From positions 1 to 51,653 of the forward strand of contig JBEIRK010000002.1 of assembly GCA_040376005.1 (NCBI GenBank): a stretch of 51,653 nucleotides of DNA. Reading direction: 5' to 3'. Origin of the DNA: Flavobacteriales bacterium. GTDB taxonomy: Bacteria; Bacteroidota; Bacteroidia; NS11-12g; UBA955. A program made the translations under genes and the position numbers. Below the pieces are notes generated by a model. That model made no database searches, was not told the DNA's origin, and saw only the letters and a list, made by a program, of their open reading frames with translations. Positions 1-51,653 of this stretch are shown here, piece after piece (position 1 is the stretch's first letter; each line of letters starts with the position of its first letter).

Positions 1-878
1 ATACAGTTTATGGAAGCCACTGGGTATCAGATGGTGTGATTGTTCCCGTATTTGCCGAGACATATTCTAGTTTTAGTGTTAATGCTTGGCAACATGCTGT
101 ACTGAGTTATGATAGTTCTTTTTCAAAACTTTATATGAATGGACAATTGGTTGATAGTGCAGCAGCACAAATGACTATCCCGAATGTGAGTTCTTTTAAT
201 TGTTTTATAGGTTCAATTTTACCATGGAGGTCGAAAAGAGAATATTTTAATGGTTTACTGGATGATATTGCCTTTTACGAAAGGGCATTGACGGGAAAAG
301 AGATATTTCAGTTGTACAATAATTGCGCAACCCCTGAGATTACCAGTCAACCTCAGAATCAACTCGTCGATTTGGGTTTGAATGCAACTTTTAACATTCA
401 AACGGCCTCAACTCCTTTTTCTTATCAATGGCAGTTAGATAGCGGAACAGGCTTCAAGAATTTAATTGATGCTGGACAGTACAGCGGAACGGGTACCGCG
501 ACTTTAAAGATTACCAATGTTCAATTAAATAATGATCAGCATCTTTTTAGATGCATTTTAAAGGATGGTAGTTGCGAAGATACTTCGGGTTCAGCAAAAC
601 TTGCTTTAAAAAATACTACATCTAGCAGGGGGGAAACCTTGTCTTCTGGAGTGACTTTTTTTCCAAACCCTACATCTTGTGAGGGACTTCATATAAAAGT
701 TAATGAATTACTTATTGGTTCATCTTTTCATATTTGTGATGCACTAGGAAATGAAATTTTTTCTGGGAATATAGCAAACACTGAAACATGGATAGACTTA
801 AAGGATTTTGAAAAGGGATTGTTTATCGTAACAATTTCTGATAAGACACCCGTTGTTTTTCGATTTATAAAAGTATAG
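1..878 (+). CDS. Exported LamG/ConA-like plus Ig-like domain protein with T9SS type-A C-terminal sorting domain (5' end cut by window edge)
   Basis: Frame 3 is open from nt 3 with no stop before the listed Met at 36, so the gene begins upstream of the window. It has a Laminin-G-like signature (WQHAVLSYD..LYMNGQLV..FNGLLDDIAFYERALTGKEI) and an Ig-like segment containing YQWQ. The last ~75 aa (FFPNPTS...LFIVTISD...FRFIKV) resemble Por/T9SS C-terminal domains. Confidence 0.6.
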   Translation, partial: TVYGSHWVSDGVIVPVFAETYSSFSVNAWQHAVLSYDSSFSKLYMNGQLVDSAAAQMTIPNVSSFNCFIGSILPWRSKREYFNGLLDDIAFYERALTGKEIFQLYNNCATPEITSQPQNQLVDLGLNATFNIQTASTPFSYQWQLDSGTGFKNLIDAGQYSGTGTATLKITNVQLNNDQHLFRCILKDGSCEDTSGSAKLALKNTTSSRGETLSSGVTFFPNPTSCEGLHIKVNELLIGSSFHICDALGNEIFSGNIANTETWIDLKDFEKGLFIVTISDKTPVVFRFIKV

Positions 879-1105
879 TGGTTGAATTCAAAATTTCAGC
901 CGCGGCATTATACGCGATGTAAGGCAATCGTATAGTTTGTATTCTTAAAGATTTGCTGTTTTTAGAATTCACTTGTTTTATTGTGAAAACGATTACTATC
1001 AAGTCTATGCGCTTTTTCCTTGCCGACGGACTAAGGAATGTGTAATTTCATTCCTATCCAAGAGTTTACCATTGCATTGAAAACTGCAAATGATGTAGCA
1101 TTAGT

Positions 1106-1180
1106 TGGTGACCCCGGCGAGAATCGAACTCACATCTAAAGTTTAGGAAACTTCTATTCTATCCGTTGAACTACGGGGTC
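1106..1180 (-). tRNA. tRNA-Arg (anticodon CCT)
   Basis: The reverse complement folds as a cloverleaf. Acceptor stem GACCCCG/CGGGGTC; D arm GTTC..GAAT; anticodon stem GAAGT/ACTTT with loop TTCCTAA (anticodon CCT); T arm GTGAG-TTCGATT-CTCGC; discriminator A and an encoded CCA. Confidence 0.85.
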
Positions 1181-1298
1181 AGGTCGGCAAAGATAATTTG
1201 GATTTGAGAAAACCCGCACAGTTGAATTGAAAATACGGAAAGCCAGGCGGGGTGGTGGTGCTTGTGAACCATATGCGGCGGTTTTTATGCAATTCCAA

Positions 1299-1306
1299 TA
1301 TATTTG
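1299..1306 (+). promoter_or_regulatory. Bacteroidota-type -7 promoter box (TATATTTG) for dtd
   Basis: Exact match to the TAnnTTTG consensus, only 4 nt before ATG 1311. This suggests a leaderless or very short-leader mRNA, possibly starting translation at the second ATG (1317, MVIQRV...). Confidence 0.35.
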
Positions 1307-1310
1307 AACC

Positions 1311-1760
1311 ATGCGAATGGTCATACAGCGGGTATTGAATGCTGAGGTTGCTATAGAGGGCAAGGTGCATGCAAACATTGGCCCAGGGTTGCTGGTGTTG
1401 GTAGGGTTTGAGGCTGAAGATAATGCTGCAACTTTGGAGAAAATGGCCCATAAATTGGTAAAAATGCGTTTGTTCGGTGATGCCGAAGGTAAAATGAATT
1501 TGGATATACAGCAGGTGCAAGGAGAGTTGCTGATTGTGAGTCAGTTTACCCTGTATGCCGACATTAAAAAGGGAAATAGACCCTCTTTTATTCAGGCGGC
1601 CCCGCCAGCAGTTGCCGAAGCGTTATATACGCAGTTTGTGGCTGTGTGCGAACAAGTTCTGGGACGCAACATTTCTACAGGAGTGTTTGGAGCTGACATG
1701 AAAGTGCGCTTGCTGAACGACGGTCCTGTAACCATTATGGCAGACAGCAACAACCTATAA
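1311..1760 (+). CDS. dtd: D-aminoacyl-tRNA deacylase
   Basis: 149 aa with hallmark Dtd motifs: (M)VIQRV N-terminus, SQFTLYAD, NDGPVTI near the C-terminus. Length is typical. Confidence 0.9.
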   Translation: MRMVIQRVLNAEVAIEGKVHANIGPGLLVLVGFEAEDNAATLEKMAHKLVKMRLFGDAEGKMNLDIQQVQGELLIVSQFTLYADIKKGNRPSFIQAAPPAVAEALYTQFVAVCEQVLGRNISTGVFGADMKVRLLNDGPVTIMADSNNL

Positions 1761-1781
1761 TAGGTTGGAATTATACTCGGA

Positions 1782-2615
1782 TTATTCGGCCGCGGGCAGC
1801 AGTAGGTTGTCGATGAGGCGCACGCCTTCGAGATAGCCGGCAAATACCAGTGCTTGTCGTGCATGCGGATTTCGCTGCATGCTCCGTTCAAAGGAAGGAA
1901 GGTTTAGTAGGGCAAGATATTCTGTTTCTATACTCTCTCCGAGGAGCAAGCGCACGGAATCTTGGATTTCTAGGACTATTTCAGTGCCGCTGTTGGCAAT
2001 TCGGGCCAATTCTCTATAGATGGCAGCCGCCTGCAACAAACCTTGCTTAGAGAGCCTCTGGTTGCGTGAGCTTTTGGCAAGTCCTGAGGTTTCGCGGAGT
2101 GTGGGACAGTTGTGTTGTATGATAGAAGGGAAGTGTGTGGCGATAAGTTTTTCGATCACCATACATTGTTGCAGGTCTTTAAGTCCGAAGAAGACGTGAT
2201 TTGGCTTGACAATAGAAAAGAAGCTATGGACCACATCGGCTACCCCTTGGAAGTGACCGGGACGGAATTCACCTTCAAAAACGCCGTTTAGGTTGCCTAA
2301 ATCCAGTTGAATCTGGGCTTCAGAGGCATAGATTTGGTCGGAATTGGGTATAAAAACGGAGGTAGCACCAGAATTTTCAAGAATTTTTAGGTCTTGGACC
2401 AACTGTCGGGGGTACTTAAACAAATCGTCGACATTGTTGAACTGTCTGGGGTTCACAAATATACTTACCACCACCTCTTGGCATAGGGCTGCTGCCTGCG
2501 CTACCAGTGAAACGTGGCCTTCATGTAGGGCTCCCATAGTGGGAACAAAGCCGATAGGCTTTGCGGCCTGCTGGAGATGATTTTCCAGTGTCTGTCTATA
2601 GTGAAAAACTTTCAA
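1782..2615 (-). CDS. panC: Pantoate--beta-alanine ligase
   Basis: 277 aa. The PTMGALHEGHVSLV (HIGH-type) motif and overall PanC layout are present. Confidence 0.92.
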   Translation of the reverse strand: MKVFHYRQTLENHLQQAAKPIGFVPTMGALHEGHVSLVAQAAALCQEVVVSIFVNPRQFNNVDDLFKYPRQLVQDLKILENSGATSVFIPNSDQIYASEAQIQLDLGNLNGVFEGEFRPGHFQGVADVVHSFFSIVKPNHVFFGLKDLQQCMVIEKLIATHFPSIIQHNCPTLRETSGLAKSSRNQRLSKQGLLQAAAIYRELARIANSGTEIVLEIQDSVRLLLGESIETEYLALLNLPSFERSMQRNPHARQALVFAGYLEGVRLIDNLLLPAAE

Positions 2616-2690
2616 TTATGCAAGTGCTAAATTCCTTGCAAATAAAGGGTTTTCTTGCATTTGCATTTTGAGAAGTTGCGAAAATAGTGT

Positions 2691-2698
2691 TATTTTTG
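2691..2698 (+). promoter_or_regulatory. -7 promoter box (TATTTTTG) for the glycogen-synthase-like gene
   Basis: TAnnTTTG match 29 nt before ATG 2727, in the divergent panC/glycogen-synthase spacer. Confidence 0.35.
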
Positions 2699-2726
2699 TA
2701 GTCTCAAAATACAGCAGAGAAACAAT

Positions 2727-3542
2727 ATGAGTAATCCTAAGAAAAGAGTTCTGTTTGTAAGTTCCGAAATGTCCCCCTTCCTTGATGAGTCTCCCCTTGC
2801 AAATCTTGCGCGTACACTTCCGCAGGCATTGCAGGAACGCGACAATGAAATCAGAGTGCTGGTGCCACGTTTTGGGGTTATCAACGAAAGAAGAAACCGT
2901 CTTCATGAAGTAGTGCGTTTGTCTGGTATCAATATTTCCATTGATGACAACGACAATCCGCTTATCATCAAGGTGGCTTCCATCCCTCAGACCAAGATGC
3001 AGGTGTATTTCCTGGATAATGAGGATTATTTCCACCGCAAAGCTGTGTACAGTGACGAGTCAGGCAAGTTTTTTGCCGACAATGACGAACGTACCATCTT
3101 CTTCTGCAAAGGCGTTATGGAAACGGTGAAGAAGCTAGGCTGGGCCCCAGACATTATCCACTGTCAAGGTTGGATGACCTCATTGATTCCATTGTATCTG
3201 AAAACCATTTACAAGAATGAACCTGTGTTCCGCAATGCGAAAGTGATTTATAGCCTGCACAATGAGGGTGACAACTTCCAAAATTTGGGAGCTGATTTTG
3301 CCCGCAAAGCAAGCTTGAACACCATTGAGCAAGAACAAATGGGTTCTTTTAATGATGCAGATTTAACAGGCTTGCACATTGGCGCGGTAACCCACGCTGA
3401 TGCTGTAGTTACACTGGAAGATAAGGTGGATCTTACCTTGGGTGATCACCTGAATTCAAAACCAACCATGCGCCACACCGATGAAGGTTTTGAAGAACAG
3501 TATGTAACTTTTTATGAGCAATTAATGTCTCAGGTGAACTGA
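2727..3542 (+). CDS. Short glycogen/starch-synthase-family protein (Glyco_transf_5-like catalytic domain only)
   Basis: The N-terminus KRVLFVSSEMSPF matches starch-synthase catalytic domains. The ~270-aa form next to panC and a DUF4270-like gene is, as I recall, a conserved Bacteroidota arrangement. Confidence 0.7.
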   Translation: MSNPKKRVLFVSSEMSPFLDESPLANLARTLPQALQERDNEIRVLVPRFGVINERRNRLHEVVRLSGINISIDDNDNPLIIKVASIPQTKMQVYFLDNEDYFHRKAVYSDESGKFFADNDERTIFFCKGVMETVKKLGWAPDIIHCQGWMTSLIPLYLKTIYKNEPVFRNAKVIYSLHNEGDNFQNLGADFARKASLNTIEQEQMGSFNDADLTGLHIGAVTHADAVVTLEDKVDLTLGDHLNSKPTMRHTDEGFEEQYVTFYEQLMSQVN

Positions 3543-3560
3543 AAACATTTTATTTGCATC

Positions 3561-4880
3561 GTGAAACCGGTATATATATGGCTCCTGTTCGTAGCAGGAG
3601 CTTTTTTTTCCTGTAAGAAACAGGACGGCAATATTGTCTTAGACGGCCAGGGAGATGGCTCTGAGTACGCTATTGCGCGAACAGATACGCTTACCCTTAT
3701 TACCGGCACCGTTCCGGAGGATTCGCTTCCAGCCAATGGCCTGCCTTATACCCTTATTGGGAATATGACAGACCCCTTGCTCGGAAAAACTACAGCAAAT
3801 GCGTTTGCAAGTTTGTTGTTGCTTGAACCCGCATCCGACTTTCCCAATACCGAAGAACCAGACTCGGCCGTATTGTTCATCCCCATGATTGAGGGCCTGA
3901 ATTTTTATGGCGATAGACAGGCATCGCAGATATGGAAGGTATTTCCTATGAATACGGTGATCAAGAGCAGCTCGGTCTACTACCAAGGTTTTGAACCCGA
4001 GTATGATGAAACGCAACCCTCTGTGTTCAAAGGAAGGGTTTACAACAGCACCCCGGACTCTGTTCGCTACAAAAAGGGAAAGATTCAACAACGCGCTGGT
4101 GTGCAGATTAAACTGAGCATGGACATGGCTAAAAAACTGATGTCTTTGCCAAAAACTGCGTATCAAAGCGATGAAGGATTGTCTGCACAGCTTCCGGGCC
4201 TAGCCATTATCCCTCAGGACAATGATTTGCCAGCTGGATCTGGTGGCATTGGTGTATTTAGCTTCAGTGCTACTGGCAATTTGGGAGATAAAGCCCACAT
4301 TCGATTGTATTACAGAGATACAGAAACCTTTGTATTTACTTTTGGCGGCGCTTCGCGCACGGTGACAAAAGGCAAACTGGGAAGCTACCCCGCGCAGGTG
4401 CAAGAGCAACTGTTGCAGCGCGGTAGTGACTTTACCACTACCTATGTGCAGAGCTTAAGTGGCCTCAAAACTTGGATTCAAATTCCGTATTTGCGCAACA
4501 TCACCGGAGGTGAAAATGTGGCGATCAACAAGGCTGAAATTGTATTTTACCTAGATAAGAGTAAGAATACAGGAAGTTTCTTCGCACCCCCAAGGCTGAA
4601 TTTGTTTCGCCCGATTCGCCCCAACAGTTTGAGAAACTTTGTGATATCGGATGCCCAATATCCGAGTTATGGTGGCGTCTATAACGAATTGGATGGATCG
4701 TATACCTTCCGCATTACACGCCATGTGCAAGATGTATTCAATGCTTGGTACCTCAAGGGTAACGATATAAATTACGGTTTGTTCTTGGCGGTACCTACTG
4801 CAGAGCCGGTGCTGTCTGGTCGCGCTGCAATAGATCAAACGCGAACGGAGATTCGTATTACCTATACAAAACTAAATTAA
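3561..4880 (+). CDS. DUF4270-like lipoprotein
   Basis: GTG start and a lipobox (GAFFSC). The 439-aa beta-rich protein sits in the position that DUF4270 proteins occupy downstream of the short glycogen synthase. The family call is from memory of synteny, not a search. Confidence 0.5.
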   Translation: MKPVYIWLLFVAGAFFSCKKQDGNIVLDGQGDGSEYAIARTDTLTLITGTVPEDSLPANGLPYTLIGNMTDPLLGKTTANAFASLLLLEPASDFPNTEEPDSAVLFIPMIEGLNFYGDRQASQIWKVFPMNTVIKSSSVYYQGFEPEYDETQPSVFKGRVYNSTPDSVRYKKGKIQQRAGVQIKLSMDMAKKLMSLPKTAYQSDEGLSAQLPGLAIIPQDNDLPAGSGGIGVFSFSATGNLGDKAHIRLYYRDTETFVFTFGGASRTVTKGKLGSYPAQVQEQLLQRGSDFTTTYVQSLSGLKTWIQIPYLRNITGGENVAINKAEIVFYLDKSKNTGSFFAPPRLNLFRPIRPNSLRNFVISDAQYPSYGGVYNELDGSYTFRITRHVQDVFNAWYLKGNDINYGLFLAVPTAEPVLSGRAAIDQTRTEIRITYTKLN

Positions 4881-4901
4881 CCCAAATTTGTTATAACAAC
4901 A

Positions 4902-5768
4902 ATGGAGAGCAGAAAGCCCTATCAGCTGGTTAGCCGCGAATGGAAACCTGAAAATACTGTTTTCGAACTCAATGGTGTCCGTATCGGCGAAGATCTTATG
5001 ATGATTGCTGGTCCCTGCGCTGTTGAAAATGAAGAGCAAATTTTTACGATAAGCGAATTCATTTCTAAATTGGGTGTTCGCTTTCTGCGCGGTGGAGCTT
5101 ACAAACCTCGCACAAGTCCTTACTCTTTTCAAGGACTGAAAACAGAAGGTTTGGTTATGATGCGCCAAGCGGCGGATAAGTACAATCTGTCGGTTGTAAC
5201 TGAAATCATGAGCATAGATAGGCTTGATGAACTCTGTGAATATGCGGATGTTCTTCAAGTAGGAACGCGCAATATGCAAAATTACCCTCTCTTGCGCGCC
5301 CTGGGTAAGGCCAATAAACCTGTACTGCTTAAGCGTGGTATGAGCAGCACCATTGAAGAATGGCTCTTGGCTGCTGAATATATTTTGTCCGGCGGAAACA
5401 GCCGTATTATTCTTTGTGAACGCGGCATACGCACCTTTGAAAACGCTACGCGAAATACCTTGGACTTAAGTGCTGTGGCCATGGTAAAGCAAATTTGTCA
5501 TCTTCCAGTTATTGTAGATCCAAGTCAAGCAACAGGGGTGCGTAATTTGGTGCCACCTATGTCTATGGCCGCAATAGCAGCGGGTGCAGATGGGCTTATT
5601 GTAGAAGTTCACAACCAGCCAGAAGAGGCATTAAGTGATGGAGATCAAAGCTTGTATTTGGATCAATTTAACAAACTCCTCGATCCTCTGCGCAAAACAG
5701 GAGCTGTGGTAAACCGTCATTTTGACTTTGATTTACCGAGAATTACACAATCTGAATTTGCGAATTAA
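4902..5768 (+). CDS. 3-deoxy-7-phosphoheptulonate (DAHP) synthase, type I-beta
   Basis: Motifs GPCAVE, LRGGAYKPRTSPYSFQG, VGTRNMQN, CERGIRTF, IVEVH and SDGDQ are all present. The expected DPSH motif reads DPSQ (see findings). Confidence 0.85.
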   Translation: MESRKPYQLVSREWKPENTVFELNGVRIGEDLMMIAGPCAVENEEQIFTISEFISKLGVRFLRGGAYKPRTSPYSFQGLKTEGLVMMRQAADKYNLSVVTEIMSIDRLDELCEYADVLQVGTRNMQNYPLLRALGKANKPVLLKRGMSSTIEEWLLAAEYILSGGNSRIILCERGIRTFENATRNTLDLSAVAMVKQICHLPVIVDPSQATGVRNLVPPMSMAAIAAGADGLIVEVHNQPEEALSDGDQSLYLDQFNKLLDPLRKTGAVVNRHFDFDLPRITQSEFAN

Positions 5769-5787
5769 TTCGCGGGGCTGATTGCAA

Positions 5788-8700
5788 TTATTCTATCAAA
5801 TTCCAATCGGAATCCAAATTTTCACTGCGACTTGTGGGTTTTTGTTTGCCCTCTGAGAGTCTTTCCACTTCGCTAAATACATAGGCCTTAAGCTCATTGA
5901 TGCTCACCGTGCTGTGTGATTTTAAATAATTCAATACGGCATAGGTAAAGTATCCATTTTTATAAGCGTCGCCTTCTAATGCGGCTTGGTCACCGCCTGC
6001 TGCCGAAATTATGGTGGCACCACATCCCTTAGAAACGTTTAAGAACAATTCCTGCATGAGTTCAAAGCTGTTCTTTAAACCCAGTGCGCTAGAATTCGCA
6101 GACACTACCCTGATTTTGCTGCCTTTTTCTTGATTATTTTGGGCCAATATAGCAGCCGTATCTTCCATTATTTTTACCTCCGCTTTGTCAATCTCTCCGC
6201 TGTGGCAGGCATCTATGAGCATGAGTTTCTTTCTTGCTGGAATGCTGTCTAAAAGCCATTCTAAATCGCTGTAAGGTATGCCTCCTTCTTGGGGTTGGTC
6301 AAAATTAACCTTGTAGGAAGAAAGAAAATAGTTGAAATTGCTGTCCAACAAACCATGGCCTGAATAAGAGATTATTACTTTGTCGTCTATCTGCGAGTTT
6401 GTGAGTTTCTTTTTTAATTCTAAAATATTCTCTCGTGTTACATGTTGATTGAAAAGGGTATCAATTTCAATGGCATTTCCATATTCCTTTTTCAATACAG
6501 TTGCCAAATCCCGAATGTCTTTTACCGAATATTTTAAATCTTTTCCAGCTTGCGCATAGTGGTCTATGCCTATACCGATGAAATACAGGTTGCTCTTGGG
6601 CTTATTTGTTGTAGACTGCTGAATCGGAATACTGATTCTGTATGATTCAGCGCCCTTTTGATTCATGCAAGAGAATTGTATTTTATTCTTCCCAGCAGAT
6701 AGGGGAATGGCGCAGGAAATGGTATCTATGGTGGTGTTTTGCTGGCGCAATGAAACACCTTGAACGCCGTAAATAGGCACATTGTTTACCCAAATATTAT
6801 ATCGGTCTACAGGGTACTTACTGTCGCTTACAACAAAAGTAAAAGCCTGGCTGCCTGCATTGGTTTCTGCAGGTATGGTAGACAGCTGTAATACTTTTAA
6901 TTCTGGCAAGTGAAAGTCAGCGTTGAGCATACTTTCATTGAAGCCCATTTTTTCAATTCTTTTGAGATAGGCTTTTTTATAGGCATCAATCAGACTCTGG
7001 CTAGCATATCCGAGCCTTTGTAATACAATATCAGGGCGGTTATAAAAGGGGTCAAATTGTTCTGGAAGGAAAAATTGTGTTCCCATTTTGAACCCAAAAG
7101 ACTGCATGCGTTTGCTCGACAACATGTAGTAATTGTCAGGAGTAATGGCTACGTAGTCTTCAATCCCTACCGGAATTATCGTTACCTTTAATTTGGATGA
7201 AGCGGGGTCCCAAATGCGTATACTGCCATCTATGCTGCTAGAAATGAGTATGTTTTTAATAGGGCTATAGCAAATTTTAGTAACAGAATCCAAATGTCCA
7301 ATGTGGGGAGGGCGAACCCAAATACTATCCCCACGCAGCGAGGCTGTGTAGATGTGGTTGTTTGCATCTGTAAAAGCAAATTCATTTTCACCTAGCGGGA
7401 AAATATTCTTCACCCCATTCCTAGAGGCAGTGTGCCATTCGCCATTGTGAATGTTATAGATACAAATTTCTTGCTTATTGTAGCCCGCAAGCATACTTGA
7501 ATTGAAGTAAACAAAGGTTTCAATATCTCTTTCTAAGCGTATCTTTTTATAATATATGCGACGGATATTATTGTCGCGTATTTTCCAAATAACAAATTCT
7601 CGTGTATTCACGCTGCTGAGTAAAACACTGTCATTGAGAAAGAGTATGTTGGAATTTCCATCATGGTCTTTTACATACAGTTTAGGCGATAGTTTTATTC
7701 TATTGTTCTCTTTAATCTCAGCAATTCTTAAATATTTCGGAATGAATTTATTGCGAATTCCAAAGTAGGCAAAGCGATTTGAATTGCCATTGCCAGCGAT
7801 ATGATAATACTCGCTATACGGCGCCTGGTATAGGTTTAGGGTTTGGGTAAAGAATCTGTGAATGGGCGGTTTTGCACCGAATTTAATATTGCGTATGCAT
7901 TCCACATCCTTGCCTTGTATTACCCTAAGTACATTGTCTTCTCCTGCAATGATGTGTTTGCTATCATTGAGTTCAACGATGTGATTTAAGGGATAAATGT
8001 ATTGTCTTTGACTGCTGATTTTCAATTTGGATTCTGTAATTGAAAGTGATTTAAGATATCCAATTTCATCACCAAATAGCACTTGCGATCCCTTTGAATT
8101 TGTGGCAACACTGTACAGTGGAAAGTTGAGCCCCGTGTAGCGCGCTACTTGTTGGTAGGTGCTCAATTGCCACTTAATAATAGAACGATCCGCAGAAACG
8201 GAGAAGAGGTATTGTTGGTCGCTGCTGAGAGCAATCTCATTGGCTCCAGAATTGTGCCCTTTCAGCTGTTTTACGAGTTTGTAATTTGCATCGAAGACAT
8301 AAATGTGTCCATCCTCGCAAGCGGCCAGGTACAGCTTATTTGCAGTAGAATACAGAATACTATTAAAAGGTTGGTCAAAGTAATCCGAAGTGCGTGTTTT
8401 CAGGATTTTGGCACTATTGGAGTCCTGCCAAGTGATTTTGGCTCCATCGATGCGGTATTGGATGCCATTGTGAAAGCCATTGGTTTTATTGGGTTGTCGG
8501 GGCCACATGGTGGGCGCTGAGTCTGAATAATTCATGGTAGCTATACTCAATGCTTTCTGCGTGTAATTCGCGCCGAGGTAGAGGTAGTTAGAATGCGCTG
8601 AGAATTGTAAATATTCTGGATAAAAATCAATATATTTAAATGCAATTTGACTCCCTGATTTATAGTCCCAAATAATAATTTTATAGTCTTTCCCGAAGGT

Positions 8701-8862
8701 GGCAATAAATCTGTTATCCGTGGATAGGGCTATGCGCATGATGTCCTTCGCATGGCCTTGTTGAAAGGCTACTTCCACTTTGTTGTTCTGCGCCTTTATT
8801 CCCGCATGAAAGGTGAGAAATAATATAAAAAGTAGTGCTATATTCTTAAGGGATTTGCACAT
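5788..8862 (-). CDS. Exported WD40 beta-propeller / Ig-like / caspase-like (peptidase C14) fusion protein
   Basis: Signal peptide MCKSLKNIALLFILFLTFHAGIKAQ. Several WD40-type repeats are visible (..FGKDYKIIIWD, LKGHNSGANEIALS..SADRSIIKWQ, GHLDSVTKICYSP..SSIDGSIRIWD). The C-terminal ~260 aa contain YSGHG (His codon 6355-6357) and LIDACHSG (Cys codon 6205-6207). Confidence 0.75.
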   Translation of the reverse strand: MCKSLKNIALLFILFLTFHAGIKAQNNKVEVAFQQGHAKDIMRIALSTDNRFIATFGKDYKIIIWDYKSGSQIAFKYIDFYPEYLQFSAHSNYLYLGANYTQKALSIATMNYSDSAPTMWPRQPNKTNGFHNGIQYRIDGAKITWQDSNSAKILKTRTSDYFDQPFNSILYSTANKLYLAACEDGHIYVFDANYKLVKQLKGHNSGANEIALSSDQQYLFSVSADRSIIKWQLSTYQQVARYTGLNFPLYSVATNSKGSQVLFGDEIGYLKSLSITESKLKISSQRQYIYPLNHIVELNDSKHIIAGEDNVLRVIQGKDVECIRNIKFGAKPPIHRFFTQTLNLYQAPYSEYYHIAGNGNSNRFAYFGIRNKFIPKYLRIAEIKENNRIKLSPKLYVKDHDGNSNILFLNDSVLLSSVNTREFVIWKIRDNNIRRIYYKKIRLERDIETFVYFNSSMLAGYNKQEICIYNIHNGEWHTASRNGVKNIFPLGENEFAFTDANNHIYTASLRGDSIWVRPPHIGHLDSVTKICYSPIKNILISSSIDGSIRIWDPASSKLKVTIIPVGIEDYVAITPDNYYMLSSKRMQSFGFKMGTQFFLPEQFDPFYNRPDIVLQRLGYASQSLIDAYKKAYLKRIEKMGFNESMLNADFHLPELKVLQLSTIPAETNAGSQAFTFVVSDSKYPVDRYNIWVNNVPIYGVQGVSLRQQNTTIDTISCAIPLSAGKNKIQFSCMNQKGAESYRISIPIQQSTTNKPKSNLYFIGIGIDHYAQAGKDLKYSVKDIRDLATVLKKEYGNAIEIDTLFNQHVTRENILELKKKLTNSQIDDKVIISYSGHGLLDSNFNYFLSSYKVNFDQPQEGGIPYSDLEWLLDSIPARKKLMLIDACHSGEIDKAEVKIMEDTAAILAQNNQEKGSKIRVVSANSSALGLKNSFELMQELFLNVSKGCGATIISAAGGDQAALEGDAYKNGYFTYAVLNYLKSHSTVSINELKAYVFSEVERLSEGKQKPTSRSENLDSDWNLIE

Positions 8863-9943
8863 AATAAGGGAGTAAATTATTTACCAATGCAGCGCCGTCC
8901 TCATCAAAATAGTTTATTTGAAAAGGGTCAAATGCAATGGCACCGGAATACCAATTGCCGTTAGACCGAACAATTCTTAAATGCAGGCGATAGACATAGT
9001 TGTTTTTGGATATGATTCTATGAATAGAACCCAGCATGGGTGTGCCTTTATCCATGATATCGCCATTGATTAAACGATACAGATCTGTATTGCCAATGAT
9101 GTTCAAAAAGCCACCTGTTCTAGCAGCTATGGAAGCCACCGTTAGGTTGTAATAGCCTTCAAGAAATATAAGGTTGATTTTAATGCCCATTTGCTTCGCC
9201 CGATTGATGATTTGGGTAGTGGTTGCTTTGTTTGCATTGTCAGGCGTATTGCGCACTATGGCGGTTAAATATTTGACGCTATTCTGGTTGTTTTTATCAA
9301 GTTTATCCAGGTAAGCATAAAGGGCGTCCAACAGGTTGGAACTGGCGCCTTCATAGAAATAATATTGCATCAGAATTTTGCCAGATTCTTCGTAGGTTTG
9401 GTTAAATTCATCTCTACTTGAACCAAACCAAACATGCAGTGGATTGCCAATATCTCTATCAAATGCGCCCAGGGCAATTTTATTTGAGGGTTCTGATAAG
9501 GTTTCTAAGAGAGTTTTGTTCAAAGCGCGGGTGCGCAAATTCATGATATCTGCATCATTAAAGTAGTCGCTTTGGTCTATGACTAAGGCATTTGTATAAT
9601 TGATGTTTTCAGAAAGCTGCACACGTTCTACACTGTCCACAATGATGGTGTTGTTGCCAATCACCATGCCCTTAAACGCGCTGTCAGGCAACCATTTAAG
9701 ATCAATGTTGCTGCCGGTACCTACAGCCCCAACATCCATTTGTAGAAACAATTCATTTGCACTGAAGCTTTTATAGCTCACGGAGTGTACAAAGGCATTG
9801 AAACTGCCTATGCCTACCCGTTTGCGTTGGGTTGGTGGTTCCACTTTGCTGCAGGATATGATTGTAAAGCTTAAACCAAGCAATACAAGCAGCCATCTCT
9901 GCAGGGTGATTTGGAAATAATAATTTTTGCGGCGGTCCATCAT
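8846..9943 (-). CDS. Lipoprotein with vWA-like fold and degenerate MIDAS
   Basis: Lipobox LSFTIISC. The beta-alpha pattern resembles vWA: ALVIDQSDY (DxSxS-like but degenerate), ..IALGAF.., NLLDALYAYLDKL, YLTAIVRNTPD, AKQMGIKINLIFL, IAARTGGF. The start overlaps the upstream stop (ATGA). Confidence 0.4.
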   Translation of the reverse strand: MMDRRKNYYFQITLQRWLLVLLGLSFTIISCSKVEPPTQRKRVGIGSFNAFVHSVSYKSFSANELFLQMDVGAVGTGSNIDLKWLPDSAFKGMVIGNNTIIVDSVERVQLSENINYTNALVIDQSDYFNDADIMNLRTRALNKTLLETLSEPSNKIALGAFDRDIGNPLHVWFGSSRDEFNQTYEESGKILMQYYFYEGASSNLLDALYAYLDKLDKNNQNSVKYLTAIVRNTPDNANKATTTQIINRAKQMGIKINLIFLEGYYNLTVASIAARTGGFLNIIGNTDLYRLINGDIMDKGTPMLGSIHRIISKNNYVYRLHLRIVRSNGNWYSGAIAFDPFQINYFDEDGAALVNNLLPYYVQIP

Positions 9944-10695
9944 TCTAAATAAATTTTATAGCCTTTACGCAATTTTTGGAAGTTCAACATTTTGGCCCAT
10001 ACCAAATCCAATTGATACATACGTGCGGTGGGTAGTTCACTGGCTGAGGCCAATATTCTCTGAGAATAACGCAGGCTCACATAGCGGTCATTCTTTTTCA
10101 CTCCTATACCTACAATTGCCTTTTTATATAGGCTTTCCTCATTGTAAAGGGTTCCATACATCTCTTTTTTAGTGGCATAAAGTGTCATTAAAAAAGGATA
10201 ATTATCATCATGAATTTCTGTGAATTGATTTTTGGAAAATTCAAAACCTGCAGTGGCAAAAGGACCGTTGGCTTTGGTGGTCAGCTTTACCAGTCCGATA
10301 AGTCCGAGGGAGATGGAGCCCTGCGAAACCGTCATGTCAAAATGATCTTCATCCAATGAACTGCCCAATGATGAAGGATAATACACAGGAATTTTGAGGC
10401 GTGTTGAAGCCACAAGCCACTCAGTGGTGAACATGAATCGCTTATAATCAATATTTACGTTTATACCCGTTGCAAATCCATTCAAATATTGGTTATGTAT
10501 GGGTTTCCCATCTTTTTTATTGTTGCCTGCATAATAAATAAAATAGGAACTTTTTGGGAAAATATAGGGATCTGCTAAGGTGGTATTGTGAAAGGCAGTG
10601 GTTTGAAGATTGAAGCCCAGACTCAAACGCTGCGCCTGCATATGGCCAGCTGCAATCAAAAAAACCAAGAGAATACCTAGACGTTTCATACGCAT
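9940..10695 (-). CDS. Exported hypothetical protein (beta-rich, family unknown)
   Basis: Signal peptide MRMKRLGILLVFLIAAGHMQAQ. Alternating hydrophobic and aromatic residues. Its start codon overlaps the upstream stop by 1 nt (TAATG at 10693-10697). Confidence 0.5.
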   Translation of the reverse strand: MRMKRLGILLVFLIAAGHMQAQRLSLGFNLQTTAFHNTTLADPYIFPKSSYFIYYAGNNKKDGKPIHNQYLNGFATGINVNIDYKRFMFTTEWLVASTRLKIPVYYPSSLGSSLDEDHFDMTVSQGSISLGLIGLVKLTTKANGPFATAGFEFSKNQFTEIHDDNYPFLMTLYATKKEMYGTLYNEESLYKKAIVGIGVKKNDRYVSLRYSQRILASASELPTARMYQLDLVWAKMLNFQKLRKGYKIYLE

Positions 10696-11282
10696 TAGTG
10701 CACGATTTTGTAAGTGAGTTTGAAGTTATTAAAACCGTGGTCTAACAGGGTATAAGGTATTATCTTATCATACCACGACTGCAATCCCCACTTGAGTTCC
10801 CAATCGCGGTACTGCACATCCAAAAGGTATAAAATGGTGTGCATTTCCTTTTCTTTAAATGTGGTATTGTATGAAATATTCAACTCCCAACCTCCTAAAA
10901 AGGAACCCCGAATCGTGTTATTTCCAAGGGCGAGCAATTTGAAATCGGTCATAAGATTGAATTTGTAGAACCGATTGGGATAATATTCTGCTTTTAATCC
11001 TACACCTATATTTTGTGGTAAATCATCTACCCCAATTTTAAACATATAACCCAGTCCAATACCGCTATTGATGCCTCTTTTCACATTCCCCAGATCGCGT
11101 TCTTTGTGGTCCAAATCGTATACCAAATTTGAGGAAAAATGCAGTTCATGCCAATAGGTGAGCATGGGTGCAATGCGGTTTGGCCTATAGTAAGTAAACC
11201 CAGAATCTAGTGTTTGCGTATGGGCCACATTCAGTTGCCAGAAAACCATGAAACCAATGCTTAGAAATTTTAAATATTTCAT
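10695..11282 (-). CDS. Exported hypothetical protein (beta-rich, family unknown)
   Basis: Signal peptide MKYLKFLSIGFMVFWQLNVAHTQ. 195 aa rich in Tyr, Gly and Asn. A 3-nt gap separates it from the upstream caspase gene. Confidence 0.5.
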   Translation of the reverse strand: MKYLKFLSIGFMVFWQLNVAHTQTLDSGFTYYRPNRIAPMLTYWHELHFSSNLVYDLDHKERDLGNVKRGINSGIGLGYMFKIGVDDLPQNIGVGLKAEYYPNRFYKFNLMTDFKLLALGNNTIRGSFLGGWELNISYNTTFKEKEMHTILYLLDVQYRDWELKWGLQSWYDKIIPYTLLDHGFNNFKLTYKIVH

Positions 11283-11285
11283 GCT

Positions 11286-13286
11286 TTATTCTGGGGCAAT
11301 TTCAAAAACCAAATCAAAGACGCTTCCATTGGCATTGCTAGTTTTCACAGAAAGGTTACTGCCTCTGTGCAGCTGTTTGCTGGTATGGGCGATATTTTCA
11401 AGTACGCCCAGATTTCCTCTAAAAGCTTCTGGATTTTTCATTGCAATAATATCTTCTAAATTCAGAATCTTTTTGGAGATAAAAATTTTATATATCTCGG
11501 TTCCATAGGGCTCACCCAAGCCAATTTCATAATCCGTGAATATGCGTGTTTCACCTGCTTCAATTTTTAAGTCGCGGTCATACACACCTGCTTCTCTGTT
11601 GGGTAGAATGGCCGACATTCGGCCATCGGGTTGCAGGTCAAGAATATTAATATATATAGGAAACTTGCTGGAGTTGCTTACTTTTAAGGTGAAGTAATCT
11701 TCTGTGGTGAAGGTGAGCACACCCGCGCGATAGTGTTCCATAATAACGGCCGTGTCGGGCATGCTGTTCCGAATGGGAACCAAGGCTACCTTTACTTTTA
11801 TGGTGGAGTCAGGAATGCTGATGGCCCTAAGATATTTATACTGCACATATTGTGTAAGCAGCATTTTCAGTGATTCATAATATTGGGCATCATGCGGTAT
11901 TCCTGCAAAATAGAGTCCATTATGTACCAAAAATAGAGAGTCTTTTTCTTTGCCTTTTTTCAATAGCAATTCACCGCTTCCTCGGTAAACAATTTGGGGA
12001 ATTTGGGTAAGTGCTTGTTGTATCTCCTGAATTTCTTTTTGCTGAAAGCCGATATTTTTAAACTCTTTTTTATAGGCTTGAAAAAGCAATACAACAGAAT
12101 CTATAGTATACACTGGTTCTAGCGGAAAAACCCAGGTATTGGTAGGTTGTGATTTGTACGTTTTTAGGGTTTGTATGGTTGCCTTATAAGAACTGGAGTT
12201 TACAACGATGCCAGTGTCCGCAGCTACAGCTTGTTGTGGATTTAGGGTTCCTGCGGGCATGAGCACCACTTTGGCTCCGGGGTTCAGCCCTAAAAAGCGT
12301 CCTCCTGAAATTTCAAAGAGGGTAGGGCTTAGGAATTTCTCTATTTCCACATAGGGTAGTTGAAGCTCAAACTTGCCTCCAAACAACTGACGGTCTATGC
12401 CATCGCCTTCCAATACGGGATGTTGCCCCTGAATTTTAGCATTAATTATAGATTGAATTTTGCTAAAAAAGCCCCTGTAAGTAATGCCACTTTCTAATTG
12501 TTCAATAGCCTTGCAAAAGGCATAGGAAAGCGAGCCCATGCTTTGATTGTCTTCTGTCAGTACTTCAAAGGCCAATTCTTCTGCTCTAGCTGCTGAAAAA
12601 ACCACATACGGGGCCAGGTTATTGGCATCCACTTTTGCATCCCTGAAAACCTCAGGATTCGTGGTTTTTGAGGCAGGTTTTTTAAAGTTGGGGGAAACCA
12701 AGGGTTGCACACCTCCTCTGGTTTTGTTTTGCCCACGCGAGCCGGAGCCAGAGTGGCAGGCATCTATCACTACAATCAAATCACCTGTAGGTCCGAGTAT
12801 TTCCCTTAGTTTTAGTACATGCTGTCCGAATATATCGTCGCGCAGATACTCGGCTGTATCGTTGGCGAAATTGCTGGCCTTAGCGGGTGCTACGCTGTGG
12901 TAGGTTACAATGGCCTCATCCAGTCCGTCGGGCTCATCATGGTTGTCGTCTTCTATTTGTTCCCCATGCGTAGAAAAGTGTATGAGCAGTACATCGCCAG
13001 GTTTGATGCTGCTGTATAAAGCCCTTAGGGTAGTTTCTATAGCGCTACGTGAAGCTTGGGAATCGATAAGGGTGTAGATTTGACTATCGTTAAAACCTTG
13101 ATTGCGCAGGGCAGTTTGCAAAAAGGGCACATCTTTGTTTCCAGAAATACTGCCCCATCCACCCTCTTTGGGATAGTCGCCAATAGCCACAATAAGGGCA
13201 TGCTTTGTTGAGGGCTTAGGCTGTGAAAATCCTGTTGTATAAAATACAGTGAAGGCAATACCCAGTATGAAGTGTTTAATCTTCAA
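11286..13286 (-). CDS. Exported caspase-like (peptidase C14) protein with long C-terminal beta-rich extension (DUF4384-like end)
   Basis: Signal peptide MKIKHFILGIAFTVFYTTGFSQ. Motifs HALIVAIGDY, HFSTHG (His codon 12966-12968) and VVIDACHSGSG (Cys codon 12756-12758). The C-terminal segment FTLKVSNSSKFPIYINILDLQPDGRMSAILPN resembles DUF4384, but that is my recollection only. Confidence 0.75.
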   Translation of the reverse strand: MKIKHFILGIAFTVFYTTGFSQPKPSTKHALIVAIGDYPKEGGWGSISGNKDVPFLQTALRNQGFNDSQIYTLIDSQASRSAIETTLRALYSSIKPGDVLLIHFSTHGEQIEDDNHDEPDGLDEAIVTYHSVAPAKASNFANDTAEYLRDDIFGQHVLKLREILGPTGDLIVVIDACHSGSGSRGQNKTRGGVQPLVSPNFKKPASKTTNPEVFRDAKVDANNLAPYVVFSAARAEELAFEVLTEDNQSMGSLSYAFCKAIEQLESGITYRGFFSKIQSIINAKIQGQHPVLEGDGIDRQLFGGKFELQLPYVEIEKFLSPTLFEISGGRFLGLNPGAKVVLMPAGTLNPQQAVAADTGIVVNSSSYKATIQTLKTYKSQPTNTWVFPLEPVYTIDSVVLLFQAYKKEFKNIGFQQKEIQEIQQALTQIPQIVYRGSGELLLKKGKEKDSLFLVHNGLYFAGIPHDAQYYESLKMLLTQYVQYKYLRAISIPDSTIKVKVALVPIRNSMPDTAVIMEHYRAGVLTFTTEDYFTLKVSNSSKFPIYINILDLQPDGRMSAILPNREAGVYDRDLKIEAGETRIFTDYEIGLGEPYGTEIYKIFISKKILNLEDIIAMKNPEAFRGNLGVLENIAHTSKQLHRGSNLSVKTSNANGSVFDLVFEIAPE

Positions 13287-14257
13287 TCCTTAAGAAGTTT
13301 TAACAACTGGTTGGATCCTTCTTTTATAATTTCAGTTGAATTTTCTGCGAGCTTGGTTTTAATAAATTTTTCTTTGCCTGTTTCTTTAACAGAAACTTCG
13401 ATGCGATAGCTGCCTTGGTTGTATATCTGTAACAGTTCTTTTTCTTCGTCAAAGGCAAATCCACAAGAACGCGGAATAAGAAAACTGTAGCCACCAACAG
13501 GATCGCCAGCTAGGGAATCATAATAGGACTTGTATTCTGCACTTTCTGGATTCAGGGGCATATTGCGTAGGTTTAAATTGAATTTCCCTACCAATACATT
13601 GTCATAAAAATTCCCAGATGCAGTAACATAGGATGTATAGAATCGGATTTCGAGATCCATATTCATTTTATCATCGATATTCTTGTTTCCCCAGGTCCAT
13701 GGCACATACCATTTGGTGGTTGAGGCCTTTGCTTTTGAATACACAAGATGCAGGTCTTTAATGCGCAAACGAAACACAGAACTATTTAATATTTCGTATT
13801 TTTGGGTAGTATCAATTAAAAAAGTAGCACTCAATGCAGTGGTATCTTTTTTCCGAATTTTTATATCGCGTTTTATTTCTAAGCCTTTAAATTGTATTCC
13901 AGTTGGATCAAAATGTCCTGTATTTGAAATCTGATCATAGAAGTAGAGGTCGCTAACCGATTGGCCATAGCTTGCTGTGAACTGTGATTTGTCTATGGCG
14001 ATAAGCTTGTCTACACCCATAGCAGCAAGCGACACCAATTCACCCACCCCGAATCCTCTAGAACTCGCGCCGCGCATGGCTAGGGTAGGGATTTGTTGGG
14101 TTTTAAGTGTGTGAAGACGCAAATATGAGGAATCTTCAATTACGCTAAGCCGCATGGTTTCGCCTTTGCGTTTATTGGAGTATTTTGAACCCACACAGCT
14201 ATGCAAAGCTGCGCCGAGCAGTGCTATATAAATTGTGTTTTTGAGTGTGTTTACCAT
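13283..14257 (-). CDS. Lipoprotein, family unknown (first gene of the caspase cluster)
   Basis: Lipobox LLGAALHSC. 324 aa. Its stop overlaps the next start (ATGA at 13283-13286). Confidence 0.5.
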   Translation of the reverse strand: MVNTLKNTIYIALLGAALHSCVGSKYSNKRKGETMRLSVIEDSSYLRLHTLKTQQIPTLAMRGASSRGFGVGELVSLAAMGVDKLIAIDKSQFTASYGQSVSDLYFYDQISNTGHFDPTGIQFKGLEIKRDIKIRKKDTTALSATFLIDTTQKYEILNSSVFRLRIKDLHLVYSKAKASTTKWYVPWTWGNKNIDDKMNMDLEIRFYTSYVTASGNFYDNVLVGKFNLNLRNMPLNPESAEYKSYYDSLAGDPVGGYSFLIPRSCGFAFDEEKELLQIYNQGSYRIEVSVKETGKEKFIKTKLAENSTEIIKEGSNQLLKLLKD

Positions 14258-14272
14258 AGCAGATGATAAAGT

Positions 14273-14635
14273 CTATTTGTCTTCAATAATGGCTTCCAGG
14301 GTCTCAGGATCTCGTGCTACCCAAGCCTTGTTTTGTCCAACGATGATGGGTCTTTCGAGTAGTATGGGATGTTCTATAATCGCATCAATCCATTGATCAT
14401 CAGAAAGGGATTTGCCGGCGTATAATTCCTTAAAAATATCTTCTTTTTTTCGAATCACTTCTAGGGGGTTTTTCCTGAGTAAAGTGAATACTTTTTTCAG
14501 GGTATTTTTATCTGGAACTGCTTTAAGATACTCAGTAATTTCACATGCTAAATGCGCGGATTCCAGTGCAGATTTTGCGGTTCTGCATTTGCCACATTTA
14601 GCATTGTAATAGATTATGTATACCTTATTCGGCAT
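14273..14635 (-). CDS. ArsC/Spx-family (YffB-like) thioredoxin-fold protein
   Basis: The N-terminus reads KVYIIYYNAKCGKCRTAK, and the C-terminal part has ILLERPIIV. I moved the start from the ORF-track Met (14698) to ATG 14635 (MPNKVYIIYY). The longer form would overlap the upstream permease by 74 nt. Confidence 0.65.
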   Translation of the reverse strand: MPNKVYIIYYNAKCGKCRTAKSALESAHLACEITEYLKAVPDKNTLKKVFTLLRKNPLEVIRKKEDIFKELYAGKSLSDDQWIDAIIEHPILLERPIIVGQNKAWVARDPETLEAIIEDK

Positions 14636-16082
14636 GCTTTTGATTCTTTTGTATAAACCAATAGATGGGTATTCCCAAGGCAACAATTCCCAGACCAATG
14701 GAGGCTGTAAGTGTTTTGAACCACAAGATATCTAAGCCCACATATAGGGCAATGGCTATAAAAAGAAGGGGAACCCAAGGATAGGCCAATACTTTGTATG
14801 GACGTTCAGCTTCAGGCTCTTTTTTGCGCAATACGATAAGCGCAGCAGCAGTAATGATATAGAAAATTAGGGCTGCAAAAATGCAGTAGTCAAGCAATTG
14901 GCCATAAGTACCCGAAAGGCAAAGCACAGAAGCCCAAACGCATTGAATCCACAAGGCGGAGGCGGGTACATTATTTTTGTTTAATTGTGCTGCTTTTTTG
15001 AAGAACAATCCATCGTCTGCCATAGCCTTGTAGAGTCTTGCACCTGCGAGAATAAGGCCATTGTTGCAGCCAAAAGTTGAAATCATAATGAGTGCAGCCA
15101 TCAACAATTCACCGTTGCTGCCTAAGATCATTGACGCAGCTGCAGAGCCTACACGGTCATTTACGGCATGTGAAATGCCTTGTGCTTCAATACTTGGAAA
15201 TATACCACCCTGAAGCGGTAACAGGCTCATATACGCCACATTGGCAAGTACATAAATTACGGTAACGATTAAGGTACCGGCAAACAAGCTTTTTGGAATG
15301 TTTTTCGAAGGGTTTTCGATATCACCAGCAATAAAGGTTACGTTATTCCAGGCGTCACTGCTGAACAGTGAACCCACCATAGCGATACCGAGAGCACCTG
15401 CAATGCCCCAGCCACCTATGGGTTGCCAGCTGCCTGTGGTAGCGTTCTCGGATGTTACGTATGTTGCGGCACTCCATGCCTCTTTCCAGTTGTTGCTGAA
15501 AAAATCAAATTGAGATGCGAAGTAAAAACCGCAGAGTATAAGACCGAAAAGGGCTAGCAATTTGGTAAATGTGAAAATCCTCTGAATCCATTTGGCTTCC
15601 TGCACTCCACGGCTATTTACCCATGTTAAAAACAGTACCAACAAAATGGCAACAATTTTACCGCGGGTAAAGTTGTAGGCATCAGCACCTGAACCTATGC
15701 TAAACAGGATGCCATCCTTGCCATCGCCTAGGGCGGGAACAAACACGCCTAGGTACTTGGCGAAAGCCATAGCTACAGCGGCAATTACACCGGTTTGAAT
15801 AACGGTGAATACCGACCAACCATAGACAAATCCCGCGAGTTTCCCGAAGGCGCGTTGGATATACATGTATTGGCCACCTGCCTTTGGCATCATGCCTGCC
15901 AGTTCGCTGTATGTAAGTGCACCAAGCAGTGTGAAAAGTCCTGAGACAAGCCAAGCCACGAGCACCCATCCTGCAGAACCGAGCAATCGGCTCATATCGG
16001 CAGCTACGATAAAAATACCGCTGCCAATCATACTGCCAGACACAATTAAAGTTGCGTCTAGGGCAGTGAGTTTTTTATTCAT
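14625..16082 (-). CDS. APC-superfamily amino acid permease
   Basis: 485 aa with ~12 predicted TM helices and an N-terminus typical of APC transporters (LDATLIVSGSMIGSGIF). Confidence 0.8.
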   Translation of the reverse strand: MNKKLTALDATLIVSGSMIGSGIFIVAADMSRLLGSAGWVLVAWLVSGLFTLLGALTYSELAGMMPKAGGQYMYIQRAFGKLAGFVYGWSVFTVIQTGVIAAVAMAFAKYLGVFVPALGDGKDGILFSIGSGADAYNFTRGKIVAILLVLFLTWVNSRGVQEAKWIQRIFTFTKLLALFGLILCGFYFASQFDFFSNNWKEAWSAATYVTSENATTGSWQPIGGWGIAGALGIAMVGSLFSSDAWNNVTFIAGDIENPSKNIPKSLFAGTLIVTVIYVLANVAYMSLLPLQGGIFPSIEAQGISHAVNDRVGSAAASMILGSNGELLMAALIMISTFGCNNGLILAGARLYKAMADDGLFFKKAAQLNKNNVPASALWIQCVWASVLCLSGTYGQLLDYCIFAALIFYIITAAALIVLRKKEPEAERPYKVLAYPWVPLLFIAIALYVGLDILWFKTLTASIGLGIVALGIPIYWFIQKNQKHAE

Positions 16083-16086
16083 AAAA

Positions 16087-17751
16087 TTAGTCAGAGTTAA
16101 GTATGGTATGGTTTGGGTCAGAGGACTTTTGCATAATTCCCAAGGTAAGAATTACGACGCCTATGGCCGACCAAATGGACAATTCAAGCCAGACAGGGAA
16201 ATGAACAAAATAGTTAATGCCGAGGGTAAGCGCAATCATGCTCACGCCTACCAAGAATGGTGTTTTATTCATTTTAAAATTGCTGGCATGGTGCAATTTA
16301 CTTCTGTTAATACTGTAACCAAAATAAATCAAAAAGCCCAAATCAAGCCAAATTACCAAACGCAACCAGTTGGTCCAGCCCAATCCCAAGATCATGAGGA
16401 AACACACAACCATTCCGAGAATAGGCAACAAAGGAACCAAGGGGGTTTTGAATTTGCGTGGCAAATCAGGATCAGTTTTGCGCAGAATAATTACTGCTGC
16501 ACACACAAGTATGAAGGCAAATAAGGTTCCAATACTGGTCATGTCACCTACGATATCACCAGGTACAAATGCAGCAAACAAACCTACAATGACCATGATA
16601 ATTAGGTTCGCTTTGTATGGGGTTTTAAACTTAGGGTGAATGGCGCTAAAGAAGTTTGGCAATAAACCATCGTTACCCATACTGTAAAACACCCTAGATT
16701 GCCCCAAAAGCATAACCAAAATTACACTGCTGAAACCCGCAAGAATGGCTATAGTTACGAAATTGCCCAACCAATGAAAACCGGGCATGTATTTATTGAT
16801 GGCAAAGGCTACAGAAGCTTCTTTACCTGTGGTTCTGAAATCTTCTACTGTGGCCACACCGGTAAGTACGTGTGCAAATAAAATGTAAAGAATGGTGCAA
16901 ATACCTAGCGAGCCCAAAATGCCCCAAGGCATGTCTTTGCCTGGGTTTTTTGCCTCTTGTGCAGCAGTACTTACGGCATCAAATCCAATAAAGGCGAAGA
17001 ATACCACACCGGCAGCACCTACTATGCCCCAAAATCCTCCAAAATGGTGTGAAATACCCTGGGGATCCACATAGGTAGTAGGCTCTGGTATATATGGGGT
17101 GTGGTTGGCAGGCTGCATAAAGCCCCAGCCAATACTGATGATGAGTAGTACAATAGCTACTTTCACCACAACAATGAGGTTGTTAAAGAAAGCCGACTCT
17201 TTGGTACCGCGAATCAACAGAAGACTCAACACGGTTACAATGCCAAAGGCAGGCAAATTCAAGATACCACGCACCCCGCCTGCAGATTTTTCGAATGGGC
17301 TATGGCACCATTCATATGCGACGGCTTTGACGTGAAAGACATTGACCAACAGGTTATTTAAGTATTCACTCCAAGCGATGCCCACAGTTGCGGCACCTAC
17401 AGCATACTCCAAGACCAAGTCCCAACCAATAATCCATGCAAAAAGCTCACCCATTGTGGCATAGCTATAGGTGTATGCACTGCCCGCAATAGGAATTGAG
17501 GATGAAAGTTCGGCATAGCAAAGGCCGGCTAATGCACAACCAATGGCGGCCAATATAAAGCCATACGTAACAGAGGGGCCCGCATTCTGCGCAGCAGCAG
17601 CAGCGGTTCTAACGAACAATCCGGCACCAATAATGGCGCCAATACCTAAGCCAATAAGACTTCTGCGACTTAAGGTTTGTTTGAGTTGGTTGGTGCCGGC
17701 TACGGCATCCGCATACAGCGTGTGTATTGGTTTTTTAGTAAACAATCCCAT
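16087..17751 (-). CDS. APC-superfamily amino acid permease (cationic-amino-acid-transporter-like, extra C-terminal TM helices)
   Basis: 554 aa. It has the GIGAIIGAGLFV motif and a polytopic profile. A 4-nt gap separates it from the downstream permease. Confidence 0.8.
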   Translation of the reverse strand: MGLFTKKPIHTLYADAVAGTNQLKQTLSRRSLIGLGIGAIIGAGLFVRTAAAAAQNAGPSVTYGFILAAIGCALAGLCYAELSSSIPIAGSAYTYSYATMGELFAWIIGWDLVLEYAVGAATVGIAWSEYLNNLLVNVFHVKAVAYEWCHSPFEKSAGGVRGILNLPAFGIVTVLSLLLIRGTKESAFFNNLIVVVKVAIVLLIISIGWGFMQPANHTPYIPEPTTYVDPQGISHHFGGFWGIVGAAGVVFFAFIGFDAVSTAAQEAKNPGKDMPWGILGSLGICTILYILFAHVLTGVATVEDFRTTGKEASVAFAINKYMPGFHWLGNFVTIAILAGFSSVILVMLLGQSRVFYSMGNDGLLPNFFSAIHPKFKTPYKANLIIMVIVGLFAAFVPGDIVGDMTSIGTLFAFILVCAAVIILRKTDPDLPRKFKTPLVPLLPILGMVVCFLMILGLGWTNWLRLVIWLDLGFLIYFGYSINRSKLHHASNFKMNKTPFLVGVSMIALTLGINYFVHFPVWLELSIWSAIGVVILTLGIMQKSSDPNHTILNSD

Positions 17752-17916
17752 AATTGATTTTCAGACGAATACGCAAAATGCATTATTTTTTCTCAATTAC
17801 AAAATTCAAACAGAAATGAATGGAGAATTTTCATCTTGCAGGCTTTCTTACCCTAAGGGTTTTAACCTAAAATATTGTGGGGAAAATGATGAAAATACAC
17901 TGACCAGAATTTTTGC

Positions 17917-19410
17917 TTACTGTCTGCGCTGCAGCAGTGTAACTTTGCCACCCGTCGACAATGGGGTACTTGCTACTTCTGCATATTCATTGCAGATTAC
18001 GGTATCCAATCCACTATCTGTATACATTTCAGCCCAGTTCTCAGAACGGATTACATATTTGGGTTTATCAGCCATGAATTCTTGGACCATTTCGTCCAGT
18101 TGAAACTTGAACTTTTTACCTGGGATTCGAACCCAATGAAAGGGGTAGGGAATGGAATAGCGAAGTTTGGCATCTCCCCGGGCGCGCAGCAAATAGCCTC
18201 CGATATCTTTGCTGGCTATGGCTACATGGCGTGGGGTCTGGAATTCGTACGTATTTAAATATTCAACAACAGGATCTTTGTATTCTTTTTCTGGAATAAA
18301 TTTAATATTTTCAAACGGATTTTTGGCGATGAATATATATATTAAAATAACGGCAGAAAACACATAGCTTAACACAGGCCTTTCGATTTTGGGGAAGCGA
18401 GCAGGAATAAGACATAATCCTGAAATTATGATGATTAAGGTGCTTGGAAAACCTTGTATATAATAATGAAAAAAATAGCTTCCTGACATGCCTTCTGCAA
18501 CATAGTCAAAGAGTTGTTGTCCCAATAATAGCATTCCTATTATTCTAAATTTACGCTGTGATAACAGGGAAATAAGTGCGATACACCAAATGCCAAAAGC
18601 TACCCAATGATTTATCTGAAACGCACCAAAAAAGTATTTGAAATTATGGCCCATTTTAACTTCAAATGGGACATAATGCAATAAGGCCGCATAGTGCCTG
18701 CTATACTGGAGTTGCTCTTTATATCCAGGCCAGCTCCCTGTCAGTGCCAATGCATTGCATATGAACAGGGCTGGGACCAAAAAAGACAAGGAATAGGCAA
18801 TAAAACCGCGCCACTCACTTTTATTCTTGATGGATAGAGCCAATAGGTATATGCCTAGCGGAACAGCTGAAAAAATAAAAGGTTCTTTAAACCAAATAGA
18901 AATTCCTGAAAGTATACCAGAGCCTACTACGAATCGAATATCTTTAGTAGATATATATTGTATAAAAAATAACAAACTAGCACTACTGAATAAAACCCCG
19001 TATTGCTCGGTATAGTTACCACTTCCAAGTAGAAACACAGAAAAAAATGTGCAAATAAATAAAGCAGTACCTGTAAATGAGGCGATAATATCGTGTGTAA
19101 TTTTTTTAAGGATAAAAAATACTACTGCTGTTTGCAAGAGAGTAAAAAACAAACTCCCATAAGCGATGGCATTTTCTGTAGGCCCAAATAAGGTGATGAA
19201 TGCCAAATTTAGGTAATAAATAAGTGGGGGTTTATGGTCCCATATTTCAGCATACAGCGTTTTCCCTTGCTGCATTTGCCAAGCAAAAGATTGGAATAAG
19301 CCTGGGTCTGGGTCTGTAACCCTAGAGATTAAACCCGAAACCCGCAACCAGGTAAACAAGAGCAAAACAAGCAGCGCTATCGCGTCAATCCACTTGTTTT
19401 TTTGAAGCAT
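17917..19410 (-). CDS. Polytopic membrane glycosyltransferase (ArnT/PMT, GT39/GT83-like)
   Basis: 497 aa, multi-TM. The N-terminal loop with DHKPPLIYYL is typical of the ArnT/PMT_2 family. There is a 3-nt gap to kbl. Confidence 0.5.
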   Translation of the reverse strand: MLQKNKWIDAIALLVLLLFTWLRVSGLISRVTDPDPGLFQSFAWQMQQGKTLYAEIWDHKPPLIYYLNLAFITLFGPTENAIAYGSLFFTLLQTAVVFFILKKITHDIIASFTGTALFICTFFSVFLLGSGNYTEQYGVLFSSASLLFFIQYISTKDIRFVVGSGILSGISIWFKEPFIFSAVPLGIYLLALSIKNKSEWRGFIAYSLSFLVPALFICNALALTGSWPGYKEQLQYSRHYAALLHYVPFEVKMGHNFKYFFGAFQINHWVAFGIWCIALISLLSQRKFRIIGMLLLGQQLFDYVAEGMSGSYFFHYYIQGFPSTLIIIISGLCLIPARFPKIERPVLSYVFSAVILIYIFIAKNPFENIKFIPEKEYKDPVVEYLNTYEFQTPRHVAIASKDIGGYLLRARGDAKLRYSIPYPFHWVRIPGKKFKFQLDEMVQEFMADKPKYVIRSENWAEMYTDSGLDTVICNEYAEVASTPLSTGGKVTLLQRRQ

Positions 19411-19413
19411 ACT

Positions 19414-20610
19414 TTAAGAGATAATATTGAGTTCTCTTGCTACTTTGGCAAACGCAGCAACAGCCTTATCAATATGTTCGGGTTCATGTGCTGCTGAAAG
19501 TTGCACACGAATACGCGCTTGACCTTTAGGCACTACCGGGTAGTAGAAACCAATCACGTAGATGCCCTCATCAAGGAGTTTTTCTGCCATAACTTGGCTT
19601 AATTTGGCATCGTACAGCATAATCGGAACGATGGCACTTTCGCCGTCTTTATAATCCAATCCTGCAGCTTTAACACCTGCTTTGAAGCGTTTTACATTGT
19701 CTTCCAGTTTGTCGCGCAGGGCGGTGGTTTCGGTGAGCATTTTAAATACTTCCAAACTTGCACCCACAATACTTGGAGCCAAAGAGTTGGAGAAAAGGTA
19801 GGGTCTGCTGCGTTGGCGAAGCATGTCAATGATTTCTTTTCTGCCTGTGGTATAGCCTCCCATAGCGCCGCCTAGGGCCTTGCCCAAGGTGCCGGTAATA
19901 ATATCTACACGGCCCATAACATCGCAATATTCTGGAACACCACGGCCTGTTTTACCTATAAATCCTGCTGCGTGGCATTCATCGGTCATCACCATGGCAT
20001 TGTATTTATCTGCAAGGTCGCAGATTTTATCCAATTGGGCTACATAGCCGTCCATGCTGAATACGCCATCGGTAACAATAAGTTTAAACCGCGCACCAGC
20101 TTGATCTGCTGCCTGCAATTGGGCCTCAAGGTCAGCCATATCATTATTGCCGTAGCGGTAGCGCATCGCCTTGCACAGGCGCACCCCATCAATAATAGAG
20201 GCGTGGTTTAGGGAATCGCTAATGATGGCATCTTGCTCACCCAGCAGGGGTTCAAATACGCCGCCGTTGGCATCAAAGGCTGCTGCATAGAGAATGGTAT
20301 CTTCAGTGCCGTAGAATTCGGCAATTTTGGCTTCAAGCTCTTTATGAATATCTTGGGTACCGCAGATAAAACGCACGGAGCTCATGCCAAAACCATGGGT
20401 GTCTATGGCGCGTTTTGCCGCATCCACGATGCGCGGGTGGCTGCTCAATCCAAGGTAGTTGTTGGCACAGAAGTTTATCACTTCGCTACCGTCACTAAGC
20501 CGAATAACGGCATCTTGAGGGGTGGTAATAATGCGTTCGCGCTTATAGAGTCCTGCTTCTTCAATCGACTCTAGTTCTGATTTAAGGAACTGCTTAAATT
20601 CTCCGTACAT
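19414..20610 (-). CDS. kbl: Glycine C-acetyltransferase (2-amino-3-ketobutyrate CoA ligase)
   Basis: 398 aa with class-II aminotransferase layout. The N-terminus [16 protein letters not shown] and the segments ...DECHA...GTLGKALGG are characteristic of Kbl. Confidence 0.9.
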
Positions 20611-20676
20611 GCCGCGAAGATAGCAAATAGAAAATATATTCTCTCCGCGTCAGGCAGAGGTGGTGATGCTTATCTA

Positions 20677-21276
20677 TTACACGGTAGCAAATGCTAGAAA
20701 GAGCAAGGCTAAGAGAATGATACCCAAAATTAAGATTACTATGGGTATTACAATCGCCGCAATGGCTTTGCCACGGCCTCTGTATTTCCCGGGATTCTTT
20801 TTAATATTGCTTAGGCCAATGATGCCCAATACAAAGCCCGCAATCATTGCAAATCCAGCCAATATATTTACATAGGGTAGGAAACTGCCAATCAAACTGC
20901 CAATTACCATCCAAAAACCAATATTTGCATTCTTCTCTATGGGGAGTTGGTCGGGTTGGGGCGCGGCGGGCGTATCTGTGTATTTGCGCTGGGGAATGGC
21001 TTGTAGAAAAGACTTTCTAACTTTCTTATTCGGCTGAACTGCAGGGGTCTCTGTCACGATTGGGGCAGAGGGTGTTTCTGCTTTATTCTCATCCACATTG
21101 TTGTTGTCCAAGGTTTGCGGAGCTTCTTGGGTCTGAACCTGAACCTTAGGCTTAGAACTGGTTTTTTCAGGGAAGTTGCCTCCATAAGAAGGAGTATTCA
21201 CATAAGTGCGGCAACCCACAGCAAGGATTGAGGTCAACGCAAGGCATAAAAATAGTTTTGTATTCGTTTGCTTCAT
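20677..21276 (-). CDS. Lipoprotein with Pro/Thr/Gln-rich linker and C-terminal DUF4190-like double-TM region
   Basis: Lipobox LAVGC, a low-complexity linker, and a C-terminal pair of hydrophobic helices. Confidence 0.5.
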   Translation of the reverse strand: MKQTNTKLFLCLALTSILAVGCRTYVNTPSYGGNFPEKTSSKPKVQVQTQEAPQTLDNNNVDENKAETPSAPIVTETPAVQPNKKVRKSFLQAIPQRKYTDTPAAPQPDQLPIEKNANIGFWMVIGSLIGSFLPYVNILAGFAMIAGFVLGIIGLSNIKKNPGKYRGRGKAIAAIVIPIVILILGIILLALLFLAFATV

Positions 21277-21415
21277 AGTTCAAAGAAAGGGAATTTTGAG
21301 TCTATTTTCAAAATGAAAATGGTCGTACAAGTATTAAATGTGATTTGTTTTAAGGGTTGAGACGGCTACATTTTGGAAAATTTCCAATTTTTATGTGAGA
21401 TGTGAAGAAAATGTG

Positions 21416-21423
21416 TATCTTTG
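21416..21423 (+). promoter_or_regulatory. -7 promoter box (TATCTTTG) for rpsO
   Basis: TAnnTTTG match 22 nt before ATG 21445. The same GTATCTTTGCAG string also occurs upstream of miaB. Confidence 0.45.
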
Positions 21424-21444
21424 CAGCCCATTTGACGAAATACC

Positions 21445-21714
21445 ATGCAACTGACTGCAGAAAGTAAGAAAGACATATTTAAGAAATTCGGTGGATCTGA
21501 GAAGAACACTGGTAGCACTGAGGCTCAGGTAGCCATGTTTACCCAGCGCATCAACCACATCAGCGGACACTTGAAAGAGCAGCGCAAAGATAAAAGCGCA
21601 GAACTTTCTTTGATTAAGCTGGTAGGTAAGCGTCGCAGCCTGTTGAACTATCTTGCAAAGCAGGATATTTTCAAATACCGTGCTTTGATTAAAGAACTTG
21701 GACTGAGAAAGTAA
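21445..21714 (+). CDS. rpsO: 30S ribosomal protein S15
   Basis: 89 aa with GSTEAQVA...T.RI..L..H and LVGKRR.LL.YL, and the canonical rpsO-pnp linkage. Confidence 0.95.
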   Translation: MQLTAESKKDIFKKFGGSEKNTGSTEAQVAMFTQRINHISGHLKEQRKDKSAELSLIKLVGKRRSLLNYLAKQDIFKYRALIKELGLRK

Positions 21715-21748
21715 GTTTCTCTATCCTTTACGGATATTATAAAGAAAA

Positions 21749-21793
21749 GCCCCGTTCCTCTTGTAGCAATGCAAGAAGAAACGGGGTTTTTTG
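21749..21793 (+). terminator. Intrinsic terminator/attenuator between rpsO and pnp
   Basis: A long, slightly imperfect hairpin (CCCCGTTCCTCTTG loop CAAGAAGAAACGGGG) is followed by TTTTTT. Confidence 0.75.
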
Positions 21794-21811
21794 CTTAAAA
21801 GAAATTTAAAA

Positions 21812-24040
21812 ATGACACAGATATATAAAACCACCATTGACACCGGCAATGGTCAACTCATTGAGATTGAAACCGGTAAGTTGGCGCGTCAAGCCCATGG
21901 CTCATGCGTTGTAAAAGTGGGTAAAACCATGTTGTTGGCGACCGTAGTAAGTAACTATGACGCTAGAGAAGGTATTGATTTTCTTCCCCTTAGTGTAGAT
22001 TACCAAGAGAAATTCGCAGCTGTAGGCCGCATCCCTGGTAGCTTTTTGCGCCGTGAAGCAAGATTGAGTGATTACGAAATCTTGATCAGCCGTTTGGTGG
22101 ATCGCTGCTTGCGCCCCTTGTTCCCTGAAGATTATCATGCGGATACCCAAGTGATGATTACCCTTATCAGCAGTGATGAGAATATTTTGCCAGATTCTTA
22201 TGTTGGATTGGCCGCTTCTACTGCCTTGATGCTTTCTGATATTCCTTTCTTAGGACCTATCAGTGAAGTGCGCGTGGCACGTGTAGATGGTGCGTTTGTG
22301 ATTAACCCAACTAAAGAACAATTGGACCGTGCAGACATCGATATGATGGTAGGTGGCACAGCGCATGACTTGAACATGGTAGAAGGTGAAATGGCTGAAA
22401 TCAGTGAAGCTGAATTCTTGGAAGCCATTAAGTTTGGTCATGAAGCCATTAAAAAGCAGTGTGCTGCACAATTGGCATTCCTAGAGCAAATGGGCGGCCG
22501 CAAGCCAGTGCGTGAGTATAACCACGAAGACAATGATGCTGAACTGCGTGAGAAAGTGATTGCCGACAACTCAGCTGCCATTCGCGCAGTATGTGAAAGC
22601 GGCAGCAGCAAAAAAGAACGCACCGATGCATTCAAAGCCATCATTTCTGAATACGTAAAACAGTTTGAAGGACAAGAAGACAAAGATCGTTTGACGCGTT
22701 TGGCGAAAAAATACTACCACGAGGCGGAGTATAACCAAATGCGTGAAATGATTCTTGAAAGTGCAAAACGCCTCGACGGCCGCGCGACCAATCAAGTACG
22801 TCAAATCAATTGCGATATTGATTATCTCCCAGTAGCACACGGTTCAGCGGTGTTTACCCGTGGTGAAACCCAATCATTGACCACAGTTACTTTGGGTGGT
22901 AAATTGGACGAGCAACTCCTGGATGCACCTATGTTGCATGGATATAGCCGTTTGATGTTGCACTACAACTTCCCTGCATTTAGCACAGGTGAATCTAGAC
23001 CCAACCGTGGTCCAGGACGCCGTGAAATCGGGCATGGTAACTTGGCATTGCGTGGTTTGAAAGCCATGTTACCAAAGGATGTGCCGTATGTAATCCGTAT
23101 TGTATCTGATATCTTAGAATCAAATGGTTCTAGCTCTATGGCTACGGTGTGCGCAGGTTCTATGGCATTGATGGATAGCGGTATCAAATTGATAAAGCCA
23201 GTAGGCGGTATTGCTATGGGTTTGATTACCGATGAGAATACAGGCAAATACACAGTATTAAGTGATATTTTGGGCGATGAAGATCACCTTGGGGATATGG
23301 ACTTTAAAGTAGTAGGTACCAAGGATGGAATTACTGCCTGCCAAATGGACATTAAGATCAATGGTCTGAAGTGGGAAATGGTAGAAAAGGCCTTGGCCCA
23401 AGCTAGAGAAGGCAGATTACATATTTTGGGAGAAATGGACAAAGCCATTACCCAACCCGCTGCTGATTTGAAGCCACATGCTCCACGTGTAGAGGTGATT
23501 GTTATTGATAAAGAGTTTATTGGCGCGGTAATCGGACCGGGTGGTAAAATCATTCAAGACATTCAAGCAAGAACAGGCACTACGATTAGCATTGAAGAAC
23601 GCGAAGGCAAAGGTTTTGTAGAAATCTTGTCGGCCAATGGAGATAGCATGCAGCAGGCTGTGAATATTGTAAAAGGTATTGTTCAGGTTCCTGAAGAGGG
23701 TTCTGTTTACAAGGGTAAAGTGAAAAACATTATGGATTTCGGTGCCTTTGTTGAGTTTCTGCCAGGCAAAGATGGATTGTTGCACATCAGCGAAATTTCT
23801 TACGACCGTGTGAACAGCATGGAAGGTGTATTCACCGAAGGACAAGAGTTGGAAGTAAAGCTTATCGAGGTTGACAAGAAGACGGGCAAATACCGTTTGA
23901 GCCGCAAAGCTTTATTGCCAAAGCCTGAGGGTTATGTAGAACCTGAAAAGCGTGAAAGACGTGAAGGTGGAGACCGTGGTGGCCGCGAAAACCGTGGTCC
24001 AAGAGACAACCGCGGGGGCGACAGAGGTCCACGTAACTAA
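21812..24040 (+). CDS. pnp: Polyribonucleotide nucleotidyltransferase (PNPase)
   Basis: Two RNase PH domains plus KH (GPGGKIIQ) and S1 (GKVKNIMDFGAFVEF) domains. I set the start at ATG 21812 (MTQIYKTT) because the ORF-track TTG at 21791 lies inside the rpsO terminator. Confidence 0.95.
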   Translation: MTQIYKTTIDTGNGQLIEIETGKLARQAHGSCVVKVGKTMLLATVVSNYDAREGIDFLPLSVDYQEKFAAVGRIPGSFLRREARLSDYEILISRLVDRCLRPLFPEDYHADTQVMITLISSDENILPDSYVGLAASTALMLSDIPFLGPISEVRVARVDGAFVINPTKEQLDRADIDMMVGGTAHDLNMVEGEMAEISEAEFLEAIKFGHEAIKKQCAAQLAFLEQMGGRKPVREYNHEDNDAELREKVIADNSAAIRAVCESGSSKKERTDAFKAIISEYVKQFEGQEDKDRLTRLAKKYYHEAEYNQMREMILESAKRLDGRATNQVRQINCDIDYLPVAHGSAVFTRGETQSLTTVTLGGKLDEQLLDAPMLHGYSRLMLHYNFPAFSTGESRPNRGPGRREIGHGNLALRGLKAMLPKDVPYVIRIVSDILESNGSSSMATVCAGSMALMDSGIKLIKPVGGIAMGLITDENTGKYTVLSDILGDEDHLGDMDFKVVGTKDGITACQMDIKINGLKWEMVEKALAQAREGRLHILGEMDKAITQPAADLKPHAPRVEVIVIDKEFIGAVIGPGGKIIQDIQARTGTTISIEEREGKGFVEILSANGDSMQQAVNIVKGIVQVPEEGSVYKGKVKNIMDFGAFVEFLPGKDGLLHISEISYDRVNSMEGVFTEGQELEVKLIEVDKKTGKYRLSRKALLPKPEGYVEPEKRERREGGDRGGRENRGPRDNRGGDRGPRN

Positions 24041-24055
24041 TAAATTGTAATCCAT

Positions 24056-24087
24056 AAAAAACCCGGCCTAGGTCGGGTTTTTTTATT
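24056..24087 (+). terminator. Intrinsic terminator after pnp
   Basis: AAAAACCCGGCCTAGGTCGGGTTTTTTT: a GC stem (ACCCG/CGGGT) followed by a T7 run. Confidence 0.7.
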
Positions 24088-24303
24088 GATTATAACAGTT
24101 GCTCAAGCTTCACATTCCTGAAGTAACTTGAAAAGAAAGCAGAGAAAGAGCAAAAAAGCAAAGGTTTTGATTTGAGATCTTTAAAAACACTTTTTGTATT
24201 TGCAAATAAGAGGGTTGAGGTAAAATAGCACATTTGATTTTGTGTAAATTTGCTTTTTTGATTTATTTTGTTATCTTGCATTTGCAAAATATTTACCCAA
24301 AAT

Positions 24304-25977
24304 ATGAAAATCATGAATCCACAATCAGTTCCAACTTGGAACAACAGTTGCAAGGGATGGCTTTTGCTGTCTATTGCCATTTTAAGTTGTGTGACTTCCT
24401 TAAAAGCTTGGAATAAGGTGTGGGAAAGCACTGGTACCAATGAGGAGGGCACCTGCCGAAGCCCAATAATTTGCCGTAATTTGACAAATGATGGTATTGT
24501 TACCGCCAGTTATTGGCTTTGTCCGAATTTGACTTCATTTAATAAATATGAAATGAAATTCCTTGAAACGGATGATAATGGGAATGATGTTAATCGTAGT
24601 GAACATTATTTCGAATATGGAAATTCATCGCCTGCGCCATTTAATAATTATGTTCAGCGTTTTGAGCTTCATCGCATTATAGCGGATGGAGCCAATGATC
24701 GTTATTTGGTATTGGCAACTGCACACAATCCAGCCAATGTAAGCATGGTTTCTTCTTATATTATAGAATTGGACAACGCTTTGGCCTTTGTTTCCGTTCA
24801 CTTGTTAAGTGGTTATTATCAATACTGGGATATGGCCATTGCGCCTCTAAGTGGAGACATTATTACCTGCGGTTTTAACAGTTCCAATTTAGGACTAACT
24901 TGCAGTACACGAGTGGCCGTAATTATGGTGATGAATAGTTCATTTACTGCTCAAAATACCTATGAATTTCCTGCTTCTGTCCCTTCAGCAGGCAATGTGC
25001 CTCGTTTTGACAATGCAAAATGCCTTAAAATATGGGATGATGGAACTAATGAATATGTAGCAGTTGCTGGAAATTTAACCGCAGAAATAAACAGAATGCC
25101 AGGTTTGGAATATTACCCTAAGGTTTTTATGGCAAGGTTTACACTCAGTTCTGGCGCTTTAACGCAAACATGGATGAAACAATTGGATGCCAGTACGACC
25201 GAGCAAATGATACCTGCAGATTTATTAATCGACGTAAATGAAGAATTAATCACAACCGTAGGCAGTTCGTCTACCGATTTAAGTGCAGAGGAGGCCCGAA
25301 TATGGCAAGTTGATTTTAGTGGAAATGGGGTATTAGAAGGCACTTGGGAAGGAATAGGCATTACTTATCCCTATACATTTAAAGTGCACAATGTAAGGCC
25401 CTATTCAATAGCTATATTAAACAACGGAAATTATAGAATTACAGGCTGGGCAGATAATTATTATTTTACTTCACCTGGCGTAAGCAACAGATACAATTTT
25501 TTTTCTGTTGATTTTGATCCTGTGAACCAAACCTTTGGAGATATAGATGTTTATTTGGGCAATAGCAACGGTTATTCAACTATATTTGGAACTGGATTTT
25601 ATGCAGTAGATGCGCAGCTTAGCTATTATTATAATTCCACTACTTGTTACTTAGCGTCTTACCATACGCCCCAATTTCATGTAACATGGTATGATGGTGA
25701 GAATCAGCAGAGTGCTTGGGCATGGCCACAAATCCCGAATCCTTCTACAAACAATAATCAACATCAACTTAGAATACGATGTACCATAGCTGGTACCGGC
25801 GATGGCAGCAATTGTGATGCTTTTGCCTCAGAAACGGACATTAGTTTGAATACGAATCCAAATACTTCTAACCCGGGCAATTGGGGTTCAGTGGATAACC
25901 AAGCGATTGGAGTGCCTAGAGACGACGTGCATAATAGACCAATGACTGGAAGTGCTTGCAGTGGGTCTTATAACTAA
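24304..25977 (+). CDS. Exported hypothetical protein (family unknown, no T9SS CTD seen)
   Basis: Start chosen at ATG 24304 (MKIMNPQ...). Hydrophobic signal segment GWLLLSIAILSCVTSLKA. ~557 aa rich in Asn, Tyr and Trp. It lies 41 nt upstream of the 1366-aa T9SS cargo gene. Confidence 0.5.
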   Translation: MKIMNPQSVPTWNNSCKGWLLLSIAILSCVTSLKAWNKVWESTGTNEEGTCRSPIICRNLTNDGIVTASYWLCPNLTSFNKYEMKFLETDDNGNDVNRSEHYFEYGNSSPAPFNNYVQRFELHRIIADGANDRYLVLATAHNPANVSMVSSYIIELDNALAFVSVHLLSGYYQYWDMAIAPLSGDIITCGFNSSNLGLTCSTRVAVIMVMNSSFTAQNTYEFPASVPSAGNVPRFDNAKCLKIWDDGTNEYVAVAGNLTAEINRMPGLEYYPKVFMARFTLSSGALTQTWMKQLDASTTEQMIPADLLIDVNEELITTVGSSSTDLSAEEARIWQVDFSGNGVLEGTWEGIGITYPYTFKVHNVRPYSIAILNNGNYRITGWADNYYFTSPGVSNRYNFFSVDFDPVNQTFGDIDVYLGNSNGYSTIFGTGFYAVDAQLSYYYNSTTCYLASYHTPQFHVTWYDGENQQSAWAWPQIPNPSTNNNQHQLRIRCTIAGTGDGSNCDAFASETDISLNTNPNTSNPGNWGSVDNQAIGVPRDDVHNRPMTGSACSGSYN

Positions 25978-26018
25978 GGGTAATTCGGGCTTGATTTAAT
26001 ATTACAAGATTTTTAGAA

Positions 26019-29000
26019 ATGGGAAATAACATTTTTGTATTTGTTTTATTGAGTGTTATTTCATTTCATAAACTCGTGGGGCAATATGTTTACTCTGTAT
26101 CTTATCCAAGCCTTAATACTATTGTTCCATCTGGTAACGGTGAACAGAAAAGTGTACAAGTTTATCTTTATATTTCTGGAAAAGCAAATACTGCTTATAA
26201 ATTATACTACAGCGGTTCCAAGGATACTTTTATTGGGAAATTAAGCAGCAAGGGGTGCGATACAATTACTATAGATTCTGCCACAAAAATGACTTCCTTT
26301 GTGTATGTAAAGCCAAATATTCCTGCGAGTTTTACAAATTATCTCCCAAATAGAGTCCTGTGTTTTAATTCTGCAGCACCTGCAAATGTTCAGGGCTTTT
26401 TAGAGTATCAGACAGAACCGTGGGATGGTGGTAAAAATAGTTTGAAAAGTAGAGTTCAACAGTTAGAGTTGAGTGGCTACGCAAATTGCAATAATAATTT
26501 TAGCCCAAATTACCATGGCAGTGTGTTTCCATGTTTTGCCGGAAATGCCCTAACATTAAAATTTAAGAAACACACATTTCTCTCGGTTAATTCATATACT
26601 CCAATACTATTTAAGAATTATCCATGGTGGTTTTATGGCAGTCGTCAAATACTGCAGGTAATCTGCAACAGCGATTCGGCAATTGTGGAAATTACAGGAA
26701 GTGTTGATTTGCTAAATGGACAAGCGAAGGGTAAGCCGGATACGCAGATTATTAAGAAGGGGCAGATGCTATACTTGGGTGCCGACAAAGGCAATATGAG
26801 TGGTACCCAAGTGCGCACCCTGAATTGCTCGGATGTGCGTGTGTACAGTGGAGCCTATCATAGCCCCAGAGAAATGCTATGGGAGAAACAGTATAACAAG
26901 CCGGATTCTCCATATACAGAGTCGGATGCCATGCTCCAAGCCATTTATTATTCCGAAATTAGACCTTCAACAGAATACGGGTATAGGTACCTAATACCCC
27001 AATATAAAGTTATGGGTGATACACTTGCATGGTGGTACATGAATATGGCTAAAGACCTAGGGCAACCCAAATGGGGTTTGGATGGGATAAAACCGGGGTA
27101 TTCCAGTGTGCAGGTAATGGCCTTGCAAAACAATACAAAGGTTAAGATTAATGGGCGCAACCGCACCTTAAAGAACAAGGGTGATTTCTTTGGAGATAGT
27201 GTGCAATGGGTGGGTTACATAGAATCTGACAAGCCCGTAAATGCAGTGTGGTACTGCGCGCCCATGTGCGGGCATGGTAGTTATATGCTGCCCGCATTGG
27301 ATATAGATCGAATATCCAAAGATACCCAGTCATTGCCGTGCTTTTGGGGTTACAACAGCAAAATACGCAGACCTTGGAAGGGGCCTGTAGCCTACGTATT
27401 TGCACCAGGCTCTGGAAAGCCGGAGGTTTGGATCAATGGCCGTAAAAAAAAGTTAGAACAACGCTGCCCATGGATGGGTGAACAATGGTATTTTGATACC
27501 ATTGTGTTGTTGCATAATTTCAACAACCGCATACACAGCAAAAATGGTTGTATGGGGGTATACTCCTTTGAGTTTTACGGATTGAACTCGCAGCGGGCTT
27601 TTGTATTCGGCACCGATGCAGAAACGCCGCAACTGCGTCTGCGCATCAATGGGCAGTGGAATATGAGCCCTTTAGAGCCCATGCAATTATGCCAAAATAC
27701 AGCAGCAAAGTTAGAAGCGGTTACTGCCTGGTATACTCCCAAAACTGTTCAATGGCTGCTACCGGGCGGCAAAACAGATACGGGCAGCACAATAAACTTT
27801 ATTTTTAGAGATACGGGTTTACAAACCATTACCATTATCAGTGAAAGTCCGGCAGCGGATTGTGATATACAGCGCCATTATGACACACTTCATGGTAAGG
27901 TGTATGTTTATAGTATACCCAAATTTTCATTGGGCACAGACACCACCCTTTGCCAAGGCACAGCCATAACACTGTACAGCAGCCGCAGCGAGCTGCCTCG
28001 TCCAGTGTGGCGCGAAAAGGATAGTTTATTATGCCAAAGTTGTGATAGCTTAAAAATACAAGCCACTAGGACAAGAACGATAACGGGCAGTGTAAGCAAG
28101 GTAGGTTGTGCAGTGCAGCGCGATACGATAGTGGTGCGGACATTGGATAGTTTGCAAATTAAAATAGACTTGCCACAAGGCTTTGAATACTGTTTTGGCC
28201 AAGTCGTGCAAGCCAAGCTGCTTATAAACAATACGACCAATATAGAAGGCTTGTACCATGTGAATTGGAACTTGGCCGCTGGCTCAGATTCGGGCTTGCT
28301 CACCCATGCAGATAGCAGCAAATGGCTGAGAGTAGAAGTATCAGACCGCTGTGGCACGATTTATAAAGACAGTGCTTATATCAAGGTGTATGCACCCTTG
28401 TCTCTATTTTTAAATACGGATACAACACTGTGTTACAACAGCAAATACAAACCCCAATTTGCAGTGTTTGGTGGGCACTTAGACAGCATTTACACGCTGA
28501 GTTGGAACGGGAAGCCGGGTATCCCTGACTTTGAAACTCAGAGAGATACCCAAATACTGGCTATATTGACAGATGGATGCAGCGTTGCAGACACTCAACG
28601 TATAGCGATAAAGGTACACCCAAAGCTGGAAATAGCGCTAAAAACGCTTCCAGATACTTGGTGCTATAGGCAATCGCTGCCAATAATAGCCACGGCCATG
28701 GGTGGAGATACAAATCAGTACGCTTGGTCCTTGTATAGCAGCCTTGCGAAACTAGACACAACAACAGGCCCCGCCTTTGCAACAACCCAAACGAGCAAGA
28801 ATGCAGGGTATTATACCTTAAAACTTTACAACCGCTGTGGCAGCGCAGATACAACAGTCAAAAGTCAATGGCTCAAATACATTCACATCAGCCTGCAACA
28901 CGGGGATACACTTTGTCCGGGAATAGCAGATACATTGCAGGGAGATTTGGGTGCTTCTGGAACCTTATACGCCAAGCGAGGGGGTTTTGTAGATAGCCTA

Positions 29001-30119
29001 AAAACCGCTGATGGTAAGTTTAGGATTGCAGTGCCTTCGGGCAGTTCGGCAATTGAATTGATAGCAACAGATGGATGTAGCATACCCGATACCGTGAGTA
29101 TGAACCCTCCAAAGGCAAGTGTTTTGCGATTGCTGTTGCCGGATAGTGTTCAGGCTTGCAGTGGAAGCGTGCTGCAAATTCCAATTTTGAGCCAAGGAGG
29201 TATACAGAGTATGGCATCTTACGCCACTCGATATAAGGGTTTAGTTGAAACGGGATCCCAGCCTACTTTTAAGGCCACAACCTCAGGCTACGCAACAGTA
29301 GCGGTGACTGATGGTTGCACCCAAGTTACAGACAGTGTGTATGTGCAAAGTATAAGCAGCACCCAAGGTGCGTTGTTTGCCGATACCACAGGTTGCACAG
29401 TGTTGCAAACCCAAGTAGTATTGCCTGCCCAAAGCTTAGTAGGAGCCTACTGGAACATAGATGCCGGTGATGGGAGGGTTGTGCAGCAGAAACCAGCCAA
29501 GCTGGGGGTTGCAGACACAGTATTTACCCTCTACCCGATGTCGGGCAATTACATACAAGAGGTTAAATTGCAAGTAGGCAACCTTTTGTGTCCACTAGGA
29601 AATGCTAAAATTACGGTTTACGCCAGTCCCAAGGCAGATTTTATTTTCATACCTGAGGCGGTTGATGTGAGCTCGCCAGATGTAATTGTTCGCAACCAAA
29701 GCACGGGAGCCAACCAGTACCAATGGCAACTGCCCGATGGAAGCCTGCGAAGCGGATCGGAATTTGGATGGAAGTTTACAGATTCAGGCCAATACGGCTT
29801 TGTATTGATTGCAAAGAATGCACAAGGCTGTAGTGATACGCAAAAGAAGGAAATAACAGTTTATGGGAAGCTGGTGGTGTATATGCCAACAGCCTTCAGG
29901 CCAGCCGGTGTTAACAACAGTTTTATGCCTGTGGTGGTTAATGGCAGACTCAAAGAATACCGCCTGTACAACCGGTGGGGCGAGAAACTCTACGAAGGCG
30001 TGGAACCATACCAGCCTCGGGATGGCAGCTCTGAGCAAATACTGATATGCATAGTAATAGCCGAGAGTCCAACGGGTAAAGAAGTGAAAGTAAAGGGTAC
30101 AGTGGTGGTATTGCGATGA
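26019..30119 (+). CDS. Large cell-surface protein with Cys-bounded Ig-like repeats, a PKD-like domain and a T9SS type-B (gliding-motility-associated) C-terminal domain
   Basis: Signal peptide NIFVFVLLSVISFHKLVG. At least 6 modules are bounded by D(T/S)xxC...(D/N)(G/R)C. The PKD-like segment reads ADFIF..VRNQSTGANQYQWQLPDGS. The C-terminus PTAFRPAGVNNSF..YRLYNRWGEKLYEG matches the PNAFTPNGDG...IYNRWG type-B CTD pattern. Confidence 0.7.
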   Translation: MGNNIFVFVLLSVISFHKLVGQYVYSVSYPSLNTIVPSGNGEQKSVQVYLYISGKANTAYKLYYSGSKDTFIGKLSSKGCDTITIDSATKMTSFVYVKPNIPASFTNYLPNRVLCFNSAAPANVQGFLEYQTEPWDGGKNSLKSRVQQLELSGYANCNNNFSPNYHGSVFPCFAGNALTLKFKKHTFLSVNSYTPILFKNYPWWFYGSRQILQVICNSDSAIVEITGSVDLLNGQAKGKPDTQIIKKGQMLYLGADKGNMSGTQVRTLNCSDVRVYSGAYHSPREMLWEKQYNKPDSPYTESDAMLQAIYYSEIRPSTEYGYRYLIPQYKVMGDTLAWWYMNMAKDLGQPKWGLDGIKPGYSSVQVMALQNNTKVKINGRNRTLKNKGDFFGDSVQWVGYIESDKPVNAVWYCAPMCGHGSYMLPALDIDRISKDTQSLPCFWGYNSKIRRPWKGPVAYVFAPGSGKPEVWINGRKKKLEQRCPWMGEQWYFDTIVLLHNFNNRIHSKNGCMGVYSFEFYGLNSQRAFVFGTDAETPQLRLRINGQWNMSPLEPMQLCQNTAAKLEAVTAWYTPKTVQWLLPGGKTDTGSTINFIFRDTGLQTITIISESPAADCDIQRHYDTLHGKVYVYSIPKFSLGTDTTLCQGTAITLYSSRSELPRPVWREKDSLLCQSCDSLKIQATRTRTITGSVSKVGCAVQRDTIVVRTLDSLQIKIDLPQGFEYCFGQVVQAKLLINNTTNIEGLYHVNWNLAAGSDSGLLTHADSSKWLRVEVSDRCGTIYKDSAYIKVYAPLSLFLNTDTTLCYNSKYKPQFAVFGGHLDSIYTLSWNGKPGIPDFETQRDTQILAILTDGCSVADTQRIAIKVHPKLEIALKTLPDTWCYRQSLPIIATAMGGDTNQYAWSLYSSLAKLDTTTGPAFATTQTSKNAGYYTLKLYNRCGSADTTVKSQWLKYIHISLQHGDTLCPGIADTLQGDLGASGTLYAKRGGFVDSLKTADGKFRIAVPSGSSAIELIATDGCSIPDTVSMNPPKASVLRLLLPDSVQACSGSVLQIPILSQGGIQSMASYATRYKGLVETGSQPTFKATTSGYATVAVTDGCTQVTDSVYVQSISSTQGALFADTTGCTVLQTQVVLPAQSLVGAYWNIDAGDGRVVQQKPAKLGVADTVFTLYPMSGNYIQEVKLQVGNLLCPLGNAKITVYASPKADFIFIPEAVDVSSPDVIVRNQSTGANQYQWQLPDGSLRSGSEFGWKFTDSGQYGFVLIAKNAQGCSDTQKKEITVYGKLVVYMPTAFRPAGVNNSFMPVVVNGRLKEYRLYNRWGEKLYEGVEPYQPRDGSSEQILICIVIAESPTGKEVKVKGTVVVLR

Positions 30120-30263
30120 AGGAAATTAAACCACAAGAGTAGCTGAGGAAAGCCAACGGGAATAGAGATAATCTCTTGGGTAGTAGCGGTAGAGAAGCTA
30201 TTAGAAATCCTTAGAATAAAGTAGAATTCTAGCCTTCCTGGTAATAGAGAACTTTGTGTGTTA

Positions 30264-30271
30264 TATGTTTG
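30264..30271 (+). promoter_or_regulatory. -7 promoter box (TATGTTTG) for the ars operon
   Basis: TAnnTTTG match 42 nt before the arsR ATG. Confidence 0.4.
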
Positions 30272-30287
30272 GTTTTTTTAAATTCTT

Positions 30288-30308
30288 ATCGTAATATTGC
30301 GATACGAT
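30288..30308 (+). promoter_or_regulatory. Putative ArsR operator (inverted repeat ATCGTA-N9-TACGAT)
   Basis: A perfect 6-bp inverted repeat separated by 9 nt. It lies between the -7 box and the arsR start codon (30313). ArsR/SmtB repressors bind imperfect 12-2-12-type palindromes overlapping their own promoters. Confidence 0.45.
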
Positions 30309-30312
30309 ATTT

Positions 30313-30645
30313 ATGGGAATTTCAAAATCTGAAGAGTTTAGTGTGCGGGATAACAAGGTGGCAGATTATGCAAAAGCCCTGTCACATCCCGCTAGAGTGG
30401 CTATATTGCGATTGCTCATGGCCAAGCAAAGTTGTGTGTGCGGCGAAATCGTAGATGAATTGCCTTTATCGCAAAGTACCGTTAGCCAACACCTGAAAGA
30501 ACTAAAACAAGCGGGTGTGATTAAAGGGGAAATTGATGGACCCAGAATTTGCTATTGCATCGACGATAAAGCGTGGGAAACCATGAAGGAGTTATTTTCC
30601 CAATTCTGCAATTCTTATGTTCCCATTTCAGGGAACTGCTGCTAA
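30313..30645 (+). CDS. arsR: ArsR/SmtB-family arsenic-responsive transcriptional repressor
   Basis: Winged-helix core [14 protein letters not shown], the metal(loid)-binding CVCGEI motif, [17 protein letters not shown], and a C-terminal Cys pair. Confidence 0.85.
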
Positions 30646-30666
30646 AAATCAAAATACATAGTAACT

Positions 30667-31506
30667 ATGAAAACACATATTGATTTAAAAGACTTGGTAA
30701 AATCCAAATACAGTGAAATAGCGTTGCAAGACAAAGCCAGCAATGCTGCTAGCTGCTGTGGTGCAGGAAGCTGCAGTACAGAGGTGTATAATATCATGAC
30801 AGATGATTACGAGGGATTGCAGGGTTATAATCCCGAGGCAGACTTGGCATTGGGTTGTGGCTTGCCCACCCAATTTGCAGGAATCAAAGCCGGAGATACC
30901 GTGCTCGATTTGGGCAGTGGTGCTGGAAATGATTGTTTTGTAGCCCGCCATGAAACGGGGGAAACAGGAAAAGTAATTGGGGTGGATTTTACCCCAGCTA
31001 TGATAGAAAAAGCCAGAAAAAATGCAGCGAATTTGGGGTATACCAATGTGGAATTTATTGAAGGCGATATTGAAGAATTGCCCGTAGCAAATGACACGGT
31101 GGATGTGGTTGTGAGCAACTGCGTTCTCAATTTGGTTCCCGATAAAGAAAAAGCCTTTGCTGAAATGTTTCGTGTAATCAAGCCGGGCGGACACTTTTCT
31201 GTTTCTGATGTGGTGCTCAAAGGGGAATTGCCTGTGGCCTTGAAATCAGCGGCGGAGATGTATGCAGGTTGCGTTTCTGGTGCCATTCAAAAAGACAAGT
31301 ATCTCAATCATATTTTTATGGCGGGATTTCAAAAATTATCCATTCAAAAAGAAAAGGAAATTGTGTTGCCCGACGATATTTTATCTGACTATTTAACGCC
31401 TTCAGAAATAGCAACGTACCGAAACAGTGGAAACGGGATTTATAGTGTTACCGTATCGGCAGAGAAGCCAGGTGAATGCTGTGCTCCAGGTTGTGGTTGT
31501 AAATAA
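30667..31506 (+). CDS. arsM: Arsenite S-adenosylmethionine methyltransferase
   Basis: SAM-binding motif VLDLGSGAGND. N-terminal Cys cluster (SCCGAGSCS) and C-terminal Cys cluster (ECCAPGCGCK). It sits inside an ars operon. Confidence 0.8.
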   Translation: MKTHIDLKDLVKSKYSEIALQDKASNAASCCGAGSCSTEVYNIMTDDYEGLQGYNPEADLALGCGLPTQFAGIKAGDTVLDLGSGAGNDCFVARHETGETGKVIGVDFTPAMIEKARKNAANLGYTNVEFIEGDIEELPVANDTVDVVVSNCVLNLVPDKEKAFAEMFRVIKPGGHFSVSDVVLKGELPVALKSAAEMYAGCVSGAIQKDKYLNHIFMAGFQKLSIQKEKEIVLPDDILSDYLTPSEIATYRNSGNGIYSVTVSAEKPGECCAPGCGCK

Positions 31507-31514
31507 AGTAGCCC

Positions 31515-31940
31515 ATGAAAAAAACAACGATATTGGTCTTGTGTACTGGCAATTCTTGCCGCAGTCAAATTGCCCACGGCTACCTCGCACATTTCGGGGG
31601 TGAGGCAGTGCATATGTATAGCGCAGGTGTGGAAACGCACGGTGTAAATCCCAAGGCCATACAGGTAATGGCTGAGGATGGGTTGGATATATCTAGTCAT
31701 ACCTCCAACAATGTGAATGAATACACTGATGTGGAATTTGATTGGGTAATTACGGTATGCGACAATGCTAAAGAACGCTGTCCTTGGTTCCCTTCTAATG
31801 CCCAAAAGGTGCATTATAATTTTCCTGACCCAGCAAAAGCTACGGGCATGGAGGAAGAAGTGATGGATGAATTCCGCAGGGTTAGGGACATGATAAAAGA
31901 TTTTTGTAGGGAGTTTATTTCTAATAGAGAATTACAATAA
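31515..31940 (+). CDS. arsC: Arsenate reductase, LMW-PTPase / thioredoxin-coupled type
   Basis: CTGNSCRSQ P-loop (CX5R) plus the downstream Cys pair in TVCDNAKERCPWF. Confidence 0.88.
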   Translation: MKKTTILVLCTGNSCRSQIAHGYLAHFGGEAVHMYSAGVETHGVNPKAIQVMAEDGLDISSHTSNNVNEYTDVEFDWVITVCDNAKERCPWFPSNAQKVHYNFPDPAKATGMEEEVMDEFRRVRDMIKDFCREFISNRELQ

Positions 31941-31954
31941 ATTATTAGATAAAA

Positions 31955-32510
31955 CCAAAGAGAATACAGAGAAAGCTTCTGCGTCCTTTGCGGAAAAAGA
32001 ATACAATAACCACAGAGAACACAGAGAAGACACAGAGAAAGCCTCTGCAACCACTGCGGTAAATAAATACAAAACCACAGAGAACACAGAGAAGACACAG
32101 AGATAACAGAGAGCTCCTCTGCGCCCTCCGTGGTAAAGAGTTCAAAACCTCTTGTAGATGAAGAAGCCTCTGCGCACTCTGTGGTTAAAAAAACAAGAGT
32201 AACCACAGAGAACACAGAGAAGACAAAGAGATAACAGAGAGCCCCTCTGCGCCCTCTGTGGTAAAGTACTCAGAGCCTTATGTAAACAAAGAAAGCCTCT
32301 GCGCACTCTGCGGTTAAAAAACAAGAGTAACCACAGAGAACACAGAGAAGACACAGAGATAACAGAGAGCCCCTCTGCGCCTTCCGTGGTAAAGTACTCA
32401 GAACCTCATGTTGATAGAGAAAGCCTCTGTGCACTCTGTGGTTAAAAAAAATATGAGTAACCGAAGAGAACACAGAGAATACACAGAGAACACAGAGAAA
32501 GGCTCTGTGG
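31955..32510. repeat. Tandem array of palindromic CACAGAG/CTCTGTG-rich repeats (period ~128 nt, about 3.5 full units plus flanking partial units)
   Basis: Unit starts (AACCACAGAGAAC) are at 32073, 32201 and 32329, with a degenerate one at 32459 and a shorter 65-nt unit at 32008. Full units are close but non-identical copies. The array fills the arsC-acr3 spacer. Confidence 0.9.
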
Positions 32511-32558
32511 TCAAAAAGAAATGAATCAAAGTAAAAAAAGAAAAATAGAAAAAATAAA

Positions 32559-33602
32559 ATGAAAAAAAGACTACAATTTTTGGATCAATATCTCACGCTA
32601 TGGATTTTTTTGGCCATGGCATTGGGCGTGGCATTGGGGTATTTCATTCCCGCATTGGCAGAGGGCATACAACAGCTGGGAACTGGCACCACAAATGTGC
32701 CTTTGGCTATAGGTCTTATTTTAATGATGTACCCGCCCTTGGCTAAGGTGAATTACAGTAAAATAAGCAGCGTATTTCACAATATTAAATTATTTTCTGC
32801 TGCTATGTTTATTACATGGATTGTTGGTCCATTTTTAATGTTTTTACTGAGTATTACATTATTGCGCGACTACCCTGAATACATGTCTGGCTTGATTTTG
32901 ATTGGGATTGCACCCTGCATTGCTATGGTTATTGTGTGGAATGAATTGGCAGGTGGAAATCGCGAATATGTAGCTGGATTGGTAGGAATTAACAGCATTA
33001 TGCAGGTGCTGTTTTTTAGTATATACGCATGGTTTTATTTAAAAATAATACCGGAGTGGTTTCACATCGAGGGAGTGGACATACAAATTACCATGTTGCA
33101 AATTGCCGAAACCGTGGGATTGTATTTGGGGATTCCCTTTTTGTTGGGCATCAGCAGCCGTTATTTTCTTATCCGTTGGAAAGGAGAAACCTGGTTTCAA
33201 ACGCGATTTATTCCTAAGATTTCACCCATTACCTTAATTGCGCTGCTGTTCACCATTGTGGTTATGTTCTCGTTGAAGGGTTCGTACATTGTGTCTCTAC
33301 CACTGGATGTATTACGCGTAGCCTTGCCATTGGTTTTATTTTTTGGGATGATGTTTATCCTTTCCTTTTTTGTGGCGAAAGCCATGGGGGCAGACTACAA
33401 AACCAACGCGTCAATTTCTTTTACAGCATCGGGTAATAATTTTGAATTGGCCATTGCAGTCGCTATCGGTGTATTCGGATTGAATAGCGGACAGGCCTTT
33501 GCGGGCGTTATTGGTCCTTTGGTAGAAGTGCCTGCCCTAATTACAATGGTGAGGGTGGCTGCTTGGCTTCGGAAGAAATACTACCCTTCAGAAGCTCAAT
33601 AA
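32559..33602 (+). CDS. acr3: Arsenite efflux transporter, ACR3 family
   Basis: 347 aa with ~10 TM helices. N-terminus FLDQYLTLWIF and the motif GIAPCIAMV typical of ACR3/ArsB (BART superfamily). Confidence 0.88.
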   Translation: MKKRLQFLDQYLTLWIFLAMALGVALGYFIPALAEGIQQLGTGTTNVPLAIGLILMMYPPLAKVNYSKISSVFHNIKLFSAAMFITWIVGPFLMFLLSITLLRDYPEYMSGLILIGIAPCIAMVIVWNELAGGNREYVAGLVGINSIMQVLFFSIYAWFYLKIIPEWFHIEGVDIQITMLQIAETVGLYLGIPFLLGISSRYFLIRWKGETWFQTRFIPKISPITLIALLFTIVVMFSLKGSYIVSLPLDVLRVALPLVLFFGMMFILSFFVAKAMGADYKTNASISFTASGNNFELAIAVAIGVFGLNSGQAFAGVIGPLVEVPALITMVRVAAWLRKKYYPSEAQ

Positions 33603-34797
33603 TGGCCACAGCCCATGCGAGTATGCAGGGAAACACCTTGAGTTGCCAATCAATTACGATCAGTTGTCTCCATGCTGGAGGATATAGGTCTGAAGGTCCA
33701 AAGCATGTAAATGCAAGCACAAATACGAGTACAGTAAGTTTGATGTACTTTGGAAATTGACTATAGAAAAACCACAGCAGCACGCCTACCACGGCGATTA
33801 CAAATGTGGCACTTTCTGCCATATGGTTAAAAATAACCATCCAAATAAGCCAAGTACCTGCGAGGATGGCCCTGCTCGCATACTGGGTATTTTTAAGGCT
33901 TATATACACTGTAATTGCCAATTGCAGTAACAGTCCGCTGATTACTACTAGGTTTTTATTGGGCTGTAGCCCAAACCAAGATTGTAACCAACCCATTACG
34001 GAGTATTTTACAAACGTATTGTGGTCGTTGGCCAATAGATCCATATAGCCTTGAAGTTGCATGGTAAAGCCACGAATACCTCCTGAAATAGCAGGGAGGA
34101 GAAGCATGCCAGTGCAAATAACCAAGGCGGGCACAATGCCGCGATACCATTTGGGATAACACAGAAATAGTGCAAAAAAGAGTATGCCAAAGAGCTTAAT
34201 AAAAACAGTTGCACTGATAAAAAATGCAGCCTGCCACCATTTGTCTTTTTCCAAGGAAGTAAACGCCAGTATGAGCAGTCCTGCAATTAAGGCATTGCTT
34301 TGGCTGTTGATACCTGCGGTAATGGTTTCTTGAATCAACAGCAGGCCAAAGGCCAAGAGCTGCGCGGGTTGGAGTTTTAGTTTTTGAAGGGCGTAAGCCA
34401 GCACAGAGAAATTGAGTAAGTTCCACAACAACAGGCCTAGTTTAGGAGGCAACCAGGCGAAGGCGCCAAAACACATGGCGAAAAACGGACTGTATTTAAA
34501 AAGGTCGTATTGTTCGGTAGGATAACTGATGTAAAGATTTTTCACTTCCCACCAGTGGTAGAATGCATTTTGGAAAATGATATAGTTGTTAAAATGTCCA
34601 AAAGGCCCATCTGATGGCATCAACACATTTCGCAAGGTTACTGCAATACCGGCACAAAAGAATAGCAACCAAACCCAAAGGGAACGGTCTTTTCGCATTT
34701 CAGAAAGGGTATGGAGGAGTGCAGACATCGGTGCAAAATAACCATAAATGCGCAGACCGAAAAAGCAAAGTAGACTTAGGTCTATGGTAGAGCTCAT
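33541..34797 (-). CDS. Polytopic membrane protein, GT87/DUF2029-like glycosyltransferase
   Basis: 418 aa, multi-TM. The family call comes from general resemblance to DUF2029 proteins. The start could be an internal Met (M24 or M34). The 3' end overlaps acr3 by 62 nt. Confidence 0.45.
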   Translation of the reverse strand: MSSTIDLSLLCFFGLRIYGYFAPMSALLHTLSEMRKDRSLWVWLLFFCAGIAVTLRNVLMPSDGPFGHFNNYIIFQNAFYHWWEVKNLYISYPTEQYDLFKYSPFFAMCFGAFAWLPPKLGLLLWNLLNFSVLAYALQKLKLQPAQLLAFGLLLIQETITAGINSQSNALIAGLLILAFTSLEKDKWWQAAFFISATVFIKLFGILFFALFLCYPKWYRGIVPALVICTGMLLLPAISGGIRGFTMQLQGYMDLLANDHNTFVKYSVMGWLQSWFGLQPNKNLVVISGLLLQLAITVYISLKNTQYASRAILAGTWLIWMVIFNHMAESATFVIAVVGVLLWFFYSQFPKYIKLTVLVFVLAFTCFGPSDLYPPAWRQLIVIDWQLKVFPCILAWAVAIIELLKGSISSEAKQPPSPL

Positions 34798-34832
34798 TTT
34801 GAAAGATCATGCGCCGAGACCCAATAGGGTGT

Positions 34833-34894
34833 AAAACAACAAAGTCCGGAAATTACTCCGGACCTTGCTGGCTATGAAAACTTAAATCTACCCC
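34833..34894 (-). ncRNA. Candidate small RNA / attenuator element, proximal copy (28-nt conserved motif plus terminator)
   Basis: On the minus strand: GGGGTAGATTTAAGTTTTCATAGCCAGCA, then hairpin GTCCGGA-GTAATT-TCCGGAC, then TTTGTTGTTTT. It ends 36 nt before the start of the 33541-34797 CDS. Confidence 0.3.
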
Positions 34895-35133
34895 AACGAG
34901 ATAAACGAAGAAAGCAGCAAAAGGTTGTGCGTTTAGAGAAAAAAACTGCAGGGCTAGCGGGGTTTTTCGTTCAAATTGCAGAATATCATAGAATTAAATA
35001 ATTGTCATTTTTTTGTAAGTCGTTTACAAGAATAAATTTTCTCCAAAATATTGATTCTTTTGGAAGTAATAAAAGTGATGATTATGCTTGGAAGCTAAAT
35101 GTCAGCTAAGTTATACTGAAATGGGCATTTCTT

Positions 35134-35193
35134 AAAAATCAACAAGGCCGAAGAAACTTCGGCCCTGCTGGCTATGAAAACTTAAATCTACCC
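35134..35193 (-). ncRNA. Candidate small RNA, distal copy (same 28-nt motif plus a different terminator hairpin)
   Basis: On the minus strand: GGGTAGATTTAAGTTTTCATAGCCAGCA, then hairpin GGCCGAAG-TTT-CTTCGGCC, then TTGTTGATTTTT. A TAGATTTG -7 box lies immediately upstream. Confidence 0.35.
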
Positions 35194-35197
35194 GCTG

Positions 35198-35205
35198 CAA
35201 ATCTA
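35198..35205 (-). promoter_or_regulatory. -7 promoter box (TAGATTTG, minus strand) in front of the distal motif copy
   Basis: The reverse complement of CAAATCTA is TAGATTTG, an exact TAnnTTTG match. The expected transcription start a few nt downstream coincides with the 5' edge (GGG, 35193) of the conserved motif. Confidence 0.3.
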
Positions 35206-35399
35206 TGGTCTTTTACAGCATAATATTTAAGAAAATTTAACAATTTGGCAAAAATTTACAAATGCAAACAAATAGCTTATGAAACTGCATTATTAATTGT
35301 CAAAAGTAAAAAATAGCATAAGTGTAATTACTTACATTTAAATGATTTAGCCAGTCAAAATATGAAAAATGAATAAACTTTTGTTCGAAAAAGGGCTAC

Positions 35400-37202
35400 T
35401 TGGGAAGAAGAACAGATATTTGTAAGCTCGTTGTGAAAGAACTACTCTCCTTAAACGTATACTTTAAATATTACCGCAAGCCCATTGCGCTTGGTTTGTT
35501 TTTTGTGCTCTTATCGAACATTGCTGGGGTATATATACCTGTGCTGGTGCGTCAAGGGCTAGACGAAGCGGTATTTGCCTCCAAATTGAGTGCAGTGCTT
35601 GAGGGTACGGGCAATGCGGGCAGTATCGCCATGGTTTTTGGACTGCTCATAATTGTGGCAAGTCTCATTAAGGGATTATTTATGTACTTGATGCGACAAA
35701 AGATTGTAGTGGTGTCGAGGCACATTGAGTATGATTTGAAGAACGACCTATACAAGCATTACCAGCAGCTGGATGTGGCCTTCTACAGGCGCAATTTTAC
35801 AGGAGATATGATGGCACGCATCGGAGAAGACGTTTCCAATGTGCGCATGTACACCGGCCCTGCGGTAATGTACTTTGCCAATATTCTATTTGTTTTTATA
35901 ACGGTAATATTTCAAATGGTGAATGTGAATGCACAGATGTCACTGTATATCTTACTGCCATTGCCACTGCTGAGTTTCAGTATTTATCGGGTAAGCACCA
36001 TCATAAACAACCGCACAGGAGAGATACAGCGACAATTGTCGGCGATTACCACCTACGCACAAGAAACCTTTGCAGGCATTCGAGTGCTCAAGAGTTTTGG
36101 TGCGGAAGGGTTTTTCGAAGAGGGGTTTGAGAGGGAGAGCAAGGAATACCGGGCGCGCAGTTTAAAGCTGGCTAAGGTCAACAGTTTGTTTTTTCCCTTG
36201 ATGTTGTTGCTCATTGGCTTTTCTAACCTATTGGTATTATACCTAGGCGGTTTGGAAGTGGCAAAAGGGAATTTCAGTACTGGGAATATGGCAGAGTTTC
36301 TATTGTATTTGAATATGTTGATATGGCCGGTAGCTAGTTTGGGCTGGACTACTGCCTTGGTGCAGAAAGCGGCAGCGAGTCAAAAAAGGATTAATGAATT
36401 TTTGCAAACCCCTGCCATTCAAGAGGCGGAGGATGCGCTTCCTTTTCAATTTGAAAAAGAGTTGCGCTTTGAAAATGTGGGTTTCACCTATGAGGGAAAG
36501 CAAAGTCCTGCGGTACAACATGTCAATTTCGTGCTTCGTAAAGGAGAGATTCTGGGTATAACGGGACCTACAGGTTCTGGAAAGAGCACATTGGCGCATT
36601 TTATAATGCGACAATACGCACCGAGCAAGGGCAGCATAACCTTTGACACCATAGATGTGAATCGTATGCGCAGGGCCGCCTACAGTCAGGCTATTGCCTA
36701 TGTTCCTCAAGATGTATTTTTATTCAGCGATACCATTTATGAGAATATCGCGTTTGGAGCTCCAAACGAAGTAAGCGCCGCGGATGTGGAACGGGCAGCT
36801 GCCATGGCTTGTTTGCTACCGGATATACAAGGTTTTCCTGCAGCTATGAATACCATGCTGGGGGAAAGGGGTGTAACCTTAAGTGGAGGCCAAAAACAGC
36901 GCTTGTCTTTAGCACGCGCTTTGTTGCGCAAGGCTGATTTGTATGTGTTGGATGATTGTTTGAGTGCGGTAGACTTAGAAACAGAAAAGCAAATTATTGC
37001 CAATTTGAAGGCAACATTGAATGGCAATACTGCAATTATCATATCCCACCGTGTGGCACCATTGTCGTTTGCGAATGAAATTCTTGTACTAGATCAGGGT
37101 GTAATTGTGGAACACGGCAGCATGTCAGCATTGCTTCATGCCAAAGGTGCTTTTGCCGGATTGTATGAAAGACAGGCAGGTGAATTTGGCATTCCCAGCT
37201 GA
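35400..37202 (+). CDS. ABC transporter, fused permease/ATP-binding (MsbA/MdlB-type exporter)
   Basis: A six-TM domain is followed by Walker A GPTGSGKST, signature LSGGQKQRLSLARAL and Walker B LYVLDD. The start is uncertain (TTG 35400 or GTG 35433). Confidence 0.85.
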   Translation: MGRRTDICKLVVKELLSLNVYFKYYRKPIALGLFFVLLSNIAGVYIPVLVRQGLDEAVFASKLSAVLEGTGNAGSIAMVFGLLIIVASLIKGLFMYLMRQKIVVVSRHIEYDLKNDLYKHYQQLDVAFYRRNFTGDMMARIGEDVSNVRMYTGPAVMYFANILFVFITVIFQMVNVNAQMSLYILLPLPLLSFSIYRVSTIINNRTGEIQRQLSAITTYAQETFAGIRVLKSFGAEGFFEEGFERESKEYRARSLKLAKVNSLFFPLMLLLIGFSNLLVLYLGGLEVAKGNFSTGNMAEFLLYLNMLIWPVASLGWTTALVQKAAASQKRINEFLQTPAIQEAEDALPFQFEKELRFENVGFTYEGKQSPAVQHVNFVLRKGEILGITGPTGSGKSTLAHFIMRQYAPSKGSITFDTIDVNRMRRAAYSQAIAYVPQDVFLFSDTIYENIAFGAPNEVSAADVERAAAMACLLPDIQGFPAAMNTMLGERGVTLSGGQKQRLSLARALLRKADLYVLDDCLSAVDLETEKQIIANLKATLNGNTAIIISHRVAPLSFANEILVLDQGVIVEHGSMSALLHAKGAFAGLYERQAGEFGIPS

Positions 37203-37239
37203 AACTTTCACAAATTTTTGGTTTTTTCGCTGTAAACCA

Positions 37240-37247
37240 TAGTTTTG
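37240..37247 (+). promoter_or_regulatory. -7 promoter box (TAGTTTTG)
   Basis: TAnnTTTG match 17 nt before ATG 37264. Confidence 0.4.
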
Positions 37248-37263
37248 TAATTGCGATAAAACA

Positions 37264-37581
37264 ATGAATCTGATGAACGAGGACATGCACAACGGACAGG
37301 AAGAGATCTTTTCAAAGCGGATACGTGCAGGAAAGCGCACTTATTTTTTTGATGTAAAAGCAACTAGAAATAGTGATTTCTATGTTACCATTACCGAAAG
37401 TAAGCGCAGTAAATTTGATGATGGGAACTTCATAAAAACAAAGATTCATTTGTACAAAGAGGATTTCAACAAATTCTCTGACGCCTTACAGGAAACCATC
37501 TCCCATGTGAAGAGCAACCTGCTGCCAGAATACGATTTTGATGAATATGCGCGACGTGACGAGTCCGCAGAAAGTCACTAA
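37264..37581 (+). CDS. PUR-alpha-like ssDNA/RNA-binding protein (DUF3276)
   Basis: EIFSKRIRAGKRTYFFDVKATRNSDFYVTITESKR is the characteristic bacterial PUR-repeat sequence. Confidence 0.7.
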   Translation: MNLMNEDMHNGQEEIFSKRIRAGKRTYFFDVKATRNSDFYVTITESKRSKFDDGNFIKTKIHLYKEDFNKFSDALQETISHVKSNLLPEYDFDEYARRDESAESH

Positions 37582-37639
37582 TTCACGGGGTTTCTGACAA
37601 AAGCGTTCCCCAAACCCTGCTTTGGGTTATTTTTGCGCC

Positions 37640-38170
37640 ATGTTTAAAAAGATTGCAGTTTACGGATTGGCCTTTGGCTCTTTATCGGCCTCCATGGTAC
37701 TCATACAATTTATTAACGGATTGTACCGAGAAAGAACCATTGTAACTGCGATTCCTGTATTGGCAAACATTGTGTTTCCTGCATTGGGTGTGTTTTTGTT
37801 CATCAAGGCCATCAGCCGATTGCAAACAGATAAGCCCATAAATCTTGGGGGTGCATTGTTTGGTTCATTGCTGGTATCCACCGTGATTGCACTGTGTAAT
37901 ATCGCTGCCTATCACCATGTGATGTTTAACCGCACCGATATCATTAAAGACTATAAAGGCAGAAATTATAATTCGATAGAGGTGTATTACAAAGCGGATA
38001 CTGCCTTAACAGCAACCGTGCGCACTGAGAAAATCCAGGAGGCCAAGAACAATTTTGATAAGAATATTGGCACCGGTACTTGGGCAAGAACCCAATTTAT
38101 GTTGTGCTTAAGCACGGGATTGGTAGTGTCACTTCTCACCTTTATTTCGGTCACAAGAAAGTATTCATGA
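37640..38170 (+). CDS. Small membrane protein (DUF4199-like)
   Basis: Start taken at ATG 37640 (MFKKIAVYGLAFG). It has four hydrophobic segments. The family call is from memory. Confidence 0.45.
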   Translation: MFKKIAVYGLAFGSLSASMVLIQFINGLYRERTIVTAIPVLANIVFPALGVFLFIKAISRLQTDKPINLGGALFGSLLVSTVIALCNIAAYHHVMFNRTDIIKDYKGRNYNSIEVYYKADTALTATVRTEKIQEAKNNFDKNIGTGTWARTQFMLCLSTGLVVSLLTFISVTRKYS

Positions 38171-38910
38171 GCAAGATTGCAGGTCGACTTTGGGTAGCCT
38201 GGGGAGGATTTTGGTTCGCCCTAATTTTTCTTTCCTTGTATCCCTTGTTTTTGCTGTGGTTGTCGCATCCTAAGCTGTATAGAATAGCTCATTTTCAGCG
38301 GCGAGTGTGGGGTTTTTTATCCTGTATTCCAACTGGCTTTATTCCCTTTGTTTCCCAAGAGGGGAGCATACCCAAAGGACGCAGGGTGGTGTTTTGTCCC
38401 AATCACTCTTCTTATCTTGATATTCTTACAGCGGGCACCTACTTGCCAGGTTTTAACTTCTTCATGGCAAAAATGGAGTTGAGCAAAGTGCCTTTGTTTA
38501 ATATTTGGTTTAGAACCATTGATATTCCTGTGAAAAGAGAAAGCATGCGCCAGTCGCACAGGGCATTTATAGATGCAGCAGAACAGTTTGATAAGGGAAT
38601 CGACATGATTATATTTCCGGAAGGAAAGATTCCATCCTACACACCGGCCTTACATCCACTGAAAATTGGTGCTTTCCGCTTGGCGATTGAGAAGGGAGCC
38701 TTAATTGTTCCGGTGACCATGCCAGACAACCATAAAAGACTAGACATCCATGCTTGGGTAGGAAGTCCAGGGAAGATGCGCATGCATATTCATCGTCCTA
38801 TAGATACTGCCGGACTAAAAATTGAAGATGCAGAGCAGCTGAAAGACGATGTATATCGTATACTTGAAGACCAATTGGTGGCATTTGGTGTAGACATTTC
38901 AAAAAAATGA
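38167..38910 (+). CDS. plsC: 1-acyl-sn-glycerol-3-phosphate acyltransferase
   Basis: HX4D motif (NHSSYLD) and FPEGK motif. Start set at ATG 38167 (MSKIAGRLW), which overlaps the preceding stop (ATGA). Confidence 0.8.
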   Translation: MSKIAGRLWVAWGGFWFALIFLSLYPLFLLWLSHPKLYRIAHFQRRVWGFLSCIPTGFIPFVSQEGSIPKGRRVVFCPNHSSYLDILTAGTYLPGFNFFMAKMELSKVPLFNIWFRTIDIPVKRESMRQSHRAFIDAAEQFDKGIDMIIFPEGKIPSYTPALHPLKIGAFRLAIEKGALIVPVTMPDNHKRLDIHAWVGSPGKMRMHIHRPIDTAGLKIEDAEQLKDDVYRILEDQLVAFGVDISKK

Positions 38911-39194
38911 AAATTACAGATAATAAAGTAGAGGCGTTGGCTCAACTCTCAAGGCTGTCTTTTGAAGGAGATGCCAAAGAAGTTATGCGCCAAGATTTGG
39001 AGAAAATATTGGAGATGTGTGAAAAGCTTAATGAAGTAGACACAGAGGGTGTAGAGCCTCTGATTTACATGTCTGACAATGAGAATGTGCTGCGTGAAGA
39101 CGAGGTAGTGCAATCCATATCCCATGAAGATGCATTAAAAAATGCTCCGAAAAAAGACAGTGATTTCTTTAGAGTACCTAAGGTCATAGGATAA
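38907..39194 (+). CDS. gatC: Asp-tRNA(Asn)/Glu-tRNA(Gln) amidotransferase subunit C
   Basis: 95 aa. The pattern LA.LSRLSF......DL..IL......EVDTEGVEP is typical of GatC. Confidence 0.85.
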
Positions 39195-39886
39195 TGGCGT
39201 CCCAAACTCCTCTCATTCAACTTTCCAACATTAGCCGCCTGTATAAGTTAGGGGACCAGGTTGTGCATGCGCTGCGCAAAATTGATTTGGAAATCTTTAG
39301 AGGGGATTACATCGCCCTTATGGGCCCCAGTGGTTCTGGTAAATCCACCTTGATGAATATTATTGGTTGTTTGGATACGCCTACAACTGGAACCTATATT
39401 CTCAACAACAAGGAAGTGAGTGATATGGGTGATGATGAATTGTCTAGTATTCGCAATGAAGAGATTGGGTTTATTTTCCAAACCTTTAACCTTTTGCCAC
39501 GCATTACAGCGCAAGAAAATGTGGCTTTGCCCCTCATATATGCGGGAGTGAGTAAAAAAGACCGCTTGGAACGTGCAGCTAAGGCCTTGCAAGACGTAGG
39601 CTTGGCAGACAGAATGCACCATAAACCCAACGAATTGAGTGGGGGGCAGCGCCAACGTGTGGCAGTGGCAAGAGCACTGATCAACAATCCTTCAATATTG
39701 CTGGCGGATGAGCCTACGGGTAATTTGGATTCAAAGACCTCCATAGAAATTATGGCCCTATTTGAAGAGCTGCACAAGAAGGGGAACACCATTATTCTGG
39801 TAACCCATGAAGAAGATATCGCCAGACATGCCAGACATGTGATTCGCATGCGCGACGGCCTCATTGATACTGGCGCCGCAGCTTAA
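39194..39886 (+). CDS. ABC transporter ATP-binding protein (MacB/LolD-type)
   Basis: Walker [11 protein letters not shown]-loop, signature [15 protein letters not shown], Walker [13 protein letters not shown]. Confidence 0.88.
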
Positions 39887-39932
39887 TTTTAGCTCGCGTT
39901 TTGCGATGCGCAAGGAATGCATTTAATTTGGA

Positions 39933-40781
39933 ATTCTGAGCCAAAAAAATCTCATCCTGTTTTATAACCCCAAGAGTGGGAGATTTTCACCCTCTGAGCT
40001 GAATGCACTGTATACTTCTTTTCAGCGCCACTTCCCTCATTGTCAAAAGATTCATAACCCAGAGCAGTTGAGCGCGTTGAAAGAAACGCATGTGGTTTCC
40101 ATTGGGGGTGATGGCACCTTTCATGTGTTAATCAACCATTTGGATTTGGCAACAAATACGGTTTCTGTATGGAAAATGGGCAGTGGAAATGACTTCGTTT
40201 CCAATTGGAAAAAGCCATCTGTACCCAGTTTATCTGCGGCAATCGATCAAGGGAAAATACAGACAATAGACCTCATTCAGGTGGGTGCAGAGGTGAAGGT
40301 ACATACCGTGTGGGGTGTGGGCTTTGATGCCTTTGTGACGCAAAAGGCCCATGCATGGAATTTGGGGATTCCAGTGTTGAAATACATTCTGCCTATTGCG
40401 CGGTATTTGTTTTTCTTCAAACCTATAGGTGTACGGATAGAAAGTGAAAGCTACAACTATACCGGACCTGCATTTATGGTATCAATAGGCAATGGTCCGC
40501 GCGCAGGTGGCGGATTTCAATTGTTTCCCACTGCGGTTATGGATGATGGGAAGATGAATCTCTTGTTGATTAAACCACCGGGATTTTTCCAAAAGTTGGC
40601 TTATGTATGGTTGGTGTCTTTTGGTAAGCACAACCGACTGAAGATGGTAGAAATTGCAAGCATGCCACACTGCAAGATTACCTTGGAATCACCTGGAATT
40701 ATGGGTTGCGATGGGGAGGTGTATCCTTGCCAAACAATAGATATGAAGGTATTGCCGGGGGCGTTACAATTGATACAATAA
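39933..40781 (+). CDS. Diacylglycerol/lipid kinase family protein (YegS/LCB5-like); start codon unresolved
   Basis: GGDGT motif at VSIGGDGTF. The frame is open from 39927 and encodes the conserved N-terminal strand LILFYNPKSG, upstream of the ORF-track TTG at 40068. The only in-frame candidates are non-canonical codons (ATT 39933, CTG 39936). Confidence 0.6.
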   Translation: MLSQKNLILFYNPKSGRFSPSELNALYTSFQRHFPHCQKIHNPEQLSALKETHVVSIGGDGTFHVLINHLDLATNTVSVWKMGSGNDFVSNWKKPSVPSLSAAIDQGKIQTIDLIQVGAEVKVHTVWGVGFDAFVTQKAHAWNLGIPVLKYILPIARYLFFFKPIGVRIESESYNYTGPAFMVSIGNGPRAGGGFQLFPTAVMDDGKMNLLLIKPPGFFQKLAYVWLVSFGKHNRLKMVEIASMPHCKITLESPGIMGCDGEVYPCQTIDMKVLPGALQLIQ

Positions 40782-40814
40782 AAAAATCCGGGACAGCTCA
40801 AACCCCGGATTTTC
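40780..40814. terminator. Bidirectional intrinsic terminator between convergent genes
   Basis: AAAAAA-ATCCGGG-(11-nt loop)-CCCGGAT-TTTT: a 7-bp GC-rich stem flanked by an A-run and a T-run. Confidence 0.6.
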
Positions 40815-41292
40815 AAATAAAAGAGCAAAGCTCCTTTACGGTCTTATTCTCATTGCCTTTTGGCAAGTGAATTTCAAAAGCATATTGCCCTGGGCTTAAG
40901 GAGTTGAATTGAACTTGATTAATCCCTGCGGGTAAACTCTCCCAATTGTCATGCGAATCCACCAGTCGATACAATAGACTCAATCCTTTTCCGGATGTAA
41001 AGTTGGGACTTGAGAATTCAATTATAAAGGTATTTTGATTGTAATTTAATTTAAAACCATGAATCAATGCGATTGGTCCATCTTTACCAATAATGCGGTC
41101 GATATATACCCGATTTGAGTATTTATTGGCTATGGTAATATTGTATTTTAATTTATACAAACCACTATTTGCGGCAATGGATAGCCAGGCCCTATTTATG
41201 TGAACATTAGGAATATCCGAACTGCTGATTCCAGATGACTCATTCAAGATTTCGGCATGATTCATGAGTTTCGAAATCCTGGCAATTCCCAT
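40813..41292 (-). CDS. Y_Y_Y-domain-containing ORF, possibly a remnant of a two-component propeller sensor
   Basis: The C-terminal segment IIEFSSPNF..LLYRLVDSHDNWESLP..VQFNSLSPGQYAFEI matches the Y_Y_Y Ig-like domain of hybrid sensor proteins. It has no signal peptide, propeller, TM segment or kinase. Confidence 0.35.
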   Translation of the reverse strand: MGIARISKLMNHAEILNESSGISSSDIPNVHINRAWLSIAANSGLYKLKYNITIANKYSNRVYIDRIIGKDGPIALIHGFKLNYNQNTFIIEFSSPNFTSGKGLSLLYRLVDSHDNWESLPAGINQVQFNSLSPGQYAFEIHLPKGNENKTVKELCSFI

Positions 41293-41385
41293 ATCTGTGA
41301 GGCCAAAGAGATAGTCGGCGTTGGAAATGATTTTTTGAAAATTGGTGATCTCTTGATTTAATTCGGTGAATGGAATAAATTCGGG

Positions 41386-41895
41386 TCAAGTCATCGAATC
41401 TTTATTGTCGCGTTCCCAAGTCATTATAAAATCATTCATAAAATAACCATCACCAATATCAAAATCTGCTACTTCTGAAATATAAAAACCACATTTAAAA
41501 TAGAAGTTAATGGCTTTAAAGTTTTGTCTGTTTACCTGTAGTTTCCAAGAAGTAATTTGAGGTAGCATATCACACAGTGAAAGAAAAGCTTCAGAACCTA
41601 CCTGTTTTCCATGGTGCTCGGATAGTATGTAGAACTTATGAATAAAACCTTCTTCTTGCGAAGTACTTACACTCATAAATCCTACCTGTTCTTGCCGCCA
41701 TTCTATGTAATAAAACTGTTGGCCTTGGCCTACCTGTTGTTGAAGAGATGCGGTACTGTAATTTTTATTCAGCATGTAGGCTACTTGCTCTACCCCAATA
41801 ATAGCGGGGTAGTGCTCATGCCAAATCTCAGCAGCGAGCTGTTGTATTTTAGGAATGTCGGAAACTTCTGCAGGGATAAGTTGTGCAATCACCAC
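41386..41895 (-). CDS. GNAT-family N-acetyltransferase
   Basis: 169 aa. The acetyl-CoA-binding region HHGKQVGSEAF and the general GNAT beta-alpha pattern are present. Confidence 0.75.
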   Translation of the reverse strand: MVIAQLIPAEVSDIPKIQQLAAEIWHEHYPAIIGVEQVAYMLNKNYSTASLQQQVGQGQQFYYIEWRQEQVGFMSVSTSQEEGFIHKFYILSEHHGKQVGSEAFLSLCDMLPQITSWKLQVNRQNFKAINFYFKCGFYISEVADFDIGDGYFMNDFIMTWERDNKDSMT

Positions 41896-41925
41896 TCAAA
41901 AATCACATTTTTGTAGCAGATTTCT

Positions 41926-42648
41926 ATGTTCACCTGTCAGGATTTATATATTGGCTATTCACAAAGCCCCTCCGAGGATTGCCCGATAGTGGATTTGCAT
42001 TTGAAATTGGACGCGGGCTCGGTTACACTGCTTGCAGGCACCAATGGCGCTGGGAAATCCAGTTTGTTACGCACCTTGGCAGGCTTACAAGAGGCCGTTT
42101 CTGGAGAAGTGGCCTATGCAGGCCATGCCATACGCGCAGGTGCTGCAGAAACCAATGCACAACACATTTCCATTATGTTTTCAACGCCACCCGCCTTGGA
42201 GTATAGTTTGGTACAAGAGGTGGTGCTTTCTGGAATGTCGCGTTTTTTAAATCCCTGGCAGTGGAACTACAGCGATATAGCGGAAATCGCAGATCGGGCG
42301 CTGGCCCAAACGGGTGCTGAGGCCTTTGGTTTAAAACAGTTTGCCGCCTTAAGCGATGGAGAGAAACAAAAGGTAATGCTCGCCCGCTGCTTGGCGCAAA
42401 ACACGCCTGTCATCCTATTGGATGAACCCCTGGCATTTTTAGATTATCCAAGCCGATTAGACATGCTGAAATTGCTTCAGAAAATTGCCCGTGAATCTCA
42501 AAAAATCATCCTTTTTTCGAGCCACGATATCGAAATTGGACTGCCATTCTCAGACAATCTTTTGTTTTTGAAGGGGAAAGGTCCTTGGTATTTAACCCAA
42601 GGCCGCCAGGCCTTGGATGCTATTGTTCCAAGCACATTGTTTACTTGA
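41926..42648 (+). CDS. ABC transporter ATP-binding protein (orphan, FepC/BtuD-like)
   Basis: Walker A GTNGAGKSS, signature LSDGEKQKVMLARCL, Walker B ILLDEP. There is no adjacent permease gene. Confidence 0.8.
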   Translation: MFTCQDLYIGYSQSPSEDCPIVDLHLKLDAGSVTLLAGTNGAGKSSLLRTLAGLQEAVSGEVAYAGHAIRAGAAETNAQHISIMFSTPPALEYSLVQEVVLSGMSRFLNPWQWNYSDIAEIADRALAQTGAEAFGLKQFAALSDGEKQKVMLARCLAQNTPVILLDEPLAFLDYPSRLDMLKLLQKIARESQKIILFSSHDIEIGLPFSDNLLFLKGKGPWYLTQGRQALDAIVPSTLFT

Positions 42649-43363
42649 GGTGAAAGAACGCGGTAATTTTTCTTTTAAGTCATTTACGGTGCAGCAAGAA
42701 ACTGCTGCTATGCCGGTCACAACGGATGCTTGTATATTGGGTGCAGTTGCTGAATTTCGAGCAGAAATCGGCAGTATTTTAGACATAGGTACTGGTACTG
42801 GTTTGTTGGCTTTGATGCTTGCACAACGCTATGTAAATGCCCAGGTTACGGGTATAGATATTCAAGAAGAAAGTATGCGGTTGGCAGAGAAAAACTTCAG
42901 GGCTTCGCCTTGGCCGCAGCGATTGCTTGCGCATCATTGCGATTTACAAGATTTCGAACCTGTACAGCTTTTTGATGGGATTATTTGTAACCCGCCATTC
43001 TTTGAAAATCAATTGGTATCTGCACAAGTGGGCAAGAGGATTTCCCGGCACACAGTGAGCCTTTCTTATGATGCCTTATTCAAGTATAGTTATCGCCTGC
43101 TTGCCCCTGAGGGTGTTGCATGGTATCTGCTTCCAACGTTGCATGGGCAGAGAATAGTTGAGGCATTAAATACCGTTGGACTCTTTCCATTTCGACGGAT
43201 ATTTCTGCATGCAAATGCTACAAAGGATGCGCATTTAGTGCTGGTAGCCTGTCGGAAAACTGTTGCAGTATGTGAGGATGATAGGCTATTTACCTATGAG
43301 GAAGGCGGGAAGCTAACACAACGAATAAGCGCTATACTTCAACCCTTTTACTTGCATTTGTAG
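42617..43363 (+). CDS. tRNA (adenine37-N6)-methyltransferase (TrmN6/YfiC-like)
   Basis: FSFKSFTVQQ..AMPVTTDA N-terminal pattern, SAM motif ILDIGTGTG, and catalytic NPPFF. GTG 42650 is an alternative and perhaps better start. Confidence 0.75.
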   Translation: MLLFQAHCLLEVKERGNFSFKSFTVQQETAAMPVTTDACILGAVAEFRAEIGSILDIGTGTGLLALMLAQRYVNAQVTGIDIQEESMRLAEKNFRASPWPQRLLAHHCDLQDFEPVQLFDGIICNPPFFENQLVSAQVGKRISRHTVSLSYDALFKYSYRLLAPEGVAWYLLPTLHGQRIVEALNTVGLFPFRRIFLHANATKDAHLVLVACRKTVAVCEDDRLFTYEEGGKLTQRISAILQPFYLHL

Positions 43364-43368
43364 GCCAA

Positions 43369-43608
43369 ATGGTATTAACTTCGCTATTTATGTCATGGAT
43401 TAAATACAACATAGAGAAGTCGGCCTTCGGAGTTTGCGCCTATTTGGGTGATAAAATGGGTATTTCCACGGCACGAATTCGCATGTTTTTTATTTATGCT
43501 TCATGCTTGACCCTGGGTTCACCCGTGATTTTTTACCTTGTTGTAGCTTTTTGGCTGAATATTAAGCGCTACACAGTGGAAAAAAGAACCTCAGTTTGGG
43601 ATTTGTAA
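43369..43608 (+). CDS. PspC-domain membrane protein
   Basis: FGVCAYLGDKMGISTARIRMFFI is the PspC-domain signature, followed by one TM helix. Confidence 0.7.
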   Translation: MVLTSLFMSWIKYNIEKSAFGVCAYLGDKMGISTARIRMFFIYASCLTLGSPVIFYLVVAFWLNIKRYTVEKRTSVWDL

Positions 43609-43627
43609 ATCCCTACAACTTCCAAAC

Positions 43628-45304
43628 TTAGAAATTACTGCTGACTGTAAATCGAACCCCTGAGAAAGCAGGTTCCACGCGGCAGATACCCCCACTACAG
43701 TTCACCCCTTGTTGTTGTTTTACATAGGCTAGTGTGAACATGGTATTTCCCGCTAGGTAACTGGTAAAGAAGGTGGGATAGTGCAGGATTTCATCGGCAA
43801 TTACCATATTCTCGTAGCGGTGAGGTTTTATGTTTACCATATCTCCTACAGAGAATGAGATATTTGGAGTAAGGTAGAATTCAATCATGCCATTGGCGAA
43901 TGAACCCTGATCCTGTTTTGTAGATAGGTACTGAAATTCCAAGCGCAAGCTTCTGTGATTGGGCAGTTTTACCAGAATCTCACCGAAAGGCGTAAAGGTG
44001 TGTACATTCTCATATTCAGGCTCTTGTTCATAGCGGCCTTGATTGTAAATAATGCTTTGCAGCCCTAGTTTCAGCTTTGTTTTTTTCCCTATATTTTGAA
44101 TAACTTCTCCATACAATTCTCTAAAGAGCAAAATAGCCTTGTCGTTTTCTCCATTCGATGCAAGCGACTGAACATAGCTTCCGTTAAGGGTGATTTGAGT
44201 TCCTTTTCTGGGTTTGAAATCGATTTCACCTTGAATGCCATTTTCACCCAATTCTTGGGCTGGGGCATTATAACGCGCCATGAGCCTGTAACTGTTTTGA
44301 CGGGTGAGAGAAGGCAGGTAGCTGATAAGTCCGTTGAGGAGCAAATCGGCAGGTGAACTGCGCAAGGCGAAATTCTCTACATGGCGCCCTTGCAAATTGA
44401 TACCAATTGACGCCTTTTGCTTGAAAAGTGAAAAATTACTCTTTCCCCAACTCAGCGAAGTGTAGGCAACTTGGCCGTCGTGGAGCTGGTATTTGTTGTT
44501 TACTCCTTTTATGGCCTCAGCTGTTTTGTAATTGTATTCTGCATTCCACATGAGGTTGCCGATGCTGTAGGAAAAATAGGCATTGTAGCCGTATACATTG
44601 TAAGTAGGGATGAACCTCTCTGAAACGGGATAGCTATTTATTTCTGCTACTACAGCGGACATGGTTGGTTTATCCAGGGTCCGATTGAGAATGCTGCTTC
44701 CTAAAGTGAGGTTGCCCAATGCGCCATCCTTGCCCACGTTGAGATTGCCTTCAGCATTGGCTCCAGCGATTACTTGGGGTGCAAAACCAAAACGGTTGTC
44801 TGGATTGCCTTTTTGGTTTCCGCCAAAGGCTTTAATCTTAAGGTTGGGCGTAAGATCATAGGCCAATCGCACCCCTTGAATGGCGTAATCGATACCCAAT
44901 TGGCGTTGTTCATATGCCCTGAATAATACTCCAGAACCGAGTTGGTCATAAAAGCTGCCAATGGTGATATCCAATTTGTCAATGGCTTTGTGGGCTTGCC
45001 AATAGCCAATACCGTGGTTTGTATAACTGCCTTGAGGATTGAGTAATGGAGAGTTGAAAAAACCATCATAGCGCACGGTAAAGTCATAACCTTTTATTCT
45101 GTAGTTCATAAACAACCAAGCGTCTACGCTACTTGAGTTTTCGCGGTAAACTTTGGTTATGGCACCTATTTTATCATCTCTGAGGTATTTCTGGTAGGTG
45201 AGTATCAGGTTGCCCGAGAATTGGCCTTTATCTTCAGAGTTTTGAGCATGCAGCGCGGATGAAAAACCAGCAAGGGTAATGCCGATGATTAGCAATCTTC
45301 TCAT
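43628..45304 (-). CDS. Outer-membrane beta-barrel protein (porin-like; possibly DUF6029)
   Basis: Start moved to ATG 45304 (MRRLLIIGITLAGFSSALHAQ signal peptide). The longer ORF-track form would run across the miaB promoter. It is Tyr/Gly/Asn-rich with alternating strands and a C-terminal ...SSNF aromatic terminus. Confidence 0.6.
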   Translation of the reverse strand: MRRLLIIGITLAGFSSALHAQNSEDKGQFSGNLILTYQKYLRDDKIGAITKVYRENSSSVDAWLFMNYRIKGYDFTVRYDGFFNSPLLNPQGSYTNHGIGYWQAHKAIDKLDITIGSFYDQLGSGVLFRAYEQRQLGIDYAIQGVRLAYDLTPNLKIKAFGGNQKGNPDNRFGFAPQVIAGANAEGNLNVGKDGALGNLTLGSSILNRTLDKPTMSAVVAEINSYPVSERFIPTYNVYGYNAYFSYSIGNLMWNAEYNYKTAEAIKGVNNKYQLHDGQVAYTSLSWGKSNFSLFKQKASIGINLQGRHVENFALRSSPADLLLNGLISYLPSLTRQNSYRLMARYNAPAQELGENGIQGEIDFKPRKGTQITLNGSYVQSLASNGENDKAILLFRELYGEVIQNIGKKTKLKLGLQSIIYNQGRYEQEPEYENVHTFTPFGEILVKLPNHRSLRLEFQYLSTKQDQGSFANGMIEFYLTPNISFSVGDMVNIKPHRYENMVIADEILHYPTFFTSYLAGNTMFTLAYVKQQQGVNCSGGICRVEPAFSGVRFTVSSNF

Positions 45305-45473
45305 TATTGCTGCAAGTTTAAGAAAATAGGCTGAGTTGTACACTTTTTCATAGGGATATCCCACATCATTTCTTTCCAATAAGCGGCAGAGCTCTTTGCA
45401 ATTTGTGCGTGTTCTTACCAAAATCATGCGCAAAGGAAAGGAGAAGAAAAGGGTCATTTGTCCGCGCTTGCCG

Positions 45474-45481
45474 TATCTTTG
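45474..45481 (+). promoter_or_regulatory. -7 promoter box (TATCTTTG) for miaB
   Basis: TAnnTTTG match 11 nt before ATG 45492. Confidence 0.45.
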
Positions 45482-45491
45482 CAGAACAATT

Positions 45492-46898
45492 ATGGAAAGT
45501 CTTATCCGCACAGAACCCAGCCGCCGTAAATTGTATATTGAAAGTTATGGCTGTGCCATGAATTTTTCAGACAGCGAAATTATAGCGAGCATTATGGGGG
45601 AACATGGTTTTGCAACGACTACGGATGAGTACGATGCAGATGTGATTTTTCTAAATACCTGCGCCATACGGGAAAATGCAGAACAAAAAATCCGTGACCG
45701 ACTCAAGCACTTGCGAAACAACAAGCGTAAAAATTCAGACTTGATTATCGGTGTGCTGGGCTGCATGGCAGAAAGGTTGAAGGATAAGTTATTGGAAGAA
45801 GAGAAATTGGTAGATGTGGTAGCCGGTCCTGATAGTTACCGTGAATTGCCCAAATTGGTGGCAGAGGTGGATGATGGAGCCCGGGCAATAAATGTGCTGT
45901 TAAGCCGAGAAGAAACTTATGGCGACCTCAATCCAGTGCGTTTGAACTCCAACGGGGTTTCTGCTTTTGTAAGTATCATGCGGGGCTGCGACAATATGTG
46001 CAGTTTTTGCGTGGTTCCCTTTACACGGGGCAGGGAACGCAGCCGTGATCCCGAAAGTATTGTGCGCGAGTGTAAGGAGTTGGAGGCTTCTGGATACAAG
46101 GAAATTACCCTTTTGGGACAAAACGTAAACAGTTATTTGTGGTTTGGTGGTGGTCCGAAAAAGGAGTTTAAGACCCTTACAGATGAAGAAAAACAACAGG
46201 CAGTAGATTTTGCTGACTTATTGGAGAAAGTAGCTGAAGCAGTGCCGCACATGCGCGTGCGCTACAGCACTAGCCACCCTAGAGATATAGATGAAAAAGT
46301 GGTGAAGACGATGGCGCGGTTCAGAAATATCTGCAATAATATACATCTGCCGGCGCAAAGCGGGAACACCCGTGTGCTGGATATTATGAGTCGCAATTAC
46401 AGCAGAGAGTGGTTTATGGAAAAAGTAAACATGATTCGCAGTATTATTCCCCATTGCGGGATTAGCAGCGATATCATCGCAGGTTTTTGCAGCGAAACGG
46501 AAGAAGAACACCAAGATACCTTATCCCTAATTCAAGGAGTGCAGTTTGATTTTTCCTATATGTACATGTACAGTGAACGCCCCGGCACACCTGCGGCTAA
46601 GAAGCTTGAAGATGATGTAGATGAGAAGACCAAGGGTCGCCGTTTACAAGAGATTATTGCCACACAAAATGCTGTTTCTTTGGAAAAGAACAAGCAATAC
46701 ATTGGTCAAATTGTAGAAGTGCTGGTAGAGGGTGAAAGTAAGAAAAGCAAAGACGAATGGAAGGGGAGGAATGATGAAAATGTAATGACCATTTTTCCTA
46801 AAGAGTCCTACAATCCAGGCGATATTGTAAAAGTGCTTGTAGAAGCGGTAACAGTTACCTCGCTAAAAGGCAAAGCCGTTGGCTTGGGAAGTTTATAA
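45492..46898 (+). CDS. miaB: tRNA-2-methylthio-N6-dimethylallyladenosine synthase
   Basis: N-terminal [13 protein letters not shown]0004 domain, radical-SAM motif [11 protein letters not shown], and a C-terminal TRAM domain. Start set at ATG 45492 (MESLIRT). Confidence 0.92.
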
Positions 46899-46903
46899 TC
46901 GCT

Positions 46904-47869
46904 TTATTTCGCCTCAGAATACTGCTTTCTGAGGTTCAGCAGCATGTCTTCGGTCATTTTATCCAAGTCAAAATCGGGCTTCCAACCCCAATCCTCGCGT
47001 GCGCTGCTATCATCGATAACTGCTGGCCATGAGTCTGCAATTGCCTGACGGTAGTCAGCTTGGTATTCTGTAGTAAAGTCTGGAATGTGTTTTTGGATGG
47101 CTGCGGTGATTTCTTCTGGACCGAAACTCATGCCAGCAAGGTTATAACTGCTGCGAATTTTAACCTTTTCAGCGGGCGCATGCATGATGTCTAAGGTAGC
47201 TTTTAAAGCATCTGGCATGTAGAGCATAGGTAACACAGTACCTGGATTTAAAAAGCAATGGTGTTTTCCGGTAGTAAGCGCATCGTGGTAGATAGATACT
47301 GCGTAATCGGTAGTTCCACCACCGGGTGCAGATTTGTAACCGATAAGGCCAGGATAGCGCAAGCTGCGCGTATCTACACCCCAGCGGTTAAAGTAGTACT
47401 GGGCATACAATTCGCCGGCAAGTTTGGAAATGCCATACACGGTTGTAGGATCCATGGGGCCATACTGTGGGGTGTTGTAGCGCGGGGTATTTGGACCAAA
47501 TGCTGCGATAGAACTAGGCCAATATACTTTTTGAACAATACCCATGTCTCTCGTGGCATCCAGCAGATGAAACAAACCATCCATATTGAGTTTCCAAGCA
47601 AATTCAGGCATTTTCTCAGCCGTAGCGCTAAGCAAGGCTGCCAAGTGATAGACTTGAGTAGGTTTATAACTTTTGAGTATCTCTTCCAATTTTGGCTTGT
47701 CAAGAATGTCTAAAACCACAAATGGACCGGCTTCAAACACGGGATTGTCACTCTTTTTTACATCACTGGCAACCACATTGGTATCACCATAAATCCCGCG
47801 TAGTGCCTCAACTAATTCCGTGCCCAGTTGGCCGCAAGCGCCAATAACCAGTATTTTTTCTGCCGTCAT
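46904..47869 (-). CDS. tdh: L-threonine 3-dehydrogenase (NAD-dependent epimerase/SDR-type)
   Basis: KILVIGACGQLGTEL Rossmann motif, YGISK catalytic Tyr-x3-Lys, and LRYPGLIGY...PGGGTTDYAV, which closely matches SDR-type TDHs. Start set at ATG 47869. Confidence 0.85.
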   Translation of the reverse strand: MTAEKILVIGACGQLGTELVEALRGIYGDTNVVASDVKKSDNPVFEAGPFVVLDILDKPKLEEILKSYKPTQVYHLAALLSATAEKMPEFAWKLNMDGLFHLLDATRDMGIVQKVYWPSSIAAFGPNTPRYNTPQYGPMDPTTVYGISKLAGELYAQYYFNRWGVDTRSLRYPGLIGYKSAPGGGTTDYAVSIYHDALTTGKHHCFLNPGTVLPMLYMPDALKATLDIMHAPAEKVKIRSSYNLAGMSFGPEEITAAIQKHIPDFTTEYQADYRQAIADSWPAVIDDSSAREDWGWKPDFDLDKMTEDMLLNLRKQYSEAK

Positions 47870-47954
47870 ATAATCATGCAAAGATTTCACTTTGTATGAA
47901 ATAAACAAAATGGACACTCATACAAACATGGTATTTCTCAAGGATTTTTGACTG

Positions 47955-47962
47955 TACCTTTG
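47955..47962 (+). promoter_or_regulatory. -7 promoter box (TACCTTTG) only 5 nt before the start codon (leaderless-type arrangement)
   Basis: TAnnTTTG match ending at 47962. The ATG is at 47968. Confidence 0.4.
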
Positions 47963-47967
47963 CAACT

Positions 47968-49698
47968 ATGAGCTCTGTTCACAGTGCCAACAAAGCGTTT
48001 AAGAGTCTGAAACAGCTATTAAATCGGGAGCAGCGATTGCGCACCCGATTTATTTCATGGTTTTCAGCATTGATTGCCATGGCAGATATCGTGGGTTTGA
48101 GCAGTATGGTTCCTGTATTAATGTTGGCAATTGACCATAGTTTTCTAGAAAAGAGCAGCAAGTTGAGGGCCTTGTATACCTTTTTTCATTTTCAATCAGA
48201 GCCTGAATTTTTAAAGGCGCTTATCGCCATTATCATTTTGTTTTTCTTAGTAAAAAATGTGGCTGCCATTTGGCTCATGCGGTATGTGCGCAAAACAGCC
48301 ATAGAGATAGCGTCTACACTTTCATCAAAAAGCTATCAATACGCCTTTCGCAACAACAGTTATGGCCAAGTAGCTTCAGATGGTTTGGGGTTTAATGATA
48401 CCGTGCTTTTTACCCCATTTTATTATGTTTCGGGAATCTATTTGCCCTTGTTGAATATTATCAGTGAAAGTGCGGTTGTGCTCATGTTGGTGGCAGTATT
48501 TACCATTTATAAACCTATACTATTTTTACTGATTGCAGGTTTATTGGGCATTGGTTTCTTTTTAGTAAACAGATATACCCGAAAAAAAATAACCCAGTTG
48601 GGAGAGCAGGGGAGCCAAATGCGCGAAGCTGCCTTGAAGGACTTGAATTTTGGAGTCTCAGGATTTACCGATATCAGAATCCATGGAGTTGAGGATTTTT
48701 TTAGAGATAAATTTTTGGTGCATTTTACTGGCTTTGCAAAAAATGGGGTGAAGGCTATTAGTTATCAGCTCATCCCTGCGAGAATTAACGAATTTGTGGC
48801 CTTGATAGGCATTGTAGCCTTGGTGATATATGGGTATTTTTACAGTCAGGAGAACTTGGGCCAAGTGCGTGTGCTGGCTGCCTTATTTGCTATCAGTGTA
48901 TTTCGTTTAATCCCTGCGGCAAATCGCTTATTGCAAGCCTTGATGCATTTAAAACTCAATGGATATACCATTGATAAGTTGATGCCAGTTGCTGTTGAGG
49001 CGCCTGTTAAAGCGCAAGCATCCCCAACATTTAGCGATAATTTAGAATTGAGGCAGGTTTGTTATGGATATGAAAATGCCCATCATACTGTGTTGGAGAA
49101 TGTGAATTTGCACATTGCCAAGGGCAGTATTATAGGGCTAAGTGGAGCCTCTGGCGCAGGTAAAAGTACCTTAGTCAAGATATTAATGGGGATGTATGCA
49201 CCGAGTAACGGCGAGGTGCTCTTGGACGGCGCCAGGGTTGAGAATCAAGAGCAGGTAATGTCCCTTTTTGGCTTTATGGGACAAGACCCCTACTTGTTGA
49301 ATGCAACCGTTCGCGAAAATGTGGCCTTTGGCATTTCGAAGGACAACATAGAAGATACAAGAGTAATACAGTGTATAGAACAAGCCTCACTGCATATCGA
49401 GGGCGTGTCGGATATACTTGAACTCACTGTGGGAGAAGGTGCCGCCATGCTATCTGAAGGCCAGAAGCAGCGGTTGGTGCTGGCACGGGAGCTATATCGC
49501 AATGTGCCCATATTGGTGCTGGATGAGCCCACCAGTGCTTTGGATGCTACAACCGAATCTGAGGTAATGGAAACATTCTTAAATTTATCAAAAGCTGGGA
49601 AAACATTAATAATCGTTGCACATAGCCCTAGAATTATTAATCTTTGCACTTCCGTGTATCAGCTCAGCGGAAAGACACTTACAAAAATAGACAGATGA
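47968..49698 (+). CDS. ABC transporter, fused permease/ATP-binding (exporter type)
   Basis: An N-terminal TM domain, then Walker A GASGAGKST, signature LSEGQKQRLVLAREL, Walker B ILVLDEPTSALD. Confidence 0.85.
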   Translation: MSSVHSANKAFKSLKQLLNREQRLRTRFISWFSALIAMADIVGLSSMVPVLMLAIDHSFLEKSSKLRALYTFFHFQSEPEFLKALIAIIILFFLVKNVAAIWLMRYVRKTAIEIASTLSSKSYQYAFRNNSYGQVASDGLGFNDTVLFTPFYYVSGIYLPLLNIISESAVVLMLVAVFTIYKPILFLLIAGLLGIGFFLVNRYTRKKITQLGEQGSQMREAALKDLNFGVSGFTDIRIHGVEDFFRDKFLVHFTGFAKNGVKAISYQLIPARINEFVALIGIVALVIYGYFYSQENLGQVRVLAALFAISVFRLIPAANRLLQALMHLKLNGYTIDKLMPVAVEAPVKAQASPTFSDNLELRQVCYGYENAHHTVLENVNLHIAKGSIIGLSGASGAGKSTLVKILMGMYAPSNGEVLLDGARVENQEQVMSLFGFMGQDPYLLNATVRENVAFGISKDNIEDTRVIQCIEQASLHIEGVSDILELTVGEGAAMLSEGQKQRLVLARELYRNVPILVLDEPTSALDATTESEVMETFLNLSKAGKTLIIVAHSPRIINLCTSVYQLSGKTLTKIDR

Positions 49699-50747
49699 CC
49701 GTAAAATTTGCAGTCGTGGGTGCGGGCCATATTGGCAAGCGTCATGCGGAAATGGTATTTAGAAATGAAGAAGCGGAATTGGTAGCAGTTACTGATATTC
49801 GTCCGGAAGCCTCCTCAGAAGTTGCCCACTATAACGTTCCTGTGTTTACAGATCTCGACACCATGTTGGAGTCAGGTCCTGAGTTTGATGTGCTGTGTGT
49901 GGCCACCCCTAACGGTCTTCATGCTTCCCATGCTTTGAAAGGGCTAAATGCGAAAAAACATGTAGTGATAGAAAAGCCAATGGCACTCACAAAAGTGGAT
50001 TGTGAAAGGGTAATTCACCAAGCGATGGCCGCGCATAGAATGGTGTTTTGTGTAATGCAGAACAGGTATTCACCACCGTCTGACTGGATAAAGCAAATCA
50101 TGCTGGATGGCACCTTAGGCAGAATATTTATGGTGCAGGTAAACTGTTATTGGAACCGCGATGACCGCTACTACAAATCGGGCGGATGGAAAGGCACGCA
50201 AGACCTAGATGGGGGTACCTTGTTTACCCAGTTTTCGCACTTCATCGATATTATGTATTGGCTTTTTGGTGACATTACAGATATCAAAGCAAGCTTCGCG
50301 GATTTCAACCACGCAAATACTACAGAATTTGAAGACAGCGGAACGGTGAATTTCAGATTCTTAAACGGTGGTTTGGGCTGCATCAACTACTCTACCGGCG
50401 TTTGGGATCGCAATTTTGAAAGCTCAATCACCATTATTGCAGAGAACGGTACTGTAAAAATTGGCGGCCAGTATATGAATGAAGTGGAATACTGCCACAT
50501 CAAGGATTACGAAATGCCGGTATTGCCGCCTGCCAATCCTGCCAATGATTATGGGCCTTACAAAGGCAGTGCAGCCAATCACAATTTCATATTTGACAAC
50601 GTAATAGAGGCGATTAAACGCGGTGGAATGCCTACGACAAATGCCATGGAAGGCCTAAAAGTGGTGGAAATCATAGAAAACGTATACAAGCAAAATCAGT
50701 TTTTCCGCGAAAAACGTGGGGTTTTGACCGCTTCACAGGCGCAATAG
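49695..50747 (+). CDS. Gfo/Idh/MocA-family NAD(P)-dependent oxidoreductase
   Basis: Start at ATG 49695 (MTVKFAVVGAGHIGKRH Rossmann motif), overlapping the preceding stop (ATGA). EKPMA motif present. Confidence 0.85.
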   Translation: MTVKFAVVGAGHIGKRHAEMVFRNEEAELVAVTDIRPEASSEVAHYNVPVFTDLDTMLESGPEFDVLCVATPNGLHASHALKGLNAKKHVVIEKPMALTKVDCERVIHQAMAAHRMVFCVMQNRYSPPSDWIKQIMLDGTLGRIFMVQVNCYWNRDDRYYKSGGWKGTQDLDGGTLFTQFSHFIDIMYWLFGDITDIKASFADFNHANTTEFEDSGTVNFRFLNGGLGCINYSTGVWDRNFESSITIIAENGTVKIGGQYMNEVEYCHIKDYEMPVLPPANPANDYGPYKGSAANHNFIFDNVIEAIKRGGMPTTNAMEGLKVVEIIENVYKQNQFFREKRGVLTASQAQ

Positions 50748-50759
50748 AAAAATATTTTC

Positions 50760-50780
50760 TTTTTTTTTGGGGGGTGGGGG
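50760..50780. repeat. Homopolymer tract T9-G6-T-G5
   Basis: Read directly from the sequence: TTTTTTTTTGGGGGGTGGGGG, between the oxidoreductase stop and the FecR-like ORF. Confidence 0.9.
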
Positions 50781-50816
50781 TGCAAGTGTTGTATTGTAGT
50801 GGACGCAGTACGTACA

Positions 50817-50996
50817 ATGAAAGAGCAACTCGAATCCAATTTATTGACTAAATACGCCGCAGGGCTTACTACTTCTGAAGAATTGAGAAGTATTGAAGAG
50901 TGGTTAAAAAAGAACCCACAATTCAGAATGACCCTTGCAGTGATCAAGCAAAATGTGGATGCTATGGTGGGAACCTTAGCGCCGAATAGATGGTAA
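50817..50996 (+). CDS. FecR-family N-terminal segment, separated from the rest of the gene by an in-frame TAA
   Basis: LLTKYAAGLTTSEELRSIEEWLKKNPQF resembles the cytoplasmic N-terminus of Bacteroidota FecR-like anti-sigma factors. It is in the same frame as the 51018 ORF. The start is ATG 50817 or GTG 50799. Confidence 0.4.
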   Translation: MKEQLESNLLTKYAAGLTTSEELRSIEEWLKKNPQFRMTLAVIKQNVDAMVGTLAPNRW

Positions 50997-51017
50997 GGAA
51001 GAGAAGGAATCGTGAAC

Positions 51018-51653
51018 ATGAACCACAACGAAAAAGAACCACAAGAATTCGATAAAGATCTCAAATCTATTTGGGATTTAACAGCTTCCTACACCTATGA
51101 GGAGGCGAAAACCAATGATACAGCTTGGACTGCATTTAAGGCAGCTGCAGAAGCTCCAAAACCTGCATTGCGTGTTACTTGGATTCAAAGAAACTACCGA
51201 TCTATTGCCGCATCTGTAGCCATTTTGTTGGCCGCAGGTCTGGGATTGTGGTATGCAAGCAGACCACTAGAAACTGAGAATACCGTAGCCGTAGAACACT
51301 ATAAAACCAAGTCTGGTGAAATCCTAAAACTAGATTTGGGAGATGGCAGCAGAATTGTATTGAATAGCAATTCAGAACTTACGGTTGATGCAGGATTTGG
51401 CGAAACTTCACGCAATATTACCTTGCTAGGTGAGGCGGATTTCGAAGTGGCTAAAAACCCAAATCTACCTTTTGTAGTATCTGCACTAGGTTCCACAACT
51501 ACCGTGTTGGGTACAGGATTCAATATTTCTGCGTATCCGCAAGACAAGCAAGTGCAAATCTTGGTTTCACACGGAAAAGTGCGCTTTGGAAAAGCAAATA
51601 ATGTGCTTGTATTGGTGAAAGACCAAGCTGCAGTATTGCCCGCAGAGGCTAAT
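51018..51653 (+). CDS. FecR-family anti-sigma factor / sensor (3' end cut by window edge)
   Basis: This ORF is not in the ORF track because it has no stop within the window. It has a TM helix (IAASVAILLAAGLGLWY) followed by the FecR domain pattern LGDGSRIVLNSNSEL...LLGEADFEV..NPNLPFVV......VLGTGFNI. Confidence 0.75.
   Translation, partial: MNHNEKEPQEFDKDLKSIWDLTASYTYEEAKTNDTAWTAFKAAAEAPKPALRVTWIQRNYRSIAASVAILLAAGLGLWYASRPLETENTVAVEHYKTKSGEILKLDLGDGSRIVLNSNSELTVDAGFGETSRNITLLGEADFEVAKNPNLPFVVSALGSTTTVLGTGFNISAYPQDKQVQILVSHGKVRFGKANNVLVLVKDQAAVLPAEAN

Follow-up and report, generated by a model that had tools for sequence, protein, structure and literature searches.

A tightly packed cluster of caspase-like proteases in a Flavobacteriales bacterium that may combine two recurring envelope modules

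The stretch of Flavobacteriales DNA analysed here (51,653 nt; hereafter, the window) carries on its minus strand six packed and overlapping ORFs, numbered G1 to G6 from upstream to downstream, at exactly the coordinates proposed in an earlier sequence-only reading; all features described below lie on this strand. Direct reading of the junctions revealed a 3-nt gap between G2 and G3 (TAA AGC ATG), a TAATG at G3/G4, an ATGA at G4/G5 and an overlap of 17 nt between G5 and G6. The tight packing is therefore real except for one detail: the G1/G2 overlap at 13283-13286, formerly given as ATGA, is TTGA, because the start codon of G2 is a TTG. The GC content of the cluster (40.6%, against 43.1% in the rest of the window), together with a GC3 inside the range of the neighbouring genes, makes for a much weaker hint than had been claimed from spot counts, and does not bear out a foreign origin. 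No mobile-element or phage genes were found flanking the cluster, and housekeeping genes surround it. An ArsC-family gene (14273..14634; Pfam ArsC, 8.8e-15), which belongs to neither of the modules defined below, lies directly upstream, with 15 nt separating its stop codon from the ATG of G1 and with its own ATG overlapping the end of a permease gene; two amino-acid permease genes precede the cluster in this way with minimal spacing. The ArsC-family gene keeps this order in two related loci, L004 and L091. The six genes may not make up an operon on their own, with the ArsC and permease genes possibly sharing their transcription unit.

Two of the six products are caspase-like proteases with export-type N-termini. 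G2 (11286..13286, 666 aa) combines a Peptidase_C14 domain (about 12405-13205; Pfam, 2.5e-16) with a C-terminal DUF4384 (11469-11711; Pfam, 1e-6), whereas in G6 (5788..8862, 1024 aa) a WD40 region (about 7183-8775; Pfam, 1e-22) precedes the Peptidase_C14 domain (about 5812-6573; Pfam, 2e-16). His107 and Cys177 of G2 (12966-12968 and 12756-12758) and His836 and Cys886 of G6 (6355-6357 and 6205-6207) fall into the same alignment columns as 150 His and 149 Cys residues of 158 related caspase domains; together with the Pfam matches, this bears out the prediction of two C14 cores with intact His/Cys dyads. Both proteins have an Asp two residues before the Cys. In the yeast metacaspase Yca1, the residues aligned with the G2 His form the GHG motif, which carries the catalytic His of that enzyme.

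The remaining four proteins belong to families for which there is no model in Pfam, NCBIfam or PADLOC. G1 (13283..14257, 324 aa) is an orphan lipoprotein whose lipobox Cys21 (14195-14197) occurs in 100% of 83 homologues, and in which Arg67 and Gly68 (14054-14059) are conserved in 95% and 91% of them, respectively. No match to G1 was found in Pfam, NCBIfam, PADLOC or PHROG, nor did its AF2 model (pLDDT 75, below 50 in the loop 55-85) match any fold in PDB or BFVD. The conserved Arg67-Gly68 pair lies within this flexible loop. For a protein lacking a recognisable fold, the candidate roles include those of anchor, substrate, inhibitor and enzyme.

At least 94 relatives of G1 are encoded in GTDB species genomes, chiefly those of Chitinophagales. 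Of 77 GTDB loci analysed, 49 have a caspase gene next to that of G1. With a distance of up to 5 kb allowed, the count rises to 64, while 12 have none in the sequence available, and caspase genes per 100 kb fall 60-fold with distance, from 24.6 at 0-2.5 kb from G1 to 0.4 at 7.5-10 kb. G2-like proteins are encoded in 48 of 85 G1 loci, and many of their genes lie on the same strand as G1 and either overlap it or begin no more than about 80 nt past its end. A single G1 standing beside several paralogous caspases could be an inhibitor that covers their conserved active sites, and six of the 85 loci have G1 immediately after a Tle1-like (PF09994) gene, overlapping it or separated from it by a very short spacer, a position typical of periplasmic immunity lipoproteins. 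Thus, G1, and perhaps G5, might shield the envelope from the cell's own caspases or from toxins such as the Tle1-like hydrolase. We regard this explanation as unlikely, since the Tle1-like linkage is far rarer than that to caspases and G1 is consistently better conserved than the proteases it accompanies (90% against 71% in L091, 72% against 53% in L004 and 61% against 40% in L001), such slow evolution being unusual for inhibitor or immunity proteins of conflict systems. It also fits poorly with the many invariant polar residues that G1 homologues display, dispersed over a large β-rich fold.

G3, G4 and G5 form a second set of partners. G3 (10695..11282, 195 aa), a β-rich orphan predicted to be exported, belongs to a family of only 24 representative clusters in a search of 1.84 billion proteins; one of 23 members matched OMP_b-brl weakly, and the alternating-hydrophobicity signal is the strongest among the four orphan families, so that G3 is probably a small outer-membrane β-barrel. 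G4 (9940..10695, 251 aa) models as such a barrel (AF2, pLDDT 72.6), its best Foldseek match in PDB being Legionella porin III (E 7e-5), followed by OmpA, PagL, Ail, NspA and OmpX; nearly all of the best matches are outer-membrane β-barrels. Its basic C-terminal tail, LNFQKLRKGYKIYL(E/D) (9943-9981), is near-invariant, with tail residues invariant in 12 sequences. G5 (8846..9943, 365 aa) is a lipoprotein with a family-wide invariant lipobox Cys31 (9851-9853) and a divergent vWA domain with MIDAS-like residues (D123, S125, S/T201 and D235). The vWA-like character suggested earlier holds at the level of the family, 14 of whose 21 members match Pfam VWA (best 2.9e-6), but not for the window's own protein, which stays below the threshold of that model; PDB profile matches are weak, to the vWA domains of collagen VI and TRAP.

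All six products look extracytoplasmic, as had been anticipated: each begins with a signal peptide or a lipobox, as judged by inspection and family alignments rather than by SignalP or LipoP, and the lipobox Cys is conserved throughout the G1 and G5 families. It could be objected that these features were called without a dedicated predictor, and that earlier surveys could not separate N-terminal transmembrane helices from signal peptides (PMC3501461), in which case the hydrophobic segments would be membrane anchors or artefacts and the caspases cytoplasmic, as in known conflict systems. This objection is hardly credible in view of the two invariant lipobox cysteines and of the N-termini of G2, G3, G4, G6 and their homologues, where a short hydrophobic stretch stops just before a Gln (…A/S/T-Q), as at a signal-peptidase site. 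Moreover, the fold modelled for G4 is that of an outer-membrane β-barrel and would therefore require export, and neither an NTPase nor a cytoplasmic effector family is encoded nearby. Profile searches of the cluster likewise retrieved no NTPase, T9SS CTD, PADLOC system or PHROG match, confirming the first two absences already noted from the sequence.

The distribution of the genes in other genomes argues against the original proposal that the six proteins constitute a single integrated envelope machine encoded by one dedicated operon. Every junction in the window is an overlap or a 3-nt gap, export is predicted for all six products and the six genes recur in the same order, at 71-90% amino acid identity, in L091/L092. 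Nonetheless, this sole recurrence of the complete set concerns one close relative and an identical chromosomal position, and is thus attributable to vertical inheritance, whereas in L004, which is syntenic too but stems from a somewhat more distant relative, only G1, G2 and a WD40-caspase are present, without G3-G5. None of the 77 GTDB G1 loci contains G3, G4 or G5, and conversely six independent loci (L008, L009, L010, L011, L093 and one further JGI contig) carry G3, G4, G5 and a WD40-caspase, always in this order, with neither G1 nor G2; the 17-nt overlap between G5 and the WD40-caspase is itself present in L008, L010, L093 and that contig. G6 is orthologous to the WD40-caspases of the latter set: the homologues collinear with it from end to end (39-45% identity over residues 8-1022) are exactly the genes that follow G5, while the WD40-caspases of G1 loci match it only over residues about 520-1022. 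A single machine is therefore very improbable, and the six-gene set as a general system is largely refuted.

Since the G1 and G3-G5 sets recur apart and L004 lacks the latter, we interpret the cluster as a lineage-specific juxtaposition, and hold it somewhat probable that it comprises two independently recurring envelope caspase modules, placed head-to-tail and joined in one lineage. Each appears from its predicted products to consist of exported protease(s) and undescribed outer-membrane partner proteins. Module A would comprise the outer-membrane lipoprotein G1 followed by the protease G2, to which other genomes add one to five further exported caspases with WD40 or TPR domains; it is carried by two cultured strains. 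Module B would begin with G3, which always precedes G4, and continue with this second putative barrel, the divergent vWA lipoprotein G5 and the WD40-caspase G6. Given the tight packing conserved in L091/L092, the two modules may cooperate in the window's lineage. A more mundane explanation would be that G2 and G6 are commonplace peptidases that turn over proteins or scavenge peptides in the periplasm, co-transcribed by chance with unrelated envelope proteins, as the housekeeping surroundings, the lack of mobile elements and the closely spaced amino-acid permease genes might indicate. We consider it quite improbable, as the permease linkage is limited to the clade of the window, L004 and L091, whereas the G1-caspase and G3-G4-G5-caspase linkages hold across many unrelated contexts, and WD40/TPR domains, paralogue arrays and tandem pseudo-caspase domains point to regulated, target-specific proteolysis.

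Most likely, we infer, the two modules encode periplasmic sensor-proteases specific for Arg or Lys, tethered to the outer membrane and acting on or through conserved partners. The metacaspase-type proteases (D-x-C-H-S-G) would be exported by Sec to act in the periplasm, with cleavage after Arg or Lys being probable, and their WD40, DUF4384 or TPR domains would bind ligands or substrates. The partners could tether them to the periplasmic side of the outer membrane, serve as substrates, or both; the Arg67-Gly68 loop of G1 and the basic, acid-terminated periplasmic tail of G4 are candidate elements for contact or cleavage. The periplasmic or outer-membrane proteolytic machine formerly envisaged is a reasonable guess as to function.

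The closest known counterparts of G2 and G6 are the prokaryotic metacaspases or orthocaspases (MEROPS C14B-like; Asplund-Samuelsson et al. 2012, PMC3501461), with which they share the p20-type domain, the His/Cys dyad and the D-x-C-H-S-G motif. In that family WD40 or TPR fusions are common, N-terminal hydrophobic helices, likely signal peptides, are frequent and Bacteroidetes operons contain several metacaspase genes (PMC3501461), all of which is also seen here; orthocaspases cleave after basic residues (PMC6426788). What differs is the consistent linkage of the proteases to dedicated, undescribed envelope partners: neither G1-type nor barrel/vWA-lipoprotein partner families, nor envelope modules, are reported in metacaspase surveys (including PMC3501461). 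Systems that encode vWA proteins offer a second comparison. The vWA-MoxR ternary systems and the Bacteroides Bat (aerotolerance) operon encode a vWA protein with β-propeller or repeat proteins, and VMAP/iSTAND systems encode one with caspase-type effectors, but here it is a lipoprotein, and profile searches of the cluster and its surroundings found neither a MoxR AAA+ ATPase nor a DUF58 protein. The caspase-centred cluster is thus set apart, as the sequence-only reading had held, from cytoplasmic, NTPase-driven caspase/WD40/vWA conflict systems by its export-type N-termini and the lack of an NTPase. TolB-Pal and the T9SS component PorE (TPR/WD40/OmpA_C; PMC7192894) likewise associate a periplasmic β-propeller with outer-membrane lipoprotein or barrel components and set a precedent in Bacteroidota for WD40 domains that function on the periplasmic side of the outer membrane, although the cluster has neither a sequence relationship to them nor an OmpA_C peptidoglycan-binding domain, and its propeller is fused to a protease.

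In cytoplasmic protease-effector modules, a caspase- or trypsin-like protease is paired with a gasdermin, Pepco, EACC1, MBL or α/β-hydrolase protein. The resemblance to these modules (PMC12642450, PMC7159879) extends to a sensor-fused protease beside a small conserved partner, to one constant partner with many variable proteases and to a conserved candidate cleavage site in a flexible partner segment. In contrast, all members of the present cluster have export signals, STAND, MoxR or other NTPases are absent, the partners match no gasdermin, Pepco, EACC1 or PADLOC model, and cleavage is putative, whereas the adjacent latent effector of those modules undergoes site-specific cleavage (PMC12642450). 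The pairing of one slow-evolving partner with many fast-diverging sensor-proteases recalls the logic of cytoplasmic protease-effector modules, shifted to the envelope.

Six minus-strand ORFs occupy positions 5788-14257 of the window, with exactly the coordinates proposed by the sequence-only reading; in transcription order these are G1 (13283-14257, 324 aa), G2 (11286-13286, 666 aa, with a TTG start codon), G3 (10695-11282, 195 aa), G4 (9940-10695, 251 aa), G5 (8846-9943, 365 aa) and G6 (5788-8862, 1024 aa). A 3-nt gap separates G2 from G3, G3 and G4 are joined by TAATG, G4 and G5 by ATGA, and G5 and G6 overlap by 17 nt, all in agreement with the junctions listed by that reading, whose sole error was to give an ATGA at the G1/G2 overlap; this reads TTGA because of the TTG start of G2. 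Two amino-acid permease genes and an ArsC-family gene (14273-17751, minus strand) are packed directly upstream of G1, in an order (permease, permease, ArsC) also present in two of the compared loci, L004 and L091. The ArsC stop codon lies 15 nt before the G1 ATG and its own start overlaps the permease stop; therefore the transcription unit may start upstream of G1, and the caspase cluster may be co-transcribed with the permease and ArsC genes. On the downstream side G6 is convergent with a DAHP-synthase gene 19 nt away. Scans for consensus promoters and terminators gave counts equal to the shuffled expectation, i.e. chance level, and the Bacteroidetes-type -7 motif TAnnTTTG was absent from the 500 nt upstream of G1. 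With Rfam, a single RNA gene was detected in the window, a tRNA-Arg (CCT) at 1106-1180 (minus strand), far from the cluster. Elsewhere in the window, a 569-aa ORF with no Pfam match and an unusually low GC3 of 0.32 (24268-25977, plus strand) is followed by a gene (26019-30119, plus strand) for a probable surface protein of 1366 aa that bears IgGFc_binding and PKD domains.

Spot GC counts had hinted at a foreign origin of the cluster. It is indeed the lowest-GC 8.5-kb stretch of the window, but the dip is of 2.5 points only (40.6% vs 43.1%) and its GC3 values (0.37-0.45) are in the range seen for the genes around it (0.443 ± 0.042), so that the hint has no real support. The flanking genes are of housekeeping type (panC, glycosyltransferase, BamH/DUF4270, DAHP synthase, ArsC, the two permeases, PMT_2, aminotransferase and PNPase). 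A phage or mobile origin was discarded given the lack of PHROG matches and of mobile-element genes in the flanks, together with the small GC dip.

The proposal that the six genes form one recurring unit did not withstand the comparison with other genomes and metagenomes. The full set recurs only once, in a close relative (L091/L092) with identities to the window of 90% for G1, 71% for G2, 80% for G3, 77% for G4, 75% for G5 and 73% for G6, and there it has the same neighbours, i.e. permease, permease and ArsC on one side and DAHP synthase and BamH on the other. Elsewhere two modules occur separately. Scanning of GTDB species genomes identified at least 94 G1 relatives, mostly in Chitinophagaceae/Chitinophagales MAGs, with further carriers among some Bacteroidales, Sphingobacteriales, Flavobacteriales and Balneolaceae; cultured carriers of module A (the G1 lipoprotein with exported caspases such as G2) are Terrimonas ferruginea DSM 30193 (L044) and Flaviaesturariibacter aridisoli (L060). 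Seventy-nine loci were fetched, and none of the GTDB G1 loci contains G3, G4 or G5. Module B, i.e. G3, G4, G5 and a WD40-caspase in the same order and without G1 and G2, was found in L008, L009, L010, L011, L093 and a further JGI contig, four of these six loci repeating the overlap of 17 nt by which G5 runs into the caspase gene; a metagenome scan with the G5 family returned two loci only. Furthermore, G6 aligns at full length (residues about 8-1022, 39-45% identity) only with the WD40-caspases of module B, and those adjoining G1 elsewhere align with it only from approximately residue 520 onward. Therefore, the cluster of the window joins module A (G1-G2) to module B (G3-G6), in this order. 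The L004 locus shares synteny with the window (72% identity in G1) and carries G1, G2 and a WD40-caspase of 1174 aa without G3-G5; most likely, module B replaced the module-A-type WD40-caspase still carried by L004. As to variation among module B loci, the WD40-caspase of L008 (11058-14186) is split into three ORFs of 661, 73 and 297 aa, owing either to decay of this copy or to a frameshift in the assembly, and one or two Lipocalin_4 genes lie directly upstream of G3 in several of them (L008, 8195-8632; L093, 8453-9328; and the further JGI contig), the window having none.

Peptidase_C14 (PF00656) was detected in both G2 (2.5e-16, 60.5 bits) and G6 (2.1e-16, 60.7 bits), well over the cut-off of 21.4 bits, along with DUF4384 in G2 (1e-6) and WD40 repeats in G6 (1e-22). 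The catalytic-type residues H107/D175/C177 of G2 and H836/D884/C886 of G6 all fall in conserved alignment columns, in line with the intact His/Cys dyads that had been noticed by eye; among 158 aligned caspase domains of related loci the His is kept in 150, and the Cys and the Asp at Cys-2 in 149 each. When aligned with the yeast metacaspase Yca1, the G2 His falls on the GHG motif, which we take to carry the catalytic His of that enzyme. D-x-C-H-S-G is a metacaspase-type motif that goes with Arg/Lys specificity, and metacaspase structures link the Asp two residues before the Cys to a basic P1 residue (Arg/Lys). Orthocaspases likewise cleave after basic residues (PMC6426788). By domain and dyad, G2 and G6 are thus assigned to Peptidase family C14, of the metacaspase/orthocaspase type. 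Their caspase domains share only ~23% identity with each other, and a phmmer search of the PDB with that of G6 gave no match.

Among the 77 GTDB loci with a G1 gene recovered by ORF calling, a caspase gene directly adjoins G1 in 49 and is present within 5 kb in 64, with 0 to 5 caspase genes per locus; their density is 24.6 per 100 kb at up to 2.5 kb from G1 and drops 60-fold, to 0.4, at 7.5-10 kb. Both this association and the G5-G6 overlap tie a protease gene to a conserved partner gene. The partner caspases display DUF4384, WD40, N-terminal caspase plus TPR and TPR plus C-terminal caspase architectures, as well as a lectin-like N-terminal type in Bacteroidales, and nearly all have signal-peptide-like N-termini. 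G1 is consistently better conserved than the neighbouring proteases. That such enzymes are plain nutritional peptidases appears distinctly unlikely to us, and that G1 is an inhibitor or immunity lipoprotein rather unlikely. The G1 homologues of L006 and L014 (9000-10966), 48% identical, have no caspase gene nearby, and therefore the link between G1 and caspases is not universal. In L006 an unannotated 318-aa gene directly upstream of the G1 homologue could be a paralogue.

Other genes recur in these neighbourhoods. CHASE2 membrane proteins, an exported trypsin-like peptidase and a Tle1-like/DUF2235 hydrolase, the gene of which sometimes overlaps the G1 start, are found around G1 in Chitinophagaceae (L044, NZ_KE384401.1; L060, NZ_SKFH01000008.1; L032, L045, L063 and L064). 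A family of ~740 aa combines an N-terminal pseudo-caspase, in which His is changed to F, C, Q or L, Cys to Gly and Asp to Glu, with an intact C-terminal caspase-like domain (L021, 11027-13258; L052, 13674-15884; L055, 13739-15952; L066, 4964-7294; L068, 4222-6597; L079, 5170-7296; L033, 11357-13024). A small exported protein of ~127 aa with no Pfam match and a Tyr/Trp/Cys-rich C-terminus (…CYYWYYYCDGWGYCYWYKAWYYC) occurs at 13422-13805 in L021, with family members in L033, L048, L052, L055, L068 and L073.

All six products had been proposed to carry a signal peptide or lipobox, and this was borne out by inspection and by conservation across the families, on which export signals were judged. 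G1 (…ALHSC) and G5 (…TIISC) have lipoboxes whose Cys is kept in 83 of 83 G1 homologues and is invariant in the G5 family; the N-termini of G2, G3, G4 and G6 are short, charged and then hydrophobic, ending just before a Gln (…A/S/T-Q), and an …AQ-type end is common to G3, G4 and the module B WD40-caspases. It is highly improbable, in view of this conservation, that the signal peptides of the caspases were mis-called, their hydrophobic N-termini being anchors or artefacts of cytoplasmic enzymes. In Bacteroidota the lipoprotein export signal follows the lipid-modified Cys; the residues at this place in G1 and G5 are basic, not acidic, which suggests that both lipoproteins face the periplasm. Pfam and NCBIfam (E<=1) agree with the sequence-only reading in that none of the six proteins has a T9SS C-terminal sorting domain (Por_Secre_tail or type B CTD).

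The window proteins G1, G3, G4 and G5 have no match in Pfam, NCBIfam, PADLOC or PHROGs. The G1 model (pLDDT 75) shows a β-rich fold, a PDB profile search was empty, and a fold assignment was dropped with a best Foldseek E value of 0.013 in the PDB and TM scores <0.2 there and in BFVD. Residues 55-85 are modelled with low confidence, yet they hold R67 (95% conserved) and G68 (91%), a candidate cleavage site in a loop. G3 belongs to a tiny family (24 representative clusters among 1.84 billion proteins) with no structural or profile match; its pattern of alternating hydrophobicity is stronger than in the other three orphan families, and it is a likely but unproven small outer-membrane barrel. Sequence searches with G3 and G4 against solved structures gave no match, and their being paralogues was rejected, hhalign returning a probability of 8.8% that covers the signal peptides only. 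The AlphaFold2 model of G4, built from 12 homologues (pLDDT 72.6), consists of long meandering strands, and nearly all its best Foldseek matches in the PDB are outer-membrane β-barrels (best probability 1.00), with Legionella porin III on top (E 7e-5) followed by OmpA, PagL, Ail, NspA and OmpX. G4 is thus predicted to be a closed antiparallel transmembrane β-barrel with the small OMP fold of OmpA, OmpX and PagL; the window protein has no match to curated OMP families (e.g. PF13505), and OMP_b-brl matches weakly in 3 of 12 family members (best 0.0023). The C-terminal 13 residues of G4, LNFQKLRKGYKIYL(E/D), hardly vary and come out as disordered in the model. G5 had been called a vWA-like lipoprotein, which holds at the family level, 14 of 21 members matching Pfam VWA (PF00092; best 2.9e-6), but not for the window protein itself, which has no match at E<=0.1. 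The G5 family profile also matches weakly the vWA chains of collagen VI and TRAP in the PDB (E 0.5-2), and on inspection D123, S125, S/T201 and D235 of a MIDAS-like DxSxS...T...D pattern are conserved and the third Ser of DxSxS is not, resembling a partly degenerate MIDAS. Therefore, we regard G5 as a probable divergent vWA lipoprotein.

Our analysis establishes the anatomy of the modules and the association of their genes; how the proteins act together is our inferred reading. The proteases would be periplasmic, metacaspase-type enzymes specific for Arg/Lys, whose WD40, TPR or DUF4384 domains may bind ligands or substrates, and the conserved partners could hold them on the periplasmic side of the outer membrane, serve as their targets, or both. 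Candidates for cleavage or docking are the loop of G1 that holds R67-G68 and the tail of G4, which is basic with an acidic end; through such an acidic C-terminus G4 might also bind to the MIDAS site of G5. It is tempting to go further and to speculate, rather unlikely as we hold this to be, that modules A and B are extracytoplasmic counterparts of caspase-activated death or defence modules (gasdermin, Pepco, EACC1), in which exported sensor-caspases would sense an envelope insult or invader via WD40, TPR or DUF4384 and then cleave G1 at Arg67-Gly68 or the G4 tail, thereby unleashing or dismantling an envelope activity. If true, these cells would have a pathway of proteolytic signalling or suicide that operates in the periplasm and needs no NTPase. 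Many Bacteroidota (in the case of G1, at least 94 GTDB species) link exported caspases with dedicated, slowly evolving partners predicted to belong to the outer membrane, and these come from four unannotated families, thus offering concrete protease-partner pairs; should the partners be substrates or effectors, control gated by proteolysis would no longer be confined to the cytoplasm but would include the cell envelope.

What bacterial caspase homologues do in the physiology of the cell has long been asked, and almost all current mechanistic work on them concerns cytoplasmic, NTPase- or sensor-driven defence systems. No ATPase domain was found in the six proteins or the flanking genes, as anticipated from sequence. 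A known defence system was rejected, since PADLOC gives only a generic "caspase" and a weak repeat match, and for G1, G3, G4 and G5 it reports no catalogued effector or system, gasdermin-caspase included. The NCBIfam model for caspases of the EACC1-associated type (NF047832, cut-off 140 bits) scores 60.5 bits in G6 and 24.5 in G2; no EACC1 effector lies next to the caspases, where no neighbour matches any NCBIfam or PADLOC family. In the searchable literature we found no description of the G1, G3, G4 and G5 families or of envelope caspase modules, and a large survey of conflict systems does not discuss exported caspases. Earlier surveys had already noted that prokaryotic metacaspases are most often combined with WD40 and TPR, that many of them have probable signal peptides, and that multi-metacaspase operons occur in Bacteroidetes (PMC3501461). 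The vWA-MoxR ternary systems and the Bat operon combine a vWA gene with a MoxR-type AAA+ ATPase, unlike the window cluster and its flanks, which have none. Cytoplasmic protease-effector modules are mirrored here in that a single, slowly evolving partner goes with several sensor-proteases that have diverged (PMC12642450, PMC7159879).
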